From assembly GCA_900766735.1 (NCBI GenBank), contig CAAFWO010000052.1, positions 58,539 to 122,538 of the forward strand: a DNA stretch of 64,000 bases, in the 5' to 3' direction. The notes beneath the pieces were generated by a model. The model ran no database searches. It saw nothing but the letters and a program-made list of their open reading frames with translations, and was not told the origin of the DNA. Of the stretch, positions 1-64,000 are shown piece by piece (position 1 is the first letter of the stretch; every line of letters begins with the position of its first letter). The DNA is from Clostridia bacterium. GTDB taxonomy: Bacteria; Bacillota; Clostridia; CAKSNL01; HGM11501. Position numbers and translations under genes: made by a program.

Positions 1-659
1 TTGACGCGCACGACGGAAGAGTGCAGAACGCAATTCCGCTCAAGGGCTTTGAGGACATTCAGTCCTCCTATCAGATGATAAAGGCGCTTAAGAGAGACTT
101 CCCCGAGATCAATTTCGATAAGGACAAGATGGTCATCGTTTCGCCCGATGAAGGCGGAGTGAGCAGATGTATCTTCTGTTCGTCGGTATTGGGGCTCGAA
201 CTCGGAATGTTCTATAAAAAGAGAAACTACTCGGTCATCGTGAACGGCAGAAACCCGATCGAGGCGCACGAGTATCTCGGTAACAGCGTTGAAGGCAAGG
301 ACGTTATCGTAATCGACGATATGATCTCCTCCGGTGATTCGGTATTGGACGTTGCCAGAAGATTGAAAGAGAGAAAAGCGGAGAGAATTTTCGTGTTCGC
401 GTCGTTCGGCCTTTTCACAAACGGCCTTGAGGAATTTGACAAGGCATATGACGCAGGCCTTATCACAAAGATATTCACAACAAACCTTGTCTACAGAACG
501 GACGAGCTTAAGAAAAGAGCATGGTACAGAGAAGTTGAAATGTCAAAGTACATTGCTTATATCATCGATACCATCAACTATGATAAGTCGCTGTCAGAGC
601 TTTTGGATCCGGCAGACAGAATCAAAAAGCTTTTGGCAAAAAATACTGACCGCAAGTGA
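1..659 (+). CDS. Ribose-phosphate pyrophosphokinase (PRPP synthetase)-like protein, C-terminal part; the 5' end is probably outside the window
   Basis: The reading frame is open from the window start. It shows PRTase type-I motifs (VIVSPDEGG ... VIDDMISSGDS). A hairpin terminator follows the stop. Confidence 0.5.
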   Translation, partial: DAHDGRVQNAIPLKGFEDIQSSYQMIKALKRDFPEINFDKDKMVIVSPDEGGVSRCIFCSSVLGLELGMFYKKRNYSVIVNGRNPIEAHEYLGNSVEGKDVIVIDDMISSGDSVLDVARRLKERKAERIFVFASFGLFTNGLEEFDKAYDAGLITKIFTTNLVYRTDELKKRAWYREVEMSKYIAYIIDTINYDKSLSELLDPADRIKKLLAKNTDRK

Positions 660-663
660 TAAA

Positions 664-689
664 AAGCCCCGTTTACGCGGGGCTTTTTC
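664..689 (+). terminator. Rho-independent terminator (gccccg-loop-cggggc followed by a T-run)
   Basis: A GC-rich hairpin followed by TTTTTC, directly after the stop of the upstream ORF. Confidence 0.6.
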
Positions 690-702
690 AAGGAGAAATC
701 AA

Positions 703-2031
703 ATGGATATGACGAAAGGGCCGCTCGGAAAAGAGATCCTTTTTTTCAGCATTCCGCTCATTTTATCAAACCTTTTGCAGGTGTGCTTCAATATGTCCGA
801 CATTGCGGTGGTCGGAAAATTCGCAGGGTCGGAGGCACTGGGTGCAGTCGGGTCGACGACGATTCTGGTTACGCTTTTCACCGGCTTTCTGATCGGGATC
901 GGGAACGGAGTTAACGTGCTTGCGGCGCGCTTTATGGGGCTCGGCGATGAAAAGGGGTTAAAGGACTCTGTTAATACCTCGTTTGTCATCTGTCTTATAG
1001 CCGGCGTTTTGCTTTTGGCAGTCGGCATCCTGTTTTCCGGCACGCTTTTGGAGGTTTTGAAAACCAAAGAGGAGCTCATCGAGGGCGCGAAGCTCTATTT
1101 AAGAATATACTTTCTGGGCATGCCGGCTCTCGCTGTCTATAATTTCGGAAACGCCGTCTTATCCGCCGCAGGAGACACGAAGCGGCCGCTTTATTTCCTT
1201 GCCGCGGCCGGCGTTATCAACGTTTGCTTAAACCTTATTTTCGTTATCGTTTTTAAAAGAAGCGTGGACGGAGTCGCCGCGGCGAGCGTGATCTCGCAGT
1301 ATATCTCGGCGTTTTTGATAGTCAGATTCCTTTCAAAGCACGACTTTTCGTATTCTGTCGATTTTAAGGCGCTGTCCGTCAACAAAAAGCACGCCGCGTC
1401 GGTCTTAAAGCTCGGCGTTCCGTCCGGCTTTCAGAACGCTGTCTTTGCTATTGCGAACCTTTTCATTCAGGGAGCGGTGAACAGCTTTGACACGGTAGTG
1501 GTCGAGGGCAATGCCGCGGCCGCGAATGCCGACCCTTTGGTGTATGACGTTATGGCGGCGTTTTACATGGCGTGCGCAAGCTTTATGAGCATAAACTACG
1601 GCGCGGGCAACAAAAAGCGCGTGATAAAAAGCTATTACATTTCGCTGGCATATTCGGCCGGAATCGGCGCGGGGCTGGGAATTTTGCTCCTTCTTTTCGG
1701 AAAAGAATTTTTGGCTCTTTTCACAAACGAAGAGGCGGTTATAAACGAGGGGATAGTAAGGCTTCGGATAATGGCGTTTTCCTATGCCGTTTCGGCATTT
1801 ATGGACTGCACGATCGCAGCGTCGCGCGGGCTCGGGAAAACCATAGTGCCGACCGTGATGGTGATATTGGGCTCGTGCGTTTTCCGCGTCGCGTGGATAT
1901 ACACGGTGTTCGCGCATTTTCACACGGTCTTTTCGCTCTATTCGCTTTACATTTTCTCGTGGAGCATAACCGCGGCGGCGGAAATTATTTATTTCGTCTT
2001 TGCTTATAAAAAGGCGATGAGCGCATACTAA
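703..2031 (+). CDS. MATE family multidrug/oligosaccharidyl-lipid efflux transporter
   Basis: An AGGAGA RBS lies 7 nt upstream of the ATG at 703. The protein has ~12 predicted TM helices and typical MATE sequence (MDMTKGPLGKEILFFSIPLILSNLLQ...). Confidence 0.8.
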   Translation: MDMTKGPLGKEILFFSIPLILSNLLQVCFNMSDIAVVGKFAGSEALGAVGSTTILVTLFTGFLIGIGNGVNVLAARFMGLGDEKGLKDSVNTSFVICLIAGVLLLAVGILFSGTLLEVLKTKEELIEGAKLYLRIYFLGMPALAVYNFGNAVLSAAGDTKRPLYFLAAAGVINVCLNLIFVIVFKRSVDGVAAASVISQYISAFLIVRFLSKHDFSYSVDFKALSVNKKHAASVLKLGVPSGFQNAVFAIANLFIQGAVNSFDTVVVEGNAAAANADPLVYDVMAAFYMACASFMSINYGAGNKKRVIKSYYISLAYSAGIGAGLGILLLLFGKEFLALFTNEEAVINEGIVRLRIMAFSYAVSAFMDCTIAASRGLGKTIVPTVMVILGSCVFRVAWIYTVFAHFHTVFSLYSLYIFSWSITAAAEIIYFVFAYKKAMSAY

Positions 2032-2042
2032 GGAGAATACAA

Positions 2043-3032
2043 ATGGAAACGAAGATTTTGGATGTTGACGTTTTAAATATTGATGAGGAAAAGATCAATG
2101 AGGCGGCGAAGATGATAAGAGACGGCCGCCTTGTCGCGTTCCCGACGGAGACGGTCTACGGCCTCGGGGCAAATGCCGAAAACGAGGAGGCCGTGAAGAG
2201 CATTTTTTATGCCAAGGGAAGGCCGAGCGACAACCCTTTGATCGTTCACGTTTCCGACATCGCGATGTGCGAGAGGTATGTCAAAAAAATTCCGAAGGGC
2301 GCGGAGGCGCTGATGGCGCATTTTTGGGGCGGCCCTTTGACAATCATTATGGAAAAGAGCCCGCTTGCCTGCCAAAGCGTCAGCGCCGGGCTTGACACGG
2401 TCGGCATCAGGCTCCCGTCACACCCGGTGGCGCACGCGCTTATAAAGGCGGCGGACATCGGCATCGCCGCACCGAGCGCGAACATTTCGGGAAAGCCGAG
2501 CCCGACGCTTGCCGAGCACGTGATAGCGGACTTTTCGGGAAGAATCGATTGCATCATATCGTCCGGCGCGGCAAAGTACGGCGTCGAGTCCACCGTTATC
2601 GATATGAGCGAGGAGATACCCAAGGTTCTGCGCCCCGGCGCCGTGAGCCTTGATATGATAAGAGAGATTCTGCCGGACTCAGAGTACGGCGGAGGGGGTA
2701 AGGGCATTCCCAAAAGCCCGGGCATGAAATACAAGCACTATTCGCCGGACGCGAAGGTTTACGTCGTCCGCTCGGATATGAAAAAGACGGCGGAAAAGTT
2801 CCCGGACGGCACGGTCGTCATCGACTATAAAAAGGGCGACTACCCGGGAAAGATTTTTCTTTCTGCCGGCGAGAACGATTCGGACTATGCCGCGCGGCTT
2901 TTCTACCTTCTGCGCCTGGCGGACGAAAAGGGCGCGAAAACCGTTCTCGCGCGCGATCCAATAGGTGGAGCTCCGGTGACGGACGCGCTCATAAACAGGC
3001 TCTATAAATCTGCCGGGGGCGAGATAATATGA
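2043..3032 (+). CDS. tsaC: L-threonylcarbamoyladenylate synthase (Sua5/TsaC type, long form with Sua5 C-domain)
   Basis: YrdC/Sua5 signature VAFPTETVYGLGANA. The length is 329 aa, and it sits upstream of rimI and tsaD. Confidence 0.85.
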   Translation: METKILDVDVLNIDEEKINEAAKMIRDGRLVAFPTETVYGLGANAENEEAVKSIFYAKGRPSDNPLIVHVSDIAMCERYVKKIPKGAEALMAHFWGGPLTIIMEKSPLACQSVSAGLDTVGIRLPSHPVAHALIKAADIGIAAPSANISGKPSPTLAEHVIADFSGRIDCIISSGAAKYGVESTVIDMSEEIPKVLRPGAVSLDMIREILPDSEYGGGGKGIPKSPGMKYKHYSPDAKVYVVRSDMKKTAEKFPDGTVVIDYKKGDYPGKIFLSAGENDSDYAARLFYLLRLADEKGAKTVLARDPIGGAPVTDALINRLYKSAGGEII

Positions 3033-3451
3033 TCATTTTCGTGTGCACGGGAAACACCTGCCGAAGCCCGATGGCCGAGGGGTTTTATAAGGCGGCGACC
3101 GGGGAAGACGCGCAAAGCTTTGGCCTGATGTGCCCGGAAGGCGTTCCGGCGAGCAAAAACGCTGTTTCGGCGATGGAAAAGTTCGGGATCGACATAAAAG
3201 ACTGCACATCGCACCGCATAACGGCCGCGGCGGCCGCGGCGGCAGATGAGATTTTGTGCATGACCGAGGAGCAGAAGATAATGCTCACCTATGCATATCC
3301 CGAATATTCAGAAAAGATACGCCTGCTTTCGGAGGCGGCCGGGAAGAAAGGCAATGTGGCCGATCCGTTCGGCGGAGGCGAAAAGACTTATCTTGCCTCT
3401 GCGAAGGAAATAAAGGAGCTTGTCGATGGATATATTAAACTGCACGGCTGA
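3029..3451 (+). CDS. Low-molecular-weight protein-tyrosine-phosphatase (arsenate-reductase fold)
   Basis: N-terminal CTGNTCRSPMAEG P-loop. The ATGA overlap with tsaC suggests translational coupling. Confidence 0.85.
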   Translation: MIIFVCTGNTCRSPMAEGFYKAATGEDAQSFGLMCPEGVPASKNAVSAMEKFGIDIKDCTSHRITAAAAAAADEILCMTEEQKIMLTYAYPEYSEKIRLLSEAAGKKGNVADPFGGGEKTYLASAKEIKELVDGYIKLHG

Positions 3452-3857
3452 CGACGCCGGGGATATAAAAAGAATTGAGGACGCGTCGTTTTCGGACGCG
3501 TGGAGCAAAGCCGCGATCGGCGAGGAGATCGCAAATCGTTCCGTCTGCCTTTCCGCGTTTGACCACAAGCTGTCCGGCTATGTCTTTTTAAGGGTCATCG
3601 CACCGGAGGCGGAGATACTAAGGATCGCCGTCGCGCCGGAGAAAAGAGGGCGCGGCACGGCGGATATATTAATGAAAGAAATTTTGTCCGAAGCAGAAAA
3701 AAGGAACATAGAGACCGTGTTTTTAGAGGTTCGCGAGGACAACGCGCCGGCGCGGAGGCTTTATGAAAAGCACGGATTTATCCCGTACGGCGTGAGAAAA
3801 AAGTATTACGATGGCACCTTTGACGCGGTGCTTTACAAAAAAGAAATGAGGGGCTGA
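3426..3857 (+). CDS. rimI: Ribosomal-protein-alanine N-acetyltransferase (GNAT)
   Basis: GNAT motifs. The start is re-called to the ATG at 3426, preceded by an AAGGAG RBS. It is adjacent to tsaD. Confidence 0.75.
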
Positions 3858-3862
3858 CTTTA

Positions 3863-4858
3863 ATGATAGTTCTCGGGATCGAAAGCTCGTGCGACGAGAC
3901 GGCCGCGGCGATAACAAGGGACGGGAGAGAGGTTTTGTCCGACGTTATCTATTCGCAGGCCGATATACATTCAAAATACGGCGGAGTCGTGCCGGAGATA
4001 GCGTCCAGAAGGCACATCGAAAAGATATTATATGTCATAGATAAGGCGCTCGCCGACGCGGGCATGACGAAGGACGATATTGACGCGATCGCCGTCACAA
4101 TGGGGCCCGGCCTTGTCGGAGCGCTCCTTGTCGGCGTTTCGGCGGCAAAGTCGCTCGCCTATGCGTGGGGCAAGCCGCTCATCGGCGTCAACCACATAAT
4201 CGGGCACATCTCGGCAAACTTTGTCGCGTTCCCTGAGCTCACACCTCCGTTTTTGTGCCTCGTCGCGTCCGGCGGCCACAGCCACATCGTGAATGTGAAA
4301 AGCTACACCGAGACCGAGATACTGGGCGCAACGAAGGACGACGCGGCCGGCGAAGCGTTTGACAAGGTCGCGCGCGTCATCGGGCTCGGCTATCCGGGCG
4401 GCCCGAAGGTCGACGCGGCGGCAAAAGAGGGCAACGACAAAGCGTTTGACTTTCCGAGGGCGAAGACCGGAAACGATTTTTCGTTCAGCGGATTAAAGAC
4501 CGCCGTTATCAACACCGTTCACAAGATGGAGCAAAAGGGCGAGCCCGTCCCGCAGGCGGACATTGCGGCAAGCTTTCAAAGAGCGGTCGTCGACGTGCTG
4601 ACAGAAAAGACGATCCATGCGGCAAAGATTTCCGGCTCTGAAAAGATATGCCTTGCCGGGGGTGTTGCCTCAAACTCGCTTTTAAGAAGTGAAATGGCGA
4701 AAAAGGCAAAGAGCGAGAAAATAGAGGTTTACTATCCGCCCTTAAGGCTCTGCACCGACAACGCGGTGATGATCTCGTCCGCCGGATATTTTAAATACAA
4801 ATACACGGGCGAGACTGCCGGAAACGACTTAAACGCATATCCCGCGCTTTCAATTTAA
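3863..4858 (+). CDS. tsaD: tRNA N6-adenosine threonylcarbamoyltransferase TsaD (Kae1/Gcp family)
   Basis: N-terminus [17 protein letters not shown] and HxxH metal motifs. Confidence 0.9.
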
Positions 4859-4863
4859 AAGAC

Positions 4864-4885
4864 CTTCGGGTCTTTTTTTGTTTAA
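4864..4885 (+). terminator. Rho-independent terminator after tsaD
   Basis: gaccttcgggtc hairpin followed by TTTTTTTG. Confidence 0.6.
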
Positions 4886-4929
4886 AAAATTGTTTTGGGG
4901 CAATACTCATTTTGAAAGAAGGTATTGCT

Positions 4930-5052
4930 TTGAAAATTGAACGCTATGTAAACGGGAAAAAGATCACGTTTGACCAGATGAAAAGATACACCGTTAAGAA
5001 CAGGACCGTCGACGCGGCGGTCGAGCGCGTGATAAAACGCGAGAGCAGATGA
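4930..5052 (+). CDS. Hypothetical small basic protein (~40 aa, TTG start) translationally coupled to the serine recombinase
   Basis: An AAGAAGG RBS lies 8 nt before the TTG. Its stop overlaps the recombinase start (ATGA). It is not in the ORF track because of the TTG start. Confidence 0.3.
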   Translation: MKIERYVNGKKITFDQMKRYTVKNRTVDAAVERVIKRESR

Positions 5053-6401
5053 CGAAAAAGACGGCGCTTTATATAAGAGTGTCGACCGACGCACAGCGCG
5101 AGGAGGGCTATTCGATCGACGCGCAGAAGGAGATGCTTTCGGCCTTCTGCGTGTCGAAAAGAATCGAAAACCACGAGTTTTTCATCGACGGAGGCTTTTC
5201 CGGGAGCAACTTGGAGCGCCCGGAGATGAAAAGGCTCATCGCCGAGGCAAAGGAGAAAAAGATCTGCCGCGTCATCGTCTATAAGCTCGACCGACTGAGC
5301 CGAAGCCAGAGAGACACCCTTTATTTAATAGAAGAAATTTTTAATCCGAACGGGATCGACTTCGTTTCGATGAACGAGAGTATGGACACGTCGACTCCGC
5401 TCGGGCGGCTGATGCTCGGCATTCTCTCCGCCTTCGCGCAGTTGGAGCGTGAAAACATCAAGGAGCGCACGAGGATGGGAATGGCCGAGCGCGTCAAGGC
5501 CGGGTTCTGGCCTGGCGGCGGACGGGTGCCGTTCGGATATGACTATGACCCCGAAAAGGGGATACTTGTCCCAAACAGCGACGCACAGACCGTGAGGCTC
5601 ATCTATAACCTCTACATTTCGGGAACTCCGATGTATAAGATCGCAAAGACGGTCGGTCTTAAATATGAGCGCCTCGCGGTGCAGATACTAAAGCGCAAGT
5701 CCAACGCCGGCTACATCGTCTATAACGGCAAAGAATATAAAGGAAGGCACGAGCCGATTATAAGCGAGGAGACCTATAATGAAGCGATGGCGCTTATGGA
5801 GGAGCGCTCGAAAAAAAGGCTGACCGATTCTGAGTATCTGCTCTCGGGAATAGTCTACTGCGGAGTGTGCGGCGCTAAGATGCGCTATCAGAAGTGGGGG
5901 AAAAGCGGCGCAAAGCTCTGCTGTTACTCGAAGGACAAAAACAAGCCCTATCTTGTAAAGGACCCTGACTGCGACAACGAAAACGTCTGGGCGTCCGAAG
6001 TGGAGGACGCGGTGGTGGGCGACATTCTGGAGCTCTCATACAAGATCGAAAAGGGAGCTTTACCCGAGGCGGACATAACGGGCGCGCTTTCGGCGAAAAA
6101 GCTTCAGTGCGAGAAAAAGTTAAAAAGGCTCTATTCGCTCTATGCCGCGGACGGCGACGAGGTTTTAAAAAGCGCGATCGCCGAGGTGAAAAAGGAACTT
6201 GAAAAAGCCGAGGCGGCGCTTTCGGATGAAAAGAAGAAGGAGGCGGAGGCCAAAAAGCGCGAGGGCAAGAGGAAAAAGCTTGAAACGTTAAAGGACACAT
6301 GGGAGTTTATGACAGCAAAAGAGAAGAGAAACATCGTCCGCAGTCTGGTCTCAAAGGTCACCGTGACGCACGACACTGTGAAAATTGAGTATCTTTTGTA
6401 A
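5049..6401 (+). CDS. Large serine recombinase (resolvase catalytic domain, recombinase domain, zinc ribbon, coiled coil)
   Basis: N-terminal ALYIRVSTDAQ with the catalytic Ser, and a CGVCG...C...C zinc ribbon. The C-terminal coiled coil is K/E-rich. Confidence 0.85.
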   Translation: MTKKTALYIRVSTDAQREEGYSIDAQKEMLSAFCVSKRIENHEFFIDGGFSGSNLERPEMKRLIAEAKEKKICRVIVYKLDRLSRSQRDTLYLIEEIFNPNGIDFVSMNESMDTSTPLGRLMLGILSAFAQLERENIKERTRMGMAERVKAGFWPGGGRVPFGYDYDPEKGILVPNSDAQTVRLIYNLYISGTPMYKIAKTVGLKYERLAVQILKRKSNAGYIVYNGKEYKGRHEPIISEETYNEAMALMEERSKKRLTDSEYLLSGIVYCGVCGAKMRYQKWGKSGAKLCCYSKDKNKPYLVKDPDCDNENVWASEVEDAVVGDILELSYKIEKGALPEADITGALSAKKLQCEKKLKRLYSLYAADGDEVLKSAIAEVKKELEKAEAALSDEKKKEAEAKKREGKRKKLETLKDTWEFMTAKEKRNIVRSLVSKVTVTHDTVKIEYLL

Positions 6402-6523
6402 ATATGTGTAACATTAATGCGTATGATGTAGTCTGCAATGCGCATATTTAGGCATTTTGATGAAAAAAGTTAATAAGGTTTAATGTTTTCACCAAAAAAA
6501 ATTAAATTTTGCTAAATTTTGTG

Positions 6524-6552
6524 TTGATTTTTTGTGCATAATGGTATATAAT
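6524..6552 (+). promoter_or_regulatory. Sigma-A-type promoter (TTGATT-N17-TATAAT) for the 7-gene operon
   Basis: Near-consensus -35/-10 elements lie in the AT-rich spacer, ~110 nt upstream of the ATG at 6661. Confidence 0.45.
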
Positions 6553-6660
6553 AAAGTATGTACGTTTTTACCGGGCGGCTCTGCGCCCAAAAAACGCCGG
6601 AAAATGGGGGCCGGCGGGCAAAGAGCCGGGCAGATATTATTTTCTACAGGAGGTTTTAAA

Positions 6661-9600
6661 ATGACGTCAAGAAAAGCAACGGCGGTATTACTTGCTCTGC
6701 TTGTCACAGTGACAAGCTTTACGGCACTGCCCAAAGATGCAAAGGCGGCGGCGAGCACAAAATTCGAAGCGCTCGATTTTTCCTATGACCGCGACGACGT
6801 GTACACAAACTACATAAAGAAGTATGAGAATGCGGCTCATCCCGAGGTTGAGATTGCAGTTCCCGCGGCTTCTTTCGCGTCGGCGGCAAATCCGGAGACT
6901 GTGACCGGATATGCCGAGCTCGACGGGATGGAGAGTGTGCTCGAATTCGGAGAGGATGTTCAGTCCGTTACATATAATGTGAATATACCCCAGGAGGGTC
7001 TGTACAACATAAAGTACAGCATTAAGGGGCATGAAAATATCAAAAACGATATGGAGTTTGCTGTCAAGATAAACGGAGAATCGCCGTTTAACGAGGCAAT
7101 GACCATTCAGTCGCCCAGAGGATTCAAAAACTCGGACGAGGGATTTAAGGTCATCACCGACGAAGACAAAAACCGCACCGCGGAGTTTTCGCAGGACCGC
7201 GAAAACGATATGCGACCCAACCAGGAGAAGCTCTTAAAGTGGCGCACCGAATGGCTGGTCGATTCCGGCGGACTTATTGACGAACCCCTGTCGTTTTATT
7301 TTAATGCCGGTGAAAACACGATAACGTTTACGACTGTCGGCGAGCCTTTCTATATCGCCGGAATAACGCTTTGCCAGTATCACGCCCCCAAGGCATATGC
7401 GGAGGTTAAAAAAGAATATGACGCAAAGGGATATAAGCCTGCGACAAAGCAGTTCAAGGTTCAGGCCGAGACTGCGGACGAGTTTTCAGACTCCGCGCTT
7501 TATCCCATATCCGTGAGAAATAACGCTCAGATGGAGCCCCACCACACCAGCAAGACGAGAATCAACGCGGCCGGAGGTGCTAACTGGGGAAGCGCGAGAA
7601 GCTGGCTTCAGTGGACGATCGAGGCTCCGGAGTCCGGACTTTACGAAATGGCAATAAAGTTCCAGCAGAGCTCCTATGTCGGTATGAACGCGACAAGAAC
7701 GGTCTATGTTGACGGCGAGGTTCCTTATGAGGAGTTAAAGCACTTAAAGTTCGCATACGACTCCGGCTGGCAGGTTATGAAGACCGAGGATGAGTCCGGC
7801 GAGCCTTACTACATATATCTGTCCGAGGGTACGCATACTTTGAGAATGGAAGTTAACCTCGGCGAAATGTCCGCTATTATCGACAGACTGACGACGGTTA
7901 CATACCGCTTGAACAGCATATACAGCTCAGTTGTTATGCTTGCGTCTACGTCTCCCGATAAATACAGAGACTATTACTACGACAGAAGAATACCCAGCCT
8001 TATCGACGATCTTAAGTGGACAAGAGAAGAGATAAGCCAGATCAAGGAGTCCATCATCGAGGTTACCGGAACGTCGAGCTCGAAGACGGCGACGCTTGAA
8101 AGCTTTATCAATCAGCTTGACATTCTTATCGACGATCCGGATGAGTTCAGCAAGAGGCTTGAGGCGTTCAAGAACAACATCACCTCACTGAGTCAGTGGA
8201 TCATCGATAACAAGAGTCAGCCCGTTTCGCTTGACTACATCGTTTTCGGCCCGGCCGATATGAAGCTTGACAGAGCGGAAGCAGGATTCTTTAAGGGATT
8301 CTGGGAGGGTACGAAGACCTTCTTGGCATCGTTCGTCGAGGATTACAACGTAATCGGTGCGGTTGCCGGCGAGGGCAGAAAGGTCAAGGTATGGGTCAAC
8401 ACCGGCCGTGACCAGATCAACATCATCAACAACATGGTTAACGACGAGTTTACACCCGCAACCGGAATCAACGTTCAGCTTGAGCTCGTTCAGGGCTCGC
8501 TGATTGAGTCCACACTTGCCGGAAAGGGACCGGACGTTGCACTCATGATCGCGTCGGACCAGCCCGTAAACTATGCGATAAGAGGCGCGCTCGTAGATCT
8601 TTCACAGTTCGGGCCGCAGGATCTTGACGGAGACGGCAAGAACGAGGTCAACGGCTTTGCCGACGTTTATAAGAGATACAGCAGCCAGAACTTCGAGGGA
8701 TTTGCGTTCCAGATGAATTCCGACAAGGACAATGAAAAGGCTCACGAGGGCGAAGAGTGGACATGTGAGGCCTGCGGAACGGTGAACAACACCGGAATCT
8801 GCCCCACATGCGGATTTAAGAAATATTACGCATACTATGCCGTTCCCGAGACGCAGAATTTTAACATGATGTTCTACAGGAAGGACATTTTGGCAGAGCT
8901 CGGTCTCGGCGTTCCGAACACATGGGACGACTTTTATGCGATGCTTCCCGTGCTCAGAAGAAACAACCTTGAGGTCGGCGTTCCTTCGGGAACGATGTAT
9001 CAGATCCTCTTGTATCAGTACGGCGGAAGCTTCTATTCGGAGGATCGTCATAAGTCGGGACTCACGACGGACGCGGCAAAGGAAGCGTTTGTTGAGGTTT
9101 CGGATTGCTTCATTAAATATGACTTCCCGATAACCTTCAACTTCTACACGAGATTCAGAAGCGGCGAGATGCCGATCTCGATCCAGCCCTACACGCAGTA
9201 CAACCTGATCAATGCCGCGGCGCCCGAAATTCAGGGTCTGTGGGATATGACCAAGGTGCCCGGAACAAAGAGGGAGGACGGAAGCGTTGACTACGCGCAG
9301 AACGTTTCCTCCTCGGGCGCTATCATGTTTGAAAACACCAAGGACAAGGAAGCGGCGTGGGCATTTATCGAATGGTACACCAGAAACGATATGCAGACCC
9401 GTTACGGAACAGAGCTTGAGTCCATCATGGGCGCGGCCGGCCGTTATGCGGCGGCAAACACCGAGGCATTCCGCAACCTCGCGTGGACAAGACAGCAAAC
9501 GAGACTTTTGAGTGAGCAGATGGAAGACCTTGTCGGTGTTCCCGAAGTTCCCGGAAGCTATTTCATGGCAAGAACGATAACTCTTGCGTTCAACGACGCT

Positions 9601-9699
9601 TATATCGAGATGGAGAATCCCTATAAGGCATTGTCCGAGCGTGCTGAGGATCTTGACGATGAGATCGCGAGAAAGTACGAAGAGTTCGGATTATATTAA
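6661..9699 (+). CDS. Secreted ~1012-aa protein: an unknown ~500-aa N-terminal domain fused to an ABC-type extracellular solute-binding domain carrying a Cys4 zinc-ribbon insertion
   Basis: An AGGAGG RBS and a signal peptide (AKA-AAS). The C-terminal half resembles family-1 sugar SBPs. A CEACGx9CPTCG motif is embedded in it. Confidence 0.7.
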   Translation: MTSRKATAVLLALLVTVTSFTALPKDAKAAASTKFEALDFSYDRDDVYTNYIKKYENAAHPEVEIAVPAASFASAANPETVTGYAELDGMESVLEFGEDVQSVTYNVNIPQEGLYNIKYSIKGHENIKNDMEFAVKINGESPFNEAMTIQSPRGFKNSDEGFKVITDEDKNRTAEFSQDRENDMRPNQEKLLKWRTEWLVDSGGLIDEPLSFYFNAGENTITFTTVGEPFYIAGITLCQYHAPKAYAEVKKEYDAKGYKPATKQFKVQAETADEFSDSALYPISVRNNAQMEPHHTSKTRINAAGGANWGSARSWLQWTIEAPESGLYEMAIKFQQSSYVGMNATRTVYVDGEVPYEELKHLKFAYDSGWQVMKTEDESGEPYYIYLSEGTHTLRMEVNLGEMSAIIDRLTTVTYRLNSIYSSVVMLASTSPDKYRDYYYDRRIPSLIDDLKWTREEISQIKESIIEVTGTSSSKTATLESFINQLDILIDDPDEFSKRLEAFKNNITSLSQWIIDNKSQPVSLDYIVFGPADMKLDRAEAGFFKGFWEGTKTFLASFVEDYNVIGAVAGEGRKVKVWVNTGRDQINIINNMVNDEFTPATGINVQLELVQGSLIESTLAGKGPDVALMIASDQPVNYAIRGALVDLSQFGPQDLDGDGKNEVNGFADVYKRYSSQNFEGFAFQMNSDKDNEKAHEGEEWTCEACGTVNNTGICPTCGFKKYYAYYAVPETQNFNMMFYRKDILAELGLGVPNTWDDFYAMLPVLRRNNLEVGVPSGTMYQILLYQYGGSFYSEDRHKSGLTTDAAKEAFVEVSDCFIKYDFPITFNFYTRFRSGEMPISIQPYTQYNLINAAAPEIQGLWDMTKVPGTKREDGSVDYAQNVSSSGAIMFENTKDKEAAWAFIEWYTRNDMQTRYGTELESIMGAAGRYAAANTEAFRNLAWTRQQTRLLSEQMEDLVGVPEVPGSYFMARTITLAFNDAYIEMENPYKALSERAEDLDDEIARKYEEFGLY

Positions 9700-9714
9700 T
9701 AGGAGGTGTGGATT

Positions 9715-10653
9715 TTGTTTAACTTCATGAAAAAGAAAGACGACGTTCTCCCGAACGAGAACAAGAAGAATACATGGCTTGAGATCAAGAAGAATAAATC
9801 CAATTACCTTCTTATCGCTCCGTACATGATAATCTTCATCGTTTTCACGGTTATCCCGGTTGTGTCCTCGATGATCTTGAGTTTTACATATTTCAATATG
9901 TTCCAGTGGCCCGAATGGCGCGGCTGGCTTAACTACAGAAGGCTTTTCTTAGAGGACGATATTTTCCTGATCGGTCTTAAAAACACATTGATGTTCGCAT
10001 TCATTTTGGGACCGACAAGTTATGTGTGCTGTTTCTTCTTCGCATGGCTCATAAACGAGCTTCCACCCAAGGTCAGAGCATGTATGACGCTTTTATTCTA
10101 CGCGCCTTCGATGTGCTCTTCGATTTACACGATCTGGCTCTTCATCTTCAGCGGTGACGCCAACGGTCTTGTAAACTCATACCTTATGAAGTGGGACTGG
10201 ATAAGCTCTCCCATTCAGTGGTACACCGATACGGACTATAACGTTAAGGTCATAATCGTAATTCAGCTGTGGCTGAGCCTTGGAACAAGCTTTCTGTCCT
10301 TTATCGCCGGTTTCCAGTCGCTCGACAAAAGCTATTTCGAAGCAGGCGCGATCGACGGTATCAAGAACAGATTCCAGGAGCTTATCTATATCACCGTTCC
10401 GGCGATGCGTCCTCAGATGATGTTCGGCGCGGTTATGCAGATTGCAAGCTCATTCGGTATAGGACCGGTCTGCAGAACGCTTGCCGGATTCCCCAGTACA
10501 AACTACTCTCTGCGTACCATCGAGACGCATATTTACGACTACGGTACGACGAGATATGAGATGGGTTATGCGTCGGCGATAGCATTCTTCCTTTGCATAA
10601 TGATGATAGTGACCAGAAACCTGATGGCTAAGCTCATCAGAGTAGACGATTAA
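9715..10653 (+). CDS. ABC transporter permease (MalF/UgpA-like)
   Basis: Six TM helices and an EAA loop (EAGAIDGIKNRFQELIYITVPAMRP). The start is re-called to the TTG 8 nt after AGGAGG. Confidence 0.7.
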   Translation: MFNFMKKKDDVLPNENKKNTWLEIKKNKSNYLLIAPYMIIFIVFTVIPVVSSMILSFTYFNMFQWPEWRGWLNYRRLFLEDDIFLIGLKNTLMFAFILGPTSYVCCFFFAWLINELPPKVRACMTLLFYAPSMCSSIYTIWLFIFSGDANGLVNSYLMKWDWISSPIQWYTDTDYNVKVIIVIQLWLSLGTSFLSFIAGFQSLDKSYFEAGAIDGIKNRFQELIYITVPAMRPQMMFGAVMQIASSFGIGPVCRTLAGFPSTNYSLRTIETHIYDYGTTRYEMGYASAIAFFLCIMMIVTRNLMAKLIRVDD

Positions 10654-10670
10654 GAGAGGAGGGGAAACAC

Positions 10671-11636
10671 GTGGCAGAAACAATAATCACTGCGGAAAAC
10701 AAGGCGGTAAATATGAACGACCTTCCCGAAGAATTAAGGGAAAAAGTCACTCCGAAGCGAATGAGAGTCAGAAAGAAAAGGGTCAACCGTTCGCTTGGCG
10801 GCGACATCGGCGTTATATTACTGCTCACAATAATGGGTCTTTTCATGGGCGTTCCGCTTTACTACACGATAATTTCGGCATTCAAGCCTCTTAACGAGCT
10901 TTTCATTTTCCCACCGAGATTCTATGTATCACAGCCGACACTGTCAAACTTCAAGCAGGTATTTGACCTTGCGTCAAACCTCTGGGTTCCCTTCTCGAGA
11001 TACGTGTTCAACAGCATATTTGTCAGTGTTGTTGTAACAGTGGGGCACGTTATTTTGGCTTCGATGGCGGCCTATCCGCTTGAGAAAGCAAAGTTCCCCG
11101 GCTCAAAGGGACTGTTCTCGCTGGTTCAGCTCACACTTTTGTTCACCGGCGGAACGATGGCCATTCCGCTTTATGTCGTAATGGCTTATCTCGGACTTGT
11201 AAACTCCTATCTCGCGCTCATCCTTCCCGCACTCGGATCCAGCTTGGGCCTCTTCCTTATGAAGCAGTTCATGAGAGGTATTCCCAACTCGATGCTTGAG
11301 GCCGCGAAGATTGACGGTGCGAACGAATTAACAATCTTCTGGAAGCTGGTTATGCCGAACGTTAAGCCCGCATGGCTCACACTTTCGATATTCGCCTTCC
11401 AGTCGATATGGAACAACACAGGTAACAACTTCATTTATTCCGAGGAACTTAAGATGCTCCCGACAGCGCTCAACCAGATCTACGCAGCGGACGCCGCAAC
11501 AGGCGTCGGCAACGTTGCGCGTCAGGGAAGTGCGGCGGCAGTTGCACTCATACTTATGATACCGCCGATAATTTTCTTCGTGCTGACACAGAGTAATGTC
11601 ATCGAGACAATGGCATTCTCCGGAATGAAAGACTGA
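10671..11636 (+). CDS. ABC transporter permease (MalG/UgpE-like)
   Basis: EAA loop EAAKIDGANELTIFWKLVMPNVKPA. A GAGGAGGGG RBS precedes the GTG start. Confidence 0.75.
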   Translation: MAETIITAENKAVNMNDLPEELREKVTPKRMRVRKKRVNRSLGGDIGVILLLTIMGLFMGVPLYYTIISAFKPLNELFIFPPRFYVSQPTLSNFKQVFDLASNLWVPFSRYVFNSIFVSVVVTVGHVILASMAAYPLEKAKFPGSKGLFSLVQLTLLFTGGTMAIPLYVVMAYLGLVNSYLALILPALGSSLGLFLMKQFMRGIPNSMLEAAKIDGANELTIFWKLVMPNVKPAWLTLSIFAFQSIWNNTGNNFIYSEELKMLPTALNQIYAADAATGVGNVARQGSAAAVALILMIPPIIFFVLTQSNVIETMAFSGMKD

Positions 11637-11651
11637 TAGGAGGGAGAAAAG

Positions 11652-13763
11652 ATGGCTTTAAAATTAAAAATCAGAAAGGCCGCGAAAATTCTTTCCTGCC
11701 TCACACTGATAGCTGCAATCCTTTGTTCGGGTCTCACTGTTTTCGCAGACGAGCCCTATAAGGGATATAACTTCAACTTCTACGGCGAAGCTTCGGCACC
11801 TAACGGTTACCTTCCGGTGAAGGCATATAACGGCACCGAGTGGGGAGTGGGTTACCTTGAGAACCCGACCGATATGTATGTTGACAAATCGGGTTATCTT
11901 TACATATTGGATGCCGGAAACGGCCGTATTATCAAAACGGATTCAAACCTCAACCTTGTTTCGGTTATAGATACCTTTACGAAGGAGGACGGAACATTAA
12001 GTCCGCTCAACTCACCTCAGGGACTCACTGTAACGGCCGACGGAGAGATCTATATCTGCGATACCAATAATAACAGGGTCATCGTAACAAACCAGTCAGG
12101 CCAAATCAGAAAAGAATATTTCAAGCCCGAGTCTTCTCTTCTTTCGGAAACGCTTGTATTTCTTCCCAAGAAGATCGAAGTGACCGACACAGGCGATTTG
12201 TATATCATTGCCGACAATATCGTTGACGGCGCGCTTGTAATAACGGAAAACGGCGAGTATAAGGGTTATTTCGGAACGGACGCCGTAACACTTACCGAGG
12301 ATATGATGAAGGTCGTATTCTGGAGAATGTTCATGACCGATGAGCAGATTAAAAAAATGATGTCTCCTCAGCCCGTGCCGTTTGACAATATGTATTTGGA
12401 CGGTGACTTTTTATACACCGCAACGACATACATAAGAGATGAGGATCAGATCAGAAAGGTTAACCCCGCGGGAAATAACCTTTTTGCCGGCAATCAGTAC
12501 GGCGAGGCATACTCCGGCGGCCTCGGCAGCGGATATGAACAGGCTGCGTTCAACGACGTTAACGTTACGGACGAAGGATTTTTCTTCTGCCTTGACAAGA
12601 CCTTCTGCAAGATATTTATGTATAACCAGGATAACGAGCTTTTAACTATCTTCGGCGGAGACGGAGACAGGCTCGGAAGATTCGATATTCCGGTTGCGAT
12701 CGAGTCCATCGGAAGAAACGTTGTCGTGCTTGACACAGGCAAGAAAAACGTTACATTATTTGAGCCAACCTATTACGGTAATATGATAATGGACGGCTCC
12801 TACAGATATGAGCACGGCGATTACGAGGGCGCTCTGGAGCCCTGGAGCGAGGTATTAAAGCTCAACGTTAACTCCGAGCTTGCATACAGAGGTATCGCAA
12901 GAGCCGAATACTTAAAGGGCGAATACAAGGCGGCAATGGAGCATTACGCCGTTGCATACGATAACGACGGATATTCCGAGGCAAGACAGAAATACAGAGC
13001 CCAGTATATGGTCGATCACTTCTCTGTATTTATGGGCGTGATTTTAGTCATCGCGGTTGCGCTTTACGCATTTGCGAAAAACAAAAAGAAGATCTTAGCC
13101 AAGGTCGGCTTCGAGACGCTTGAAGAGACCGGATATGCCGGGATGAAGAAGTGGAAATATCCTTTCTACAACCTTCTTCACCCGAGCGACGGTATGAGCG
13201 AGATGCGCTATAACAAGAAAGAGTCGCTTCCGCTTGCAATCGCCTTTATTGCACTGTGGTACGTATCCGCGGTTGTAATAAGACAGTATGAGGACTACAT
13301 CTTCAATACGACAAATAAAAATGACATCAACATCTTTATGATACTTGCAACGACGGTCGGAATCGTTCTGGTCGGCTGCATCTCAAACTGGGCGATCACA
13401 ACACTCGTTGACGGTAAGGGAACGTTTAAGAACATCTTCATCTATGCTTCCTATTCACTCATCCCGTCGACCGTTGCGGCACTCATCGTAACATTCATCA
13501 GCCACTATATGATAAAGAACGAAGCGGTGTTTGTTCAGGCGATCTTATTTATCGGATATGCATGGACGGCGATACTTCTGTTTATCGGAATGATGAACGT
13601 GCACGACTTCACATTCAAAAAGGCGCTTCTTATGACACTGCTGACAGCGGTGGGAATGATTCTTATCGTGTTCCTCTTAATGCTTCTGACAGTGCTCTAC
13701 AGCCAGGTTGTAACATTCGTGTCGACCATTATGTATGAATTGTTCTATAAATTTGCTATATAG
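11652..13763 (+). CDS. Signal peptide, NHL-repeat beta-propeller, TPR-like segment and a C-terminal Yip1-like multi-TM domain, all fused in one protein
   Basis: NHL-like repeats (YLYILDAGNGRIIKTD, IYICDTNNNRVIV). The C-terminal ~250 aa has 5-6 TM helices typical of the Yip1/DUF1282 family. Confidence 0.6.
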   Translation: MALKLKIRKAAKILSCLTLIAAILCSGLTVFADEPYKGYNFNFYGEASAPNGYLPVKAYNGTEWGVGYLENPTDMYVDKSGYLYILDAGNGRIIKTDSNLNLVSVIDTFTKEDGTLSPLNSPQGLTVTADGEIYICDTNNNRVIVTNQSGQIRKEYFKPESSLLSETLVFLPKKIEVTDTGDLYIIADNIVDGALVITENGEYKGYFGTDAVTLTEDMMKVVFWRMFMTDEQIKKMMSPQPVPFDNMYLDGDFLYTATTYIRDEDQIRKVNPAGNNLFAGNQYGEAYSGGLGSGYEQAAFNDVNVTDEGFFFCLDKTFCKIFMYNQDNELLTIFGGDGDRLGRFDIPVAIESIGRNVVVLDTGKKNVTLFEPTYYGNMIMDGSYRYEHGDYEGALEPWSEVLKLNVNSELAYRGIARAEYLKGEYKAAMEHYAVAYDNDGYSEARQKYRAQYMVDHFSVFMGVILVIAVALYAFAKNKKKILAKVGFETLEETGYAGMKKWKYPFYNLLHPSDGMSEMRYNKKESLPLAIAFIALWYVSAVVIRQYEDYIFNTTNKNDINIFMILATTVGIVLVGCISNWAITTLVDGKGTFKNIFIYASYSLIPSTVAALIVTFISHYMIKNEAVFVQAILFIGYAWTAILLFIGMMNVHDFTFKKALLMTLLTAVGMILIVFLLMLLTVLYSQVVTFVSTIMYELFYKFAI

Positions 13764-13779
13764 GAAAGGAGAGAGCATT

Positions 13780-16245
13780 ATGAAAAAAATTATATCATGT
13801 TTACTTGCATTGACTCTCCTTGCGACCTTATTCACGGGAGTTATAATGGCGACCGGCGATGAATCCGCAAAGGCCGAAACTTCCGATACGGCAAAGGAAG
13901 AGACAAAAGAAGAAGCAAAGACTGAAGAAAAAACGGAAACCAAGACCGAAAGCACAGGGACTGCGGCACCTGCCGACGGCGCTGTGGAGGACGGAATGGT
14001 CAACGAGGACACGGTAAATGCATATGCTTCCGCTGTCCGCGCAAGAGCGGTCGATAACACAAGCATCGACCCGGCATTCACTCTCATCAGCGAGAATGAG
14101 TTCCTTGCGCTCTATGCGATCACCGACAACAGCCAGAAGAGGATCGGCGAGATACTCATTTTGGACAAGGCAACGGGCTATGTTTGGCGCAGTAACCCGA
14201 CGGACGCGGACGCGGACGTTATCGGCCAGTCTGCCGGCCACGCATATTACAGATCGAAGTCACAGCTCGTATTCTCCTATGCGCAGGGCTATAACTATTA
14301 CGACGCGAACAGCTACTATTCGTGCGTTGTGAACGACCTTGTGACCTGCACCGTCAATGCCGGAAAATCGGTTAAATTTCTCTATAAATTTGCCGACCTT
14401 AAGTTTGCCGTTCCGGTTGAATACAGCCTGGACTCCAACGGATTTAAGGCAGAGCTTCTCTTAAACGACAGCGACGCTAAGCTCACATACAGCGAAATAG
14501 GTTCGGTTTCGGCCGGAAACTTCGGTAAGGTTGAACAGCAGATCGACTATAACATCACCGAGATTAAACTTTTGCCCGCATTCGGCGCGACGAGCTATAA
14601 CGAAGACGGATACCTCTTCATTCCGGACGGAAGCGGAGCGCTCGTTTATTACAACAACGGCAAGGACAACATTCAGCAGCCTTACAGCGCGCCTGTCTAC
14701 GGCAACTATAAGGACAGCCAGTCCGAGGACTACAGAAAAGCGTCCGACAGATTTTACCTTCCCGTTTTCGGAACGGTTAAGAATGACGGTCACGCTTTGA
14801 TGGGTATCATCGAGGATAACGCTAACGTCGCATTCGTCAATGCGGAGGTAAGCGGTTACGAAACGGCATATAACAAAGTTTATTCTTCATACCTTCATAA
14901 GATCATAAAGAGTGCGGACAAACAGGGAACGGCACAGCCGATGTCCAAGGAGCTCCGCGACCCGGATAAGAATTACTCTGTCAAGTACTTCTGCCTCTCC
15001 GGCGACCAGGCGTCATATGTCGGAATGGCTAAGTTCTACAGAGAATATCTCATAGACAAGAAGGGAATGAAGAAGGCGGACGACCTTCGTGACGCGGCAC
15101 TCTTTTTGGATATGTATGCCGGCGTTGAGAAAAAGACCAGCATTCTCGGTATTCCGTGGAAGATATTCGACGTTATGACGACCTATGACGACATTATGTC
15201 GATCTCTGACGATATGACCGAGGCCGGAATCAACAACGTAGTGTTCAGATATAACGACTGGACAAAGAAGAAAAACAGAACGAAGGTTCAGAACAGACCG
15301 AACTTCGAAACTTCCATCGGCGGCAAAAAAGGATATGAAAAGGCGGCCGCTTATCTTGCCGGCAAGAATATGGGATTTTACTTGAATATTGACTTTATCA
15401 ACTATTCAAAGTCGGGTAACGGCTATTCGAGACTTTCGGATTCCGTTAAGTATCCCAACCAGGCCCCGGCATATCAGCAGAGCGGTATCACGGCTCATAT
15501 CAATATGGGTACGAGATGGTGCCTGTTAAAGTCGGACAAGGTTCGCGACGCGGCGATGAAATTTGCAGCAAAGTGCGAAAAGAACGGCATCACATCCGTA
15601 TCGCTTGAAAATTTCGGTAATGCGATCTATTCGGACGGTTCAAATAAGGGCGGTCTCACCAGAGGCCAGTGCATGAACAACTGGGAGGAGATCATCGCAG
15701 GCTATAAGGAGCAGGGCATGAACGTTTTGACCACTACACCGGACGCTTACGCCATCATCGATTCGGACGTGCTTTTGGAGATTCCTTCGAAGAGCACATA
15801 TGTCGAGATCGCGGACGAGGGCGTGCCCTTCTACCAGATCGTTGTAAGAGGATATAAGACCTATACCTCCGAAAACATCAATATGTCCAGCGTTCCCGAA
15901 GACATTATCTTAAATGCCGCCGAGACCGGAAGCAGTATTTTATACAGCTTGACGGCAGGCGACACGACGACCCTTAAAGAAACATATCTTAAATACTTAT
16001 ACAGCTGCAACTACTCAGATTGGAAGGATGATATTATTGAGGTCTACAAGAAGCTTTCCGGCACTCTTTCGACGGTTGACGGCCAGACGATCGAGAACCA
16101 CGAGAAGCTTGCCGAGGGACTTTACAGAACGACCTATTCCAACGGTGTTGCGATCTATGTAAACTATAACAAGTATGACATAACGGCCGAAAACGGAGTG
16201 ACCGTTCCGGCAAGAGATTATGTTGCGGAGAGGGGTGAGTGGTAA
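13780..16245 (+). CDS. Large secreted protein of unknown function (~820 aa) with a signal peptide and a K/E/T-rich linker
   Basis: A good RBS (GGAAAGGAGAG) and a signal peptide. No recognisable catalytic motif was found. Confidence 0.6.
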   Translation: MKKIISCLLALTLLATLFTGVIMATGDESAKAETSDTAKEETKEEAKTEEKTETKTESTGTAAPADGAVEDGMVNEDTVNAYASAVRARAVDNTSIDPAFTLISENEFLALYAITDNSQKRIGEILILDKATGYVWRSNPTDADADVIGQSAGHAYYRSKSQLVFSYAQGYNYYDANSYYSCVVNDLVTCTVNAGKSVKFLYKFADLKFAVPVEYSLDSNGFKAELLLNDSDAKLTYSEIGSVSAGNFGKVEQQIDYNITEIKLLPAFGATSYNEDGYLFIPDGSGALVYYNNGKDNIQQPYSAPVYGNYKDSQSEDYRKASDRFYLPVFGTVKNDGHALMGIIEDNANVAFVNAEVSGYETAYNKVYSSYLHKIIKSADKQGTAQPMSKELRDPDKNYSVKYFCLSGDQASYVGMAKFYREYLIDKKGMKKADDLRDAALFLDMYAGVEKKTSILGIPWKIFDVMTTYDDIMSISDDMTEAGINNVVFRYNDWTKKKNRTKVQNRPNFETSIGGKKGYEKAAAYLAGKNMGFYLNIDFINYSKSGNGYSRLSDSVKYPNQAPAYQQSGITAHINMGTRWCLLKSDKVRDAAMKFAAKCEKNGITSVSLENFGNAIYSDGSNKGGLTRGQCMNNWEEIIAGYKEQGMNVLTTTPDAYAIIDSDVLLEIPSKSTYVEIADEGVPFYQIVVRGYKTYTSENINMSSVPEDIILNAAETGSSILYSLTAGDTTTLKETYLKYLYSCNYSDWKDDIIEVYKKLSGTLSTVDGQTIENHEKLAEGLYRTTYSNGVAIYVNYNKYDITAENGVTVPARDYVAERGEW

Positions 16246-17270
16246 TGGAAAACAAAGAAAACGTGACTCCCGAAAAGGAGAACAAGGCTGACATTTTGGA
16301 TAAGCCCAAGCGCCTCACCAAAGAGGAGAGAGCGGCGATCCGCGAAGCTAATAAGAGAGCGGCGAAGAAGAGAAAAGCAGCCGCGGCGCTTTCCGAAAAG
16401 CAGGCAAGAGCGGGATATTGGTTCATTGCCCCCTGGATCGTCGGTGTGATATTCCTTTTCCTGATCCCCGTTGTAACTTCTTTGATCTATTCATTCTGCC
16501 GCGTCGGTGTCAGAGCCGGCGGCGCGAAGCTTAACTTCGTGGGATTGGATAACTACATTTACATTTTCACCAAGAGTGAAACTTTCCTTCCGGCACTCGC
16601 TGATTCGCTTAAGGATATGCTCTATCAGGTTCCGATTATCGCATTCTTCAGTATGTTCATTGCTCAGATATTGAACCAGAAGTTTGTCGGCAGGACCGCG
16701 GCGAGAATTATGTTCTTCCTGCCCGTTATCATTGCCTCCGGCGTTGTAATCGAAATTCTTACGAAAACAGGAATGAGCACAAACGTTAACTTAGGTCAGC
16801 AGTCGAATATCTTTACGTTCCAGGAGGAATCCGCGATACTTAAGATATTGAACCAGTCGGGCATCAGCCAGTCGGTAATCAACTATTTAAAGACATTGGT
16901 CAGCAACATTTTCGACATAACGTGGAAGAGCGGAATTCAGATCCTTCTGTATCTCTCGGCTCTTCAGGGAATTCCGAAGTCATATTACGAGGTTTCTTCG
17001 ATGGAGGGCGCGACCCCTTGGGAGGAGTACTGGAAGATCACCTTCCCGCTACTTTCACCCATGAGCCTTGTATGCGTTGTATACACCATAATCGATTCGT
17101 TCACCTACTACCAGAACTCGGTTATGCAGCTTATCGACTCTAACAATATGGCGAGCGGTAATGCCGGTATCGGCGCGGCGATCAGCTGGATATACTTCCT
17201 TATTATCGCCCTGATACTCGTGCTTATTGTGAAATTCGTGTTTGCAAAAACCGTTTATACTGAAGAATAG
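16245..17270 (+). CDS. ABC transporter permease (MalF-like) with a long basic N-terminal tail
   Basis: TAATG overlap with the upstream gene. TM topology and an EAA-like loop (LSALQGIPKSYYEVSSMEGATPWEE). Confidence 0.7.
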   Translation: MENKENVTPEKENKADILDKPKRLTKEERAAIREANKRAAKKRKAAAALSEKQARAGYWFIAPWIVGVIFLFLIPVVTSLIYSFCRVGVRAGGAKLNFVGLDNYIYIFTKSETFLPALADSLKDMLYQVPIIAFFSMFIAQILNQKFVGRTAARIMFFLPVIIASGVVIEILTKTGMSTNVNLGQQSNIFTFQEESAILKILNQSGISQSVINYLKTLVSNIFDITWKSGIQILLYLSALQGIPKSYYEVSSMEGATPWEEYWKITFPLLSPMSLVCVVYTIIDSFTYYQNSVMQLIDSNNMASGNAGIGAAISWIYFLIIALILVLIVKFVFAKTVYTEE

Positions 17271-17281
17271 GAGGTGCCGGA

Positions 17282-18340
17282 ATGAGACCTGAATTATCAA
17301 AACTTTCAAAAGAAGAATTTAAGCAGGAAATGAAACGCCGTGACGAAGAAATGAAATCCAGCGGCAAAAGCCACGGTATCGGCTTAAAACGTTTCGGCTC
17401 CGCATACTTCAAAAAACAGCTGATGCATGTGCTTTTCACAATTTTCCGTGCATTTTTGCTCATCGGTTTGTCCTACATCGTGCTCTATCCGGTATTCAGA
17501 ATGCTGAGCAAGGCGTTCAGCGAGGACTATGTTGCTTCGGCGACAAGCATCTGGATTCCCGACCATGTCGGAATGACAAACGTTAACTACGCGATGACGT
17601 TCTTAAATTACTGGCAGTCATTCTGGTGCAGCGTGAGAATTTCTCTCGGCAGTGCGATTTTGCAGGTTATCTCAAGCGCTGTGGTTGGATACGGATTTGC
17701 AAGATTCAAATTTAAGGGAAGAGGGCTTCTGTTCGGTCTTGTTATATTGACAATGATTATTCCGCCCCAGACCTATCTTGTATCACTCTTTATGATATAC
17801 AGAAAGTTTGATTTCTTCAAATTGCTCGCGATTCCCTCGCTGATAGCCGGTAAAAACCTTGGCATCAACCTGATCGGAACGTCGTGGACGATGTGGATTC
17901 CGGCAATACTTGGCGTCGGCTTAAGAGGCGGACTTTTCATCTACATATTCAGACAGTTCTTCAGAGGAATGAGCAAGGAGCTTGAGGAAGCCGCTTATAT
18001 CGACGGCTGCGGACCCTTCGGAACGTTCCTTCGAATTATGGCTCCCAACGCGCTTGCGTCGGGCCTGGTAGTTTTCCTGTTCTCACTCGTTTGGCACTGG
18101 AACGACTACTTCACAACTTCGGCTCTTTTCACATCTCCCAACAAGGCGAGACCGCTTTCACTGATTCTTATGGCAAAATACGGTGAGATCGGTATCACCT
18201 TCATGAGCTCGGACGATGTAAACAGTACATACATTCTGAACGCGGCGGCCCTCCTGGTCGTACTGCCGATGATAATCGTGTTTGCATTCACCCAGAGATA
18301 CTTTATCGAGAGCGTCGACAAGGTCGGCGTCAAGGGCTGA
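17282..18340 (+). CDS. ABC transporter permease (MalG-like)
   Basis: EAA loop EAAYIDGCGPFGTFLRIMAPNAL. The gene ends at a strong terminator. Confidence 0.75.
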   Translation: MRPELSKLSKEEFKQEMKRRDEEMKSSGKSHGIGLKRFGSAYFKKQLMHVLFTIFRAFLLIGLSYIVLYPVFRMLSKAFSEDYVASATSIWIPDHVGMTNVNYAMTFLNYWQSFWCSVRISLGSAILQVISSAVVGYGFARFKFKGRGLLFGLVILTMIIPPQTYLVSLFMIYRKFDFFKLLAIPSLIAGKNLGINLIGTSWTMWIPAILGVGLRGGLFIYIFRQFFRGMSKELEEAAYIDGCGPFGTFLRIMAPNALASGLVVFLFSLVWHWNDYFTTSALFTSPNKARPLSLILMAKYGEIGITFMSSDDVNSTYILNAAALLVVLPMIIVFAFTQRYFIESVDKVGVKG

Positions 18341-18353
18341 TCAAAAAATAAAA

Positions 18354-18386
18354 AGTACTGCAGCTTTAAGCTGCAGTACTTTTTTG
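18354..18386. terminator. Bidirectional rho-independent terminator (agtactgcagc-loop-gctgcagtact)
   Basis: A perfect 11-bp stem flanked by A- and T-runs, between convergent genes. Confidence 0.7.
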
Positions 18387-18392
18387 TATGCC

Positions 18393-18758
18393 TTAAATTA
18401 TTTCGTACCCTTTTTCGGATAAGGCTGAAAGCGCCCTTTCAAAGTTCTCGCTTTTGACTAAGATATAGTCCGTGTTATAGGTCGAGACTGCGAAAATGCC
18501 GATGCGCTCTTCGGCCAAGATCCCCGAGATTTTGGATAGAATGCCGATCAGCGAAAAGTCAAGCACGCCCTCAATGCGAAAGGCACGCCACGAAAGATCC
18601 GTTTCATACGCGTTTTCGGGCACGTTATCTTCCGGGCAGACGAGCGAGAATTCTTCGTCCGTCGCCGCGGCGAATGTGAACGGGCGCGATAGGTCCGCCT
18701 TCGAAAAATACTTCACCTTGCAGACGGCAAATGTGCCGTCAATTTTTTTGATCTTCAT
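18393..18758 (-). CDS. ACT-domain protein
   Basis: Small size (121 aa) and ACT-like sequence in which two short beta-alpha-beta units can be recognised. Confidence 0.55.
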   Translation of the reverse strand: MKIKKIDGTFAVCKVKYFSKADLSRPFTFAAATDEEFSLVCPEDNVPENAYETDLSWRAFRIEGVLDFSLIGILSKISGILAEERIGIFAVSTYNTDYILVKSENFERALSALSEKGYEII

Positions 18759-18767
18759 ATTGTCACC

Positions 18768-19442
18768 TTAAATGTTTTTTATCTGCCAGTCGATGGGCGA
18801 CTTCACGAGCGAGATGAGAGTTTCATTCGTCTTTGAAAAATGGCGGCAGCCGAAAAATCCGCGTGACGCGGAAAGCGGGCTCGGGTGCGCCGCGGTGAAG
18901 ATGAAATGGCGCGACTTATCGATAAGCTCCGCCTTGGACTGCGCGTGATTGCCCCAGAGAAGGAAGATCACCGGGTCGCGCCGCTCGGAAAGTGCGCTTA
19001 TGACGCGGTCGGTGAATATCTCCCATCCCTTGCCCTTGTGAGCGAGCGCCTCGCCCTCGCGGACGGTTAAGATCGTGTTTAACAAAAGCACGCCTTGCTT
19101 TGCCCAGTCCATCAGATATCCGTTGTTCGGAATATATGTTCCGACATCGTCGCGCATTTCCTTATAAATGTTCATAAGCGAGGGGGGAGCAGGCACGCCC
19201 GGCTGAACAGAGAAGCACATTCCGTGCGCCTGGCCGACCTCGTGATAAGGGTCCTGCCCGATGATGACGACCTTCGTATCGTGATACGACGTGGTCTTGA
19301 GCGCGGAAAAGATCTTGTGCATATCGGGAAACACGGTGCGTGTTGAGTATTCATCTTTTAAGAACGCACGAAGCTTTAAGTAATATTCTTTTTTGAATTC
19401 GTCCGCCAGAATGCCGTTCCAGTCGTTTCCGAAATCTATCAT
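18768..19442 (-). CDS. ung: Uracil-DNA glycosylase
   Basis: Motifs [10 protein letters not shown] and GVLLLN, and the HPSPLS region. Confidence 0.9.
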
Positions 19443-19457
19443 AATAACACTCCTAAT

Positions 19458-19488
19458 AAAAAATGCGGACTTTTAAGTCCGCATTTTA
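19458..19488 (-). terminator. Rho-independent terminator downstream of rpsU (atgcggac-loop-gtccgcat)
   Basis: A hairpin with T-runs on both sides. Confidence 0.6.
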
Positions 19489-19539
19489 ATAAGCATCTTC
19501 GGCAAACCCCGTTATGTTAATGCGAAGGCCGCGTAAGTA

Positions 19540-19716
19540 TTACATATACTTTCTTTTACGAGCTGCTTCTGATTTCTTTTTACGCTTAACACTGGGTTTT
19601 TCGTAATGTTCTCTCTTTCTAACCTCGGACAAAACACCTGCCTTAGCGCAAGAACGCTTAAAACGACGAAGAGCGCTGTCCAACGACTCGTTTTCTTTAA
19701 CTCTGATTTCCGACAC
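19540..19716 (-). CDS. rpsU: 30S ribosomal protein S21 (58 aa, GTG start); missed by the ORF track
   Basis: The reverse-strand translation is [72 protein letters not shown] lies 7 nt upstream. Confidence 0.8.
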
Positions 19717-19833
19717 GGTATATCCCTCCCTCCGCTTTTTACAGTTGACAGCAATTGATGTATGCCGCTGTCACAAGAATAATACGGGATTCGCAAAGTG
19801 ATACAAGAATTATACATTAAAATTCGCAAATAG

Positions 19834-21297
19834 TCAAGTTATTTTAGAGAAAAATATTATTTTTTTCTTCAAATACAGAAAATATACCGCAAACGAGTAC
19901 AAAATCAGCGCCGAAAAAAAGGAAATTGCCGAGGATAATGTGATGCCGAGCGAGGGAATAATAGATAAATAAAGGAAACGGCCGGCCGCAAACGAAAGAA
20001 GTGCGGGAACTGCCGGTGACGAGGAACGAAAGGCGGAGGACAAAGAAAGGCCGACTCCATCCGCCGCGGTTATAAAGCTCGGAATCAGGAAAACTATGTT
20101 TGAAAGCGCATATGCCGCGATGTAGCCGAAGACGCCGAGAAACGGCGTTAAAGCGACTGTGAGCAAAAGCTCGGCTATGTTTGAGGAAAACGCATAGAGG
20201 GAGGCTTTTTTCTCGCGCCCCGAAGCATTCATTACGGAATTTAATATGTGGCGGAAGGTCGCCGCAAGGCCGCCGGAGGCCATGATCGGCAAAAAGAGCG
20301 CGACTCTGGAATCGGAAAAGAGCACACAGGCGAAAAAGTTCCGGAACACGACCATAGCAAAAGTGCAGGGGAAAGCGAAAAGCGAAGTTATCAGGAGCAC
20401 CTTTTCGCATTTTCTTATCACTGCGCCGCGGTTGTTCTTTTTAAGGTTTTCGGAAATGAACGGCACCAAGTTCACCGTCACCGCATTCGTGAAAACGCAG
20501 GGCATATATAAAAGCGGCATTATCATTCCGCTGATGACGCCGAGCACCCCCGTCGCCTCGGCGCGTGTGAGGCCGTTTTTGGTCAGAAGGAACGGAATCA
20601 AAATGTTCGAGGCGGAAGATAAAATGCTTTCCGCCGTTTTGGACAGCGTCACCGGAAGGGCGATGTTAAAGATGCCGGAGCGCACAGGGCCGATGTGCCC
20701 GGCCTTTATTCCGGCGGTGTGTTTTTTATATGCGCCGGTGAGCATGGCCAGGCTCAAAAGCTCGCCTATAAATATCCCGAAGGTCAGCACCGCGGCCGAG
20801 AGCGTGATGTCGCCCTTTGAGAAAAAGACTAAGAGCAGGACGACGGAAAGCGTGCGAAGGAGCTGCTCGGAGATTTCGGTCACGGCCGGAATCTTCACGC
20901 ACCGGTCGGAATAAAAACTGCTTTTGTAGACGTTTTCAAAGCCGGTGATAAGAACCGCGAACGACAAAATGATGAGCGAGGGATAGGTTCTCTCATCGCC
21001 CAAAAAGCGCGAGAGCGGCCTTGCGAAAAAAAGAAGCAGGCAAAAAAGAACGAGCGAGACGTCGAGCACTAAAAAAAGCGCGGATCTCGTCACTGATTTT
21101 TTTAATGAAGCGGTTTCGGCCTCGGGAATCTTTTTCATCGCGGCGACGGGAATGCCGGAGGCGACAACGGCACAGCACACGGAGTACACCGGCATAACGA
21201 GCGCGAAAAGGCCGAGCCCCTCCGCGCCGATGAACCGGCTTATGAAAATGCGGTATAAAAACCCCGTCATCCGTGTGATAATATTAGCGCCGGTCAT
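19834..21297 (-). CDS. MOP-superfamily polysaccharide/lipid-II flippase (SpoVB/MurJ-like)
   Basis: ~14 TM helices. The N-terminus MTGANIITRMTGFLYRIFISRFIGAEGLG is typical of the SpoVB/MurJ family. Confidence 0.7.
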   Translation of the reverse strand: MTGANIITRMTGFLYRIFISRFIGAEGLGLFALVMPVYSVCCAVVASGIPVAAMKKIPEAETASLKKSVTRSALFLVLDVSLVLFCLLLFFARPLSRFLGDERTYPSLIILSFAVLITGFENVYKSSFYSDRCVKIPAVTEISEQLLRTLSVVLLLVFFSKGDITLSAAVLTFGIFIGELLSLAMLTGAYKKHTAGIKAGHIGPVRSGIFNIALPVTLSKTAESILSSASNILIPFLLTKNGLTRAEATGVLGVISGMIMPLLYMPCVFTNAVTVNLVPFISENLKKNNRGAVIRKCEKVLLITSLFAFPCTFAMVVFRNFFACVLFSDSRVALFLPIMASGGLAATFRHILNSVMNASGREKKASLYAFSSNIAELLLTVALTPFLGVFGYIAAYALSNIVFLIPSFITAADGVGLSLSSAFRSSSPAVPALLSFAAGRFLYLSIIPSLGITLSSAISFFSALILYSFAVYFLYLKKKIIFFSKIT

Positions 21298-21466
21298 ATA
21301 GGCAGTGTTATATGTAAAGGATTTTTTCTTCAGAAAACGCGCCTCCCTTTGGTTTTTTAAATTCTATGCGAAAAATAAAAATATTATCAATAAAAATTGA
21401 CTTTGAAATGTTTTTGTGGTAAAATAGATAAGGTAGTTGCCGAATGAATCGGGAAAGGAAAATTTT

Positions 21467-21865
21467 ATGAAAAAAATCACATCTGTTTTTTTAACAGTTA
21501 TAATAATTGTGTTCGCATTTTCCGGCTGTACCGGGCAGGGGAAAAAACAGCTTTTCGGCACGGTCTCGATAGTCGGCCCGGACGGGGAGATGATCTTAGA
21601 CACCGAGCTTTACGTGAACGCCGAGAATGCGACCGCGGCGGACGCGGTGAAGGAGGCGTGCTCTCAGGTCAGACTGGCCTATACCTACGAAAACGGAATG
21701 TTTGACAATTTCGGCGGTATCGCCTCGGGCAAGGAGGACGGATGGCTTTTCTATAACGACGGGGAGCTTTCCGATGTCGGCGCCGGCGCGTGCGAGATCG
21801 GTAACGCTTTCGAGATCGAGTTTAAATATGTTAATTATAATGAAAGTTTTTCTTTATCCGAATAA
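21467..21865 (+). CDS. Small lipoprotein (DUF4430-like)
   Basis: A lipobox (FAFSGC) after the signal peptide. The start is re-called to the ATG at 21467. Confidence 0.45.
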   Translation: MKKITSVFLTVIIIVFAFSGCTGQGKKQLFGTVSIVGPDGEMILDTELYVNAENATAADAVKEACSQVRLAYTYENGMFDNFGGIASGKEDGWLFYNDGELSDVGAGACEIGNAFEIEFKYVNYNESFSLSE

Positions 21866-21871
21866 AAAAAC

Positions 21872-21900
21872 TTGACAAGCTTGACAATGCGTGATATAAT
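21872..21900 (+). promoter_or_regulatory. Consensus sigma-A promoter (tandem TTGACA; TTGACA-N17-TATAAT) for the str operon
   Basis: Perfect -35 and -10 hexamers ~40 nt upstream of the L7Ae-like gene. Confidence 0.6.
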
Positions 21901-21941
21901 GTACAATTGTATGGGTATGTTTGTGAAAAAAGGTGAGGCGG

Positions 21942-22181
21942 ATGATCAGCGAATTGCATACCGCGAATAAGGCTGTCGGCCTTAAACAGTCGCTTAAAAA
22001 GCTCCGGTCGGGCGAGGCGAAAAAGGCTTTCGTCGCGAGGGACGCATCGCCGTCGGTCACAGACGATATAATTAAAATTTGCGAAGAGTCTTTTGTTCCG
22101 GCAGAATGGGTCGGCACGATGGACGAGCTGGGCAGAGCCTGCGGGATAGAAGTGGGCGCTGCCGTTGCTGTTGTTTATTGA
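21942..22181 (+). CDS. Ribosomal protein L7Ae-family protein (YbxF/RplGB-like)
   Basis: Conserved position upstream of rpsL, and the L7Ae fold motif GxxxxxKxLRSGEAKKAFVA. Confidence 0.75.
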   Translation: MISELHTANKAVGLKQSLKKLRSGEAKKAFVARDASPSVTDDIIKICEESFVPAEWVGTMDELGRACGIEVGAAVAVVY

Positions 22182-22229
22182 CGGATTTATCCGTTGATAT
22201 ATAAAATAAATCAAGGAGGTGGAAATTAA

Positions 22230-22649
22230 ATGCCGACATTTAACCAGTTGGTCAGAACAGGCAGAACCACAAATGTGAAGAAGTCTACAGCTCCCGCATT
22301 GCAGAAGGGTTTTGACTCGCTTAAGAACAGGGCAACCGATCAGGATTCTCCCCAAAAGAGAGGCGTTTGCACTTACGTTAAGACGAAGACCCCGAAGAAG
22401 CCTAACTCAGCGCTTCGTAAAATTGCCAGAGTAAGACTTACCAACGGTACTGAGGTAACGAGCTATATCCCCGGCGAAGGTCACAACCTTCAGGAGCACA
22501 GCGTTGTTCTTATCAGGGGCGGAAGGGTAAGAGACCTTCCCGGTGTGCGTTATCACATTATCAGAGGCGCTCTCGACGCGTCGGGTGTTGCTGACAGAAA
22601 TCAGTCAAGATCCAAGTACGGCGCGAAGAAGGCAAAGGCTAAGAAATAA
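22230..22649 (+). CDS. rpsL: 30S ribosomal protein S12
   Basis: [12 protein letters not shown]...[10 protein letters not shown] motifs. Confidence 0.95.
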
Positions 22650-22671
22650 TAGCCGCTAAAAAAGTATGTTG

Positions 22672-22714
22672 TTCCGTAGATGGAATGACAAATTAGGTTG
22701 TGCGGTCTACGGAA
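22672..22714 (+). promoter_or_regulatory. Intercistronic hairpin in the rpsL-rpsG spacer (9-bp perfect inverted repeat TTCCGTAGA ... TCTACGGAA); candidate S7 translational operator
   Basis: A perfect 9-bp stem with a 26-nt loop inside an unusually long (148-nt) spacer. Confidence 0.35.
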
Positions 22715-22797
22715 TTTTTATAGATTGCACTTGCAAGAAAGGATTTCTTGAGTACCTATGATTTCATTATTTAAATTTTATGAAGGAGGGAAGAACA

Positions 22798-23268
22798 GTG
22801 CCGAGAAGAGGATTTGTTCCCAAAAGAGATGTTTTGCCTGATCCCATGTACAACGACACCACTGTTACGAGACTTATAAACAACATCATGCTTGACGGTA
22901 AGAAGGGTGTTGCGCAGAAGATCGTATACGATGCGTTCGATATCGTACGTGAGAAGACAGGAAAGGAGCCGCTCGAGGTTTTCCATCAGGCTATGGAGGC
23001 TATTATGCCCGTGCTTGAGGTTAAAGCAAGAAGAGTCGGCGGTGCAACATATCAGGTTCCCATGGAAGTGCGTCCCGAGAGACGCCGCACATTGGGCTTG
23101 AGATGGCTCACTCAGTATTCAAGAGCTCGTAACGAGAGACATATGTGCGAAAGACTCGCTAACGAGATCGTTGACGCTACAAACGGACTTGGCGGATCGG
23201 TCAAGAAGAGAGAAGATACTCACAAGATGGCCGAAGCGAACAAGGCGTTTGCTCATTACAGATGGTAG
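22798..23268 (+). CDS. rpsG: 30S ribosomal protein S7 (GTG start)
   Basis: [17 protein letters not shown]-terminus after a GAAGGAGGG RBS. Confidence 0.9.
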
Positions 23269-23306
23269 TATTACCACAGTAGTAACCGACGAAAGGAGAG
23301 ATATTT

Positions 23307-25388
23307 TTGCCAAGAGAAATTGCGCTTGAAAAAACAAGAAATATCGGCATAATGGCTCACATCGACGCCGGAAAGACCACCACTACTGAGAGAATTTTGT
23401 ACTATTGCGGTAAAATTCATAAGATTGGTGATACTCACGATGGAGATGCAACCATGGACTACATGGAGCAGGAGAAGGAGAGAGGTATTACAATCACTTC
23501 TGCTGCGACAACAGCCTATTGGAAGGGCCATAGAATAAACATTATCGATACCCCCGGCCACGTTGACTTTACGGTTGAGGTTGAGCGCTCGTTGAGAGTT
23601 CTTGACGGAAGCGTAACGGTTTTCTGCGCTAAGGGCGGTGTTGAGCCCCAGTCTGAGACCGTTTGGCGCCAGGCTGACAGATACGGCGTTCCGAGAATGG
23701 CGTTCATCAACAAGATGGACATCATGGGCGCTGACTTTTACAACGTTGTACAGATGATGAAGGACAGACTTCAGTGCAAGGCTATCCCGCTTCAGCTGCC
23801 TATCGGTAAGGAAGATACCTTTAAGGGCATTATCGACCTTCTCACAATGAAGGCAGAGGTTTATTACAACGATGACGGTACCGACATAAGAGAAGAGGAA
23901 ATTCCCGAAGATATGAAGGAACTTGCCCAGGAGTATCATGACGCGGCTCTTGAAGAGATTGTTGCTTATGATGACGAGCTTATGGAAAGGTACTTCAACG
24001 GTGAAGAGATTCCCGTTGCCGACCTTAAGAAGGTTATAAGAAAGGCTACTATCTCCAACGAGATCGTTCCGGTATTCTGCGGAACGGCGTACAGAAACAA
24101 GGGTGTTCAGCCCCTTCTTGACGCTATCGTTGACTATATGCCCGCTCCGACAGACATTCCCGCTATCAAGGGTACAAACCTTGACGGTGAGGAGGAAGAC
24201 AGACATTCGAGCGATTCCGAGCCTTTCTCGGCTCTTGCATTCAAGATCATCGCCGATCCCTTTGTTGGTAAGCTTTGCTTCTTCAGAGTTTACTCCGGAA
24301 CGCTTTCTACAGGAAGCTACGTATTGAACTCCACGAAGGACAACAAGGAGAGAATCGGACGTATCCTTCGTATGCACGCCGATAAGAGAGAAGACCTTGA
24401 TATGGTATATGCAGGCGACATCGCCGCTGCCGTTGGTCTTAAAAACACCACAACGGGTGACACGCTCTGCGACGAGAATCATCCCGTTATACTTGAATCC
24501 ATGGAATTCCCCGAGCCTGTAATAAGGGTCGCAATCGAGCCCAAGACAAAAGCAGGTCAGGAGAAGATGGGTCTTGCCCTTGCAAGACTTGCCGAAGAAG
24601 ATCCCACCTTTAAGGCTTATACCGATGAGGAGACGGGACAGACGATCATCGCCGGAATGGGTGAGCTTCACTTGGAGATCATCGTTGACAGACTTCTCCG
24701 TGAATTCAAGGTTGAGGCAAACGTTGGTCAGCCTCAGGTTTCTTACAAAGAGACGATCAGCAAGAAAGTTGACATCGAGCACAAATACGCTCGTCAGTCC
24801 GGCGGTCGCGGTCAGTACGGTCATGTTAAGATGATCATGGAGCCGCAGGAAGCCGGCAAAGGATATGAATTCGTTAACCAGGTTGTCGGCGGTGCTATCC
24901 CGAAGGAATACATCCCGGCTGTTGACGCAGGTATCAGAGGCGCTATGGAGTCCGGTATACTTGCAGGATACCAGGTTGTTGACGTAAAGGTTACTCTTTA
25001 CGACGGATCTTATCACGAGGTCGACTCTTCGGAAATGGCGTTCAAGATCGCCGGCTCCATGGCCTTCAAAGAAGGTATGAAGAAGGCTGATCCGGTTCTT
25101 AAAGAGCCCATCATGAAGGTTGACGTTACGGTTCCCGAGGAATATATGGGCGACGTTATGGGCGACATCAGCTCGCGCCGCGGTATGATCCAGGGAAGCG
25201 AGACGAGAAACGGCGTTGTAACCGTTTCCGCTCAGGTTCCGCTTGCCGAGATGTTCGGCTATGCGACGGACCTTCGTTCCAGAACTCAGGGACGCGGTAA
25301 CTATTCTATGGAGCCCAGCCACTATGAAGTGGTTCCGAGAAGCATCATGGAAAAAATTATCGACCAGAGATCAAAAAAGAACGATTAA
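23307..25388 (+). CDS. fusA: Elongation factor G
   Basis: GTPase motifs AHIDAGKTT and DTPGHVDF. The length is 693 aa. Confidence 0.95.
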
Positions 25389-25462
25389 TGCTTGATTTTT
25401 CTGCTAAAATGTAGTAGAATAAGAGTAAATAATTAATTTAAATATTAAGGAGGACAAACAAA

Positions 25463-26665
25463 ATGGCAAAAGCTAAATTCGAAAGAACAAAGCCCCATGT
25501 AAACATTGGTACTATCGGTCACGTTGACCACGGTAAGACAACTCTTACAGCAGCTATCACAAAGGTACTTGCTATGAAGGGTGACGCTGAATTCCAGGAT
25601 TACGCAAACATCGATAAGGCTCCCGAGGAGAGAGAAAGAGGTATTACGATCAATACCGCTCACGTTGAGTATCAGACTGACACTCGTCACTATGCTCACG
25701 TTGACTGCCCCGGCCACGCTGACTACGTTAAGAACATGATCACCGGTGCTGCTCAGATGGACGGCGCTATCTTGGTTGTTTCTGCAGCTGACGGCCCCAT
25801 GCCTCAGACAAGAGAGCACATCCTTCTTTCCAGACAGGTTGGCGTTCCTTACATCGTTGTATTCATGAACAAGGTTGACCAGGTTGACGATCCCGAGCTT
25901 CTCGAACTCGTTGAGATGGAAATCAGAGAGCTTCTTTCCGAGTATGGTTTCCCCGGAGACGATATTCCGATCATCAAGGGTTCTGCTCTCTTAGCTCTTG
26001 AGAGCACATCTACAGACATCAACGCTCCCGAGTACAAGTGCATTCTTGAGCTCATGGACGCTGTTGACTCTTACATCCCCGCTCCCGAGAGATCTACTGA
26101 TCTTCCCTTCCTTATGCCTGTCGAGGACGTATTCACGATCACAGGTCGTGGTACTGTTGCTACAGGTAGAGTTGAGAGAGGTACTCTTAACCTTTCTGAC
26201 GAAGTTGAGATCGTTGGTCTTGTTGAGGAGAAGAGAACTGTTGTTGTAACAGGTATCGAGATGTTCAGAAAGATGCTTGACACAGCACAGGCTGGTGATA
26301 ACATCGGTGCGCTTCTTCGTGGTGTTGACAGAAAGGACATCGAAAGAGGTCAGGTTCTTGCAAAGCCCGGCACGATTCATCCCCACACAAAGTTCAAGGG
26401 TGAGGTTTACGTATTAAAGCAGGACGAAGGTGGCCGTCATAAGCCCTTCTTCACAAACTACAGACCTCAGTTCTATTTCAGAACAACTGACGTTACAGGC
26501 GTTATCAAGCTTCCGGCTGACAAGGAAATGTGCATGCCCGGCGATAACGTAACGATCGAAGTTGAGCTTCTTAAGCCCATCGCTATTGAGAAGGGTCTTC
26601 GTTTCGCTATCCGTGAGGGCGGCAGAACAGTTGGTTCCGGCGTCGTTTCCGAGATCGAGGCGTAA
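25463..26665 (+). CDS. tuf: Elongation factor Tu
   Basis: [10 protein letters not shown] and DCPGHADY motifs. The length is 400 aa. Confidence 0.95.
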
Positions 26666-26705
26666 TCTTAACCGATAGTAACGGTTTTACAAAGCTATAA
26701 TAAAA

Positions 26706-26737
26706 ACCGCTCTGAATTTTCAGGGCGGTTTTTTTCG
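26706..26737 (+). terminator. Rho-independent terminator after tuf
   Basis: ccgctctgaa/ttcagggcgg hairpin followed by a T7 run. Confidence 0.6.
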
Positions 26738-26826
26738 TGTGAGTGAAACTTTTTTGCCTTTTAAGGGATATATAAGGGTGTAAAGAGTAAAAGCTTTTAA
26801 CTTTGCAAAAAGAAAGCGGGTTTGGC

Positions 26827-27354
26827 ATGGCAGATGAGGCAAAGCTTCTGGCGCAGATTAAAAAAGGGGAAGAAAGGGCTATCGACCGGGCGGTCGGGCT
26901 CTATACGCCGTATTTGAGCACGGTGCTTTATAATATGGCGTCTAATCTTTCCAAGGAGGACACAGAGGAGATAGTGCCCGACGTATTTTTTGCGCTCTGG
27001 AAAAACGCGGAGTACATAGACCTTAATAAAGGCACGGTCCGCTCATACCTTGCCGCGGCGGCGCGCAATTTCGCACTGAAACGGCTGAAAAAGAAGAAGG
27101 ATTCGGTTAGCCTTGATGAAGCGGAGATTTCCGATAAAGCCGGGGACAGTTTCTCGGCGGTGACCGTGTGGGACGCGGTTATGAGCCTCGGCGAGCCGGA
27201 CAGCGAAATATTCATAAGGTTCTATAAATACGGCGAAAGAATCAGGGATATTTCAAGGGCAACGGGAATTAATATGTCTACCGTTAAAACCAAGCTTTCA
27301 CGCGGGAAAGACAAATTAAAAAGAATTTTATCTGATGCGGAGGCAATGTTATGA
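26827..27354 (+). CDS. ECF-type sigma-70 family RNA polymerase sigma factor
   Basis: Region 2 and region 4 motifs (...ISRATGINMSTVKTKLSRGKDKLKRIL). Its stop overlaps the start of the downstream gene. Confidence 0.7.
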   Translation: MADEAKLLAQIKKGEERAIDRAVGLYTPYLSTVLYNMASNLSKEDTEEIVPDVFFALWKNAEYIDLNKGTVRSYLAAAARNFALKRLKKKKDSVSLDEAEISDKAGDSFSAVTVWDAVMSLGEPDSEIFIRFYKYGERIRDISRATGINMSTVKTKLSRGKDKLKRILSDAEAML

Positions 27355-28133
27355 AAAGAAAAAACGACTTATTTGAAGAGCTGAATCTCGGAAAGGAGCA
27401 GGGCTTCTGCGCCCCGTTTGAGATTGACACAGGCTCCGTTAAAAAAAGGGTGAGGGCAAAAATTGATTCCGCATGCACGGAAAGGAAGACTGTTACTATG
27501 AGATCGAAAAAGAAAATTGCACTTATCGCCGCTGCTGCGGCACTCACGCTCGGCATATCCGCGTTTGCGGCGAGCGGCGTTGTATCAAGCTGGTTCAGCT
27601 CGTCATCGTCTGTCCCCGATTACAAGTCGCTCCCGACTGCCGAGGAGGTTAAAAAGGACATCGGCTATGACGCGGTTGTTGTTGACGGATTCGAAAACGG
27701 CTATGTGTTTAAGAACGGAAGCGTTGTCGATAACTGCTTCGCGGACGAGGACGGAAACACGGTCGAGAGGTTTAAGTCGGTATCGTTCGACTATGAGAAG
27801 GAAGGCGATACTGTCACCTTCACCGAGGACTGCTTCAGCTCCGAAGTCGGTATAGCGGGCGAGGTCGTTAAGAGCTTAAACGGCACGGATATTTATTATC
27901 ACAGCTACAAAAACAAGTCCGTTCCCGGCGGATATGAGTTATCCGAGGAGGACAAAAAAGCGGAGGAGTCAGGCGAGCTTGTGTTCAGCTACGGTTCGCC
28001 TGAGGTGGAGATTCACGATATCAAAACCGTTACATGGGTGAAGGGCGGATTACATTTCCAGCTTTTGCAGATAGACGGCAGACTTTCGTCCGACGAGCTT
28101 GTTAAAATGGCAGAAGAGGTTATAGAAAGATAG
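27351..28133 (+). CDS. Putative membrane-anchored anti-sigma factor (single TM, extracytoplasmic C-domain)
   Basis: ATGA overlap with the sigma gene. A single TM helix (IALIAAAAALTLGISAFAA) sits ~55 aa from the N-terminus. Confidence 0.5.
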   Translation: MKRKNDLFEELNLGKEQGFCAPFEIDTGSVKKRVRAKIDSACTERKTVTMRSKKKIALIAAAAALTLGISAFAASGVVSSWFSSSSSVPDYKSLPTAEEVKKDIGYDAVVVDGFENGYVFKNGSVVDNCFADEDGNTVERFKSVSFDYEKEGDTVTFTEDCFSSEVGIAGEVVKSLNGTDIYYHSYKNKSVPGGYELSEEDKKAEESGELVFSYGSPEVEIHDIKTVTWVKGGLHFQLLQIDGRLSSDELVKMAEEVIER

Positions 28134-28136
28134 CAA

Positions 28137-28170
28137 AAACACGCATGCCGGAAGGTATGCGTGTTTTTTG
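28137..28170 (+). terminator. Rho-independent terminator (acacgcat-loop-atgcgtgt followed by a T-run)
   Basis: An 8-bp stem followed by TTTTTTG, directly after the anti-sigma stop. Confidence 0.65.
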
Positions 28171-28286
28171 CTGTCCGAAAAAGCTTAAACGGGTGCCGAG
28201 GCAATTTAAAGCCCTCCTTGCTAAAGGAGGGAAGAGCCGAAGGTGACGGGAGGATTTTTAGGAAGGGTCGCGGAAATATGACCAAA

Positions 28287-28320
28287 CCCCGGCGGTCGAT
28301 TCATGAATCGACCCTACGGT
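28287..28320. repeat. REP-like palindromic element, copy 1 (core GGTCGATTCATGAATCGACC with CCGG/CTACGG flanks)
   Basis: A perfect 20-nt palindrome. Near-identical copies occur at ~57737 (inverted orientation) and ~62807. Confidence 0.6.
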
Positions 28321-28505
28321 GCGTGCCTTTCGGCGCACATATTACCTTTGCACTGTTCACTATTCCTTAAACAGGCGGTCGGTGACCGCGTCTACGGGTG
28401 CGCGGGCGTAATGGGTGTGCATAAAAAACGGGAGGATGAGGGCATCCTCCCTTACGGGCGCCACAGCGCACTTTTTCCTTATTCACTATTGCATATACCC
28501 TCAAA

Positions 28506-28536
28506 CCGTAGGGGTCGATGCCCACATCGACCGGCA
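28506..28536. repeat. REP-like element, variant copy (CCGTAGG-GGTCGATG-ccca-CATCGACC-GGC)
   Basis: It has the same flanks as the other copies but a different stem-loop. Further half-copies lie at ~28383-28406 and ~28568-28590. Confidence 0.45.
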
Positions 28537-28645
28537 AATGTACACGCAGAGCAAACGGTCGAGAAAGTGAATCGACCCTACGGGTGCGCGGACAAAATAG
28601 GTTTATTGACATTCACCCGCATATATATGTATGCAGGTCTTTACT

Positions 28646-29008
28646 TTACCATTTTGTTTCGACACAGATGGCGTCTTCGGGGTCAAAATAGTCCGCAGTG
28701 CTACTCGAAAGGCCGGTGAAGGCGCGCCACGCGCGGTCAAAATCAATATCGCCGATGTTGGAGAGCACGGTAAACGTCGTGTCGCTTTCGGCATTGCCGA
28801 GCCGGCCGGCGATGAACAGGCGCTCTTTATAGGCCGTGCCGCCGGCCGTAAATGTTCCGTCGCTCATCTCGGAATATGCGACGCGGACGATGCTCTCGGC
28901 CGTTTCGTATTCGGATTCCGGGGTCGCCGGGAACTCTTTTTTCACGGTGACCTCATTTTGGCACCCGGCCAAAAGAAGCAAAGCTAAAATTAATGCAAGT
29001 TTTTTCAT
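28646..29008 (-). CDS. Small lipoprotein of unknown function
   Basis: Signal peptide with a lipobox (LLAGC). A GGGGAGG RBS lies upstream on the minus strand. Confidence 0.6.
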   Translation of the reverse strand: MKKLALILALLLLAGCQNEVTVKKEFPATPESEYETAESIVRVAYSEMSDGTFTAGGTAYKERLFIAGRLGNAESDTTFTVLSNIGDIDFDRAWRAFTGLSSSTADYFDPEDAICVETKW

Positions 29009-29026
29009 TGTTTACCTCCCCTGTGC

Positions 29027-29078
29027 TTTTACTGATTTCTCGCGCTCGGAAAAAATCTTCGGGAACGACGAAAAGATG
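29027..29078. repeat. 52-bp direct repeat, left copy (remnant of the original MATE 3' end)
   Basis: It matches 29976-30027 with 1 mismatch. On the minus strand it reads in frame as ...IFSSFPKIFSEREKSVK. Confidence 0.7.
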
Positions 29079-29975
29079 TAAGAAAAATTATGGAAGTTCA
29101 GTATTGTGGTGAAATATTGGTTAATGTTATTTGTAACAAATAACGTCTCTCTCAACAGTATTTATAGTTTCTTGAGAGATTGTATTCGTGTTTAATAGAT
29201 ATACAATGTTTAATTTTGGATTGAAAATACCTAATTTGTCTATACTTTTAAATTCCTCTTTTCCTGAATGAATTCCCATTATCCAATACATTAATAATTG
29301 TAATGTTTGTTTAGATGTTATTTTAGACTCTTTAGAAACCTTGAAATCCCATAAAGTATCGTGCGTCAGATAGTCGCCGTCACCATCGGTAACAACATTT
29401 GTATAGCCATCGTTTTCGAATGTGAATCCGGTTATAGTGACAGGCCCGTATTGTGCCCAAAATTTTATACAACGGTTAAGCATGATGCGAATATTTTCTG
29501 TTGTAATTATATCAGGACACGCACGTGGAATATCGTACGTGGCGTCACTAAAAATCGCACTAAGCGGAGATCTGTACCATACATCATATGCGCATGCTTG
29601 ACAAGCAGCCATGATTGAAGCGTCATCAGTCCCTTTTATTTGCTCTAATAAGGATGATATATCAATTTTTCTTTTTTTTAGAGTCCGCTCAAGAGATTTA
29701 TAGTTCCTTATGCATTCTTGATATCCGTATTGAGAAATTTGAAATGCTGTTTCTATTGGAACACCAATCAAAAAACGGGTTAAGTAATCAATAGCACTAC
29801 CTATAATATTGGGGCTTATGTCTTCATTACTGTTAAGAGTAATGCCATCATCAAATTTGATTTTTTCAAAACTGGAAGGCCTGACATATCCTCCATAAGG
29901 TTGTTTGATAGATCTAATACGTCCTGTAACAGTTGACATTTGAAAACCTCCTTAATTAAAATAAATTTGACTTTG
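29079..29975 (-). mobile_element. ~0.9-kb AT-rich inserted cassette carrying a single orphan gene, bounded by the 52-bp direct repeats
   Basis: A sharp compositional drop (by eye ~1/3 GC against ~55% flanks). It has its own RBS (GGAGG). A 9-bp palindrome (GTTATTTGT.ACAAATAAC) sits at the gene's 3' end. No integrase lies inside it. Confidence 0.5.
29127..29939 (-). CDS. Orphan 270-aa protein of unknown function in the AT-rich cassette; it may contain a PD-(D/E)xK-like motif (VTDGDGD...WDFK)
   Basis: A long ORF with a good RBS and atypical codon usage. I do not recognise any family. Confidence 0.55.
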   Translation of the reverse strand: MSTVTGRIRSIKQPYGGYVRPSSFEKIKFDDGITLNSNEDISPNIIGSAIDYLTRFLIGVPIETAFQISQYGYQECIRNYKSLERTLKKRKIDISSLLEQIKGTDDASIMAACQACAYDVWYRSPLSAIFSDATYDIPRACPDIITTENIRIMLNRCIKFWAQYGPVTITGFTFENDGYTNVVTDGDGDYLTHDTLWDFKVSKESKITSKQTLQLLMYWIMGIHSGKEEFKSIDKLGIFNPKLNIVYLLNTNTISQETINTVERDVICYK

Positions 29976-31358
29976 TTTTACTGATTTCTCACGCTCGGAA
30001 AAAATCTTCGGGAACGACGAAAAGATGACGATTGCGGTGATAATGCCGGCGACGAAATCGGCTATTCCTTCGGACATATAAACGCCCTTATAGCCGAGAA
30101 AATGCGTTAAGATGAAGCAGAGCGGAATTAAGATGACGACCTTGCGCATAACGGCTAAAATGAGCGCTCGCTTCGCCTGCCCGAGCGCGATGTTGACGTT
30201 TTGAAGCGTCATCTGTACGAAGAACATTACCGAGCCCATTAAAAAGAGCGGCGCGTTGGATCTCACGATCTCGGTGACAGATGGGCTTGCCGAAAATAAA
30301 ATTGCATAGACCTGGGGTACGGCGAGCGAGAACGACCAAATTGTGACCGCGAAGATGAATGCTATTATGGTGACTATTTTGATTCCCTCTTTAAGCCTCT
30401 TTGAATTTCCGCGGCCGTAGTTGTAGCTCACGAAGGGCTGCATTCCCGTTCCGAGCCCGTTTAACGGAAGCGATATTAGCTGAAGCGCGCTTTGCATAAC
30501 GGTCATCGCGGCGGTATAGTCCTTGTTTCCGCCTGTCGCGCGGTTTAGGTTGACGTTGAAAACTATCTGTATCGCGCACTCGGTAATCGTCATCACAAAC
30601 GGGGTGAAGCCAAGTGAAAGAATTGAAAGAACGATTTTCCCTGACAAGCGCATTGCCTTGGGGCTGAAACGGAAAATGCTCCTTTTCAAACAGAAAAACA
30701 AAAGCACCGCGACGCATGAAAAAAACTGAGAGATTATTGTCGCGAGCGCCGAACCGCTGACGCCCATTTTGAGAGTAAAAATAAATACCGGGTCAAGCGC
30801 TATGTTTAATACGGCGCCCAAAAGGACGGAGCACATCGCATAAAACGAATACCCCTGAGTTAATATAAACGGGTTTAACCCCTGCGCGAGCATGACAAAA
30901 AGCGTGCCGGCAGAGTAAATTCTTAAATATGACACGGCGAATGAGACTGCGCTTTCGGGACACCCGAAAAGCCTCACGATCGGCTCGGCAAGGGCGAACG
31001 CCAAAGCGCTTGTTAAAATGCCTATAATAATGAGGAGCAGAAACGAATTGCTAAAAATCGTGTTCGCCGTCTCATTTTTTCCTTCGCCTAATTTGATTCC
31101 GGCGCGCGGCGAGCCGCCGAGGCCGATCAGGTTTGAAAAGGCGGAGATGATGAGCGTGACGGGAAGAACTATCCCGAGCGCGGCCAGCGCGTCCATCCCG
31201 GAGGGTTCGATCCTCGCGACATACATTCTGTCCACTATATTATATAAAAATGTGATTAGCTGTGCGATTACTGCCGGCACGGTCAGATGAAAGACGAGAG
31301 GAAGAATCTTTCCCGCTTCAAGCTCGGCCGTGACGGGCATATTTTTTCTTTTTAACAT
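29952..31358 (-). CDS. MATE family efflux transporter
   Basis: 12 TM helices and MATE-type sequence. Its 3' end lies inside the right repeat copy. Confidence 0.8.
   Translation of the reverse strand: MLKRKNMPVTAELEAGKILPLVFHLTVPAVIAQLITFLYNIVDRMYVARIEPSGMDALAALGIVLPVTLIISAFSNLIGLGGSPRAGIKLGEGKNETANTIFSNSFLLLIIIGILTSALAFALAEPIVRLFGCPESAVSFAVSYLRIYSAGTLFVMLAQGLNPFILTQGYSFYAMCSVLLGAVLNIALDPVFIFTLKMGVSGSALATIISQFFSCVAVLLFFCLKRSIFRFSPKAMRLSGKIVLSILSLGFTPFVMTITECAIQIVFNVNLNRATGGNKDYTAAMTVMQSALQLISLPLNGLGTGMQPFVSYNYGRGNSKRLKEGIKIVTIIAFIFAVTIWSFSLAVPQVYAILFSASPSVTEIVRSNAPLFLMGSVMFFVQMTLQNVNIALGQAKRALILAVMRKVVILIPLCFILTHFLGYKGVYMSEGIADFVAGIITAIVIFSSFPKIFSEREKSVKQSQIYFN
29976..30027. repeat. 52-bp direct repeat, right copy (current 3' end of the MATE gene)
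   Basis: It matches 29027-29078 with 1 mismatch, and it encodes the present MATE C-terminus. Confidence 0.7.
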
Positions 31359-31512
31359 GGCTTACTCCCTTTTATGTTATTGTACCATAAAAGAAGGAGG
31401 AAAGCAAGGCAGGAAAAACCCTCTTTATTACTTAATTTTCTTATTTACATATTGACTTTTTTATGTTAAAATACAGACAATGGGATTAAAATATTAAAAA
31501 GGGTGTGAGAGC

Positions 31513-32259
31513 TTGATAAGCGGGAAAATTATTGCGGTTCGCACGAACAAGACCGTTTACCGCGACGGGGACAGGTGCATAAAGCTTTTCGGAGAGGGTT
31601 ATTCCAAGGCAGGCGTTTTTTCTGAGGCGCTCAATCTGGCATATGCCGAGGAGACCGGGCTCAACGTTCCGAAGGTCATTGACGTTACGAGGATCGACGG
31701 AAAGTGGGCGATCGTGACGGAGTTTATCGAGGGCAAGAGCTTAAACCAGCTTATGGAGGAAAACCCCGATAAGACAGGTGAATATATGGAGCTTTTCACA
31801 CGCCTTCACATCGAGCTCGGCAAGAAAAGATGCCCGATGATGTGCCGTGTGACGGACAAGATCACCGAAAAGGTGAGACGGAGCGAAATGAAGGCGACCC
31901 TGCGTTTCGGGCTTTACTCCCTTTTAGGTTCGATGGAGCATGAATATGATCTTTGTCACGGCGACTTTGTGCCGGCAAACGTCATCATCGGGCCGGACGG
32001 AAAGCAGAATATCATCGACTGGTCGCATGCGGCGGCGGGGCCTGTCGCGGCGGACGCGGCGAAGACCTATCTTATTTTGAAGGTGACGAACCGTACAAAA
32101 GAAGCGGAGATATATTTGAAGCTTTTTACCGAGATGTCCGGCATAAGCGAGGAGCTGATTAAAAAGTGGATTCCGCTTTCCGCCGCGTCGTACGGCATCA
32201 GAGGAAATGAAGAGGAAAAGCGGTTTATTGACGCGTGCATAAATCTTTTGGGGAAATGA
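31513..32259 (+). CDS. Aminoglycoside/choline-kinase-type phosphotransferase (APH family) protein
   Basis: Catalytic loop CHGDFVPANVII and a downstream DWSHA motif. It has a TTG start. Confidence 0.6.
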   Translation: MISGKIIAVRTNKTVYRDGDRCIKLFGEGYSKAGVFSEALNLAYAEETGLNVPKVIDVTRIDGKWAIVTEFIEGKSLNQLMEENPDKTGEYMELFTRLHIELGKKRCPMMCRVTDKITEKVRRSEMKATLRFGLYSLLGSMEHEYDLCHGDFVPANVIIGPDGKQNIIDWSHAAAGPVAADAAKTYLILKVTNRTKEAEIYLKLFTEMSGISEELIKKWIPLSAASYGIRGNEEEKRFIDACINLLGK

Positions 32260-32340
32260 TTTGCCGTCGCGCAGCTGTGCGAGGAGTGCTTCAGGCATAT
32301 TCCCAAGGCTATAAAATATTAATTATCGGAGGGATAGATA

Positions 32341-32589
32341 ATGAAAATAAAAATATGTATCGGCTCGTCGTGCCACATCAAGGGCTCAAGGCAGGTCGTC
32401 GAAACATTTCAGGACCTTGCCGCAAAGCATGGCCTTTCGGATAAGGTCGAAATGAGCGGCACGTTCTGCATGGGAAACTGCAAAAACGGCGTTTGCGTGG
32501 ATATTGACGGCAACGTTTATTCGGTGAGCCCCGAGACGGCAGGAGAGTTTTTTTCCGAACACGTCATATCAGCATTTAAGGAGGATTAG
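32341..32589 (+). CDS. Thioredoxin-like [2Fe-2S] ferredoxin (NuoE/HndA-like; HfsA-like)
   Basis: Cys pattern CH..G..FCMGNC. It sits immediately upstream of the sensory hydrogenase. Confidence 0.65.
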   Translation: MKIKICIGSSCHIKGSRQVVETFQDLAAKHGLSDKVEMSGTFCMGNCKNGVCVDIDGNVYSVSPETAGEFFSEHVISAFKED

Positions 32590-32592
32590 AAA

Positions 32593-34266
32593 ATGTCGCA
32601 GTGCCTTACGCTTAAAAAATCCAACTGCAAAAACTGCTACAAGTGCATCAGACATTGCCCGGTAAAATCCATAAGGTTCTCGGGCAACCAGGCATATATC
32701 ATCGACAATGACTGTATCTTATGCGGCCACTGCTTCGTTGTCTGTCCCCAGAATGCGAAGCAGATAGTCGACGAGACGGAGAAGGTCAAGGTCATGCTCG
32801 CTGCCGGGAATGAGGTTTATTTAAGCCTCGCCCCGTCGTTCGCGGCGAATTACGGCGTCGGCATCGAGGCGATGAGGGAGGCTGTTAAAAAGCTGGGATT
32901 TGCCGACGCAGAGGAGACGGCGATCGGTGCGGCTATCGTCAAGAACGAGTATGACAGGATATTAAAAGAGGAGAAGCCCGACGTTCTGATCTCCTCGTGC
33001 TGTCACAGCGTGAACCTTTTAATTCAGAAATATTACCCCGAAGTCCTGAGCTGTCTTGCGGCTGTGATGAGTCCGATGCAGGCACACTGCGCCGAGATCA
33101 AGAAGCACCACCCAGAGGCAAAGACGGTTTTTGTGGGTCCGTGCGTCGCGAAAAAGGACGAGGCCGACCATTACGGAAGCGTGGTTGACGCGGTTTTGAC
33201 CTTTGACGAGCTGACCGGCTGGTTAAACGACGAGGGCATTACCATCGAGGAAAGAAAAGAGGACACCTCGACAGGCCTCACAAGATTTTTCCCGACTACG
33301 GGCGGAATATTAAAAACCATGGAGAAATCCGAGAAGGACTACACCTATATGGCGGTGGACGGAATCGAAAACTGCATGGCGGTGCTCGACGAGCTCAGAT
33401 CGGGCGGCGTTCACAGGTGCTTTATCGAAATGTCCGCCTGCACGGGAAGCTGTATCGGCGGCCCGGTCATGGAAAAATACCACCGTTCGCCCGTGAGCGA
33501 CTTTAAAAAGATCGCCTCCTTTGCAGGGGAGCACGACTTTGCGGTCGGGGAGGTTAAAAAGGATGCGGTTAGAAAGATATTCACGGCTATCGAGGATAAA
33601 AACGTCTATCCGACCGAGGAGGAGATAATAGAGATCCTTCACAAAATGGGAAAATTCAAGCCTGCGGACGAGCTTAACTGCGGCTCGTGCGGCTATAACA
33701 CCTGCCGCGACAAGGCGGTCGCCATTTTCCGCGGCCGTGCGGAAATTTCGATGTGCCTTCCTTATCTTAAGGACAAGGCGGAAAGCTTTTCCGACAGCAT
33801 CGTGAACAATACCCCGAACGGGCTCATGGTCTTAAACGAAAAGCTTGAGGTTCAGCAGATCAATTCCGCGGCGTTAAAGATTATGAATCTTCGCTCCTCG
33901 CACGATATTCTGGGCGATCAGGTCGTGAGGATACTCGACCCCAAGCTCTTTATGGATGTCTTGTCGAGCGGGAGGAGTGTGAAAAACAGGCGCATTTATT
34001 TAGCCGAATATGAGCGCTATGTCGAAGAAACGATCGTTTACGATAAGGAGTACCGGCTTCTTATCTGCATCATGCGCGATATTACCGACGAGGAGAACAC
34101 AAGGGAGAAAAAGGAGAGCGTGAATAAAAAAACCGTTGAGATCGCGGACAAGGTCGTCGACAAGCAGATGCGGATAGTTCAGGAGATCGCGTCGCTTTTG
34201 GGTGAGACCGCGGCGGAGACGAAGATCGCACTCACCAAGCTTAAGGAGACGATCGCCGATGAATAA
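32593..34266 (+). CDS. Sensory [FeFe]-hydrogenase-like protein HydS/HfsB (4Fe-4S domain, H-cluster-like domain with a variant L1 motif, C-terminal PAS domain)
   Basis: Ferredoxin Cys clusters, SSCCHS in place of TSCCP, GPCVAKKDE, and EMSACTGSCIGGP. A PAS-like C-terminus. Confidence 0.75.
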   Translation: MSQCLTLKKSNCKNCYKCIRHCPVKSIRFSGNQAYIIDNDCILCGHCFVVCPQNAKQIVDETEKVKVMLAAGNEVYLSLAPSFAANYGVGIEAMREAVKKLGFADAEETAIGAAIVKNEYDRILKEEKPDVLISSCCHSVNLLIQKYYPEVLSCLAAVMSPMQAHCAEIKKHHPEAKTVFVGPCVAKKDEADHYGSVVDAVLTFDELTGWLNDEGITIEERKEDTSTGLTRFFPTTGGILKTMEKSEKDYTYMAVDGIENCMAVLDELRSGGVHRCFIEMSACTGSCIGGPVMEKYHRSPVSDFKKIASFAGEHDFAVGEVKKDAVRKIFTAIEDKNVYPTEEEIIEILHKMGKFKPADELNCGSCGYNTCRDKAVAIFRGRAEISMCLPYLKDKAESFSDSIVNNTPNGLMVLNEKLEVQQINSAALKIMNLRSSHDILGDQVVRILDPKLFMDVLSSGRSVKNRRIYLAEYERYVEETIVYDKEYRLLICIMRDITDEENTREKKESVNKKTVEIADKVVDKQMRIVQEIASLLGETAAETKIALTKLKETIADE

Positions 34267-35428
34267 TCTTTGTGCCGACATAGGCTATAAAAGCATCAAC
34301 CACGAGGGAGAACAGCTCTGCGGCGACCATGTGGATATCGTCTCGGCCGGCGATTCGACGGTCATCGTCCTCGCGGACGGGCTCGGGAGCGGTGTTAAGG
34401 CAAGCATATTGTCCACGCTGACATCGAAGATCATCTCGACGATGATGGCCTCCGGCCTCTCGCTCGAGGAGTGCGTTTCCGCGATCGCGGCGGCGCTTCC
34501 CATATGCAGTGAGCGCAAGGTCGCATATTCGACGTTCACGATAATGCACCTTGTGGATAACGAGCGCGCGGAGATAATCCAGTATGACAATCCGCACGTT
34601 ATAATGATACGGGGCAACGAAAATTATATCTATCCCGAAACCGAGATGCAGATCGGCGGAAAAAAGATTTTTAAATCCGAGATAGAGCTTTCGGAGAATG
34701 ACATCTTCATCGCGATGAGCGACGGGTGCCCACACGCCGGAATGGGCGATAAATATAATTTCGGCTGGAAGAGGGAGGACATCATTGAGTTTTTGGAACC
34801 CCTTACCTATAATGATTTCACGGCGAAAACGCTTGCCACTATTTTGGTGGACGAGTGTAATAAGCTCTACGGCGAAGCGCCCGGTGACGACGCAACGGCC
34901 TGCGTTGTGAGAGTACGCCGCCGCGCACCGGTGAATATCTTATTCGGGCCGCCCGAAAACCCGGACGACGCGGACAGAATGATGTCGCTCTTCTTCTCAA
35001 AGGAAGGAAAACACATCGTCTGCGGAGGGACGACGTCCACCATCGCGGCAAAATATTTGGGAAAAACCCTCCGGCCGAGCCTTAATTTCGAGAGCGCGGA
35101 CATTCCGCCAACGGCCGAGATCGAAGGCGTCGATCTGGTGACGGAGGGCGTTATCACGATAAACCGCGTCGTGGAATATGCAAAGGATTATCTTAAGGAC
35201 AACGAGAGCTACAAGGTCTGGGGCTACAAGCGCGACGGTGCGTCGCTGATCAGCCGCATTTTATTCGAGGAAGCGACAGACATTAACTTTTTCGTGGGAC
35301 GTGCGATCAACCCGGCCCACCAGAATCCTGACCTGCCCATTAATTTCAGCATTAAGATGCAGCTTGTAGAGGAGCTTTCAAAGTGCCTCGAACAGATGGG
35401 AAAGAGAATCAAGGTCAGCTATTTCTGA
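34259..35428 (+). CDS. PP2C/SpoIIE-family serine phosphatase (HfsC-like)
   Basis: GDHVDI...VLADGLGSGVKASI metal-binding motifs. The start overlaps the HydS stop. Confidence 0.75.
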   Translation: MNNLCADIGYKSINHEGEQLCGDHVDIVSAGDSTVIVLADGLGSGVKASILSTLTSKIISTMMASGLSLEECVSAIAAALPICSERKVAYSTFTIMHLVDNERAEIIQYDNPHVIMIRGNENYIYPETEMQIGGKKIFKSEIELSENDIFIAMSDGCPHAGMGDKYNFGWKREDIIEFLEPLTYNDFTAKTLATILVDECNKLYGEAPGDDATACVVRVRRRAPVNILFGPPENPDDADRMMSLFFSKEGKHIVCGGTTSTIAAKYLGKTLRPSLNFESADIPPTAEIEGVDLVTEGVITINRVVEYAKDYLKDNESYKVWGYKRDGASLISRILFEEATDINFFVGRAINPAHQNPDLPINFSIKMQLVEELSKCLEQMGKRIKVSYF

Positions 35429-35448
35429 TATTTTAAGGAGGAATATTT

Positions 35449-36873
35449 ATGAGAAAATTCGATACTAAGGTTCAGCACATTAAATATAAGGTGCTGCGTG
35501 AGGTTGCGCGCTTTGCATGGAACGGCAACCTGCTCGACCATGTATTGGATATACCGAAAATAATTATTCCGGGCACAACGCCGACGATGCGCTGCTGCGT
35601 CTATAAAGAACGCGCGATACTCTCTGAGCAGGAGCGCGTTGCGATGGGCGGCCATCCGGAAAACCCCAATGTTATTGAGGTAATCGAGGTGGCGTGCGAC
35701 GAGTGCCCCATGGGCGGATATGAAGTCACTAACGCGTGCCGCGGCTGTCTTGCACACAGGTGCGAGGGCGCGTGCAGAAGGGGCGCTATTACCTTCGATC
35801 AGAACCACACCGCGCACATCGACAAGACTAAATGCGTCGATTGCGGCGCATGCGCAAAGGTCTGCCCCTACAGTGCGATCGTGAGCAGAAAAAGGCCGTG
35901 TCAGAACGCATGTAAGGTCAAGGCTATTTCCGTGAGCGAAAATCTGGCCGCGCTGATCGACAACGAAAAGTGCACCTCGTGCGGAGCGTGCGTTTATCAG
36001 TGTCCGTTCGGCGCGATCATGGATAAGTCATATATTTTGGATACGATTGATATAATTAAGAAAAGTGAGAATAATACCAAATATAAGGTCTATGCCGTCG
36101 TAGCGCCGTCGATCTCGAGCCAGTTTTCCTATGCCGAGCTCGGGAGCGTCGTGACGGGGATTAAAAAGCTCGGCTTTCATGCGGTGGTCGAGGCGGCGCT
36201 CGGCGCCGATATGGTGGCATATTCCGAGGCGGCGGAGCTTTACGAGAAGGGCTTTTTGATCTCCTCGTGCTGTCCGGCGTTCGTGGACTATGTCGAGAAG
36301 AACTTCCCCGATCTTGCCGGTCACATTTCGCACAATCTTTCGCCGATGGCGGCGATCTCAAAATATATCAAGGAGAAGGACGAGACCGCGAGGATAGTTT
36401 TCATCGGCCCGTGCACGGCGAAGAAGATGGAGGTCTTAAAGGAATCTGTCAAGCCCTATGTTGACAACTGCATCACCTTCGAGGAGCTTCAGGCGCTCTT
36501 TGACAGCCGCGATTTTGACTTAAATGAGCTCCGACCCGAGGCGCTTGACAACGCTTCGTATTTCGGAAGAATTTTTGCAAGAAGCGGAGGACTTTCCGAC
36601 GCGGTGGCAGAGGCCTTAAAGGAGCAGGGAAAGACCGATTTTTCATTAAAGGCGGAGTCGTGCGACGGAATCGAGGAGTGCAGGATAGCACTTCTTAAAA
36701 AAAGCAAGGGGCTTCTTGACGCAAACTTTATTGAGGGAATGGCGTGCGTCGGCGGATGCATCGGCGGCGCAGGGTGCTTAACGCACGGCGACAAGAACAA
36801 GTCCGAGGTCGACAAATACGGGCGCAAGGCATTTGAAAAGACAATTGAGGATGCAATCAGAGTGTTAAAATAA
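35449..36873 (+). CDS. hydA: Monomeric [FeFe]-hydrogenase catalytic subunit (HydA, short form with N-terminal 4Fe-4S clusters)
   Basis: H-cluster motifs SSCCPAFV, GPCTAKKMEV and EGMACVGGCIGGAGC. Confidence 0.8.
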   Translation: MRKFDTKVQHIKYKVLREVARFAWNGNLLDHVLDIPKIIIPGTTPTMRCCVYKERAILSEQERVAMGGHPENPNVIEVIEVACDECPMGGYEVTNACRGCLAHRCEGACRRGAITFDQNHTAHIDKTKCVDCGACAKVCPYSAIVSRKRPCQNACKVKAISVSENLAALIDNEKCTSCGACVYQCPFGAIMDKSYILDTIDIIKKSENNTKYKVYAVVAPSISSQFSYAELGSVVTGIKKLGFHAVVEAALGADMVAYSEAAELYEKGFLISSCCPAFVDYVEKNFPDLAGHISHNLSPMAAISKYIKEKDETARIVFIGPCTAKKMEVLKESVKPYVDNCITFEELQALFDSRDFDLNELRPEALDNASYFGRIFARSGGLSDAVAEALKEQGKTDFSLKAESCDGIEECRIALLKKSKGLLDANFIEGMACVGGCIGGAGCLTHGDKNKSEVDKYGRKAFEKTIEDAIRVLK

Positions 36874-36885
36874 AGGAGAGTTTTT

Positions 36886-37413
36886 ATGAACATCTGGCAC
36901 GATATCTCACCAAAAAGAATCACGGCGGAAAATTTCATCGGCGTTATCGAGATCAAAAAGGGAAGCAAGAAAAAATATGAGCTTGACAAGGAGACGGGGC
37001 TTTTGATTTTGGACAGGATCCTTTACACGTCCACGCACTATCCGGCAAACTACGGTTTCATTCCGAGAACGCTCGCGGACGACGGCGACCCGTTGGACAT
37101 TCTGGTTTTAACCACCGAGGACATTGACCCGATGGTGCTTGTCAAGTGCTATCCCATCGGCGTTATCGTTATGATGGACGGAGGAAAGAGGGACGAGAAG
37201 ATCATCGCGATACCGTTTGACGACCCGACCTATAACGCCTACGGCGATATTTCAGACCTTCCGGCTCATATTTTTGACGAGATGCGCCACTTTTTCGAGA
37301 CCTATAAGGAGCTTGAAGGAAAATCCACCGCAGTGGACGAGGTCTTGGGGCGCAGCGAAGCTGTCGCGATTATAAAAGAGAGCATAGACAACTACAACGA
37401 GATTTTTTCCTGA
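36886..37413 (+). CDS. ppa: Inorganic pyrophosphatase (family I)
   Basis: Conserved Asp cluster (DGDPLDILV...) and a length of 175 aa. Confidence 0.85.
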   Translation: MNIWHDISPKRITAENFIGVIEIKKGSKKKYELDKETGLLILDRILYTSTHYPANYGFIPRTLADDGDPLDILVLTTEDIDPMVLVKCYPIGVIVMMDGGKRDEKIIAIPFDDPTYNAYGDISDLPAHIFDEMRHFFETYKELEGKSTAVDEVLGRSEAVAIIKESIDNYNEIFS

Positions 37414-37457
37414 CGACGGTTTTGTCATATTTAAAAACAGCAAAAAAGAGAGAAAAA

Positions 37458-37488
37458 CAGCATAAACCACAAGGCTATGCTGTTTTTG
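37458..37488 (+). terminator. Rho-independent terminator after ppa
   Basis: cagcata-loop-tatgctg hairpin followed by TTTTTG. Confidence 0.55.
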
Positions 37489-37573
37489 AGTTAAAGGAAA
37501 AACAACATTATTATGATGACTTTTCCCCTTTTTGGTGTTATAATATATGTAAAGACAAAGGAGGAATAAAATT

Positions 37574-40252
37574 ATGAAAAGGATATGCTTGATCTTGACG
37601 GCGCTGGCGCTTTGTCTCACACTCGTGCCGGCATATGCCGCCGGCGAGATGGCGGTTTCGGACGCAGATTTTAAATCGGCCGAAGGGTACGACGTAAGAG
37701 ATTCGCTCACCGTGCTGAACGACGGGGGATATTTCGGCTTTGCCGGGGTGGACTTATCGGGCATAAAGTCCGTCACCGTCAAGGCAAAGTGCTCTATGCC
37801 CTACGGCACGAACGGGGACACGCTCGCCGTCGTTTTGGACGACCCCAAAAAAGGCGGGGATATCGGCTACGTCTTAATAAATTCCGAGTATGAGACGGAA
37901 TTTAGCGCAAACATCAAAGAGACGGCCGGCAAGCACGACGTTTATTTTGTTTCGTGCTACGGCAATAACTTTTATAACTCGTACATATCGGTTGAATTTA
38001 ATAAAGAGGCTGTTAAAAACGAGCTTTCCCCGGTTCCCGATGAAAAAATAATTGACCATTACTCCGACACCTGGGCGCTGACGGATTCGCTCGGGCGCGA
38101 GGCGGCATCATACGCCGAGGCGGGAGAGGTCAAGACGGGCGATCACTATGTCGGCATGATGTACTGGAACTGGCATTCATCATCCGACACTCTGCCGCTG
38201 GTCATAAGCGAGGTCATCAAAAATCACCCGGAGGCGAAGGAGGACTACTCAAACTCCGCATGGGGAACGGGCGAGACCTGGTGGGACGAGCCGGTTCTTG
38301 GCTTTTACTCGGGCGAGGACTATTTCGTTTACCGCCGCCACGCCGCAATGCTTGCCGCGGCAGGAGTGGACTTTTTGCTCTTTGATTACACCAACGTCGA
38401 TATGACGTTTACGCGCAACTTAAACGTGATGTTAAAGGCGTTTCACGACTCGCGAGAGGCGGGCGTTAATGTGCCGAAGCTCTCGGCATATTTCGGCGGT
38501 CCGCAAAATGCGGCGAGCGCGATAAAGTCCTTCCGGATGAATTTCCTCGGAAACGAGGACTATTCAGACCTTTTGTTCATATGGGACGGCAAGCCGGCGG
38601 TCGTTATAAGGCCTTTGACCGAAATCGGCCGGTATATCGTGAATAACTCCGAGAGAGATAAAAAGCTGATACAGGATATTTACAAAAAAATTACCGTCAG
38701 AACCCCGGGTAACAGGCAAAACGGGCAGGATGGCGGCACCCCGGCGTGGATCTGGCTTGAGAACTACCCCCTTCACGAGTGGGGCGCTCACCGCGACGAC
38801 GGAAGGGTCGAGGCGATGACCGTCGGCGTTTCCATCAACCATTCGTATGTATATAACTACACCTACACTGGCGTCGCGTCCGATCCTTATACGAAGGGCA
38901 GAGCATACACCGAAGGCTTCGGCGAGGGGGACGACCCGAGGAGCGGCGCGTTCTTCCGCGAGCAGAGCGCACAGGTGCTCGATGTTGACCCGGCGATCGT
39001 CATAATCGACGGGTGGAATGAGTTTAAGGCGACGCGCCAGCAAAACTACGCAGGCTTTAAAAACGCGTTTGTCGACACGTTTGACTCAGAAAACAGCCGC
39101 GACTTAGAGCCGGTTAAGGGCATTTTGAAAGACGACGGCTATGTGATGTTAGTCGACTTCATCAGAAAATACAAGGGCGTTCGCCCGGCACCGGCCGCGT
39201 CGGAGGAAAAGACTATCGACCTTTCGGGCTCACCGGAGCAGTGGAGCGGCGTTTTGCCCGAATACTTAAACTATTATGACGCATATGAGCGCACGGACAA
39301 GGGGCAGGGCGCAGTCTATGAAGGCAGGACCGTCAACTCCATCGAGAGCGCAAAGGTTGCGCGCGACGGGGAAAAGATATACTTCCTCGTCAAGTGCAGG
39401 GGCAATATCGACAAGACCGCGACGGAATTTTTGCACCTTTACATAAATTCCGACCGCAACTATGCGACGGGCCGGGAGGGCTATGACTTTGCGGCAGGCC
39501 GCACAAAGGGCGCTCTGGAAAAGTACGAGGACGGAAGCTGGATAAAGGTCGCGGACTTAAGCTACACCGTTACGGGCGAATATCTGATGTTTGAGATTCC
39601 GAGAGCGGTTTTAAACCTCGGCGATGAGCTGAACTTTGAATTTAAATGGGTGGACTCAGCCGGAGAGATCGCGACCGGGGAGATTTTGGACCTTTATAAG
39701 ACGGGCTCGGCCGCTCCCCTGGGAAGATTTAACTATGTTTACACCGAAAAAGCGGAAAAGACCCTTTCTTCAGCAGAGCGCGGAAGGCTTTACGGCACGG
39801 CGGTATTTAAGGCAGGCTCTTCAAAAATGAACGTTTCGGGCGCAAGGATGGACATTTATACCGACAGTAAAGTGACGGCGGTTGAATCCGGCGGCACGCT
39901 CTATATTCCGTACACCGCGTTTGAGGACGTTTTATACGGCGAGTCCAAGGCCGAGTATGACCCGGGCGACAACACGCTCCACCTCTCTTGCTTTGACTTA
40001 GAGGAGAGGGACATAAAGAACGAGCTTTGGACATATTCGGTTCTCGGAAGCTTTGAGGCCAAGGTGAACGGGCGCGCGAAAGCGCTTTCGCACCCGACGG
40101 CGCTCATTAACGGGATCATCTGTATCCCGGTGACGTATTTTTCCGACTGCCTCGGCTTTGAGCTTTATGAAAAGGACGGCGTCTATGCCGTTTCACGCTA
40201 CGGAAAAGCGCCGGAGAGCGACGTTTTGGCCGCGGCAGATCTTCTTGACTGA
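37574..40252 (+). CDS. Large secreted protein: signal peptide, CBM-like N-domain, central putative glycoside-hydrolase-like domain, and a C-terminal copper-amine-oxidase N-terminal-like domain
   Basis: Signal peptide. Paralogous to the gene at 57850-60597. Glycosidase-like motifs include DGWNEF. The C-terminal ~130 aa match the CuAO N-domain pattern. Confidence 0.6.
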   Translation: MKRICLILTALALCLTLVPAYAAGEMAVSDADFKSAEGYDVRDSLTVLNDGGYFGFAGVDLSGIKSVTVKAKCSMPYGTNGDTLAVVLDDPKKGGDIGYVLINSEYETEFSANIKETAGKHDVYFVSCYGNNFYNSYISVEFNKEAVKNELSPVPDEKIIDHYSDTWALTDSLGREAASYAEAGEVKTGDHYVGMMYWNWHSSSDTLPLVISEVIKNHPEAKEDYSNSAWGTGETWWDEPVLGFYSGEDYFVYRRHAAMLAAAGVDFLLFDYTNVDMTFTRNLNVMLKAFHDSREAGVNVPKLSAYFGGPQNAASAIKSFRMNFLGNEDYSDLLFIWDGKPAVVIRPLTEIGRYIVNNSERDKKLIQDIYKKITVRTPGNRQNGQDGGTPAWIWLENYPLHEWGAHRDDGRVEAMTVGVSINHSYVYNYTYTGVASDPYTKGRAYTEGFGEGDDPRSGAFFREQSAQVLDVDPAIVIIDGWNEFKATRQQNYAGFKNAFVDTFDSENSRDLEPVKGILKDDGYVMLVDFIRKYKGVRPAPAASEEKTIDLSGSPEQWSGVLPEYLNYYDAYERTDKGQGAVYEGRTVNSIESAKVARDGEKIYFLVKCRGNIDKTATEFLHLYINSDRNYATGREGYDFAAGRTKGALEKYEDGSWIKVADLSYTVTGEYLMFEIPRAVLNLGDELNFEFKWVDSAGEIATGEILDLYKTGSAAPLGRFNYVYTEKAEKTLSSAERGRLYGTAVFKAGSSKMNVSGARMDIYTDSKVTAVESGGTLYIPYTAFEDVLYGESKAEYDPGDNTLHLSCFDLEERDIKNELWTYSVLGSFEAKVNGRAKALSHPTALINGIICIPVTYFSDCLGFELYEKDGVYAVSRYGKAPESDVLAAADLLD

Positions 40253-40265
40253 AGGAGGGCGGAAT

Positions 40266-41711
40266 ATGAAAAAAATATTTGCAATATTAACGGTTCTTTG
40301 CCTCGCCCTTTCACCGGCGGTGAGCATGGCGATCTCGGACGGCGAACGTAAGACCGACCCGGTGCTTGCAGATAAGTCGGCATGGGTCATTTCGGCAAGC
40401 TCGGAATTTTCCGAGTGGACGGGCGTAAAGGCGGCGTTTGACGATAATGCCGACACGTTCTGGCACTCAAAATACACCGCAGAGAACGGACAGGTGACCT
40501 GGACTGAACCCGCGCCGTACGAGATTATAGTTACATTCCCGGAAAAGACCTTTATTTCGGGAATGACCTATCAGCCGAGGTCGAGCATCGGCGGAACTAT
40601 CACAAAGTGCGAGATATATGCCTCGGCGGCGACTTCGGGTGAGATGACGCTTTTGACTGTGGCTGAGATGACGCCGGACATCGGCTTTAAGACCGTGAAT
40701 TTCTATGCCAACGTCGAAGTCAAAAGAATCAAGCTAAACATCACCGATACGGTCGGCACGGTCGGTACCGCGGCAGAGATCGATTTTCTTGAAAAGAATG
40801 ACGCTCTGAAATCTGTCGCACTCGGAAAATATGCAGAGTATGAGGCAGAAAACAAGCTCTATCTTATCGGTTCGGCGCACTTCGCGGCAAAAAGCGAGAC
40901 CCCGGTCTGGGCGGGGCACGACGTTTCGTCGATGTTTGACGGCGGCGTGAACAGCTTCTGGCAGACGGAGGCGACGGAATTTCCTGTTTCGTTTGACATT
41001 AATATGAAAGATGCACAGGAGATCTCAAGGATCGAGTGCCTTCCCAGGCAGTCGGACGACTGTCACGGAAACTGGAAGGCGTTCGAGATATGGGCAGGGG
41101 ACAGCGAAGAAGCGCTCACAAAGGTCTATGAAACCGACGATTCACCCAAAAACCTTGACAGAAAGATAATTGAATTTAAAACTCCGCTTAAGGCAAAATA
41201 TTTAAGATTCGTTATTAACGACGCTTTTGCAAGCCGCGCGTCGTGTGCTGAGCTTTACTTTTATCAGACCAAAGAGGCAAAGGACAGGGCGGAGAAAGAA
41301 AAATATGAAAAGTATGTCTTAAGGGTCGGCGAGAAGAAAATAACGGTTACCCGTGGCGGCTCGACATACGAAAAGGAGCTTGACACCGCGCCATATATCT
41401 ATCCCGGCAAGGGAACGACAATGATCCCTCTGCGCGGACTCGTTGAAGAGATGGGCGGCAAGATCGAATGGAACGCTGAGAACGAGAGAATCACGATCAG
41501 CGCGCCGACAGGCAGGATCGAAATGTATGTTCAGAAAAAGACGGTTTTATCCGAGCACCCTAACTACGGCATGGTGCGCTACACTCTTTCCGTCGCGCCC
41601 AAGATCAAAGATTCGCGCACGTTCATTCCGCTCAGGTTTGTGTCAGAGCACCTTGGCTATAACGTCACCTGGAACGGCGAGACGAGAGAAATTACGATAG
41701 AGAAAAAGTAA
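40266..41711 (+). CDS. Secreted protein with tandem discoidin (F5/8 type C)-like domains and a C-terminal CuAO N-terminal-like domain
   Basis: The repeated pattern ASS...AFDDNADTFWHS fits a discoidin domain. The C-terminus reads RTFIPLRFVSEHLGYNVTWNG. Confidence 0.6.
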   Translation: MKKIFAILTVLCLALSPAVSMAISDGERKTDPVLADKSAWVISASSEFSEWTGVKAAFDDNADTFWHSKYTAENGQVTWTEPAPYEIIVTFPEKTFISGMTYQPRSSIGGTITKCEIYASAATSGEMTLLTVAEMTPDIGFKTVNFYANVEVKRIKLNITDTVGTVGTAAEIDFLEKNDALKSVALGKYAEYEAENKLYLIGSAHFAAKSETPVWAGHDVSSMFDGGVNSFWQTEATEFPVSFDINMKDAQEISRIECLPRQSDDCHGNWKAFEIWAGDSEEALTKVYETDDSPKNLDRKIIEFKTPLKAKYLRFVINDAFASRASCAELYFYQTKEAKDRAEKEKYEKYVLRVGEKKITVTRGGSTYEKELDTAPYIYPGKGTTMIPLRGLVEEMGGKIEWNAENERITISAPTGRIEMYVQKKTVLSEHPNYGMVRYTLSVAPKIKDSRTFIPLRFVSEHLGYNVTWNGETREITIEKK

Positions 41712-41760
41712 AAGAAGTGAGTTTTTAAGGCTTTATGGTAAAATGAAGAGGGGGGATTTT

Positions 41761-42234
41761 ATGAAGCTTTTATTTAAGCAGCGTTTTTTCTCGTGGTTTG
41801 ATTCATATGACATTTATTACGAGGACGGGAGCACGGCATATACGGTCGGGGGAAAGCTCGCCTGGGGGCACAAGCTCGTTATTTCCGACCCGTCGGGAAA
41901 CGAGGTCGGAATGCTCCGCGAGGTGATCTTTTCGTGGTTTCCGCGTTTTGAATTTTTCATAAACGGAAATTATGTGGGCGCTGTCAAAAAGGAATTTTCG
42001 TTTTTCAGGCCGCGCTATAATGTCGACTTTAAGTCCTGGTCGGTCGTCGGCAACTTCTGGGAGTGGGACTATGAAATTTCGTCCCCGTCGGGGCACATCG
42101 CCTCGGTATCCAAAAAGCCTTTCAATTTTACCGATACATATCAGATCGATGTTTCCGACCCGTCGGACGCGCTCGGCGCTCTTTTGGTCGTCCTCGCGAT
42201 CGACGCGGAAAAATGCACGAGATCAAACACTTGA
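41761..42234 (+). CDS. LURP-one-related/YxjI family protein (tubby C-terminal-like fold)
   Basis: Size and a repeated beta-strand pattern (FFSWFDSYDIY...KKEFSFFRPRYNV...). Confidence 0.45.
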   Translation: MKLLFKQRFFSWFDSYDIYYEDGSTAYTVGGKLAWGHKLVISDPSGNEVGMLREVIFSWFPRFEFFINGNYVGAVKKEFSFFRPRYNVDFKSWSVVGNFWEWDYEISSPSGHIASVSKKPFNFTDTYQIDVSDPSDALGALLVVLAIDAEKCTRSNT

Positions 42235-42257
42235 CAATTTTTAAAAAGCGAGTATAA
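42232..42257 (+). promoter_or_regulatory. Consensus-like promoter TTGACA-N16-TATAAT overlapping the stop codon of the upstream gene
   Basis: Perfect hexamers, followed 15 nt later by a terminator-like hairpin (42270-42302). Confidence 0.35.
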
Positions 42258-42269
42258 TAATATAAAACA

Positions 42270-42302
42270 AAGGCGTTTTGCATGGGTGCAAAGCGCCTTT
42301 TT
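42270..42302 (+). terminator. Terminator/attenuator hairpin (ggcgttttgca-tgg-gtgcaaagcgcc followed by a T-run)
   Basis: An 11-bp stem (one G-U pair) followed by TTTTTGCTT. It lies between the promoter and the downstream ATG. Confidence 0.5.
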
Positions 42303-42320
42303 GCTTAAGGAGATGTTTTT

Positions 42321-43043
42321 ATGAAACCGTTGATCGGCGTTATGCCGCTTATAGATTATGAAAAGGAGAGCCTCTGGATGCTCCCGGGCTATATGGAGGG
42401 ACTTATCGAAGCCGGTGCCGCGCCCGTGATGTTTCCGCTGACGGATGACGACGCGGTGCTTGGCACGCTTTGCGGCAGGATGGACGGATTTTTATTCACC
42501 GGAGGACAGGACGTTTCGCCCTCGCTTTATGGCGAAAAAGTGCGTTTTTCAAATGTTTCGCCCTCGCCCGAGCGCGACAGGGAGGAAAAAAAGGTGCTCT
42601 CCTATGCATTGGAGCACGATGTGCCGGTTCTTGGCATCTGCCGCGGCATCCAGTTTTTAAATGCATTTCTGGGCGGCACGCTCTATCAGGATATTCCTAA
42701 TGAGCACCAAGGGGCAAACCACTGCCAGAAGCCGCCATACGACGCGCCGTGCCACATGGTGAAAATCCTTCCCGGTACGCCAATGCAAAAGCTCTTAAAA
42801 AAGAACAGTATGGGAGTAAACAGCTATCACCACCAGGCGATAAAAAAGCTTTCGGAGCGCTTAGTGCCGGAGGCCGTGTCTTCCGACGGGCTGACGGAGG
42901 CCGTCTATATGCCGGATAAAAGCTATGTGCACGCCTGCCAGTGGCACCCGGAGTTTTCCTATAAGGTGAATGAGGACAGCAAGAAAATTTTTTGTGAATT
43001 CGTGCGCCATTCTATTGACTTAATGCGAAAAAAAGAGATATAA
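42321..43043 (+). CDS. Class-I glutamine amidotransferase, gamma-glutamyl-GABA hydrolase (PuuD)/peptidase C26 family
   Basis: Catalytic Cys in the LGICRGIQ motif, and a His...Glu pair near the C-terminus. Confidence 0.75.
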   Translation: MKPLIGVMPLIDYEKESLWMLPGYMEGLIEAGAAPVMFPLTDDDAVLGTLCGRMDGFLFTGGQDVSPSLYGEKVRFSNVSPSPERDREEKKVLSYALEHDVPVLGICRGIQFLNAFLGGTLYQDIPNEHQGANHCQKPPYDAPCHMVKILPGTPMQKLLKKNSMGVNSYHHQAIKKLSERLVPEAVSSDGLTEAVYMPDKSYVHACQWHPEFSYKVNEDSKKIFCEFVRHSIDLMRKKEI

Positions 43044-43072
43044 TAATAAAAAACGAAAAGGAGCAAAACGAA

Positions 43073-43645
43073 TTGAAAGCTTTTTTTGAAAAAACCAAGT
43101 CAGGCTCATATGTCGGAAGCGTGCTTTTCGCGATCCTCGGCATCATGCTTTTGATCAACCCCGGCATGTCGTTTGACGTTTTGTGCGTCAGCGTCGGCAT
43201 GATATTTTTAATTTTTGCCGTCGTCAACATCATTATGAATTTAAGATCGCCCGTTCCTTTTGTATTCGGCGCGTTCTTGATATGCGATATTGTGATCGGC
43301 GTCGCAGGGATATATTTCATTTCCGCGCCGGCGCTTGTTAAAGGCATTATCCCCGTTGTGCTCGGAATATTGATGATATACCACGCGGTGACGGATATAA
43401 GAGCCTCTGTCGCGATGAAGGAGCTCGGCGGAAAGTATAAGGGCATGATGGCGGTCGGCGTCGTTACGCTCATCATCGCGCTTTTGGTGCTGTTTGACCC
43501 GTTCTCCGCCGGAGATGTGATGATAAGGCTCATCGGCGCGGCGTTTTTATATGACGGCATTTCCGCGCTCATCGTTATGCTCTCGCTCTCGCACAGGGAG
43601 AAGGAGAACAAAAAGGCAAAGACCGTTAACTACCGCGAAGTTTAG
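43073..43645 (+). CDS. HdeD/DUF308-family membrane protein
   Basis: Six TM helices with the repeated GxxxxxG pattern typical of HdeD. It has a TTG start. Confidence 0.5.
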   Translation: MKAFFEKTKSGSYVGSVLFAILGIMLLINPGMSFDVLCVSVGMIFLIFAVVNIIMNLRSPVPFVFGAFLICDIVIGVAGIYFISAPALVKGIIPVVLGILMIYHAVTDIRASVAMKELGGKYKGMMAVGVVTLIIALLVLFDPFSAGDVMIRLIGAAFLYDGISALIVMLSLSHREKENKKAKTVNYREV

Positions 43646-43647
43646 TA

Positions 43648-43676
43648 TTGATTTTTTCACCGGTTGGTGCTATAAT
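43648..43676 (+). promoter_or_regulatory. Sigma-A promoter TTGATT-N17-TATAAT (extended -10 TGc) for ilvE
   Basis: Hexamers with 17-nt spacing, ~30 nt upstream of the ATG. Confidence 0.5.
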
Positions 43677-43708
43677 TAAAAAAGACAAAATGCAAAGGGG
43701 CGTTAATA

Positions 43709-44734
43709 ATGGAAAAGAAAAATATTGACTGGTCGTCGCTCGGCTTCGGATATATCAAGACCGACTACAGATTTGTTTCGAATTATAAAGACGGCGCGTG
43801 GGACGACGGCGTTATGACAGAGGACGCTGAGGTAAAGATCAGCGAGTGCGCCGGCGTGTTACAGTATGCGCAGACCTGCTTTGAGGGAATGAAGGCATAC
43901 ACGACCGAGGACGGAAGAACCGTCGTTTTCAGACCGGACTTAAACGCGGAGCGTATGGCAAACTCGGCCAGAAGGCTTGAGATGCCGGCATTCCCGGAGG
44001 ACAGGTTTGTTGACGCCGTGTTAAAGACCGTTAAGGCGAACGAGGCTTATGTTCCGCCGTTCGGCTCGGGCGCGACGCTTTATATCCGCCCTTATATGTT
44101 CGGATCAGACCCCGTTATCGGCGTTAAGCCGTCAAACGAATATCAGTTCAGAATCTTCACGACCCCCGTCGGCCCTTACTTTAAGGGCGGCGCGAAGCCC
44201 ATCACCATCAAAGTATCGGACTTTGACAGGGCGGCACCCAACGGCACGGGTCACGTTAAGGCCGGCCTTAACTATGCAATGAGCCTTCACGCTATCGTGA
44301 CGGCGCATAACGAGGGCTTTGCCGAGAATATGTATCTTGACGCGAAGACGCGCACCAAGGTTGAGGAGACAGGAGGAGCGAACTTCATTTTCGTTACGAA
44401 GGACAATAAGGTCGTAACGCCGAAGTCGTCAAGCATTCTGCCTTCGATCACGCGCCGCTCGCTCATCACCGTCGCGAAGGACTATCTGGGTCTCGAAGTC
44501 GAGGAGAGAGAGGTTGAGTTCTCCGAGGTGGCGGACTTTGCCGAGTGCGGACTTTGCGGAACTGCGGCAGTTATCTCGCCCGTCGGCAAGATCTATGACC
44601 ACGGCAGGGAGATCGCGTTCCCGTCCGGCATGGAGGAAATGGGCCCCATCACCAAGAAATTATACGAAACTCTCACCGGAATCCAGATGGGCAGGATCGA
44701 AGCTCCCGAGGGCTGGATCAGGGTTATCGAATAA
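43709..44734 (+). CDS. ilvE: Branched-chain-amino-acid aminotransferase (class IV PLP enzyme)
   Basis: Typical BCAT sequence over 341 aa (EGMKAY, a catalytic Lys region, and the ...GTAAVI motif). Confidence 0.85.
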   Translation: MEKKNIDWSSLGFGYIKTDYRFVSNYKDGAWDDGVMTEDAEVKISECAGVLQYAQTCFEGMKAYTTEDGRTVVFRPDLNAERMANSARRLEMPAFPEDRFVDAVLKTVKANEAYVPPFGSGATLYIRPYMFGSDPVIGVKPSNEYQFRIFTTPVGPYFKGGAKPITIKVSDFDRAAPNGTGHVKAGLNYAMSLHAIVTAHNEGFAENMYLDAKTRTKVEETGGANFIFVTKDNKVVTPKSSSILPSITRRSLITVAKDYLGLEVEEREVEFSEVADFAECGLCGTAAVISPVGKIYDHGREIAFPSGMEEMGPITKKLYETLTGIQMGRIEAPEGWIRVIE

Positions 44735-44848
44735 TTTTTAAAAAATTTAAAAAAATACTTGCATTAGACCGGAAAGTATGATATACTATAAAAAGTTAAT
44801 GACTGTCGGCAAAATCCGACGGCCGAAATGAACGAGAGGTGAACGAGA

Positions 44849-45055
44849 ATGAAGCAGGGAATTCATCCGGATTACAAGCAGACAACAATCAGGTGTGCGT
44901 GCGGAGAAGTAATTGAAACCGGTTCCACAAAAGAGAACATATCGGTCGAAATTTGTTCCAAGTGCCATCCTTTCTATACAGGTAAGCAGAAGCTTGTTGA
45001 TACAGGCGGCCGTGTAGAAAGATTCAGAAAGAAATTTAATCTTGAAAACAAATAA
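44849..45055 (+). CDS. rpmE: 50S ribosomal protein L31 (Zn-ribbon type, CxxC...CxxC)
   Basis: [10 protein letters not shown]...CACG...[10 protein letters not shown]. Confidence 0.9.
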
Positions 45056-45080
45056 AAGCGGAAATATTTCCGCTTTTTTT
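45053..45080 (+). terminator. Rho-independent terminator after rpmE
   Basis: agcggaaat-atttccgct hairpin followed by a T7 run. Confidence 0.65.
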
Positions 45081-45145
45081 GTTTTTAAACCTTGTCACGG
45101 GGAGCAAAAAATGCTATAATATAAATTGACTAATTGTGGAGAAAG

Positions 45146-45673
45146 ATGCGTATGAAAATCAAGGTGGATCACCTTACTTCAAAGGAATTTTCCGAATATG
45201 CGGACAGCACGTTTGCAAAGCCTGTGAAGATGTCGCTCGGCATTTTTTTGGGCATTATTATGATAGTTTTGGCCTGCCTTCTTTTCACGGGCAAGGGGGG
45301 CGGAGCGGTGAAGCCTTTATTTATCACCGCGTTCATTTTGGCGGCACTTTACATTCTCTCCGGTGCGGTTTTAGGCACTGCCTATAAAAAGTCCGGCCTT
45401 TCGGGCACAAGGTGCGCCTACAGCCTTGATGAGGACGGAATGGACATTAAGATGGGCGACCTTTCGGGCGACCTTTCGTGGAGCTATGTTAAATATGTTA
45501 AGGAGACGAAAAATCTTTTTATCATAAGGGCGAAGGGAAGCCAGTTCATCATTCCCAAGCGGTGCTTAAAGTCCGCCGAGTTTCGGGAATTTATTAAAAA
45601 CACTCTGCCGGAGGAAAAGATAAAACGGCTGAAATATACTATTGATAAGGAAACCGAAGATAATGGCGATTGA
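45146..45673 (+). CDS. YcxB-like membrane protein (two TM helices plus a PH-like domain)
   Basis: A consensus promoter (TTGTCA-N17-TATAAT) lies upstream. Topology and size fit the YcxB family. Confidence 0.4.
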   Translation: MRMKIKVDHLTSKEFSEYADSTFAKPVKMSLGIFLGIIMIVLACLLFTGKGGGAVKPLFITAFILAALYILSGAVLGTAYKKSGLSGTRCAYSLDEDGMDIKMGDLSGDLSWSYVKYVKETKNLFIIRAKGSQFIIPKRCLKSAEFREFIKNTLPEEKIKRLKYTIDKETEDNGD

Positions 45674-47051
45674 GAAAACCGACGAAGCGCTCGTTATGAA
45701 ACAGCGCGAAATTATGGAAGAAATAAATCATCTGCCGCACGGGGGCAAAAAAAGCCTTATATACACCCTCGGCTGTCAGCAGAACGAGAGCGATTCGGAA
45801 AAGCTTTCCGGAATGCTCAAAAAAATGGGCTATACGCCGACCGAGAACCCCGAGGAGGCGGATGTTATTTTGTTTAACACCTGCGCCGTGAGGGAGAATG
45901 CCGAAAAAAAGCTTTTCGGAAGGGTCGGTGCATTGAAGCCCTTAAAAGAGAAGAATCCCGAGCTTTTGCTCGGCGTGTGCGGCTGTATGGCGCAGGAGGC
46001 CGGAATGGAGGAAAAATTCCGCCGCCGTTACCGCTTTGTGGACATGGTGTTCGGCACGCACGCATTATACAGATTCCCCGAGATTCTTAAAAAAGCATTG
46101 AGCGAAAGAACACAGGTGAGAGACGTTTCGGATATTGACGGAGAGGTGACGGAAGGCATCCCGGTCGACCGCGCGAGCAGCGTGAAAAGCTATGTCTCCG
46201 TTATGTACGGCTGCAACAACTTCTGCTCATACTGCATCGTGCCCTATGTGCGCGGCCGCGAGAGGAGCAGAGACTATCGTGACGTTATAAACGAAGTGCG
46301 TGAAATTGCGGACTCGGGCTGTAAGGAGATCATGCTTTTGGGGCAAAACGTCAACTCCTATAACGGCGGGGGGGACTTTCCGGAGCTTTTGTATAAGGTG
46401 AGCGAGGTGCCGGGGATCGAGCGCATCCGCTTTATGAGCTCCCACCCGAAAGATATAAGCAGCGAGCTTATCTCCGTTATGGCCGAGAGGGAAAACATTT
46501 GCAACCAGCTTCATCTTCCCGTCCAGTCCGGAAGCGACAGGATATTAAAGCTGATGAACAGGCACTATAACACGGAGCACTACCTTTCCATTGTGGACGA
46601 GGTTAAAAGTAAGATACCCGATGTGACGCTGACGACCGACATTATCGTCGGCTTTCCGGGGGAGACGGATGAGGACTTTTTAAAAACCGTTGAGCTGTTA
46701 AAAACGGTGCGCTATGACAGCATCTTTTCGTTCATATATTCAAAGAGGACAGGCACTCCGGCCGAAAAAATGGCGGATGTGATGACAGAGGAGCACAAGC
46801 ACGAGAACTTTTCAAAAATGCTTGAGATTCAAAACGAAATTTCGCTTGAGAAAAATAAGGCGCTCATCGGCTCGGTTCAGTCCGTCCTGGTCGAGGGGCA
46901 AAGCAAGACCGATCATGATAAGATGAGCGGCCGCTCCGAGGGCGGAAAGCTTGTTCACTTTTCGTCAGACGCTGTTCGCCCGGGAGATATTGTGAAGGTT
47001 AAAATAGAAAGCGTTAACACGTGGACGCTTTCGGGAAAGCTTGAGGAATGA
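45663..47051 (+). CDS. miaB: tRNA-2-methylthio-N6-dimethylallyladenosine synthase (radical-SAM MTTase)
   Basis: MTTase N-domain (YTLGCQQNESDSE), a CxxxCxxC radical-SAM motif (CNNFCSYC) and a TRAM domain. It lies upstream of mutS. Confidence 0.8.
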   Translation: MAIEKTDEALVMKQREIMEEINHLPHGGKKSLIYTLGCQQNESDSEKLSGMLKKMGYTPTENPEEADVILFNTCAVRENAEKKLFGRVGALKPLKEKNPELLLGVCGCMAQEAGMEEKFRRRYRFVDMVFGTHALYRFPEILKKALSERTQVRDVSDIDGEVTEGIPVDRASSVKSYVSVMYGCNNFCSYCIVPYVRGRERSRDYRDVINEVREIADSGCKEIMLLGQNVNSYNGGGDFPELLYKVSEVPGIERIRFMSSHPKDISSELISVMAERENICNQLHLPVQSGSDRILKLMNRHYNTEHYLSIVDEVKSKIPDVTLTTDIIVGFPGETDEDFLKTVELLKTVRYDSIFSFIYSKRTGTPAEKMADVMTEEHKHENFSKMLEIQNEISLEKNKALIGSVQSVLVEGQSKTDHDKMSGRSEGGKLVHFSSDAVRPGDIVKVKIESVNTWTLSGKLEE

Positions 47052-49654
47052 AAATGATTGAGGACAGAAGCAAAATGTCCGCCATGATGCGGCAGTATCT
47101 TGCGACGAAGGACGATTATCCCGACGCAATATTAATGTACCGCGTCGGCGATTTTTACGAGATGTTTTTTGACGACGCGGTGACAGCGTCGCGCGAGCTT
47201 GAGCTTGTTTTAACGGGCAAGGACTGCGGCCTGCCTGAGCGCGCGCCGATGTGCGGCGTGCCGTTCCACGCGGTCGATAACTATATTTCGCGACTGGTCG
47301 CGAAGGGCTATAAGGTCGCGATATGCGAGCAGGTGGAGGACCCTAAGGAGGCCAAAGGCTTAGTCAAGCGCGACGTTATAAGGGTCGTCACTCCCGGAAC
47401 GACGACGGATGAGGCACTGCTCGATTCGCGCCCGACAAACTATATGTGCGCGGTCAAAAAGAGCGGAAACGACTCCGCGCTCGCCATTGCCGACGTGTCG
47501 ACAGGCGAGGTTTTGGTGACCAAAATAACATCGGACGACGAGAACGACTTAATAAGCGAGATCACGAGGTTCGCGCCGGTCGAGATACTTTTAAACGAAG
47601 AGGCGGCCGCATCTAATGCTTTGACAGACTACATCGCGGAGAGGACGAAGGCGCTTTCCTTTTCGTGCGACGAGAGCTATTTTTCATATGAAAACGCGAA
47701 ATGCGTTATCGAGCTTCAGTTCGGAGACGAGAGCAAAAAGGTCTTGGACGATAAGGATATTACGGGTGCGCTCGGCGCTTTAATGTCATACATCGAGGAG
47801 ACGCAGAAGGTGGAGCTTGCCCACATAAAGGAGATCAACTTCTTTGACGCGGCGCGGTTTATGGAGCTTTCCGGAACGGCGATGAGAAACTTGGAGCTTG
47901 TCGAGAATATGCACGACAAGACAAGGCGCGGCACGCTTTTGTCCGTGCTTGATAAGACGTGCTCCACGATGGGAAAAAGAACGGTCAAAAACTGGATATT
48001 GCGGCCTTTAATTGACACCGTGAAGATTAAAGAAAGGCTTGACGCGGTGGGCGAAGCGGCGGAAAAGCTTATCTTAAGAAGCGACGTCCGCGCGCTTATC
48101 GCGAAGATAAACGATATTGAAAGAATAGTCAGCCGCGTTTCGCTCGGCACGGTGAACCCGAGAGACCTGGTCGCTCTAAAGACCTCGCTCGGCGTGATCC
48201 CGGCTCTTATCGGCGAGTGCGAAAAATTCAAATGCGACTTTCTTAAAAAAGAGTCATCGCGCTTAGAGCCTTTGACAGATTTATATGACCTTATCGACCG
48301 CGCAATAAAGGACACCGACACTCCGGTCTCCGTCCGCGAGGGGAGAATGATAAAAGAAGGCTTTTCAGAGGAGATCGACCGGCTTAACGCGCTGATGAGC
48401 GGAAGCAAGGGCATTCTTGCCGAGATCGAGGCGCGCGAGAGGGAGAAAACCGGCATTCCCAAGCTCAAGGTCGGCTATAACAAGGTGTTCGGCTATTACA
48501 TCGAAGTCTCGAACGTGAACCTTTCAAAGGTGCCGGCAGAATACATAAGAAAGCAGACGCTGACAAACGGCGAGCGCTACATAACGGAGGAACTAAAAGA
48601 GGTCGAGAAGGATGTTTTGTCCGCCTCGGAAAAGGTCGTAAGATTGGAGTACGACGCGTTTTTATATGTTGTTAATGCCGTTAGGGAAAAGACGGGCGAG
48701 ATTCAGAAGACCTCGCGCGCGGTCGGCGTTATCGACGTTATATGTTCGTTTGCCGAGGTCGCGGTCAAAAATTCATACTGTATGCCGGCGGTGGACAATT
48801 CAGAGACCATAGAGATCAAAAACGGCCGCCATCCGGTGGTCGAGCAGATAAAGGGGAGCGAGCTTTTCGTCCCGAACGACACGAATCTATCCGGCAAGGG
48901 CGATTCGATGGCGATCATAACCGGCCCGAATATGGCCGGAAAGTCGACCTATATGCGCCAGACGGCGCTTATCGTCCTGATGGCGCAGATCGGCTCGTTC
49001 GTGCCGGCGTCGGAGGCGAGGATCGGCGTGTGCGACAGGATATTTACAAGGGTCGGCGCGTCGGACGACTTATCGTCCGGCCGGAGCACCTATATGGTGG
49101 AGATGAGCGAGGTCGCCGAGATTGTGAATAACGCGACGAAAAAGAGCCTTGTCATATTGGACGAGATCGGCCGCGGAACAAGCACGTTTGACGGGCTTTC
49201 CATGGCCTGGGCGATCGTTGAATACTGCGCCGAAAAAATTCACTCGCGCACATTATTTGCGACGCACTACCACGAGCTGACAAAGCTTGAGGGCGCTGTT
49301 TTAGGCGTTAAGAACTACTGTATCGCCGCGAAAAAGCGCGGAAACGACATTATTTTCCTCCGCAAGATAATAAGGGGCGGAGCGGACGAGAGCTACGGAA
49401 TCGAGGTCGCGCATTTGGCCGGCGTCAAGGAGTCCATCATCCGCCGCGCGAAGGAGATATTAAAAGGCCTTGAAGAAGAGGGCGCGTGCCGTATGCCGGA
49501 GCGTGAAGCCCCGTCGGGCGACATTCAGCTTTCGCTTGAATCCGGCGCGCGCGACGGAATAATCGACAGACTCCGAATGATCGACATTTCGGCGCTGACG
49601 CCGATCGAGGCATTAAACATATTAAACGAACTTAAAAACAAGGCGACAGAGTAA
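47048..49654 (+). CDS. mutS: DNA mismatch repair protein MutS
   Basis: Walker A GPNMAGKST, the ...FATHYHEL motif, and a length of 868 aa. Confidence 0.95.
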   Translation: MKMIEDRSKMSAMMRQYLATKDDYPDAILMYRVGDFYEMFFDDAVTASRELELVLTGKDCGLPERAPMCGVPFHAVDNYISRLVAKGYKVAICEQVEDPKEAKGLVKRDVIRVVTPGTTTDEALLDSRPTNYMCAVKKSGNDSALAIADVSTGEVLVTKITSDDENDLISEITRFAPVEILLNEEAAASNALTDYIAERTKALSFSCDESYFSYENAKCVIELQFGDESKKVLDDKDITGALGALMSYIEETQKVELAHIKEINFFDAARFMELSGTAMRNLELVENMHDKTRRGTLLSVLDKTCSTMGKRTVKNWILRPLIDTVKIKERLDAVGEAAEKLILRSDVRALIAKINDIERIVSRVSLGTVNPRDLVALKTSLGVIPALIGECEKFKCDFLKKESSRLEPLTDLYDLIDRAIKDTDTPVSVREGRMIKEGFSEEIDRLNALMSGSKGILAEIEAREREKTGIPKLKVGYNKVFGYYIEVSNVNLSKVPAEYIRKQTLTNGERYITEELKEVEKDVLSASEKVVRLEYDAFLYVVNAVREKTGEIQKTSRAVGVIDVICSFAEVAVKNSYCMPAVDNSETIEIKNGRHPVVEQIKGSELFVPNDTNLSGKGDSMAIITGPNMAGKSTYMRQTALIVLMAQIGSFVPASEARIGVCDRIFTRVGASDDLSSGRSTYMVEMSEVAEIVNNATKKSLVILDEIGRGTSTFDGLSMAWAIVEYCAEKIHSRTLFATHYHELTKLEGAVLGVKNYCIAAKKRGNDIIFLRKIIRGGADESYGIEVAHLAGVKESIIRRAKEILKGLEEEGACRMPEREAPSGDIQLSLESGARDGIIDRLRMIDISALTPIEALNILNELKNKATE

Positions 49655-49666
49655 GGAGGCGGCCAA

Positions 49667-51493
49667 ATGGCGAGAATACACGTTTTGGACAAAAGTGTTT
49701 CAAATATGATCGCGGCAGGCGAAGTGGTTTCGCGCCCGGCCTCCGCCGTTAAGGAGCTCATTGAAAACGCGATGGACGCGGGGGCGAAAAACATCACCGT
49801 CGAGATCAAAAACGGCGGCATCAGCTTTTTGTCCGTGACGGACGACGGCTCGGGCATCGAGGAGGACGATATTTTGACCGCCTTTATGCCGCACGCGACA
49901 AGCAAGATCGCCTCGGCGAAGGACCTGGGCAGCATCATGACCTATGGCTTTCGCGGCGAGGCATTATCGAGCATCGCGGCAGTCTCGCGCATCACGCTCG
50001 TGACAAAAACTCTCGATGCCGACGAGGCAGTGAAGCTGGAGCTTGAGGGCGGCGAGGTCAAGGGAAGCGAGACGGTCGGCGCGAAAACGGGCACGCATAT
50101 CGCGGTGTCGGACATATTTTTCAACACGCCGGCGCGCTATAAGTTTTTGAAAAAGGATTCGGCAGAGGCCGCCGCGGTGACAGACGTTGTGCAAAAGGCG
50201 GCGCTTTCACGGCCGGACATTTCTGTCCGCTACATAAGCTCCGGCCGCGAGGCGTTTAAGACACAGGGCGACGGAAATCTATTAAACGCGGTCTATTCGC
50301 TTTTCGGGGGCGACATTGCAAAGCACATGATAAAGGTGGACTATTCGGATTCCGGCGTCCGCGTGACGGGGTATTCGGGCACTGCCGCCGTGGCAAGGCC
50401 GAACAGGAACATGCAGATATTTTTCGTCAACGGCAGAAGCGTGGTGAGCCGCACGGTATCCTTCGCGCTCTCCGAGGCGTATAAAAACCAGCTCACGGTC
50501 GGGCGTTTCCCGTCCGCCGTGCTGAATATCGAGGTTGACCCGTCGGCGGTGGATGTGAACGTTCACCCGTCGAAGACCGAGGTCAAATTCACGGACGAGA
50601 AGACCATATATGACGCGGTGTACTGGGGCGTTAAAAATATGCTCTATGAAAAGCCCTATGTCCCGGCGGTCGAATCCATCACAAAAAAGCCGGCAGAGCC
50701 GGTGCGCCCGGCGCAGACAGAAGCGCCGAAGGAGCAAAACCCGATTGTTGCGCACGTTCAAAAGAGCCTTGACACGTTCGAGAAAAAGTCCGGCTTTCAC
50801 AAGATCGAGCCGGTGAAAAAAGAGGCGTCAAAAACGTTTGCCGCCGAAGAAAGAGTAAAATACGAGCCGAAGCCGGAGGAAAAGCCGGTTCAGCAGACCA
50901 TCGCGGCGGAAGAGACGGACGACTTTACTCTGATCGGCCAGGTGTTTGACACATATCTCATTGCCCAGAAGGGGAGCGACATGCTCTTGATCGACCAGCA
51001 CGCCGCGCACGAGAGATTAAACTATGAGGCGCTCAAGAAAAAGCGCGACGAAAACGAGCCGGCCGGCCAGCTTTTCTTGGTACCCGAGGTTATAAGCTTA
51101 AGCGACTCGGACATGGTCGTCTGGGAGGAAAACAGGGAGTTTTTTAAGTCCATCGGCTTTGAGACGGACAAGATGGGCGAAAACGACATCATGATAAGGA
51201 GCGCGCCTTATGGGACGGACGTTTCGGACAGTGGCGACGTTATCCGCGAGATATTAACGCTTTTATCGGATAAGAGGCACGACAACAGGCGCACATATTT
51301 AGAGGAGCGCGCGATGTATACAGTGTCGTGCAAGGCGGCGATAAAGGCGAATATGGCCATCTCGCCGCTTGAGCAGAGGGAGCTTATCAAAAAAGTGCTC
51401 GCGCTTCCCGGCATCAACACATGCCCCCACGGCAGGCCGATCATGATCAAGATGACGAAAGAGAAAATCGAAAAGGAATTTAAGAGAATATGA
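49667..51493 (+). CDS. mutL: DNA mismatch repair protein MutL
   Basis: GHKL ATPase motifs (ELIENAMDAG, DDGSGI) and a C-terminal dimerisation/endonuclease domain. Confidence 0.95.
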   Translation: MARIHVLDKSVSNMIAAGEVVSRPASAVKELIENAMDAGAKNITVEIKNGGISFLSVTDDGSGIEEDDILTAFMPHATSKIASAKDLGSIMTYGFRGEALSSIAAVSRITLVTKTLDADEAVKLELEGGEVKGSETVGAKTGTHIAVSDIFFNTPARYKFLKKDSAEAAAVTDVVQKAALSRPDISVRYISSGREAFKTQGDGNLLNAVYSLFGGDIAKHMIKVDYSDSGVRVTGYSGTAAVARPNRNMQIFFVNGRSVVSRTVSFALSEAYKNQLTVGRFPSAVLNIEVDPSAVDVNVHPSKTEVKFTDEKTIYDAVYWGVKNMLYEKPYVPAVESITKKPAEPVRPAQTEAPKEQNPIVAHVQKSLDTFEKKSGFHKIEPVKKEASKTFAAEERVKYEPKPEEKPVQQTIAAEETDDFTLIGQVFDTYLIAQKGSDMLLIDQHAAHERLNYEALKKKRDENEPAGQLFLVPEVISLSDSDMVVWEENREFFKSIGFETDKMGENDIMIRSAPYGTDVSDSGDVIREILTLLSDKRHDNRRTYLEERAMYTVSCKAAIKANMAISPLEQRELIKKVLALPGINTCPHGRPIMIKMTKEKIEKEFKRI

Positions 51494-52431
51494 AAATACC
51501 CGTGATCGTTGTCTCGGGGCCCACGGCCTCCGGCAAGAGCGCACTCGCGTTAAAAATCGCCGAAAAGTACGGGGGCGAGATCGTCTCGGCCGACTCGATG
51601 CAGATATATAAAGAGCTTTCGGTCGGCACGGCAAAGCCCGATAAAAGCGAAATAAAAAGAGTGCCCCACCACTTGGTGGACATTTTAGAGCCTGAGGAAA
51701 AATTCTCGGCGGCGGACTTTAAAAAAAGAGCCGAAGAGGCGATAGAGGACATCTCCTCGCGCGGCCGCCTTCCCATAATCGCCGGCGGAACGGGGCTCTA
51801 TATCGATTCGCTCCTTTATTCAACCGGCTTTTCGCACCCGAAGGAAAACCCTAAACTCCGGCGCGAGCTTGCCGAGATGAACGAAAAAGAGGGAGCGGAC
51901 GCGGTCTATGCCATATTAAAAAGCCTTGATGGCGATGCGGCAGAAAAGATCCACAAAAACAACGTAAAGCGCGTTATCCGAGCGATCGAGATCATCAAAA
52001 GCACTCATAAGAGCCTGGAAGAAAGCGTCGAAAAGCCGCTCGGCGTATCGCCGAAATACGAGGTTTTATATGTTTTCATAAATCCCGACAGGCAGGAGCT
52101 TTACCGCCGTATCGACCGCCGCGTCGACGAAATGATGGAGCAGGGACTTTTGGATGAGGCGAAAATGCTTTTTGAAAGGAACGTTTTGCCGGACGCGACG
52201 AGCGTTCAGGCTATCGGCTATAAGGAGTTTTTCGGGATGTTTCGCGGCGAGAAATCGCTTTCGGACGCGGTGGACGAGCTTAAAAGAGACACGCGCCGTT
52301 ATGCCAAAAGGCAGGTAACGTGGTTCTCGCGCCACAAGGACGCGGTTGAGCTTGAAAAAAACGAGCTTTCACTTTTGGAAGAAACAGAAGAGTTTAAGAG
52401 GTTTATTGCTCTTTTGGGAAAGGACAAGTGA
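51490..52431 (+). CDS. miaA: tRNA dimethylallyltransferase
   Basis: P-loop GPTASGKS and the conserved SADSMQIYK motif. Confidence 0.9.
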   Translation: MKIPVIVVSGPTASGKSALALKIAEKYGGEIVSADSMQIYKELSVGTAKPDKSEIKRVPHHLVDILEPEEKFSAADFKKRAEEAIEDISSRGRLPIIAGGTGLYIDSLLYSTGFSHPKENPKLRRELAEMNEKEGADAVYAILKSLDGDAAEKIHKNNVKRVIRAIEIIKSTHKSLEESVEKPLGVSPKYEVLYVFINPDRQELYRRIDRRVDEMMEQGLLDEAKMLFERNVLPDATSVQAIGYKEFFGMFRGEKSLSDAVDELKRDTRRYAKRQVTWFSRHKDAVELEKNELSLLEETEEFKRFIALLGKDK

Positions 52432-53600
52432 GAATGAGAAGAGTAATTGCAATTTTACTTGTAATAATTCTTTTGTTCACGGCCGGATTTGCCGTGCACT
52501 ACATTAAAAACTCGGGCGCCGGGAAAACGGTGACCGCGGTCGAGACGACATATGAAAAATCCGCCGAGACGGAAGGCTTCATCTTGAAAAACGAAAAGGT
52601 GATCGACCTTTCGGGCGGCGAGTTCGCGCGTTTTTACTATAAAAACGGGGACAAGGTCTCGGGCAATTCAAAGATCGTTTCGCTTTATAACAGCGAGTCG
52701 GACGGGGCGCTGATTGCCGAGATCGAGAAGATTGACGAGCGCATAAAAAGCCTCGGCAGCGACTATGTGAATTTGACCGCGAACGACGTTTTAAAAGTCG
52801 AAAACTATATAGATTCGGACATCGACAAGATGGCGGACGTTATGGCAAAGGGCGAGGCGGCCGAGGAAACACTCCTTCGCGACAGGCTGACGGCGCTTTT
52901 TAACATCAAGCACACAAACTCCGCGCCGGAGAACGACGACGAGGAGGCACTAAATAGAGAAAAGCAGGCGCTTGAGGGCAAGCTCTCGTCGGCGAAGAAC
53001 GATGTTTTCGCCCCGATGGGCGGAATCTTTTCCGAGAAGGCGGACGGGTTTGAGGGCGCTGTTACACTTGACGAGGCGATGAATATCACTCCCTCGGGCG
53101 TGGACTCACTGCTGGCCGAAAAGGAAAAAGAGACAGGCAAGGCCGTGAAGATTATCGATAACTACAAGTGGTACATAATCGCCAAGGTGCCCGAAAAGAC
53201 CGTTTCGGGCAAGGAGAAAGGCGCAAAGGTGAAGATCGGGATGCCGGACGGGGAGATCACCGGAACGCTTGAATACCTCTCGGCCGGAGAGAACGGCTAT
53301 GTGGCTCTTCTGATCTCGACCGACAGGGACTCGTCCTCGCTTTCAGATGCGAGAAAGGTCAAGATCAAGCTGATATTCGACCGGTACTCGGGCTTCGTTA
53401 TCCCGACAAAGGCGTTTCACATTTACGACGGCGAATACGGCGTATTCGTTAAGAAAAATTCAAAAAAGATATTTAAAAAGACCGAGGTCATCTATTCGGA
53501 CGACGAGTACAGCGTTGTCTCAAGGTCGGACGGAACGGAGCTTAAACTCTATGACTCGGTTATTACGGACGGTGATTTAAGTGAATACTACGATCAGTGA
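52428..53600 (+). CDS. Membrane-anchored coiled-coil protein (HlyD-like secretion/adaptor family?)
   Basis: An N-terminal TM helix and a long coiled-coil region. It overlaps miaA and yggS. Confidence 0.35.
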   Translation: MRMRRVIAILLVIILLFTAGFAVHYIKNSGAGKTVTAVETTYEKSAETEGFILKNEKVIDLSGGEFARFYYKNGDKVSGNSKIVSLYNSESDGALIAEIEKIDERIKSLGSDYVNLTANDVLKVENYIDSDIDKMADVMAKGEAAEETLLRDRLTALFNIKHTNSAPENDDEEALNREKQALEGKLSSAKNDVFAPMGGIFSEKADGFEGAVTLDEAMNITPSGVDSLLAEKEKETGKAVKIIDNYKWYIIAKVPEKTVSGKEKGAKVKIGMPDGEITGTLEYLSAGENGYVALLISTDRDSSSLSDARKVKIKLIFDRYSGFVIPTKAFHIYDGEYGVFVKKNSKKIFKKTEVIYSDDEYSVVSRSDGTELKLYDSVITDGDLSEYYDQ

Positions 53601-54267
53601 GAACATTAAAAAAATCAGGGAGGAGATTGACCGCGCCGCATTAAAGGCCGGGCGCGACCCGGGCGAGATCACGCTTATGGCGGTCTCCAAGACCAAGCCC
53701 GTCGAGTCGGCAGTTTTGGCGGCGAAAAGCGGCGTTATTTTGGGCGAGAACTATGTTCAGGAATTTAAGGAAAAGTTTGAGGCGGAGCCCGAACTTCCCT
53801 GGCACTTTATCGGCCATCTTCAGACAAACAAGGTCAAATACATCGTCGGCAAGGCGAAAATGATCCATTCGGTGGACAGTCTGCATCTTGCCGAAAAGAT
53901 AAATTCCGAGTCGGAAAAGAGGGGAATTGTGACAGATTGCCTCGCGGAAATAAATTCCGGGTGCGAGGAAAGCAAATTTGGTTTGACATTTTCCGAATCT
54001 TTATATATAATAAAAGAAATGGCCGAATTCAAGAACATAAGGTTAAGAGGGCTCATGACTGTTGCGCCGGTCTGCCAGAGCGCAGAGGACAACAGAGAGA
54101 TATTTAAAAAGATGAAGGACACTTTCCTTGAAATAAAAAAGGATGTGCCTTCATTTGACACGCTTTCGATGGGAATGAGCGCGGACTTTACCGTCGCCGT
54201 CGAAGAGGGGGCGTCGATAGTCAGAGTCGGGACAGCGATATTCGGCGAGAGAAACTATACAAAGTGA
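53581..54267 (+). CDS. yggS: YggS/YlmE family PLP-homeostasis protein
   Basis: Alanine-racemase-N-like fold, the VSKTKP Lys motif, and a conserved position before sepF. Confidence 0.85.
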   Translation: MNTTISENIKKIREEIDRAALKAGRDPGEITLMAVSKTKPVESAVLAAKSGVILGENYVQEFKEKFEAEPELPWHFIGHLQTNKVKYIVGKAKMIHSVDSLHLAEKINSESEKRGIVTDCLAEINSGCEESKFGLTFSESLYIIKEMAEFKNIRLRGLMTVAPVCQSAEDNREIFKKMKDTFLEIKKDVPSFDTLSMGMSADFTVAVEEGASIVRVGTAIFGERNYTK

Positions 54268-54295
54268 AAAATTTTTATGAAAGGAAAGATACACT

Positions 54296-54823
54296 GTGGC
54301 AAACATTTTAAACAAGATCGGCGACATGATCTTCGGGCCCGAGGATTATGACGACGAGGAAATGACCGCCGAGGAAGAGACAGAAGAAAAAGAGGAAAAA
54401 AGAGGAATGGATCTTTTCCGCCGCGAAGAGCCGAAGGCGGAGATAAAGAAGGACGATTTTTCCCGTTCATATAAAAAGGAGGACGACTTTTCGCGCACAT
54501 ACGGCAAGAAGGGCAAGGTCGTTAACATCACGTCGACGACTCAGTTCGAGGTCGTTGTGCTTCAGCCCGAGTCCTTTGAAGAGGCGAAGGACATTGCGGA
54601 CAACTTGAAGGCGAAAAAGCCCGTTATCGTCAACCTTGAAAAGATCGAAAAAGAGCAGGCAAGAAGAATGGTCGACTTTGTTTCGGGCTCTTCCTATGCC
54701 TTGGGCGGCGACATTCAGAAGATTTCAAATATGATCTTCTTGGTAACGCCCTACACGGTCGGAATCTTAGGCGACTTTAAGGACGAGCTTAAGAACAAGG
54801 GCATCTTCCCCTGGAGCTATTGA
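54296..54823 (+). CDS. sepF: Cell division protein SepF
   Basis: Acidic linker and a conserved C-domain (...VIVNLEKIEKEQARRMVDFVSG). Confidence 0.85.
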   Translation: MANILNKIGDMIFGPEDYDDEEMTAEEETEEKEEKRGMDLFRREEPKAEIKKDDFSRSYKKEDDFSRTYGKKGKVVNITSTTQFEVVVLQPESFEEAKDIADNLKAKKPVIVNLEKIEKEQARRMVDFVSGSSYALGGDIQKISNMIFLVTPYTVGILGDFKDELKNKGIFPWSY

Positions 54824-54824
54824 T

Positions 54825-55091
54825 ATGGTTCTTTTAATAATAGTCAGGCTTTTGGAGATATATGACTTTATCATTTTGTTAAGGTGCATATGTTCATTCA
54901 TCTTTATGGGGACGTATAATTCGTTTTATATGTTCTTGGTGAAGATAACAGAGCCTGTGTTATCGCCGGTGAGAAACCTTCTTTCGCGCACGCCCCTGGG
55001 CAATCTGCCGCTTGATTTTTCACCGGTCATCGTGATGCTTTTGATTGGAGTATTGGAGCGTTGGGTTTACTTATTAAGCAGAGTGTTTTAG
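54825..55091 (+). CDS. yggT: YggT-family membrane protein (YlmG)
   Basis: Size (88 aa), two TM helices and its position. Confidence 0.75.
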   Translation: MVLLIIVRLLEIYDFIILLRCICSFIFMGTYNSFYMFLVKITEPVLSPVRNLLSRTPLGNLPLDFSPVIVMLLIGVLERWVYLLSRVF

Positions 55092-55825
55092 CGCACGGCG
55101 CCACGGAGGAGGAAAGGCTTATCCTCGCGAAGGCTTACGACGCATATGTTAAAAGTGAAAAGAGCTTTTATCCGGCCTTCACGCATTTTTTAACGCCGGC
55201 AGAGGCCGCCGCGGTACGGCGCGCGTTTTCAAATTGCGAAGCCGTTTCGTTTTCCGGCGGATATGATGATGCCGAGCGCGTTATGGCGGGCTTTAATTCG
55301 GGGGACGGGGATTTTCCGATAATGGCGGTACGCTTGTCGGGCGACTTTTCTCACATTGGTCACAGGGACGTTTTGGGGAGCTTAATGAGCCTTGGCATCG
55401 ACCGCGCCGTGACGGGGGACATTTTGGTCACGCCCGACGCGGTATATATCTTTTGCGAGGAGCGAATGGCAAAGTACATCGCGGAGAATTTAACCTCCGT
55501 TTCAAGGGAGGCCGTGAAATCCGAGGTCGTTTCGGTGGGCGAGATAAGCGCCGCGAGGCAGTTTGACGAGATCAAAAAAAGCGTTGCGTCCGAAAGGGCG
55601 GACGCAGTGGTCGGCGCGGTGTTCTCATTATCGAGGGCGGACGCGGCCGAGGCTATCGCGCGGCAGGAGGTTATGCTTAACTACAGCGTTTTGTCATCGA
55701 AGGACAAACGCATTTCGTCGGGCGACGTTATATCGGTAAGGGGCAGAGGAAAAGCCATAGTCACCTTTTCGGGGGACTTAAGCAAAAAGGGCAGGCTTTT
55801 CATTCTGATCAAAAAATATAAATGA
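55061..55825 (+). CDS. ylmH: YlmH-type S4-domain RNA-binding protein
   Basis: C-terminal S4 domain and a conserved position before divIVA. The start is uncertain; the TTG at 55061 was used. Confidence 0.6.
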   Translation: MGLLIKQSVLAHGATEEERLILAKAYDAYVKSEKSFYPAFTHFLTPAEAAAVRRAFSNCEAVSFSGGYDDAERVMAGFNSGDGDFPIMAVRLSGDFSHIGHRDVLGSLMSLGIDRAVTGDILVTPDAVYIFCEERMAKYIAENLTSVSREAVKSEVVSVGEISAARQFDEIKKSVASERADAVVGAVFSLSRADAAEAIARQEVMLNYSVLSSKDKRISSGDVISVRGRGKAIVTFSGDLSKKGRLFILIKKYK

Positions 55826-55842
55826 TTTAAGGAGTTGGTTTT

Positions 55843-56292
55843 ATGTATTCACCGCTTGAGCTTGAACAGATCGAATTTGAAAAAAAGGCGTTCGGCGGCT
55901 ACAGTATGGAGGATGTTGACAGAACATTTTCCGTGCTTAAGAGGGATTACGAGGAGCTTTATGTTGAAAACTCCGAGCTTAAGAAAAAGTTAAAGGCATT
56001 GGAGAGCCAGGTTTCCGAGAGCGAGGATATGAAGGAGACGCTTCACAATGTCTTAATCGCGGCTCAGAAGTCGAGCGACGAGAAGAAAGAGGCGAGCGAG
56101 AAAGAGGCCGAGCTCATCATCAAAAAGGCCGAGCTCGACGCGGAAAAGATCAAAAGCGGCGCGGAAAAAGAGGTTATGGACTTAGAGAAGAAGAAAGAGG
56201 ACTTAAAGAACGAGGTCTCCGTTTTCGTGACAAAGATGAGCGCGCTTTTCGAGGCGCAGGTCAAGTATTTAAATAAGTCGGAGGAGTTATAA
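55843..56292 (+). CDS. divIVA: DivIVA-domain cell-division protein
   Basis: N-terminal SPLELEQIEFEKKAFGGYSMEDVDRTF and a coiled coil. Confidence 0.85.
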   Translation: MYSPLELEQIEFEKKAFGGYSMEDVDRTFSVLKRDYEELYVENSELKKKLKALESQVSESEDMKETLHNVLIAAQKSSDEKKEASEKEAELIIKKAELDAEKIKSGAEKEVMDLEKKKEDLKNEVSVFVTKMSALFEAQVKYLNKSEEL

Positions 56293-56756
56293 TGTATCTT
56301 GCGGTGTGCGGGGCGCTGACTCTTTTGGTCGTATTGCTTGACTACATTACGAAAAGGATCGTATCGGGCAATATGGTGCTCTATCAGTCGATTCCGGTGA
56401 TAAAGGGTGTTTTTAACATCACATACGTTAAAAACACCGGCGCGTCGTTCGGGATGATGGCCGGAGCAAGGTGGTTCTTCGTCGCGGTCACGGTGATTTT
56501 AATCGCCGCGGTCATTTACTATGCGGTGAAGAACAAGATCACCGATAAGCTTTTTTTAGTCTCCGCCTCGTTCGTTGTCGGCGGCGGAATCGGCAACCTG
56601 ATCGACAGGATCGCGACCGGCGCGGTGGTGGACTTTTTTGACTTTTGCCTCATCAATTTTGCGATATTCAACGTGGCGGACTGTTTTGTCGTCGTCGGCG
56701 TTATATTAATGGCAATATATTATATTAAAGAAGAGAAAACGAAAAAAGAGGAATAG
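56292..56756 (+). CDS. lspA: Lipoprotein signal peptidase II
   Basis: Conserved NTGASFGM and FNVAD motifs. Confidence 0.9.
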   Translation: MYLAVCGALTLLVVLLDYITKRIVSGNMVLYQSIPVIKGVFNITYVKNTGASFGMMAGARWFFVAVTVILIAAVIYYAVKNKITDKLFLVSASFVVGGGIGNLIDRIATGAVVDFFDFCLINFAIFNVADCFVVVGVILMAIYYIKEEKTKKEE

Positions 56757-56758
56757 AC

Positions 56759-57682
56759 ATGGAGAAAAGCATTAAGGTCACAGAGGGCGGCAAAAACGTC
56801 CGGGCGGACGTTTTTGTTTCCGAAAATGAGGAGGATATTTCGCGTTCGTTCGCGGGTCGGCTTTTTTCCGAGGGGCTGGCGAAGGTGAACGGGAGTGCGG
56901 CAAAGCCGAGCCTGAAGTTAAAAGAGGGCGATGTCATAACCTTCACGCTTCCCGAGCCCGAGGCGATCGACGCCGTGCCCGAGGACATTTTATTGGACAT
57001 CGTCTATGAAGATGACAGCGTTTTGGTCATAAACAAGCCGCGCGGAATGGTTGTGCATCCGGCGGTCGGAAATGAAAGAGGCACGGTTGTGAACGCCGCG
57101 CTTTTTCACTGTCAGGGCTCGCTTTCCGGCATCAACGGGAGCGTGCGCCCGGGGATCGTTCACAGGATCGATAAGGACACGACGGGTCTATTGATCATCG
57201 CGAAGAACGACCGCGCGCATAAGAGCCTGACAGATCAGCTGGCCGACCGGTCGCTCTCGAGGGTGTATTACGCGCTCGTGAACGGCAATATTAAGGAGGA
57301 CGGCGGCACCGTCGACGCGCCGATCGGCAGAAGCCCGAAGGACAGAAAGAAGATGGCCGTCGTGCCGGACGGGCGCAGTGCGGTGACGGATTTTGAGGTG
57401 ATCGAGCGGTTCGGCGCATACACTTTGGTTCGGTGTAAGTTAAGAACCGGGCGGACGCACCAGATCAGGGTGCATATGAAGCACATCGGCCACAGCGTGG
57501 TGGGCGACAAGGCGTACGGCATCAAGAACGAGCGGTTCGCGCTTGCCGGTCAGCTCCTTCACGCGAAGGAAATTTCCTTCATTCACCCCGAAACCGGGGA
57601 AAAGGTGACATTTTCGTGCCCTCTGCCCGAGGATTTTTCCGCGGTTTTAGAGGTTTTGAGAAAAACGAAAAAGGAAGATTAG
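56759..57682 (+). CDS. rluD: 23S rRNA pseudouridine synthase, RluA family (RluD-like, S4 domain plus catalytic HRIDKDTTGLL)
   Basis: Catalytic Asp motif HRIDKDTTG, and an operon position after lspA. Confidence 0.85.
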   Translation: MEKSIKVTEGGKNVRADVFVSENEEDISRSFAGRLFSEGLAKVNGSAAKPSLKLKEGDVITFTLPEPEAIDAVPEDILLDIVYEDDSVLVINKPRGMVVHPAVGNERGTVVNAALFHCQGSLSGINGSVRPGIVHRIDKDTTGLLIIAKNDRAHKSLTDQLADRSLSRVYYALVNGNIKEDGGTVDAPIGRSPKDRKKMAVVPDGRSAVTDFEVIERFGAYTLVRCKLRTGRTHQIRVHMKHIGHSVVGDKAYGIKNERFALAGQLLHAKEISFIHPETGEKVTFSCPLPEDFSAVLEVLRKTKKED

Positions 57683-57693
57683 GGTAAAAACGT

Positions 57694-57718
57694 GGGACGG
57701 CGCCGGCCGTCCTTTTTT
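57694..57718 (+). terminator. Rho-independent terminator after rluD
   Basis: ggacggc-loop-gccgtcc hairpin followed by TTTTTTG. Confidence 0.65.
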
Positions 57719-57736
57719 GTGCACATCACGAAGAGC

Positions 57737-57768
57737 GCCCGTAGGGTCGATTCACGAATCGACCGGCC
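57737..57768. repeat. REP-like palindromic element, copy 2 (CCCGTAG-GGTCGATTCACGAATCGACC-GGCC), inverted relative to copy 1
   Basis: A 20-nt palindrome differing from copy 1 only in the loop base. The flanks are the reverse complement of those of copy 1. Confidence 0.6.
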
Positions 57769-57849
57769 ACAAAACATACGTCCGTCTTCTTTGCCGTCAG
57801 ATTTCACTAAAAAGAGCAATATTTCTGAACAAAAGGAGGAACTATATTA

Positions 57850-60597
57850 ATGAAACGAAGAGTATGTATTTTACTTGCGCTCACGCTTCTTTTGTCGGCC
57901 TTTGTTTCCGTTTCGGCGGCAGACAAGGTGTTCACGGCGAAGGACGTGACGGAGCAGATCGGCGACGTTAAGATCGAAAACGGCGTCGTTGCTATCGGCG
58001 GAAATCTGAAGCTTTCCGCTATCGGGTTCAAGGCGGATCTGACGGGCGTTAAGTCCATCGAGATCAAGGCAAAGGAATACCGTGACCCGAACGGTGAAAT
58101 TTTCAGAGTTAAGGTGGACGACCCCAATTCATTAAGCATCGGCGAGATCGTGTTCGGTGACGGATCCGATACCGCAAGCGGTAACATCAGCGAGCAGAAG
58201 GGCGTTCACACGGTCTATCTTTATACGACGCTCCTTTCGACCGGTGCCAAGTGGGAGATTGAGACCATCACGTTAAAGAGCGAGGCTAAAAAGCTCGTAA
58301 CCCCCGTGCCGGACGATAAGATAATCGACAACTGGCACGACACATGGGCCGCGACCGACAGCTACGGAAGGCGCGTTGCGGACTTTGAGGAAACCGGACC
58401 CGTTAAAGAGGGAAACCGCAAAGTCGGTATGTTCTACTGGCCGAGCCTTACGACCGGCACGACCGGTGTGACGCCCGATATTTTAAGGGCACATCCCGAA
58501 GCGTACGGCGACTTTAAGAACCCGGCGTGGAAGAACGGCGGCAAGGAAATAGCTTACTGGTGGGGCGAGCCTGTTTACGGCTTTTACTCAGAGACTGATT
58601 ACTGGGTGCTTAAAAAGCACGGCACGATCCTTGCAAACGCCGGTGTGGACGCGATATTTATGGACTACACCAACGACGCGGGATTAAACATCAAGAACTA
58701 CAACCGCATTTTAAGGGTGTTCCACGACCTTCGCGAGGAGGGCATAAACGCTCCCAAGGTCAGCATCTACGGCAACATGGGCGGCGCGTCGAACGGAACT
58801 CCGAGAGAGGTTCTGCCGGCGATGTATTATAATCAGGTTAAGTCCGGCGAGTGGGACGACCTCATCTTCTACTGGGAGGGCGACCCGATGTACATAAACT
58901 TCCCGCTCTCCGAAAAGTCAAAGGTGACCGAGGATAAGGATCTTGAAAAGCTCTTTGCAGACATTGACTTCAAGCTCAACTTAAGAGACACGGGCGAGCT
59001 TCGCGGCGGCGCCGCAACAAGGGAACACCGCCACGTAAACTGGCTTGAGGAATATCCCCAGCATCCCTTCGGCGTGACGGACAGCGGAAGAAGAGAGACA
59101 ATCTCATTGGCTGTCGGAATCAACCAGTCTTATGTTGACGGAAGCTCGATTGTCGGCGTATTTTCCGACCCCTATACAAAGGGCAGAGCATATTCCGAGG
59201 CGTTCGGCGAGGACTACAGAGCGGACAACGGAAGAACCGCATATTTCTTCCGCGAGCAGGCCGCTCATGCTCTTAACGTGGACGCGGAATTCGTGTTCGT
59301 TGACGGCTGGAACGAGTGGAAGACACCCATCTATAACTCTTTCGGAACCCACACGGGAACGGTTTTCGTTGACCTTTTTGACGAGGAGAACAGCCGTGAC
59401 TTTGAGCCTTCCAGAAGCTATTTAAAGGACGACTATTATAACCTTTTAGTCGACTTTATAAGAAAATACAAGGGCACGCGCCCGGCACCCGTTGCAACCG
59501 CGGCCGCAACTATCGACATTAACGGCGCACCGTCGCAGTGGGACTCTGTCGGCCCGATGTTCTATAACGACTTTGACAACTATGAGCGCGACTACACCGG
59601 CGGAGAGGACTTTGAGACGGGCGAGCCCGTAAGCTATAAGACGACAGTCAACAACTCCATTTCGCGCGCGAAGGTCGCAAGAGATAACGATAATTTCTAT
59701 TTCTATGTTAAGACGGTGAACCCCATAAAGACCGGCACTCCCGGATTTATGAACCTCTACATAAACTCTGACAGAAACCCGGCAACAGGCTGGGAGGGCT
59801 TTGACTACTCCGTTAACGTGGCCGGCGACAAGGTTCTTGCAAAGGCGGTAAATAACTCCTGGAGCTGGGAGCCTGTTGGTAACATTAACTACACCGTATC
59901 GGGCGACGTACTTCAGATGGCGATCCCGAGAAGCCTCTTAGGCGAGACCGGAACGGTTGACTTTGAGTTTAAGTGGACTGACTCCTTAGTTTGCGACGGA
60001 GATTATCTTGACTTCTATTCTGAAGGCTCCGTAGCTCCTATGGGCAAGTTTAACTACGTTTACACAGAGGTTGAGCAGACCGCTCTTACTCAGGCTGAGC
60101 GCGACGCGCTTCCCGACGTTTCGATCCTCAAGGCGGGCACATCCAAGGCAATTATCGACGGCGGAAAGATGCCTGTTTACGAGAAGGACACCGCGGTTAC
60201 TCCGTTTGAGATGAACGGAACGCTCTATGTTCCGCTCGAAACCTATGAAGAGATCTTGGACTACGGCTTTACAAAGGTTGAATATTCGGCAGAGGACAAC
60301 ACGGTTTACCTCGGAAGGCACGACTTAGAGCCCAATTCGACCGGGAACGTTTACACCATCACGAACTACGAGTGGACATATTCTGTTGTCGGCTCGCTTG
60401 AGGCAAGAAACAACGGAACGCTCCGCACGCTCACCAACGCATGCGTAACGGCTAACGGCCTTGTCTACGTTCCGGTGTCCTACGCGGCAGACGTTTTCGG
60501 CTGGTCCGTAAGGAACGTGGGCGGCGGAATCTGGACGGTGTCCAGAAACCCGGCAAGCGAGAGTGCGGTCAACGCAGTGCTTCATCATTTAGGTTAA
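57850..60597 (+). CDS. Large secreted protein, paralog of 37574-40252 (CBM-like domain, putative glycoside-hydrolase-like domain, CuAO N-terminal-like domain)
   Basis: Signal peptide and conserved blocks shared with the paralog (PVPDDKIIDNWHDTWA.TDS.GR, FREQ.A..L.VD, DGWNEW). Confidence 0.6.
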   Translation: MKRRVCILLALTLLLSAFVSVSAADKVFTAKDVTEQIGDVKIENGVVAIGGNLKLSAIGFKADLTGVKSIEIKAKEYRDPNGEIFRVKVDDPNSLSIGEIVFGDGSDTASGNISEQKGVHTVYLYTTLLSTGAKWEIETITLKSEAKKLVTPVPDDKIIDNWHDTWAATDSYGRRVADFEETGPVKEGNRKVGMFYWPSLTTGTTGVTPDILRAHPEAYGDFKNPAWKNGGKEIAYWWGEPVYGFYSETDYWVLKKHGTILANAGVDAIFMDYTNDAGLNIKNYNRILRVFHDLREEGINAPKVSIYGNMGGASNGTPREVLPAMYYNQVKSGEWDDLIFYWEGDPMYINFPLSEKSKVTEDKDLEKLFADIDFKLNLRDTGELRGGAATREHRHVNWLEEYPQHPFGVTDSGRRETISLAVGINQSYVDGSSIVGVFSDPYTKGRAYSEAFGEDYRADNGRTAYFFREQAAHALNVDAEFVFVDGWNEWKTPIYNSFGTHTGTVFVDLFDEENSRDFEPSRSYLKDDYYNLLVDFIRKYKGTRPAPVATAAATIDINGAPSQWDSVGPMFYNDFDNYERDYTGGEDFETGEPVSYKTTVNNSISRAKVARDNDNFYFYVKTVNPIKTGTPGFMNLYINSDRNPATGWEGFDYSVNVAGDKVLAKAVNNSWSWEPVGNINYTVSGDVLQMAIPRSLLGETGTVDFEFKWTDSLVCDGDYLDFYSEGSVAPMGKFNYVYTEVEQTALTQAERDALPDVSILKAGTSKAIIDGGKMPVYEKDTAVTPFEMNGTLYVPLETYEEILDYGFTKVEYSAEDNTVYLGRHDLEPNSTGNVYTITNYEWTYSVVGSLEARNNGTLRTLTNACVTANGLVYVPVSYAADVFGWSVRNVGGGIWTVSRNPASESAVNAVLHHLG

Positions 60598-60611
60598 GGA
60601 GGGACTGTTAA

Positions 60612-62725
60612 ATGAAAAAGATAATATCACTTATTTTAGCTCTCCTTATGATAGAGAGCCTGGCATTCACCTCATTTGCGGAGGAGAAAATATTGCCCCG
60701 CGCATCGAGCTGGACAATCACTGCGTCCTCGTCATATCCGACGGGCGACATCAGCGCCGCGTTTGACGGTAGCGGCGCGTCATTCTGGCACTCCGACTAT
60801 AACCATAACGGCAAGGAGTTTGTCTGGATAGCGGAATGCCCCCACGCGATACACATCTATTTCGGCGGAATAACCAAGGTTTCGGGCTTCCGATATCTTC
60901 CGAGACAGGACGGAAACGACGTCGGACTTTTTGGCGAGTTCAGGGTTTTCGGCTCCAAGGACGGAACTGAATATACCGAAATATATGAAGGAAAATTCAC
61001 ATGGGACGGAACGGACAGAAAAGCAAAATCCGTTTCATGGGGCGATATGGACCTTCGCGCAATCCAGATTGAAATTTTAAGCACCAACGGCGGCTTTGCG
61101 ACCGCGGCGGCTGTCGATCTTTTGACAGGCGGAACGGGAAGCCCCATAAACAAGGGCGCAAAAATGCTTGTTGAGCCGCCCTATATCGCACCCGGCGAGT
61201 CAAACGGAGAGATCATCGAGCGCGGCGACGAGGCATGGGAGATCGAGGCAAGCTCGAACGACAAGAACAACGGGATCGGAGGCGCGTTTGACGGTAAGGA
61301 GTCGACCTTCTGGCACACCGCTTATCAGACGAACGACGAGAACACCGAGATCGTCTCGCACGACGAGCCTCCGCACACTATCACCGTTAAATTCCCCGAA
61401 GTCAAGGAAATTTCCGGATTCATCGTTGTTCCGCGTACGGGAAGCGATGCGGGCAAATTCAAGAAGTTTGAAATCTATTCGTCAATGAACGGCGATGATT
61501 TCGAGAAGATTTACGAGGGCAACTTTGTCATTATCGGCGGCGACTGGTCTGAGAGCACGGCTTCATGGGGCAACACCAAGATGAAGGCGATCAGAATCGT
61601 TATAACAGAGTCGTTGGGCGGATACGGCACGGCGGCGGAGATCAAATTCTTAAAGGACTCCAAGCCTTCGAAAAGAGCGTTTGACTTCTCCGACTGGAAA
61701 ATTTCCGTCCGCAATCAGAACATGGAAAACTGTTCTGCATCGTGGGGTCGATAGGAAGAATTGTTGACGGCAACGCGGACGCTTACTGGCACTCATACTA
61801 CGAGGCTGAGGGCGCAAACATCACCAAGATGGAGAAGGCTCCCTTCTGGATCGATATGGTTCTTCCCGAGAAGGACACGATCGAGGGCTTTGAATACACC
61901 CCCAGAAACGACAGCTGGCAGGGCAGACTTGTAGAGTACAACATCAATGTTTCGGACTCGGACGACGGCGAGCTTACCACGATCTATACAGGTCACGAGA
62001 GCCGCGACTCCGGCTCTAAGAGAACGATCAACTTCGGTATCGCGGTCGAGGTCAAGAGAATCCAGATCGAGATCATTCAGTCTGCAGGCGACTATGCGGC
62101 GATCTCGGACTTCATATTCACTCCCGGTTAGAAGGGAACAGAGGTCGTTGCTCTTGACAAGTTTGTCGACGAGATGCATAACACGTTCTTAAACGAGATC
62201 GACAAATCAAATTATGTTGTTGAGGCGGATATTGAGAATTTCGGAACAAAGTGGAAGCTTACGAACATCTTTGACGGAGCAACCTCCTCTGCATGGCAGT
62301 CCGAGACGGCAACAAGGCCGGTCACGATCAAGGTTGACCTTGGCGGAAAGCACATTATAAGAGCAATCAACATCTCTCCGATGCTTTCGGCCGGCTTTAT
62401 CGGCTACTGGGAACAGTTCGACATTTTAACAAGCTCGGACGGCAAGAACTATAAGGAGCTCATAAAGGACTACAGCTTCCCGAAGAGAGACCTCTCCGAG
62501 AAGACCATCACGTTAGATGAGCCGGTTCAGACAAGATACATTGCCTTCCGCGTGAAGAAATACACGATTTACATCGAAAAGGCAGGTCAGACCATTCGTT
62601 ACACGATGACCGCGCCGCCCAAGATCAAGAACGGCAGAACTTATATTCCGGTCCGCTTCGTTTCGGAGCACCTGGGCTATAATGTCGGCTGGGACGGCGA
62701 AACAAAGACCATCACGATCAACTAA
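60612..62725 (+). pseudogene. Disrupted paralog of 40266-41711 (four discoidin-like domains plus a CuAO N-like domain), broken by a 1-nt frameshift in a G4 run (~61744-61747) and an in-frame TAG (62129-62131)
   Basis: Three consecutive ORFs (60612-61754, 61742-62131, 62174-62725) continue the same domain series. Restoring one G rejoins the first two. The third is in frame across the TAG. Confidence 0.6.
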
Positions 62726-62726
62726 A

Positions 62727-62766
62727 AAAATCGGTGAGACTATTATTTTGTCTCACCGATTTTTTG
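62727..62766. terminator. Bidirectional rho-independent terminator (atcggtgagac-loop-gtctcaccgat)
   Basis: An 11-bp perfect stem flanked by A7 and T6 runs, between convergent genes. Confidence 0.7.
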
Positions 62767-62806
62767 ATGAAGAAGATGGCGTCCCTATGGTTGGGGTAAT
62801 AGGTGC

Positions 62807-62838
62807 GCCGCAGGGTCGGTTCTCGGAATCGACCGCCG
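62807..62838. repeat. REP-like palindromic element, copy 3 (imperfect: GGTCGGTTCTCGGAATCGACC)
   Basis: Same core as the other copies with one stem mismatch and a 3-nt loop. It has GCAGG/GCCG flanks. Confidence 0.5.
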
Positions 62839-62843
62839 ATTTT

Positions 62844-63656
62844 TTAGTATATATATTCCTCGCCGGGGGTGAAGATGTGAAAGCTTTGGGAGGGGTTTAG
62901 CCTGTAGAGCGTGTCCACAAACTGCGCCGGGTTTAATGAGTTTGCCTCATACATATCAAAGTGCATCGGCACGAGCATTTTTGCGCCGGCCGCCTTTGCC
63001 AGGCGCACGGCCTCGTACGAATCGAAGCAGCCTATAATATCCTCGTGATTTCTGAAATAGTCGCGCCCGTTGACCGGAGTCATTAAAATATCGGAGTCCC
63101 TGACCCGTTCTGTCAGCCCGTCATACATACAGCAGTCGCCGGTGTGGCAGACCTTTTTGCCGCCGAAATCGAAGATGAAGCCGAGCTCCTTATAGTTGCC
63201 GTCCTTGTCCTTATGAAGCTCCTCATGCGCCGCCGGTATCGGGGTGACGGTGATGCCGCCTAAATCGATCGCCTTGTCGGCAGTCACGCCGACGGCCGAT
63301 TTGCCGCAAAGATAGGCCGAAACCTCGCTTTTAATCGCCTCAGAACAGAAAAAGCGCGCCTTGGAGTTGACGCGTGCGATCTCGCCGAGCGTCACGGGGT
63401 CGGCATGGTCGGTATGGTCGTGCGTGCAGAAGACATAGTCTATAAAATCAAGCTCCGCCCCCGTTATGGGCGAGGGGTAGCGCCTGACCCAGCCGGGCGC
63501 AAAATTATTGTTACGGTCGATAATATCCGAAAGGTAACCGTCGATCAGAATGTATTTGCCGCGGAATTTGAAAATGAAACCGACCTGGCCGGTGTAGAAT
63601 AGCGCGACGCGGTCGTCCGGCAGGTTCTCCGACAGAATTTTATCCCTGAGAGTCAT
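62844..63656 (-). CDS. MBL-fold metallo-hydrolase
   Basis: The HxHxDH motif (CTHDHTDHAD) and downstream His/Asp ligands. The start is re-called to an internal ATG preceded by a GAGGTGAT RBS. Confidence 0.7.
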   Translation of the reverse strand: MTLRDKILSENLPDDRVALFYTGQVGFIFKFRGKYILIDGYLSDIIDRNNNFAPGWVRRYPSPITGAELDFIDYVFCTHDHTDHADPVTLGEIARVNSKARFFCSEAIKSEVSAYLCGKSAVGVTADKAIDLGGITVTPIPAAHEELHKDKDGNYKELGFIFDFGGKKVCHTGDCCMYDGLTERVRDSDILMTPVNGRDYFRNHEDIIGCFDSYEAVRLAKAAGAKMLVPMHFDMYEANSLNPAQFVDTLYRLNPSQSFHIFTPGEEYIY

Positions 63657-63756
63657 TTTTATCACCTCGTATAATAAATTGTTGACAATTGTGTTACTGC
63701 GTGATATAATTATAGCTAAAGAAAAGATTTTTGTCAAGCGGAAGGGAGAATTTTTT

Positions 63757-64000
63757 TGAAAAAGTTCATAAGCCAGGAGGATATGAAGATCGCGAATATT
63801 TATGAGGTTCTGTCGCTGATTCGGCGCGAGGGGGCGCTGACGCGAAAGGAAATTCAGGATATTATGGGGCTGTCGTGGGGCGGCGTGTCGCAGATGGTGT
63901 CGCGGCTTATTGAGCTTTCGTTCGTCCGCGAGGTGAAGGAGGATTCGCCCGTCAAGGCCGGGAGGCGCCCGTGCGTGATCGAGCTAAACGGCGACGACAA
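63757..64000 (+). CDS. ROK-family transcriptional regulator (N-terminal HTH part; the 3' end is outside the window)
   Basis: N-terminal winged-HTH typical of ROK repressors (IANIYEVLSLIRREGALTRKEIQDIMGLSWGGVSQMVSRL). It has a TTG start. Confidence 0.5.

Follow-up and report, generated by a model that had tools for sequence, protein, structure and literature searches.

A Strain-Variable Single-Gene Insertion Encoding a Putative RecB/Cas4-Like Nuclease of the Candidate Defence Family PDC-S61 in a Clostridia Bacterium

Organization of the Locus

The window, that is, the whole stretch of 64,000 nucleotides of DNA from a Clostridia bacterium that was analysed, carries on its minus strand a gene for a protein of 270 amino acids. 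This gene, which we call S61 after the candidate family to which its product is assigned below, lies between a gene for a MatE-family transporter and a gene for a 120-aa protein with a lipoprotein-like signal peptide (Table 1). A first-pass annotation had described a well-initiated reading frame with a GGAGG ribosome-binding site, of foreign composition, placed between a transporter and a lipoprotein gene, and all of this was borne out. The GC content of the S61 gene was 0.343, against 0.485 in the MatE gene, 0.543 in the lipoprotein gene, and about 0.5 in the flanks.

Considering that no terminator was found on the minus strand across the three genes, and that no promoter-like site was detected ahead of S61, this gene is probably transcribed together with MatE, by a read-through that would apparently be constitutive. 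The search for RNA elements in and around the cassette gave no credible Rfam match. The neighbourhood of the window copy is formed by housekeeping genes (the str operon, a sigma/anti-sigma pair, and hydrogenase genes) and is not a defence island; no BREX, DISARM, or type I restriction-modification (RM) genes surround S61 in the window, and no DNA methyltransferase is adjacent to it there.

Table 1: Features of the S61 locus, in positions of the window.
Feature	Position	Strand	Remarks
120-aa gene, lipoprotein-like signal peptide	28646..29008	minus	separated from MatE by the cassette
Direct repeat of 52 nt, downstream copy	29027..29078		relic of the MatE 3′ end ahead of the lipoprotein ribosome-binding site; C variant
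AT-rich unique insert, 897 bp	29079..29975	minus	absent in empty-site alleles
Inverted repeat, 9-nt arms and 1 central base	29126..29144		GTTATTTGT-A-ACAAATAAC; overlaps the S61 stop codon
S61 gene (PDC-S61 member)	29127..29939	minus	270 aa, ATG start
Nuclease motifs II–IV (predicted)	29286..29381	minus	D187/D189 (beta2), D198-F-K200 (beta3), Q214-x-x-x-Y218 (next helix)
Candidate motif I, D51-Y-L-T-R55 in helix 43–57	29775..29789	minus	D51, Y52, T54, and R55 invariant
N-terminal motif T5-x-R7-I8...Q13-P14-x-G16-G17-Y18	29886..29927	minus	conserved; also opens the module in all fusions
GGAGG ribosome-binding site	29947..29951	minus	7 nt 5′ of the ATG; abuts the MatE stop codon (29952–29954)
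MatE-family transporter gene	29952..31358	minus	PF01554; final codons rewritten by the insert
Direct repeat of 52 nt, upstream copy	29976..30027		MatE coding 3′ end; T at the variable position

The annotation had also pointed to a 9-bp perfect palindrome at the end of the gene. The element does overlap the stop codon, but it is an inverted repeat around a single central base. It is probably incidental, since it is AT-rich, lies within the codons of the conserved C-terminal VICYK*, and is not kept in an orthologue that is 87% identical (L096); on these grounds we rejected it as a functional element, real as it is. The comparison of the S61 gene with the same orthologue gave identities of 94, 92, and 81% at codon positions 1, 2, and 3, respectively, which argues for purifying selection on the gene.

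The Insertion and Its History

On 13 contigs, which come from independent human-gut assemblies, the same protein is encoded without a single difference and at the same site every time; contigs L001–L012 are among the occupied ones. Five further contigs (L013, L014, L015, L103, and L104), with flanks 96–99% identical, have an empty site. In these empty alleles there is a single copy of a 52-nt sequence, and the MatE stop codon and the lipoprotein start codon overlap as ATGA. In the occupied allele, two copies of this sequence, identical at 51 of 52 positions, bracket the S61 gene. The insert is therefore made of 897 bp of unique DNA plus the duplicated 52 nt. The unique part contains 24 nt that give MatE a new C-terminus (...KQSQIYFN* with the insert, of which QSQIYFN* is newly supplied, and ...KAQGGQS* in the empty alleles), the ribosome-binding site, the S61 gene, and a 3′ tail of 48 nt; S61 is its only open reading frame, and no recombinase is encoded. 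As a consequence of the insertion, the lipoprotein gene is uncoupled from MatE. The unoccupied sites in strains that are 97–99% identical establish that S61 arrived by horizontal acquisition as a single-gene insertion, as had been proposed from its composition and position.

It was also possible to follow the gene into a sister lineage (L096–L098), whose flanks are 81–87% identical. There the orthologue is found at the same upstream junction, and downstream of it come 127 nt and a gene for a GNAT acetyltransferase, whose GC content is native-like; the repeat is missing. At the nucleotide level the two lineages are 89% identical in S61, 81% in MatE, and 87% in the lipoprotein gene. Since the divergence of S61 is close to that of its flanks, it was at this site before the lineages split, or else it moved together with the flanks. 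This co-divergence in two lineages indicates that the gene is not a recent arrival and that it has a stable relationship with its host.

The variable base of the repeat differs among the empty alleles, being T in L103 and L104 and C in L013–L015. All of the empty alleles have flanking SNPs in common that are missing from the occupied one, and most of the differences are concentrated in the roughly 70 nt nearest the junction. This pattern indicates that the empty alleles are a separate haplotype and not the product of recent excision, which was rejected on this basis. The 52-nt repeat could be the footprint of a site-specific or illegitimate recombination event, or the scar left by recombination between an occupied and an empty allele.

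Taking into account the repeats and the empty sites, the possibility has to be weighed that S61 is a selfish or mobility nuclease, either homing-endonuclease-like or the remnant of an integrative element, which would spread or retain its own cassette rather than defend the host. At an independent locus (L061) the same architecture is repeated: a 26-nt sequence, corresponding to the last 8 codons of the co-oriented upstream gene, recurs directly after an AT-rich S61 gene, in the same way as the 52-nt repeat of the target gene 3′ end bounds the insert in the window. In addition, recombinases lie near 9 of the 80 homologous loci compared, and NUMOD1/I-HmuI-like DNA-binding modules, of a type characteristic of homing endonucleases, are fused to one relative. 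Nevertheless, flanking repeats of at least 20 nt were seen at just 2-3 of the 80 other loci, and L061 aside, such long repeats were absent or trivial (a duplicated terminator in L083; probably chance in L076). No similarity is visible between the non-coding ends of the window copy and of L061, and there are no terminal inverted repeats, which also led us to reject a transposon-like cassette. The 3′ tail of the cassette was found in no other context, with no match elsewhere in JGI metagenomes and no donor element. The gene has, moreover, diverged in step with its flanks in two lineages, at a single site, rather than spreading, and the empty alleles carry a different flanking haplotype, with no recent excision seen. 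Considered together, these data make a selfish role quite unlikely.

A bolder reading of the same repeats is that PDC-S61 genes are minimal, promoter-less, single-gene cassettes that insert behind the coding ends of co-oriented host genes. Each insertion would then copy a short part of the target, some tens of nucleotides long (52 nt in the window and 26 nt in L061), and the mover would be either a recombinase supplied in trans or the product of the gene, the RecB/Cas4-like nuclease. We consider this very improbable; if true, minimal mobile defence cassettes of a kind not described before would be at hand.

Family Membership and Genomic Distribution

The search against PADLOC-DB, which the first-pass annotation had suggested as a check, returned the single-gene candidate family PDC-S61 over the full length of the protein (E 8.9e-95, 315 bits; residues 1–270 aligned with positions 1–251 of the 253 of the profile). 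On the strength of this profile match, the 270-aa protein is a member of that catalogued family. A second PADLOC profile, RTasPDDEXK, which describes a PD-(D/E)xK protein associated with DRT, matched residues 156–257 (E 6.5e-10). No match to the protein was obtained in Pfam or NCBIfam, even at E ≤ 10, so that no metabolic or structural family claims it; the Pfam models Cas_Cas4, PDDEXK_1, and related ones gave no match at the same threshold either. Among the PHROGs there was a weak partial match to one family of unknown function, and the family profile found nothing meaningful among the PDB sequences (best E 0.2). As judged by these searches, S61 matches no curated family of the RecB/Cas4 branch and is catalogued as a PDC-S61 candidate.

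No public name was found for the exact 270-aa protein, but it is by no means the orphan that it had been taken for: homologues fall into 2,076 clusters at 90% identity, and at 50% identity there are 1,506 representatives, of which 670 have E ≤ 1e-30. The PDC set consists of 145 phage defence candidates obtained bioinformatically through guilt by embedding: families were nominated because members lie inside BREX, DISARM, or type I RM operons (Payne et al., bioRxiv 10.1101/2024.01.29.577857). The sole paper that names PDC-S61 lists one copy, which was not assayed, in the CR3 defence island of Streptococcus thermophilus ST55 (PMC11514479). The proposed likeness to one-gene anti-phage modules is thus supported by the full-length match. 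Since PDC-S61 is itself a bioinformatic candidate, defence is something that we infer.

Across 185,579 species genomes there were 294 matches, mainly in Clostridia of gut and rumen, Erysipelotrichaceae, and Bacilli. In 50 of 80 homologous loci the gene was poorer in GC than its flanks, by 0.05 or more. The upstream neighbour was co-oriented at 55 of 77 loci, and in 25 of these 55 it lay within 50 nt, which indicates that S61 often follows closely on another gene, as in the window. Among plasmids, 46 from Bacillus, Lactococcus, Lactobacillus, Streptococcus, and Bifidobacterium carry a member, in every case a lone "hypothetical protein". The family is almost absent from phages (1 of 50,697 phage records, plus 1 IMG/VR contig with a serine recombinase close to the gene), and for this reason a phage origin, or a role as phage recombination exonuclease, was rejected.

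With respect to the neighbouring genes, the largest common family was shared by 5 of the 80 loci, so a conserved partner does not exist. Genes adjacent to S61 encode HsdM (5 loci), large serine recombinases (5), and tyrosine integrases (4), as well as HTH regulators. A few of the 80 loci have HsdS, type IIG enzymes, ResIII, or other PDC candidates, and a minority have methyltransferases. No small antitoxin-like neighbour recurs, the most that was seen being a 118-aa upstream ORF in just 4 of 80 loci, and no reverse transcriptase was found near the gene in the window or in the 80 loci. A widely shared partner, antitoxin, or methylase was therefore discarded. S61 is an accessory, horizontally distributed gene that occurs near RM systems and mobile-element genes, and its homologues extend beyond conserved housekeeping surroundings, to RM genes, recombinases, and plasmids. 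Neither a restriction to such surroundings nor a match to a metabolic or structural family, which would have counted against the first-pass annotation, was thus observed. Some homologues are located beside RM genes, and the remaining neighbours are housekeeping genes; the window copy is surrounded by housekeeping genes, and most of the homologous loci are not recognisable as defence islands.

In many representatives the S61 module is part of a fusion. In four representatives it is C-terminal to a SNF2-related helicase with Helicase_C, and in another architecture a T5orf172 domain and a helicase-like region, recognised by eye, precede it. Other proteins join S61 to HTH_17 or HTH_3, or carry two S61 modules in tandem, and in one distant relative it is combined with the NUMOD1/I-HmuI-like modules mentioned above. 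The window protein has neither NUMOD nor HTH modules. These arrangements would fit a DNA-directed nuclease effector that may also be driven by a translocase or targeted by DNA-binding modules. The NUMOD modules of some relatives, which are of the homing-endonuclease type, bear on the idea of insertion by the nuclease itself.

A single-gene nuclease with neither a methylase nor another self-marking partner could also work as an abortive-infection toxin. It would be held inactive, by low expression, autoinhibition, or its oligomeric state, until a phage cue is perceived, and once on it would degrade host and phage nucleic acids indiscriminately and kill the infected cell. Many PD-(D/E)xK defence effectors are regulated in this manner (PMC12904381; bioRxiv 10.1101/2023.08.10.552793), and the weaker of the two PADLOC matches is to an effector-type protein of defence reverse transcriptases. 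The protein has, however, no recognisable sensor domain, all of its 270 residues forming one conserved module that keeps the same bounds in the fusions. The lack of an antitoxin-like neighbour and the apparently constitutive expression by read-through from MatE speak against it as well, and we regard such a toxin as unlikely.

Structural Model and Predicted Active Site

The structure of the protein was modelled with AlphaFold2 from 23 homologues, and the model is confident overall (pLDDT 87.4, pTM 0.86). The N-terminal half of the model is helical, and the C-terminal half has an alpha-beta-beta-beta-alpha-beta core. The confidence is low, with pLDDT about 55, at residues 170–190, beside motif II. 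In the Foldseek comparison with the PDB the matches were marginal and included Dna2 (probability 0.82-0.89) and Cas4; among viral structures the matches were helicase-nuclease fusions and phage RecB-like exonucleases. The best structural matches of the model are repair and recombination nucleases, and its core is RecB/MGME1-like.

The guess of a PD-(D/E)xK nuclease, which had been made from a constellation of residues in the peptide VVTDGDGDYLTHDTLWDFKVSK (residues 182–203 of the protein), is borne out by the core fold of the model together with the conserved D187/D189, D198-F-K200, and Q214-x-x-x-Y218. In the alignment of close relatives, D51, D187, K200, Q214, and Y218 are invariant, and D189 and D198 nearly so. 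The same seven residues are invariant or nearly so among 48 diverse fusion proteins, in which the Q of motif IV is invariant and the Y nearly so. The helix that contains D51 could be the source of the extra acidic residue of RecB-type sites, a role that we assign to it provisionally.

The cysteines did not live up to their description as several conserved residues: 2 of the 6 (C113 and C268) are invariant in close relatives, and both are replaced in the wider family, by Ala and Gly. An Fe-S cluster or structural cysteines were rejected on this basis. Considering the motifs and the model, the protein belongs by its fold in the RecB/Cas4/MGME1 branch of the PD-(D/E)xK superfamily, minus the Fe-S cluster of Cas4, AddB, and Dna2.

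Given that its closest structural matches act in repair and recombination, S61 might be an accessory exonuclease like RecE, lambda Exo, YqaJ, or MGME1, which would process ends or flaps in the service of the host or a plasmid and take no part in immunity. Some plasmid copies are indeed located among maintenance genes, and the window copy occupies a stable, housekeeping-like chromosomal position. Such a role is nonetheless quite improbable in view of the context of the family. Neither an annealase (of the RecT, Red-beta, or ERF type) nor a helicase partner was found at the 80 loci; the family is nearly absent from phages, where recombination exonucleases abound; its distribution is patchy and strain-variable, with foreign GC content; and it is embedded in RM systems or lies beside them.

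Proposed Function

The reading that we favour, by a modest degree of probability, is that S61 is a defence nuclease against foreign DNA. From the motifs, the model, and the family context we infer a nuclease activity, a preference for DNA ends or single-stranded DNA, and a defence phenotype. According to this proposal, a promoter-less, AT-rich, single-gene insert at the MatE 3′ end would be transcribed with MatE and would give a stand-alone DNA nuclease that depends on Mg2+ and falls in the RecB/Cas4/MGME1 branch, and whose role would be innate defence against incoming phage or plasmid DNA. The enzyme may engage free DNA ends or single-stranded DNA, so that linear DNA, injected or replicating, would be nicked or degraded and the circular, end-free chromosome would be spared.

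This end-dependent mode is favoured because the closest structural relatives without exception act on DNA ends, flaps, or single strands, and because it is established that Shedu tells phage from host by DNA-end sensing (PMC12904381; bioRxiv 10.1101/2023.08.10.552793). We put it forward tentatively, with about half of the probability that we give to the defence role as a whole.

Several aspects count against defence. A constitutive nuclease would somehow have to spare the intermediates of host replication and repair. The window copy lies amid housekeeping genes, and most of the homologous loci cannot be recognised as defence islands; the co-divergence of the window copy with the flanks in two lineages is not that of a recent arrival; and the low confidence of the model falls beside motif II.

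For experiments the gene is a reasonable but unsurprising candidate. If the defence role is confirmed, a compact, partner-less, RecB/Cas4-like nuclease of about 260 aa would join the validated anti-phage systems, from a family with a wide distribution among Firmicutes of the gut and rumen and among plasmids of bacteria from dairy and food (Lactococcus, Lactobacillus, Streptococcus, and Bacillus). The putative catalytic residues can be named for mutation (D187/D189, D198, K200, Q214, Y218, and D51), the predicted substrates are DNA ends or single-stranded DNA and not closed circles, and natural, isogenic-like strains with and without the gene exist. The fusions with SNF2 helicases suggest that the module may also be the effector of larger translocase-nuclease systems.

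Comparison with Known Systems

As regards the insertion, the presence/absence polymorphism at a fixed site is shared with free-standing homing endonuclease genes. Integrative elements have target-derived direct repeats at both ends (attL/attR), as is the case here, but the element-encoded recombinase is missing from the S61 insert. The CIMEs related to ICESt1 and ICESt3 of S. thermophilus are examples of integrase-less derivatives of integrative elements, found like these in gene 3′ ends between direct repeats. The S61 insert resembles them in its location at a gene 3′ end, in its 52-nt repeat, and in the rebuilding of the gene end by the insert. It differs from them in having 897 bp only and no recombinase, in giving no evidence of excision, and in the sister lineage, which has the gene without the repeat.

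As regards the protein, S61 is not Shedu, Cas4 proper, a type II restriction enzyme, or a toxin of a toxin-antitoxin pair. Type II RM systems have a cognate methyltransferase next door and toxin-antitoxin systems a conserved small antitoxin, and S61 has neither of these neighbours. The comparators in the RecB/Cas4 class are MGME1, the nuclease domains of AdnAB/AddAB, Dna2, Cas4, the Argonaute-associated ACE1, RecE, and lambda Exo. In contrast with these nucleases, S61 has no sequence-level match in Pfam, NCBIfam, or PDB and no helicase, Cas1, or Argonaute partner in cis, and it has an N-terminal TxRI...QPxGGY motif of its own. It also lacks the 4-Cys Fe-S cluster of Cas4, AddB, and Dna2, and differs from Cas4 proper in the CRISPR context as well, which is missing here.

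The homology with RTasPDDEXK of the DRT systems is limited to the catalytic half of S61 (residues 156–257), and S61 has no reverse transcriptase nearby. With the catalogued PDC-S61 members it shares the single-gene architecture and a size of about 250–270 aa, but the window copy is not embedded in RM, BREX, or DISARM genes.

The closest functional parallel would be Shedu (SduA, DUF4263), a single-protein PD-(D/E)xK defence nuclease that senses DNA ends (PMC12904381) and has an EndoMS/NucS-like core (bioRxiv 10.1101/2023.08.10.552793). S61 gives no match to the DUF4263/Shedu HMM, its core is RecB/MGME1-like in the model, and it has no separate N-terminal sensor domain. Both are, nevertheless, one-gene systems of the same superfamily, the defence role of S61 being presumed, and the end sensing of Shedu is the best precedent for discrimination between self and non-self without a methylase. 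Since the class of single-gene PD-(D/E)xK defence nucleases is already well populated, the addition of S61 to it would be conceptually unsurprising.

Alleles of the MatE/Lipoprotein Junction

In the window, the gene of the PADLOC candidate family PDC-S61 (S61), a RecB/Cas4-like PD-(D/E)xK nuclease, lies between two copies of a 52-nt direct repeat that corresponds to the 3′ end of MatE. Near-identical strains (L013, L014, L015, L103, and L104) carry a single copy of these 52 nt without the insert. One base distinguishes the two repeat copies of the window and the empty alleles include either variant; the empty alleles also have flanking SNPs in common that are missing from the occupied allele. 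In the empty alleles the MatE stop codon overlaps the start codon of the lipoprotein gene in an ATGA (e.g., L013:981-984), which implies translational coupling of both genes; in the window this coupling is broken by the insertion.

An S61 orthologue was also located at the same upstream junction in a sister lineage (L096:8001-9447; also L097 and L098), whose flanks are about 81-87% identical. There, a GNAT acetyltransferase gene with native-like GC comes next after the orthologue, and no direct repeat is present. Therefore, three alleles exist at the MatE/lipoprotein junction: empty, S61 with the repeat, and S61 with GNAT.

The same architecture as that of the window locus was seen in L061, an independent homologue locus of another species, where a 26-nt direct repeat spans the last 8 codons of the co-oriented gene upstream of the homologue. 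The window and L061 both show a duplication, tens of nucleotides long, of the 3′ end of a gene.

Features of the S61 locus, its downstream stretch, and the L061 locus
Feature	Position	Location
52-nt direct repeat of MatE 3′ end	29027-29078 and 29976-30027	brackets S61 gene
26-nt direct repeat, 25/26 identical	L061:552-577 and L061:1610-1635	flanks S61 homologue
Strain-variable intergenic stretch	28181-28590	between lipoprotein gene and convergent 260-aa gene
Perfect 20-nt palindrome GGTCGATTCATGAATCGACC	28294-28313	inside intergenic stretch
Repeated 16-mer TGAATCGACCCTACGG	28304 and 28568	inside intergenic stretch
Near-perfect 15-bp hairpin AAAAACACGCATGCC/GGTATGCGTGTTTTT	28135-28168	directly after 260-aa gene (ends at 28133)

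Intergenic Stretch

Compared with the window, the stretch downstream of the lipoprotein gene lacks about 355 bp (28181-28535) in L013 and about 232 bp (28324-28555) in L103/L104. It had no match in Rfam. The neighbouring hairpin is probably a bidirectional terminator.

Homologues in Other Contexts

The only IMG/VR “viral” contig carrying a homologue was L102, where the homologue (L102:8001-8780) lies 4.5 kb downstream of a large serine recombinase (L102:1906-3447) and has an M78-peptidase-like gene immediately 3′. This contig may represent an integrated element, as opposed to a virion genome.

The S61 module is also found fused to SNF2-family helicases and to NUMOD1/I-HmuI-like DNA-binding modules, as well as in tandem duplication (P0190, P0207, P0232, and P0267, of about 1,070-1,240 aa; P0181; P0191). 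These arrangements suggest that the S61 effector also forms the basis of larger translocase-nuclease systems.

Follow-up and report, generated by a model that had tools for sequence, protein, structure and literature searches.

Endo-acting alpha-glycanases of the glycoside hydrolase families GH99, GH71 and GH195 are directed at alpha-1,2-mannosidic linkages, alpha-1,3-glucan and alpha-1,3-mannan, respectively. In GH99 and GH71, a catalytic dyad of the form D/E-x-x-E is found at the end of a single barrel strand (PMC12394665). The GH195 enzyme OpGH195 (PDB 5ngw, deposited as 'OpGH99A') is an endo-alpha-1,3-mannanase acting on C6-sulfated diatom mannan (PMC13063451). For the Cu_amine_oxidN1 domain, here referred to as the stalk domain, the only experiment that we found showed that it mediates the homodimerisation of the Paenibacillus superoxide dismutase PaSOD (PMC10432803), and a surfaceome study counted Cu_amine_oxidN1 proteins among surface proteins, the domain being frequent among Firmicutes cell-wall hydrolases (PMC4137172).

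Two copies of a two-gene module

The window, by which we mean the entire 64,000-nt stretch of DNA analysed here, contains twice a large gene (A) followed by a gene for a discoidin-type partner (B); no further A/B copies were found in it. This arrangement had been recognised in a preliminary description, and the A ORFs, their discoidin/stalk partners and the upstream genes ppa (module 1, A1 and B1) and rluD (module 2, A2 and B2) were all recovered at the positions given there. Two details need revision: the proteins described as giant are large only (892 and 915 amino acids), and the TTG at 40158 proposed as the start of B1 is to be replaced by an ATG at 40266, preceded by AGGAGG at 40253-40258. 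The features are:

36886-37413: ppa, the gene upstream of module 1
37516..37544, + strand: promoter-like site upstream of A1 (ATGACT, 17-nt spacer, TATAAT, TG extension; 10/12 in a consensus scan, pattern match only)
37574..40252, + strand: A1, ORF for a secreted modular glycanase-like protein, 892 aa
37574..37642, + strand: A1 signal peptide, residues 1-23, MKRICLILTALALCLTLVPAYA/AGE (sequence reading; putative cleavage site)
37646..38008, + strand: A1 N-terminal CBM6-like beta-sandwich, residues ~25-145
38021..39208, + strand: A1 (beta/alpha)8 barrel, residues ~150-545, putative catalytic domain
39209..39763, + strand: A1 beta-sandwich, residues ~546-730, within the conserved family core
39791..40249, + strand: A1 C-terminal stalk (Cu_amine_oxidN1-like), residues ~740-892
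40253..40258, + strand: AGGAGG ribosome-binding site of B1, immediately 3' of the A1 stop codon (sequence reading)
40266..41711, + strand: B1, secreted lectin-like partner, 481 aa, with signal peptide, two F5/8 type C (CBM32-type) domains and stalk
56759-57682: rluD, the gene upstream of module 2
57694..57713, + strand: terminator-like hairpin between rluD and module 2 (8-bp stem, 6 GC pairs, T run; pattern match only)
57850..60597, + strand: A2, paralogue of A1, 915 aa, domain order as in A1
~58300-59499, ~59509-60072 and ~60118-60594, + strand: A2 barrel, beta-sandwich and stalk
60612..62725, + strand: B2 pseudogene, three ORFs (60612-61754, 61742-62131, 62174-62725)
62814..62834, + strand: terminator-like hairpin 3' of module 2 (9-bp stem, T run; pattern match only)

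In each module the B gene starts 10-14 nt after A, and an AGGAGG motif lies at or adjoins the A stop codon. All four gene products begin with typical signal peptides, as read from the sequence, and these, together with CBM6-like and F5/8 domains, bear out the earlier view that both modules encode secreted proteins with glycan-binding modules. Module 2 lies directly 3' of the division cluster sepF-ylmH-divIVA-lspA-rluD. The genes beside either module are housekeeping genes, with neither a sugar transporter nor another CAZyme adjacent; hence, the local context names no substrate.

Full-length alignment places A1 and A2 in one family (41% identity across 927 columns, E=0 in BLASTP), at a similarity that chance does not explain, and the blocks PVPD.KIID..DTWA.TDS.GR, FFREQ, DGWNEF/W and G.FNYVYTE are common to both. 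The preliminary description had called the large proteins related but clearly diverged, leaving room for a merely superficial likeness; our alignment establishes them as true paralogues with a two-gene architecture in common. Within a multi-copy Clostridia family they form separate deep clades, each with 41-49% identity to all other members, which marks A1 and A2 as ancient paralogues and not as products of duplication in this genome; of the duplication initially proposed, the paralogy thus stands, its occurrence in this genome does not. Several MAGs contributed three or four separate A/B loci to our scan, implying at least three and probably at least five copies in those MAGs, and module copy number differs between strains. 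Near-identical alleles are present in public data for both A1 (n=81) and A2 (n=115). The dN/dS value of A2 is 0.07 when compared with its L016 orthologue, and within the species it amounts to 0.19-0.23 as compared with 0.19-0.20 for housekeeping genes; A2 is consequently under the same constraint as these genes.

The AlphaFold2 model of A1 has a mean pLDDT of 92.2 and a pTM of 0.92, with the signal peptide modelled as a helix and low pLDDT at residues 16-22. The N-terminal module adopts a CBM6 beta-sandwich fold; the corresponding profile, PF03422, matched neither A1 nor A2, remained below threshold in the homologue P0018 (20.7 bits vs 28.9), and has a recorded match in the homologues P0012, P0019 and P0035. 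The second beta-sandwich (~546-730) was modelled as all-beta, is present in all family members of ~600 amino acids, and contains the conserved motifs FKW.D and G..AP..RF. PF07833 recognised the stalk domain above its Pfam threshold of 24.2 bits, scoring 31.6 bits in A2.

A barrel remotely related to GH99, GH71 and GH195

The central domain of A1 and A2 matched no Pfam, NCBIfam or PDB-sequence entry, and no well-known glycoside hydrolase family could be assigned to it, in keeping with its initial classification as unassignable. Its modelled fold identifies it as a GH99-type (beta/alpha)8 barrel and a remote homologue of GH99, GH71 and GH195, which furnished the best structural matches at 13-15% identity. 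In the A1 model, as in every family member, the barrel is followed by the beta-sandwich. Remote sequence homology, detected with the family profile against PDB sequences, reaches GH99 only (E 0.009-0.15), and two motifs are collinear with that family: G.Y..D....H, and NEW, which corresponds to the NEWHEG of GH99. The GH99 profile PF16317 matched neither A1 nor A2 at E<=0.01 and stayed below threshold in some relatives (at most 19.4 bits among 10 diverse relatives, the cut-off being 33). GH71 gave no Pfam match in A1, A2 or the tested relatives, and the family profile detected no similarity to the sequence of OpGH195 (5ngw).

Among 277 diverse members of the family, D271, E483, D501 and D520 are 100% conserved, and D266, D171 and D510 are 98-99.6% conserved, together with conserved Trp, Tyr and Arg residues; both A1 and A2 retain all of the family-invariant residues. 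D271, E483 and D501 sit at the C-terminal ends of barrel strands in the A1 model, and, judging from these strand positions, the invariant residues would cluster in one pocket. The invariant E483 corresponds to the first glutamate of the GH99/GH71 dyad. The +3 position, however, is occupied by Ala in 216 of the 277 members, and none of the six commonest residues found there is acidic. With the second dyad position changed to Ala, the barrel belongs to neither GH99 nor GH71; since the second carboxylate is missing, the mechanism of these families is not simply transferable, and the catalytic competence of A is only putative.

The family defined by the A core is very large, with at least 4,104 clusters when grouped at 50% identity and over 6,000 at 90%. 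It is named 'hypothetical' in every source and has neither a Pfam nor an NCBIfam model. Its members occur in Bacteroidota, Clostridia, Planctomycetota, Kiritimatiellota and Acidobacteriota from gut and soil, some of them with a C-terminal dockerin or T9SS sorting domain in place of the stalk of A1 and A2. In Bacteroidota, they reside in polysaccharide utilisation loci (PULs; SusC/SusD) beside rhamnosidases and GH127. The neighbours of the wider family (190 proteins from ~55 loci) include SusD (15), DUF5722 (9), GH106 (6), F5/8 (6), GH78 (5) and GH127 (5), counts obtained with a crude gene caller and covering the 25 top Pfam families of each batch, and also TonB-dependent receptors, GH42 and GH43.

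The lectin-like partner and the recent loss of B2

B1 consists of two F5/8 type C domains (PF00754, 98.9 bits) and a Cu_amine_oxidN1 domain (PF07833, 95.8 bits), and the fragments of B2 (PF00754 at 117.6, 45.8 and 60.6 bits) carry four F5/8 domains in total and a truncated stalk. By sequence, the discoidin domains are of the CBM32 type: their nearest solved modules are the Clostridium perfringens CBM32s 2v72 (E 1.7e-6) and 2j1a, and further PDB matches are 4lks, 7blg and 4a41. Linkage of the two genes extends beyond this genome, as 25 of 26 stalk-type A genes in the multi-copy Clostridia family are followed by a discoidin-plus-stalk B gene, usually at a distance of 0-22 nt. The homologue P0018 is a natural fusion that combines two F5/8 domains, a CBM6, the A core and a stalk domain in one protein.

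B2 is a real pseudogene. Inactivation of the second discoidin partner had been noticed before; relative to intact alleles of the same species, it carries exactly three lesions, which are seen in DNA alignments to the intact orthologues of L016, L091 and L092:

61747..61748, + strand: lesion 1, 1-nt deletion causing a frameshift
62129..62131, + strand: lesion 2, TAG stop codon, CAG (Gln) in the intact alleles
62566..62567, + strand: lesion 3, junction of a 309-nt in-frame deletion

With these 309 nt, B2 has lost the final part of its fourth F5/8 domain as well as the first half of the stalk, and the Pfam spans are truncated to match (F5/8 stops at profile position 115/127, the stalk begins at 40/108). 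An inspection of sister strains, suggested at the outset, revealed that conspecifics at 98-99% nucleotide identity carry intact B2 orthologues of 807 amino acids with four F5/8 type C domains and a stalk. The loss of B2 is thus a recent, strain-level event; the system had been portrayed as paralogous and in lineage-specific decay, of which the paralogy holds, and the decay is confined to this recent event, since B2 is intact in conspecifics and A2 remains constrained. Since A2 persists in this strain although B2 is lost, A does not strictly depend on B.

One could ask whether an artefact of assembly or sequencing underlies the duplication or the broken B2, given that the window probably derives from a metagenome-assembled genome. 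However, three independent assemblies show the identical split of B2 into ORFs of 380, 129 and 183 amino acids, and an identical A2 is found on two shorter contigs from other samples, which end within the first B2 fragment. Moreover, the lesions, among them a base substitution and the loss of 309 nt, go beyond a homopolymer-type indel, and modules that are only 41% identical are neither a collapsed nor a duplicated assembly. We consider an artefact practically impossible.

Proposed function and comparison with known systems

On balance, we consider it probable that A is a secreted glycanase from an undescribed family related to GH99 and that it is paired with a CBM32-type lectin in a two-gene operon for extracellular glycan processing. 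A would be a secreted modular enzyme with a signal peptide, a CBM6-like module, the barrel, a beta-sandwich presumably packed closely against it, and a stalk at the C-terminus. Its family would stand apart from the endo-acting enzymes of GH99, GH71 and GH195; it keeps E483 as the first carboxylate of the dyad and would have to recruit the second catalytic group from elsewhere, the invariant D271, D501 and D520 being the candidates. B, presumably coupled to A through the ribosome-binding site at the A stop codon, would be a secreted, non-catalytic protein with two to six CBM32-type discoidin domains and a stalk. The stalk domains may unite A and B, either on the cell surface or by mutual pairing, so that the multivalent lectin would hold a complex glycan and the enzyme would cut it internally; the anchoring role given to Cu_amine_oxidN1 in the preliminary description is an assumption. 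In module 2 of this strain lineage, the lectin partner has been lost recently and the enzyme gene is maintained. A more far-reaching version, which is possible but rather doubtful, takes the core as a new, very large glycoside hydrolase family and the fourth branch of the GH99/GH71/GH195 superfamily, in which E483 is partnered by an acid from another strand; the substrate might be a rhamnose- and arabinose-decorated plant or microbial glycan, as the PUL neighbours suggest, and heterotypic stalk pairing would create a minimal lectin-enzyme complex in gut Clostridia.

The modules might instead act on the cell's own envelope, remodelling wall or S-layer glycopolymers or serving as autolysin-like factors in division or sporulation. 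The frequency of the stalk domain in Firmicutes cell-wall hydrolases (PMC4137172), the position of module 2 behind a division cluster and the lack of an adjacent transporter or CAZyme all fit this proposal, but both modules are set off by promoter-like or terminator boundaries of their own, the number of copies is not constant among strains, and the loss of B2 is tolerated. In addition, foreign plant or host glycans are the typical ligands of CBM6 and CBM32, and the core is found widely in SusC/SusD loci of Bacteroidota, together with rhamnosidases and GH127, and also occurs with dockerins; we therefore regard an action on the envelope instead of nutrient glycans as unlikely.

A purely adhesive surface system, with A as a glycan-binding protein whose barrel has degenerated, would account for the missing second catalytic acid and for the wealth of binding modules in A and B, and adhesion had already been offered as an alternative in the preliminary description. 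Yet several acidic and aromatic residues at the strand ends are 96-100% conserved across phyla, as is typical of active sites and not of degenerate enzymes, and the family occupies enzyme positions in catabolic PULs, which renders this explanation quite improbable. Even less can be said for A1 and A2 as ordinary divergent GH99, GH71 or GH195 members, that is, endo-alpha-mannanases or alpha-1,3-glucanases with the usual dyad: the structural matches, the weak profile matches to GH99 and the GH71-like succession of barrel and beta-sandwich are set against the low identity, Pfam scores short of the thresholds, a GH195 structure missed by the profile and the non-acidic +3 position, and we judge such membership very unlikely.

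Collectively, these findings direct attention to a catalytic-looking core that represents one of the larger protein families still unnamed, and whose fold and position in PULs suggest that a glycan-degrading activity in the carbon turnover of gut and soil has gone unrecognised. A single characterised member would annotate thousands of genes and could reveal a variant mechanism in the GH99 superfamily. With its stalk domains, the conserved operon of enzyme and lectin provides a testable model for the pairing of binding with cleavage in Gram-positive gut bacteria free of cellulosomes, for which the strain differences in copy number and the pseudogene offer natural genotypes to assess the contribution of the lectin partner.

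Compared with GH99 enzymes (human MANEA, 6zdc; Bacteroides BtGH99 and BxGH99), to which the A barrel is 13% identical, the A family has replaced the second Glu of the dyad by Ala and scores below the PF16317 threshold; its barrel of ~400 residues has extra insertions and is always joined to a beta-sandwich of ~185 residues, which GH99 lacks. The GH71 alpha-1,3-glucanases (AnGH71C, 9fnf; Schizosaccharomyces pombe Agn1, 8yfh; 13% identity) likewise combine the barrel with a beta-sandwich (PMC12394665), but their D-x-x-E dyad is not kept in the A family, and GH71 is mostly fungal whereas the A family is bacterial and much larger in metagenomes. OpGH195 (15% identity), from marine Flavobacteriia, comprises ~360 residues and has no beta-sandwich. 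With cellulosome- and SLH-type display, the modules have in common that one type of C-terminal module is present on both A and B, the difference being that the stalk domain has no known scaffold or receptor. The discoidin domains of B find their nearest counterparts in the CBM32 modules of NanJ, NagH and NagJ from C. perfringens, which follow the same logic as the A-B pair in placing multivalent lectin modules alongside a catalytic module for complex glycans. In these proteins CBM32 is fused to the enzyme, whereas in the A-B system the lectin is a polypeptide of its own, the product of the following gene, and fusion is restricted to rare relatives such as P0018.

Paired modules in the window and their A-B linkage

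The two modules each encode a secreted glycanase-like protein (A1, A2), consisting of a CBM6-like domain, a barrel, a beta-sandwich and a Cu_amine_oxidN1 (PF07833) stalk domain, followed by a partner (B1, B2) in which discoidin repeats (F5/8 type C, CBM32-type) precede the same kind of stalk. The preliminary description had reported this pair twice, each time after an unrelated housekeeping gene, and our analysis bears it out: A1 and A2 align end-to-end over 927 columns with 41% identity (BLASTP, E=0), which is no superficial likeness, every conserved block that had been quoted is found in this alignment, and the preceding genes are ppa (module 1) and rluD (module 2).

Module genes and their upstream neighbours
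36886-37413: ppa, upstream neighbour of module 1
37574-40252, + strand: A1, ORF of 892 aa
40266: ATG start codon of B1, with AGGAGG at 40253-40258 directly past the A1 stop codon
56759-57682: rluD, upstream neighbour of module 2
57850-60597, + strand: A2, ORF of 915 aa
60612: start of B2, 14 nt past the A2 stop codon, with AGGAGG adjoining this stop

A Pfam scan of B1 recovered the stalk (95.8 bits) and a pair of F5/8 type C domains (98.9 bits). Since a promoter-like site upstream of A1 and hairpin terminators 3' of rluD and of B2 (all pattern-based) bound the modules, they can be regarded as units separate from their housekeeping neighbours. No third copy was found within the 64-kb window.

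A discoidin-plus-stalk gene comes next in 25 of the 26 cases in which a stalk-type A gene has sufficient sequence downstream; the gap is mostly 0-22 nt, and the number of discoidin repeats in the partner ranges from 2 to 6. A-B modules are often arrayed in twos or threes. The sole exception (L022:7512-10244) has no discoidin gene detected in the 2.2 kb after it. A natural fusion, P0018, unites two F5/8 domains, a CBM6 domain, the A core and the stalk in one protein and therefore lends independent support to a functional link between A and B.

Elsewhere in the window, a gene for a SpoIIE-type phosphatase lies between two [FeFe]-hydrogenase-like genes immediately upstream of ppa (32593-36873), an arrangement kept in strain L006. 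A glycan-uptake-like cluster (6532-18340) encodes a solute-binding protein of 1055 aa with an N-terminal extension of ~600 aa, four ABC permeases, an NHL/TPR/Yip1 protein and an 836-aa DUF5696 protein; in L087, DUF5696 is also encoded next to Bacteroidota genes of the A-core family. Just upstream of this transporter cluster, a gene for a large serine recombinase (Resolvase, Recombinase, Zn_ribbon_recom; 5049-6401) may mark the boundary of a mobile element.

Copy number and the broken partner gene

The preliminary description had taken the two modules for the products of a duplication. Its observation of paralogous modules with a broken B2 stands; local duplication does not. The closest relatives of A1 are an orthologue at 98% and a paralogue in L006 at 81%, the next one standing at 49%, and A2 has an orthologue at 96.7% with its next relative at 45%. 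Neighbour joining of 29 stalk-type A proteins, computed without bootstrap, places A1 and A2 in different deep clades. On the strength of their 41% identity and these separate clades, we rejected a recent duplication within the genome; A1 and A2 are members of a multi-copy family. Several single MAGs possess three or four separate loci each, some of them with two or three modules.

Module copy number also differs between strains of the species. L006 carries an extra A-B module between B1 and a LOR-like gene, with an A protein 81% identical and a B protein of 1203 aa that has six F5/8 domains. In L006, the two B genes barely differ over their final ~90 nt (L006:9640-10000 and L006:16210-16430 were compared), and it is at that very point that the window has its junction (41700-41745), directly past the B1 stop codon and without the hairpin present there in L006. 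The near-identity of the L006 B ends and the position of this junction suggest that modules are gained or lost by recombination between B 3' ends.

B2 had been described as inactivated, a view that comparison with intact alleles confirms. The gene now consists of three ORFs (380, 129 and 183 aa). In L016, which belongs to a different species with housekeeping genes at 81-92% nucleotide identity to those of the window, the A2 orthologue (96.7% at the amino acid level) is followed by an intact 807-aa B2 with four F5/8 domains and a stalk domain. An intact 807-aa gene is also present in the sister strains L091 and L092, conspecific on the basis of rluD and divIVA (98-99.6% identical). Three lesions emerge identically against each of these three alleles.

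Lesions of B2 in the window
61747/61748: 1-nt deletion
62129-62131: CAG>TAG
62566/62567: 309-nt in-frame deletion, by which the fourth discoidin domain loses its end and the stalk one half

The 380/129/183-aa split recurs in three independent assemblies, and two more contigs from other samples, which end inside the first B2 fragment, carry an identical A2. The lesions are therefore real and belong to a circulating strain lineage; recurrence across assemblies, together with the alignments to intact alleles, rules out a sequencing artefact. Within the species, A2 has a dN/dS of 0.19-0.23; six housekeeping genes give 0.19-0.20, and what is left of B2 gives 0.25-0.32. From these values we infer that B2 was inactivated recently and that A2 is still constrained; against L016, dN/dS of A2 is 0.07. 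The ~50 substitutions behind the value for the remnants (0.25-0.32 vs 0.19-0.20) are too few to call relaxed selection.

Just past the end of the window, contigs with its allele set also harbor a gene for a zinc alcohol dehydrogenase that is split into ORFs of 117 and 202 aa (L001:16963-17976, L002:12377-13363). It is intact (337 aa; L091:13272-14285) in conspecific strains that likewise possess an intact B2. The split gene, a few kb from B2, is the second pseudogene specific to this lineage. Compared with L016 over positions 53581-63737 of the window, the A2-B2 module has a dS of 0.20-0.45 and the flanking housekeeping genes one of 0.45-1.05; the module thus lies below all flanking genes but divIVA, whose 0.45 equals the top value among the B2 fragments. 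Possible causes are an interspecies exchange of the module that postdates the divergence of the flanks, or strong constraint on its codons. The duplication and the B2 pseudogene are ordinary strain-level dynamics and not the notable point of this locus.

The core family and its relation to GH99

What deserves attention is the A core, the barrel (~150-545) and beta-sandwich (~546-730; A1 numbering here and below), an enzyme-like unit of a very large family that has neither a name nor a model. Searched against 1.84 billion representatives, a profile of the core retrieved 4,104 proteins (E<=1e-3), of which 1,419 reach E<=1e-30. With a Bacteroides member as query, a word-indexed search yielded 6,254 clusters (90% identity); those that bear a name are without exception labelled 'hypothetical protein', and Pfam domains are absent throughout. 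At least 432 loci occur in GTDB species representatives, and the phyla involved comprise Bacteroidota, Clostridia, Planctomycetota, Kiritimatiellota, Acidobacteriota and others. The minimal form (~600 aa) consists of signal peptide, barrel and sandwich; in other members, a dockerin or a T9SS sorting domain takes the position of the stalk.

The central domain had been described as not assignable to a CAZy family by reading the sequence, and our searches agree: residues ~150-730 of A1 and A2 have no match in Pfam, NCBIfam or PDB sequences, so that no well-known GH family is assigned to the core, which CAZy may nevertheless have numbered very recently. A literature search covering GH99-like and GH71-like families, DUF5722 and GH196-GH201 found no description of it. 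In a Pfam scan of 10 diverse relatives, GH99 matches stayed sub-threshold.

A confident AlphaFold2 model of A1 (pLDDT 92.2, pTM 0.92; 37 homologues) and structure searches define residues 546-730 as a beta-sandwich. The core profile matched GH99 alone among PDB sequences (E 0.009-0.15), with two motifs in the same order, including GWNE[WFY] of the family against FNEWHEG of GH99. GH195, described as 'distantly related to GH99', contains the O. pacifica enzyme 5ngw, an endo-alpha-1,3-mannanase acting on sulfated diatom mannan (PMC13063451); we rejected it as the family of the A core, since 5ngw escapes detection by the profile and shares 15% identity. We conclude that the A core is a remote homologue within the GH99 superfamily, outside GH99, GH71 and GH195.

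Many Bacteroidota PULs contain two or three tandem core paralogues (L040, L044, L048, L050, L058, L068, L073, L082). One subtype of these (~640-690 aa) has an insertion of ~130-150 residues inside the barrel that breaks its phmmer match to the A core in two; the best sub-threshold GH99 Pfam match is one such paralogue.

Proposed function and comparison with known systems

The neighbours of core-family genes include SusC/SusD pairs, alpha-L-rhamnosidases (GH106 and GH78), GH127 beta-L-arabinofuranosidases, DUF5722, GH43, GH42 and F5/8 proteins. These genes point to the catabolism of complex glycans with rhamnose or arabinose, with no specific substrate singled out. Judging from its superfamily, A would be a secreted enzyme, probably an endo-acting glycanase, and B is predicted to be a multivalent CBM32-type lectin. 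The stalk common to both might co-localise them through envelope attachment or through pairing; in one biochemical study, a domain of this type dimerises a Paenibacillus superoxide dismutase (PMC10432803). Proteins with the stalk domain were found among surface proteins in a surfaceome study, and the domain is common in wall hydrolases (PMC4137172). The main rival is action on the cell's own wall polymers, which we consider less likely but which retains some probability for the Clostridia subfamily; we favor the processing of complex glycans.

Known systems resemble both partners in part. The closest solved modules to the discoidin domains of B are CBM32s of C. perfringens. On the side of A, D271, D501 and D520 are 100% conserved in 277 diverse members, D266, D171 and D510 to 98-99.6%, and E413 and E512 to 96%; D271, E483 and D501 are placed at C-terminal ends of barrel strands in the A1 model. 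GH99 and GH71 have a catalytic D/E-x-x-E dyad in common (PMC12394665). Its first position, E483, is invariant in the 277 members, whereas at +3, 216 of them have Ala and the six commonest residues are all non-acidic, so that, as far as sequence conservation can tell, the second catalytic residue probably differs from that of GH99 and GH71. The core family is hence kin to GH99, GH71 and GH195 by fold, yet its dyad is changed: the first acid is kept, and the +3 acid is replaced, mostly by Ala.
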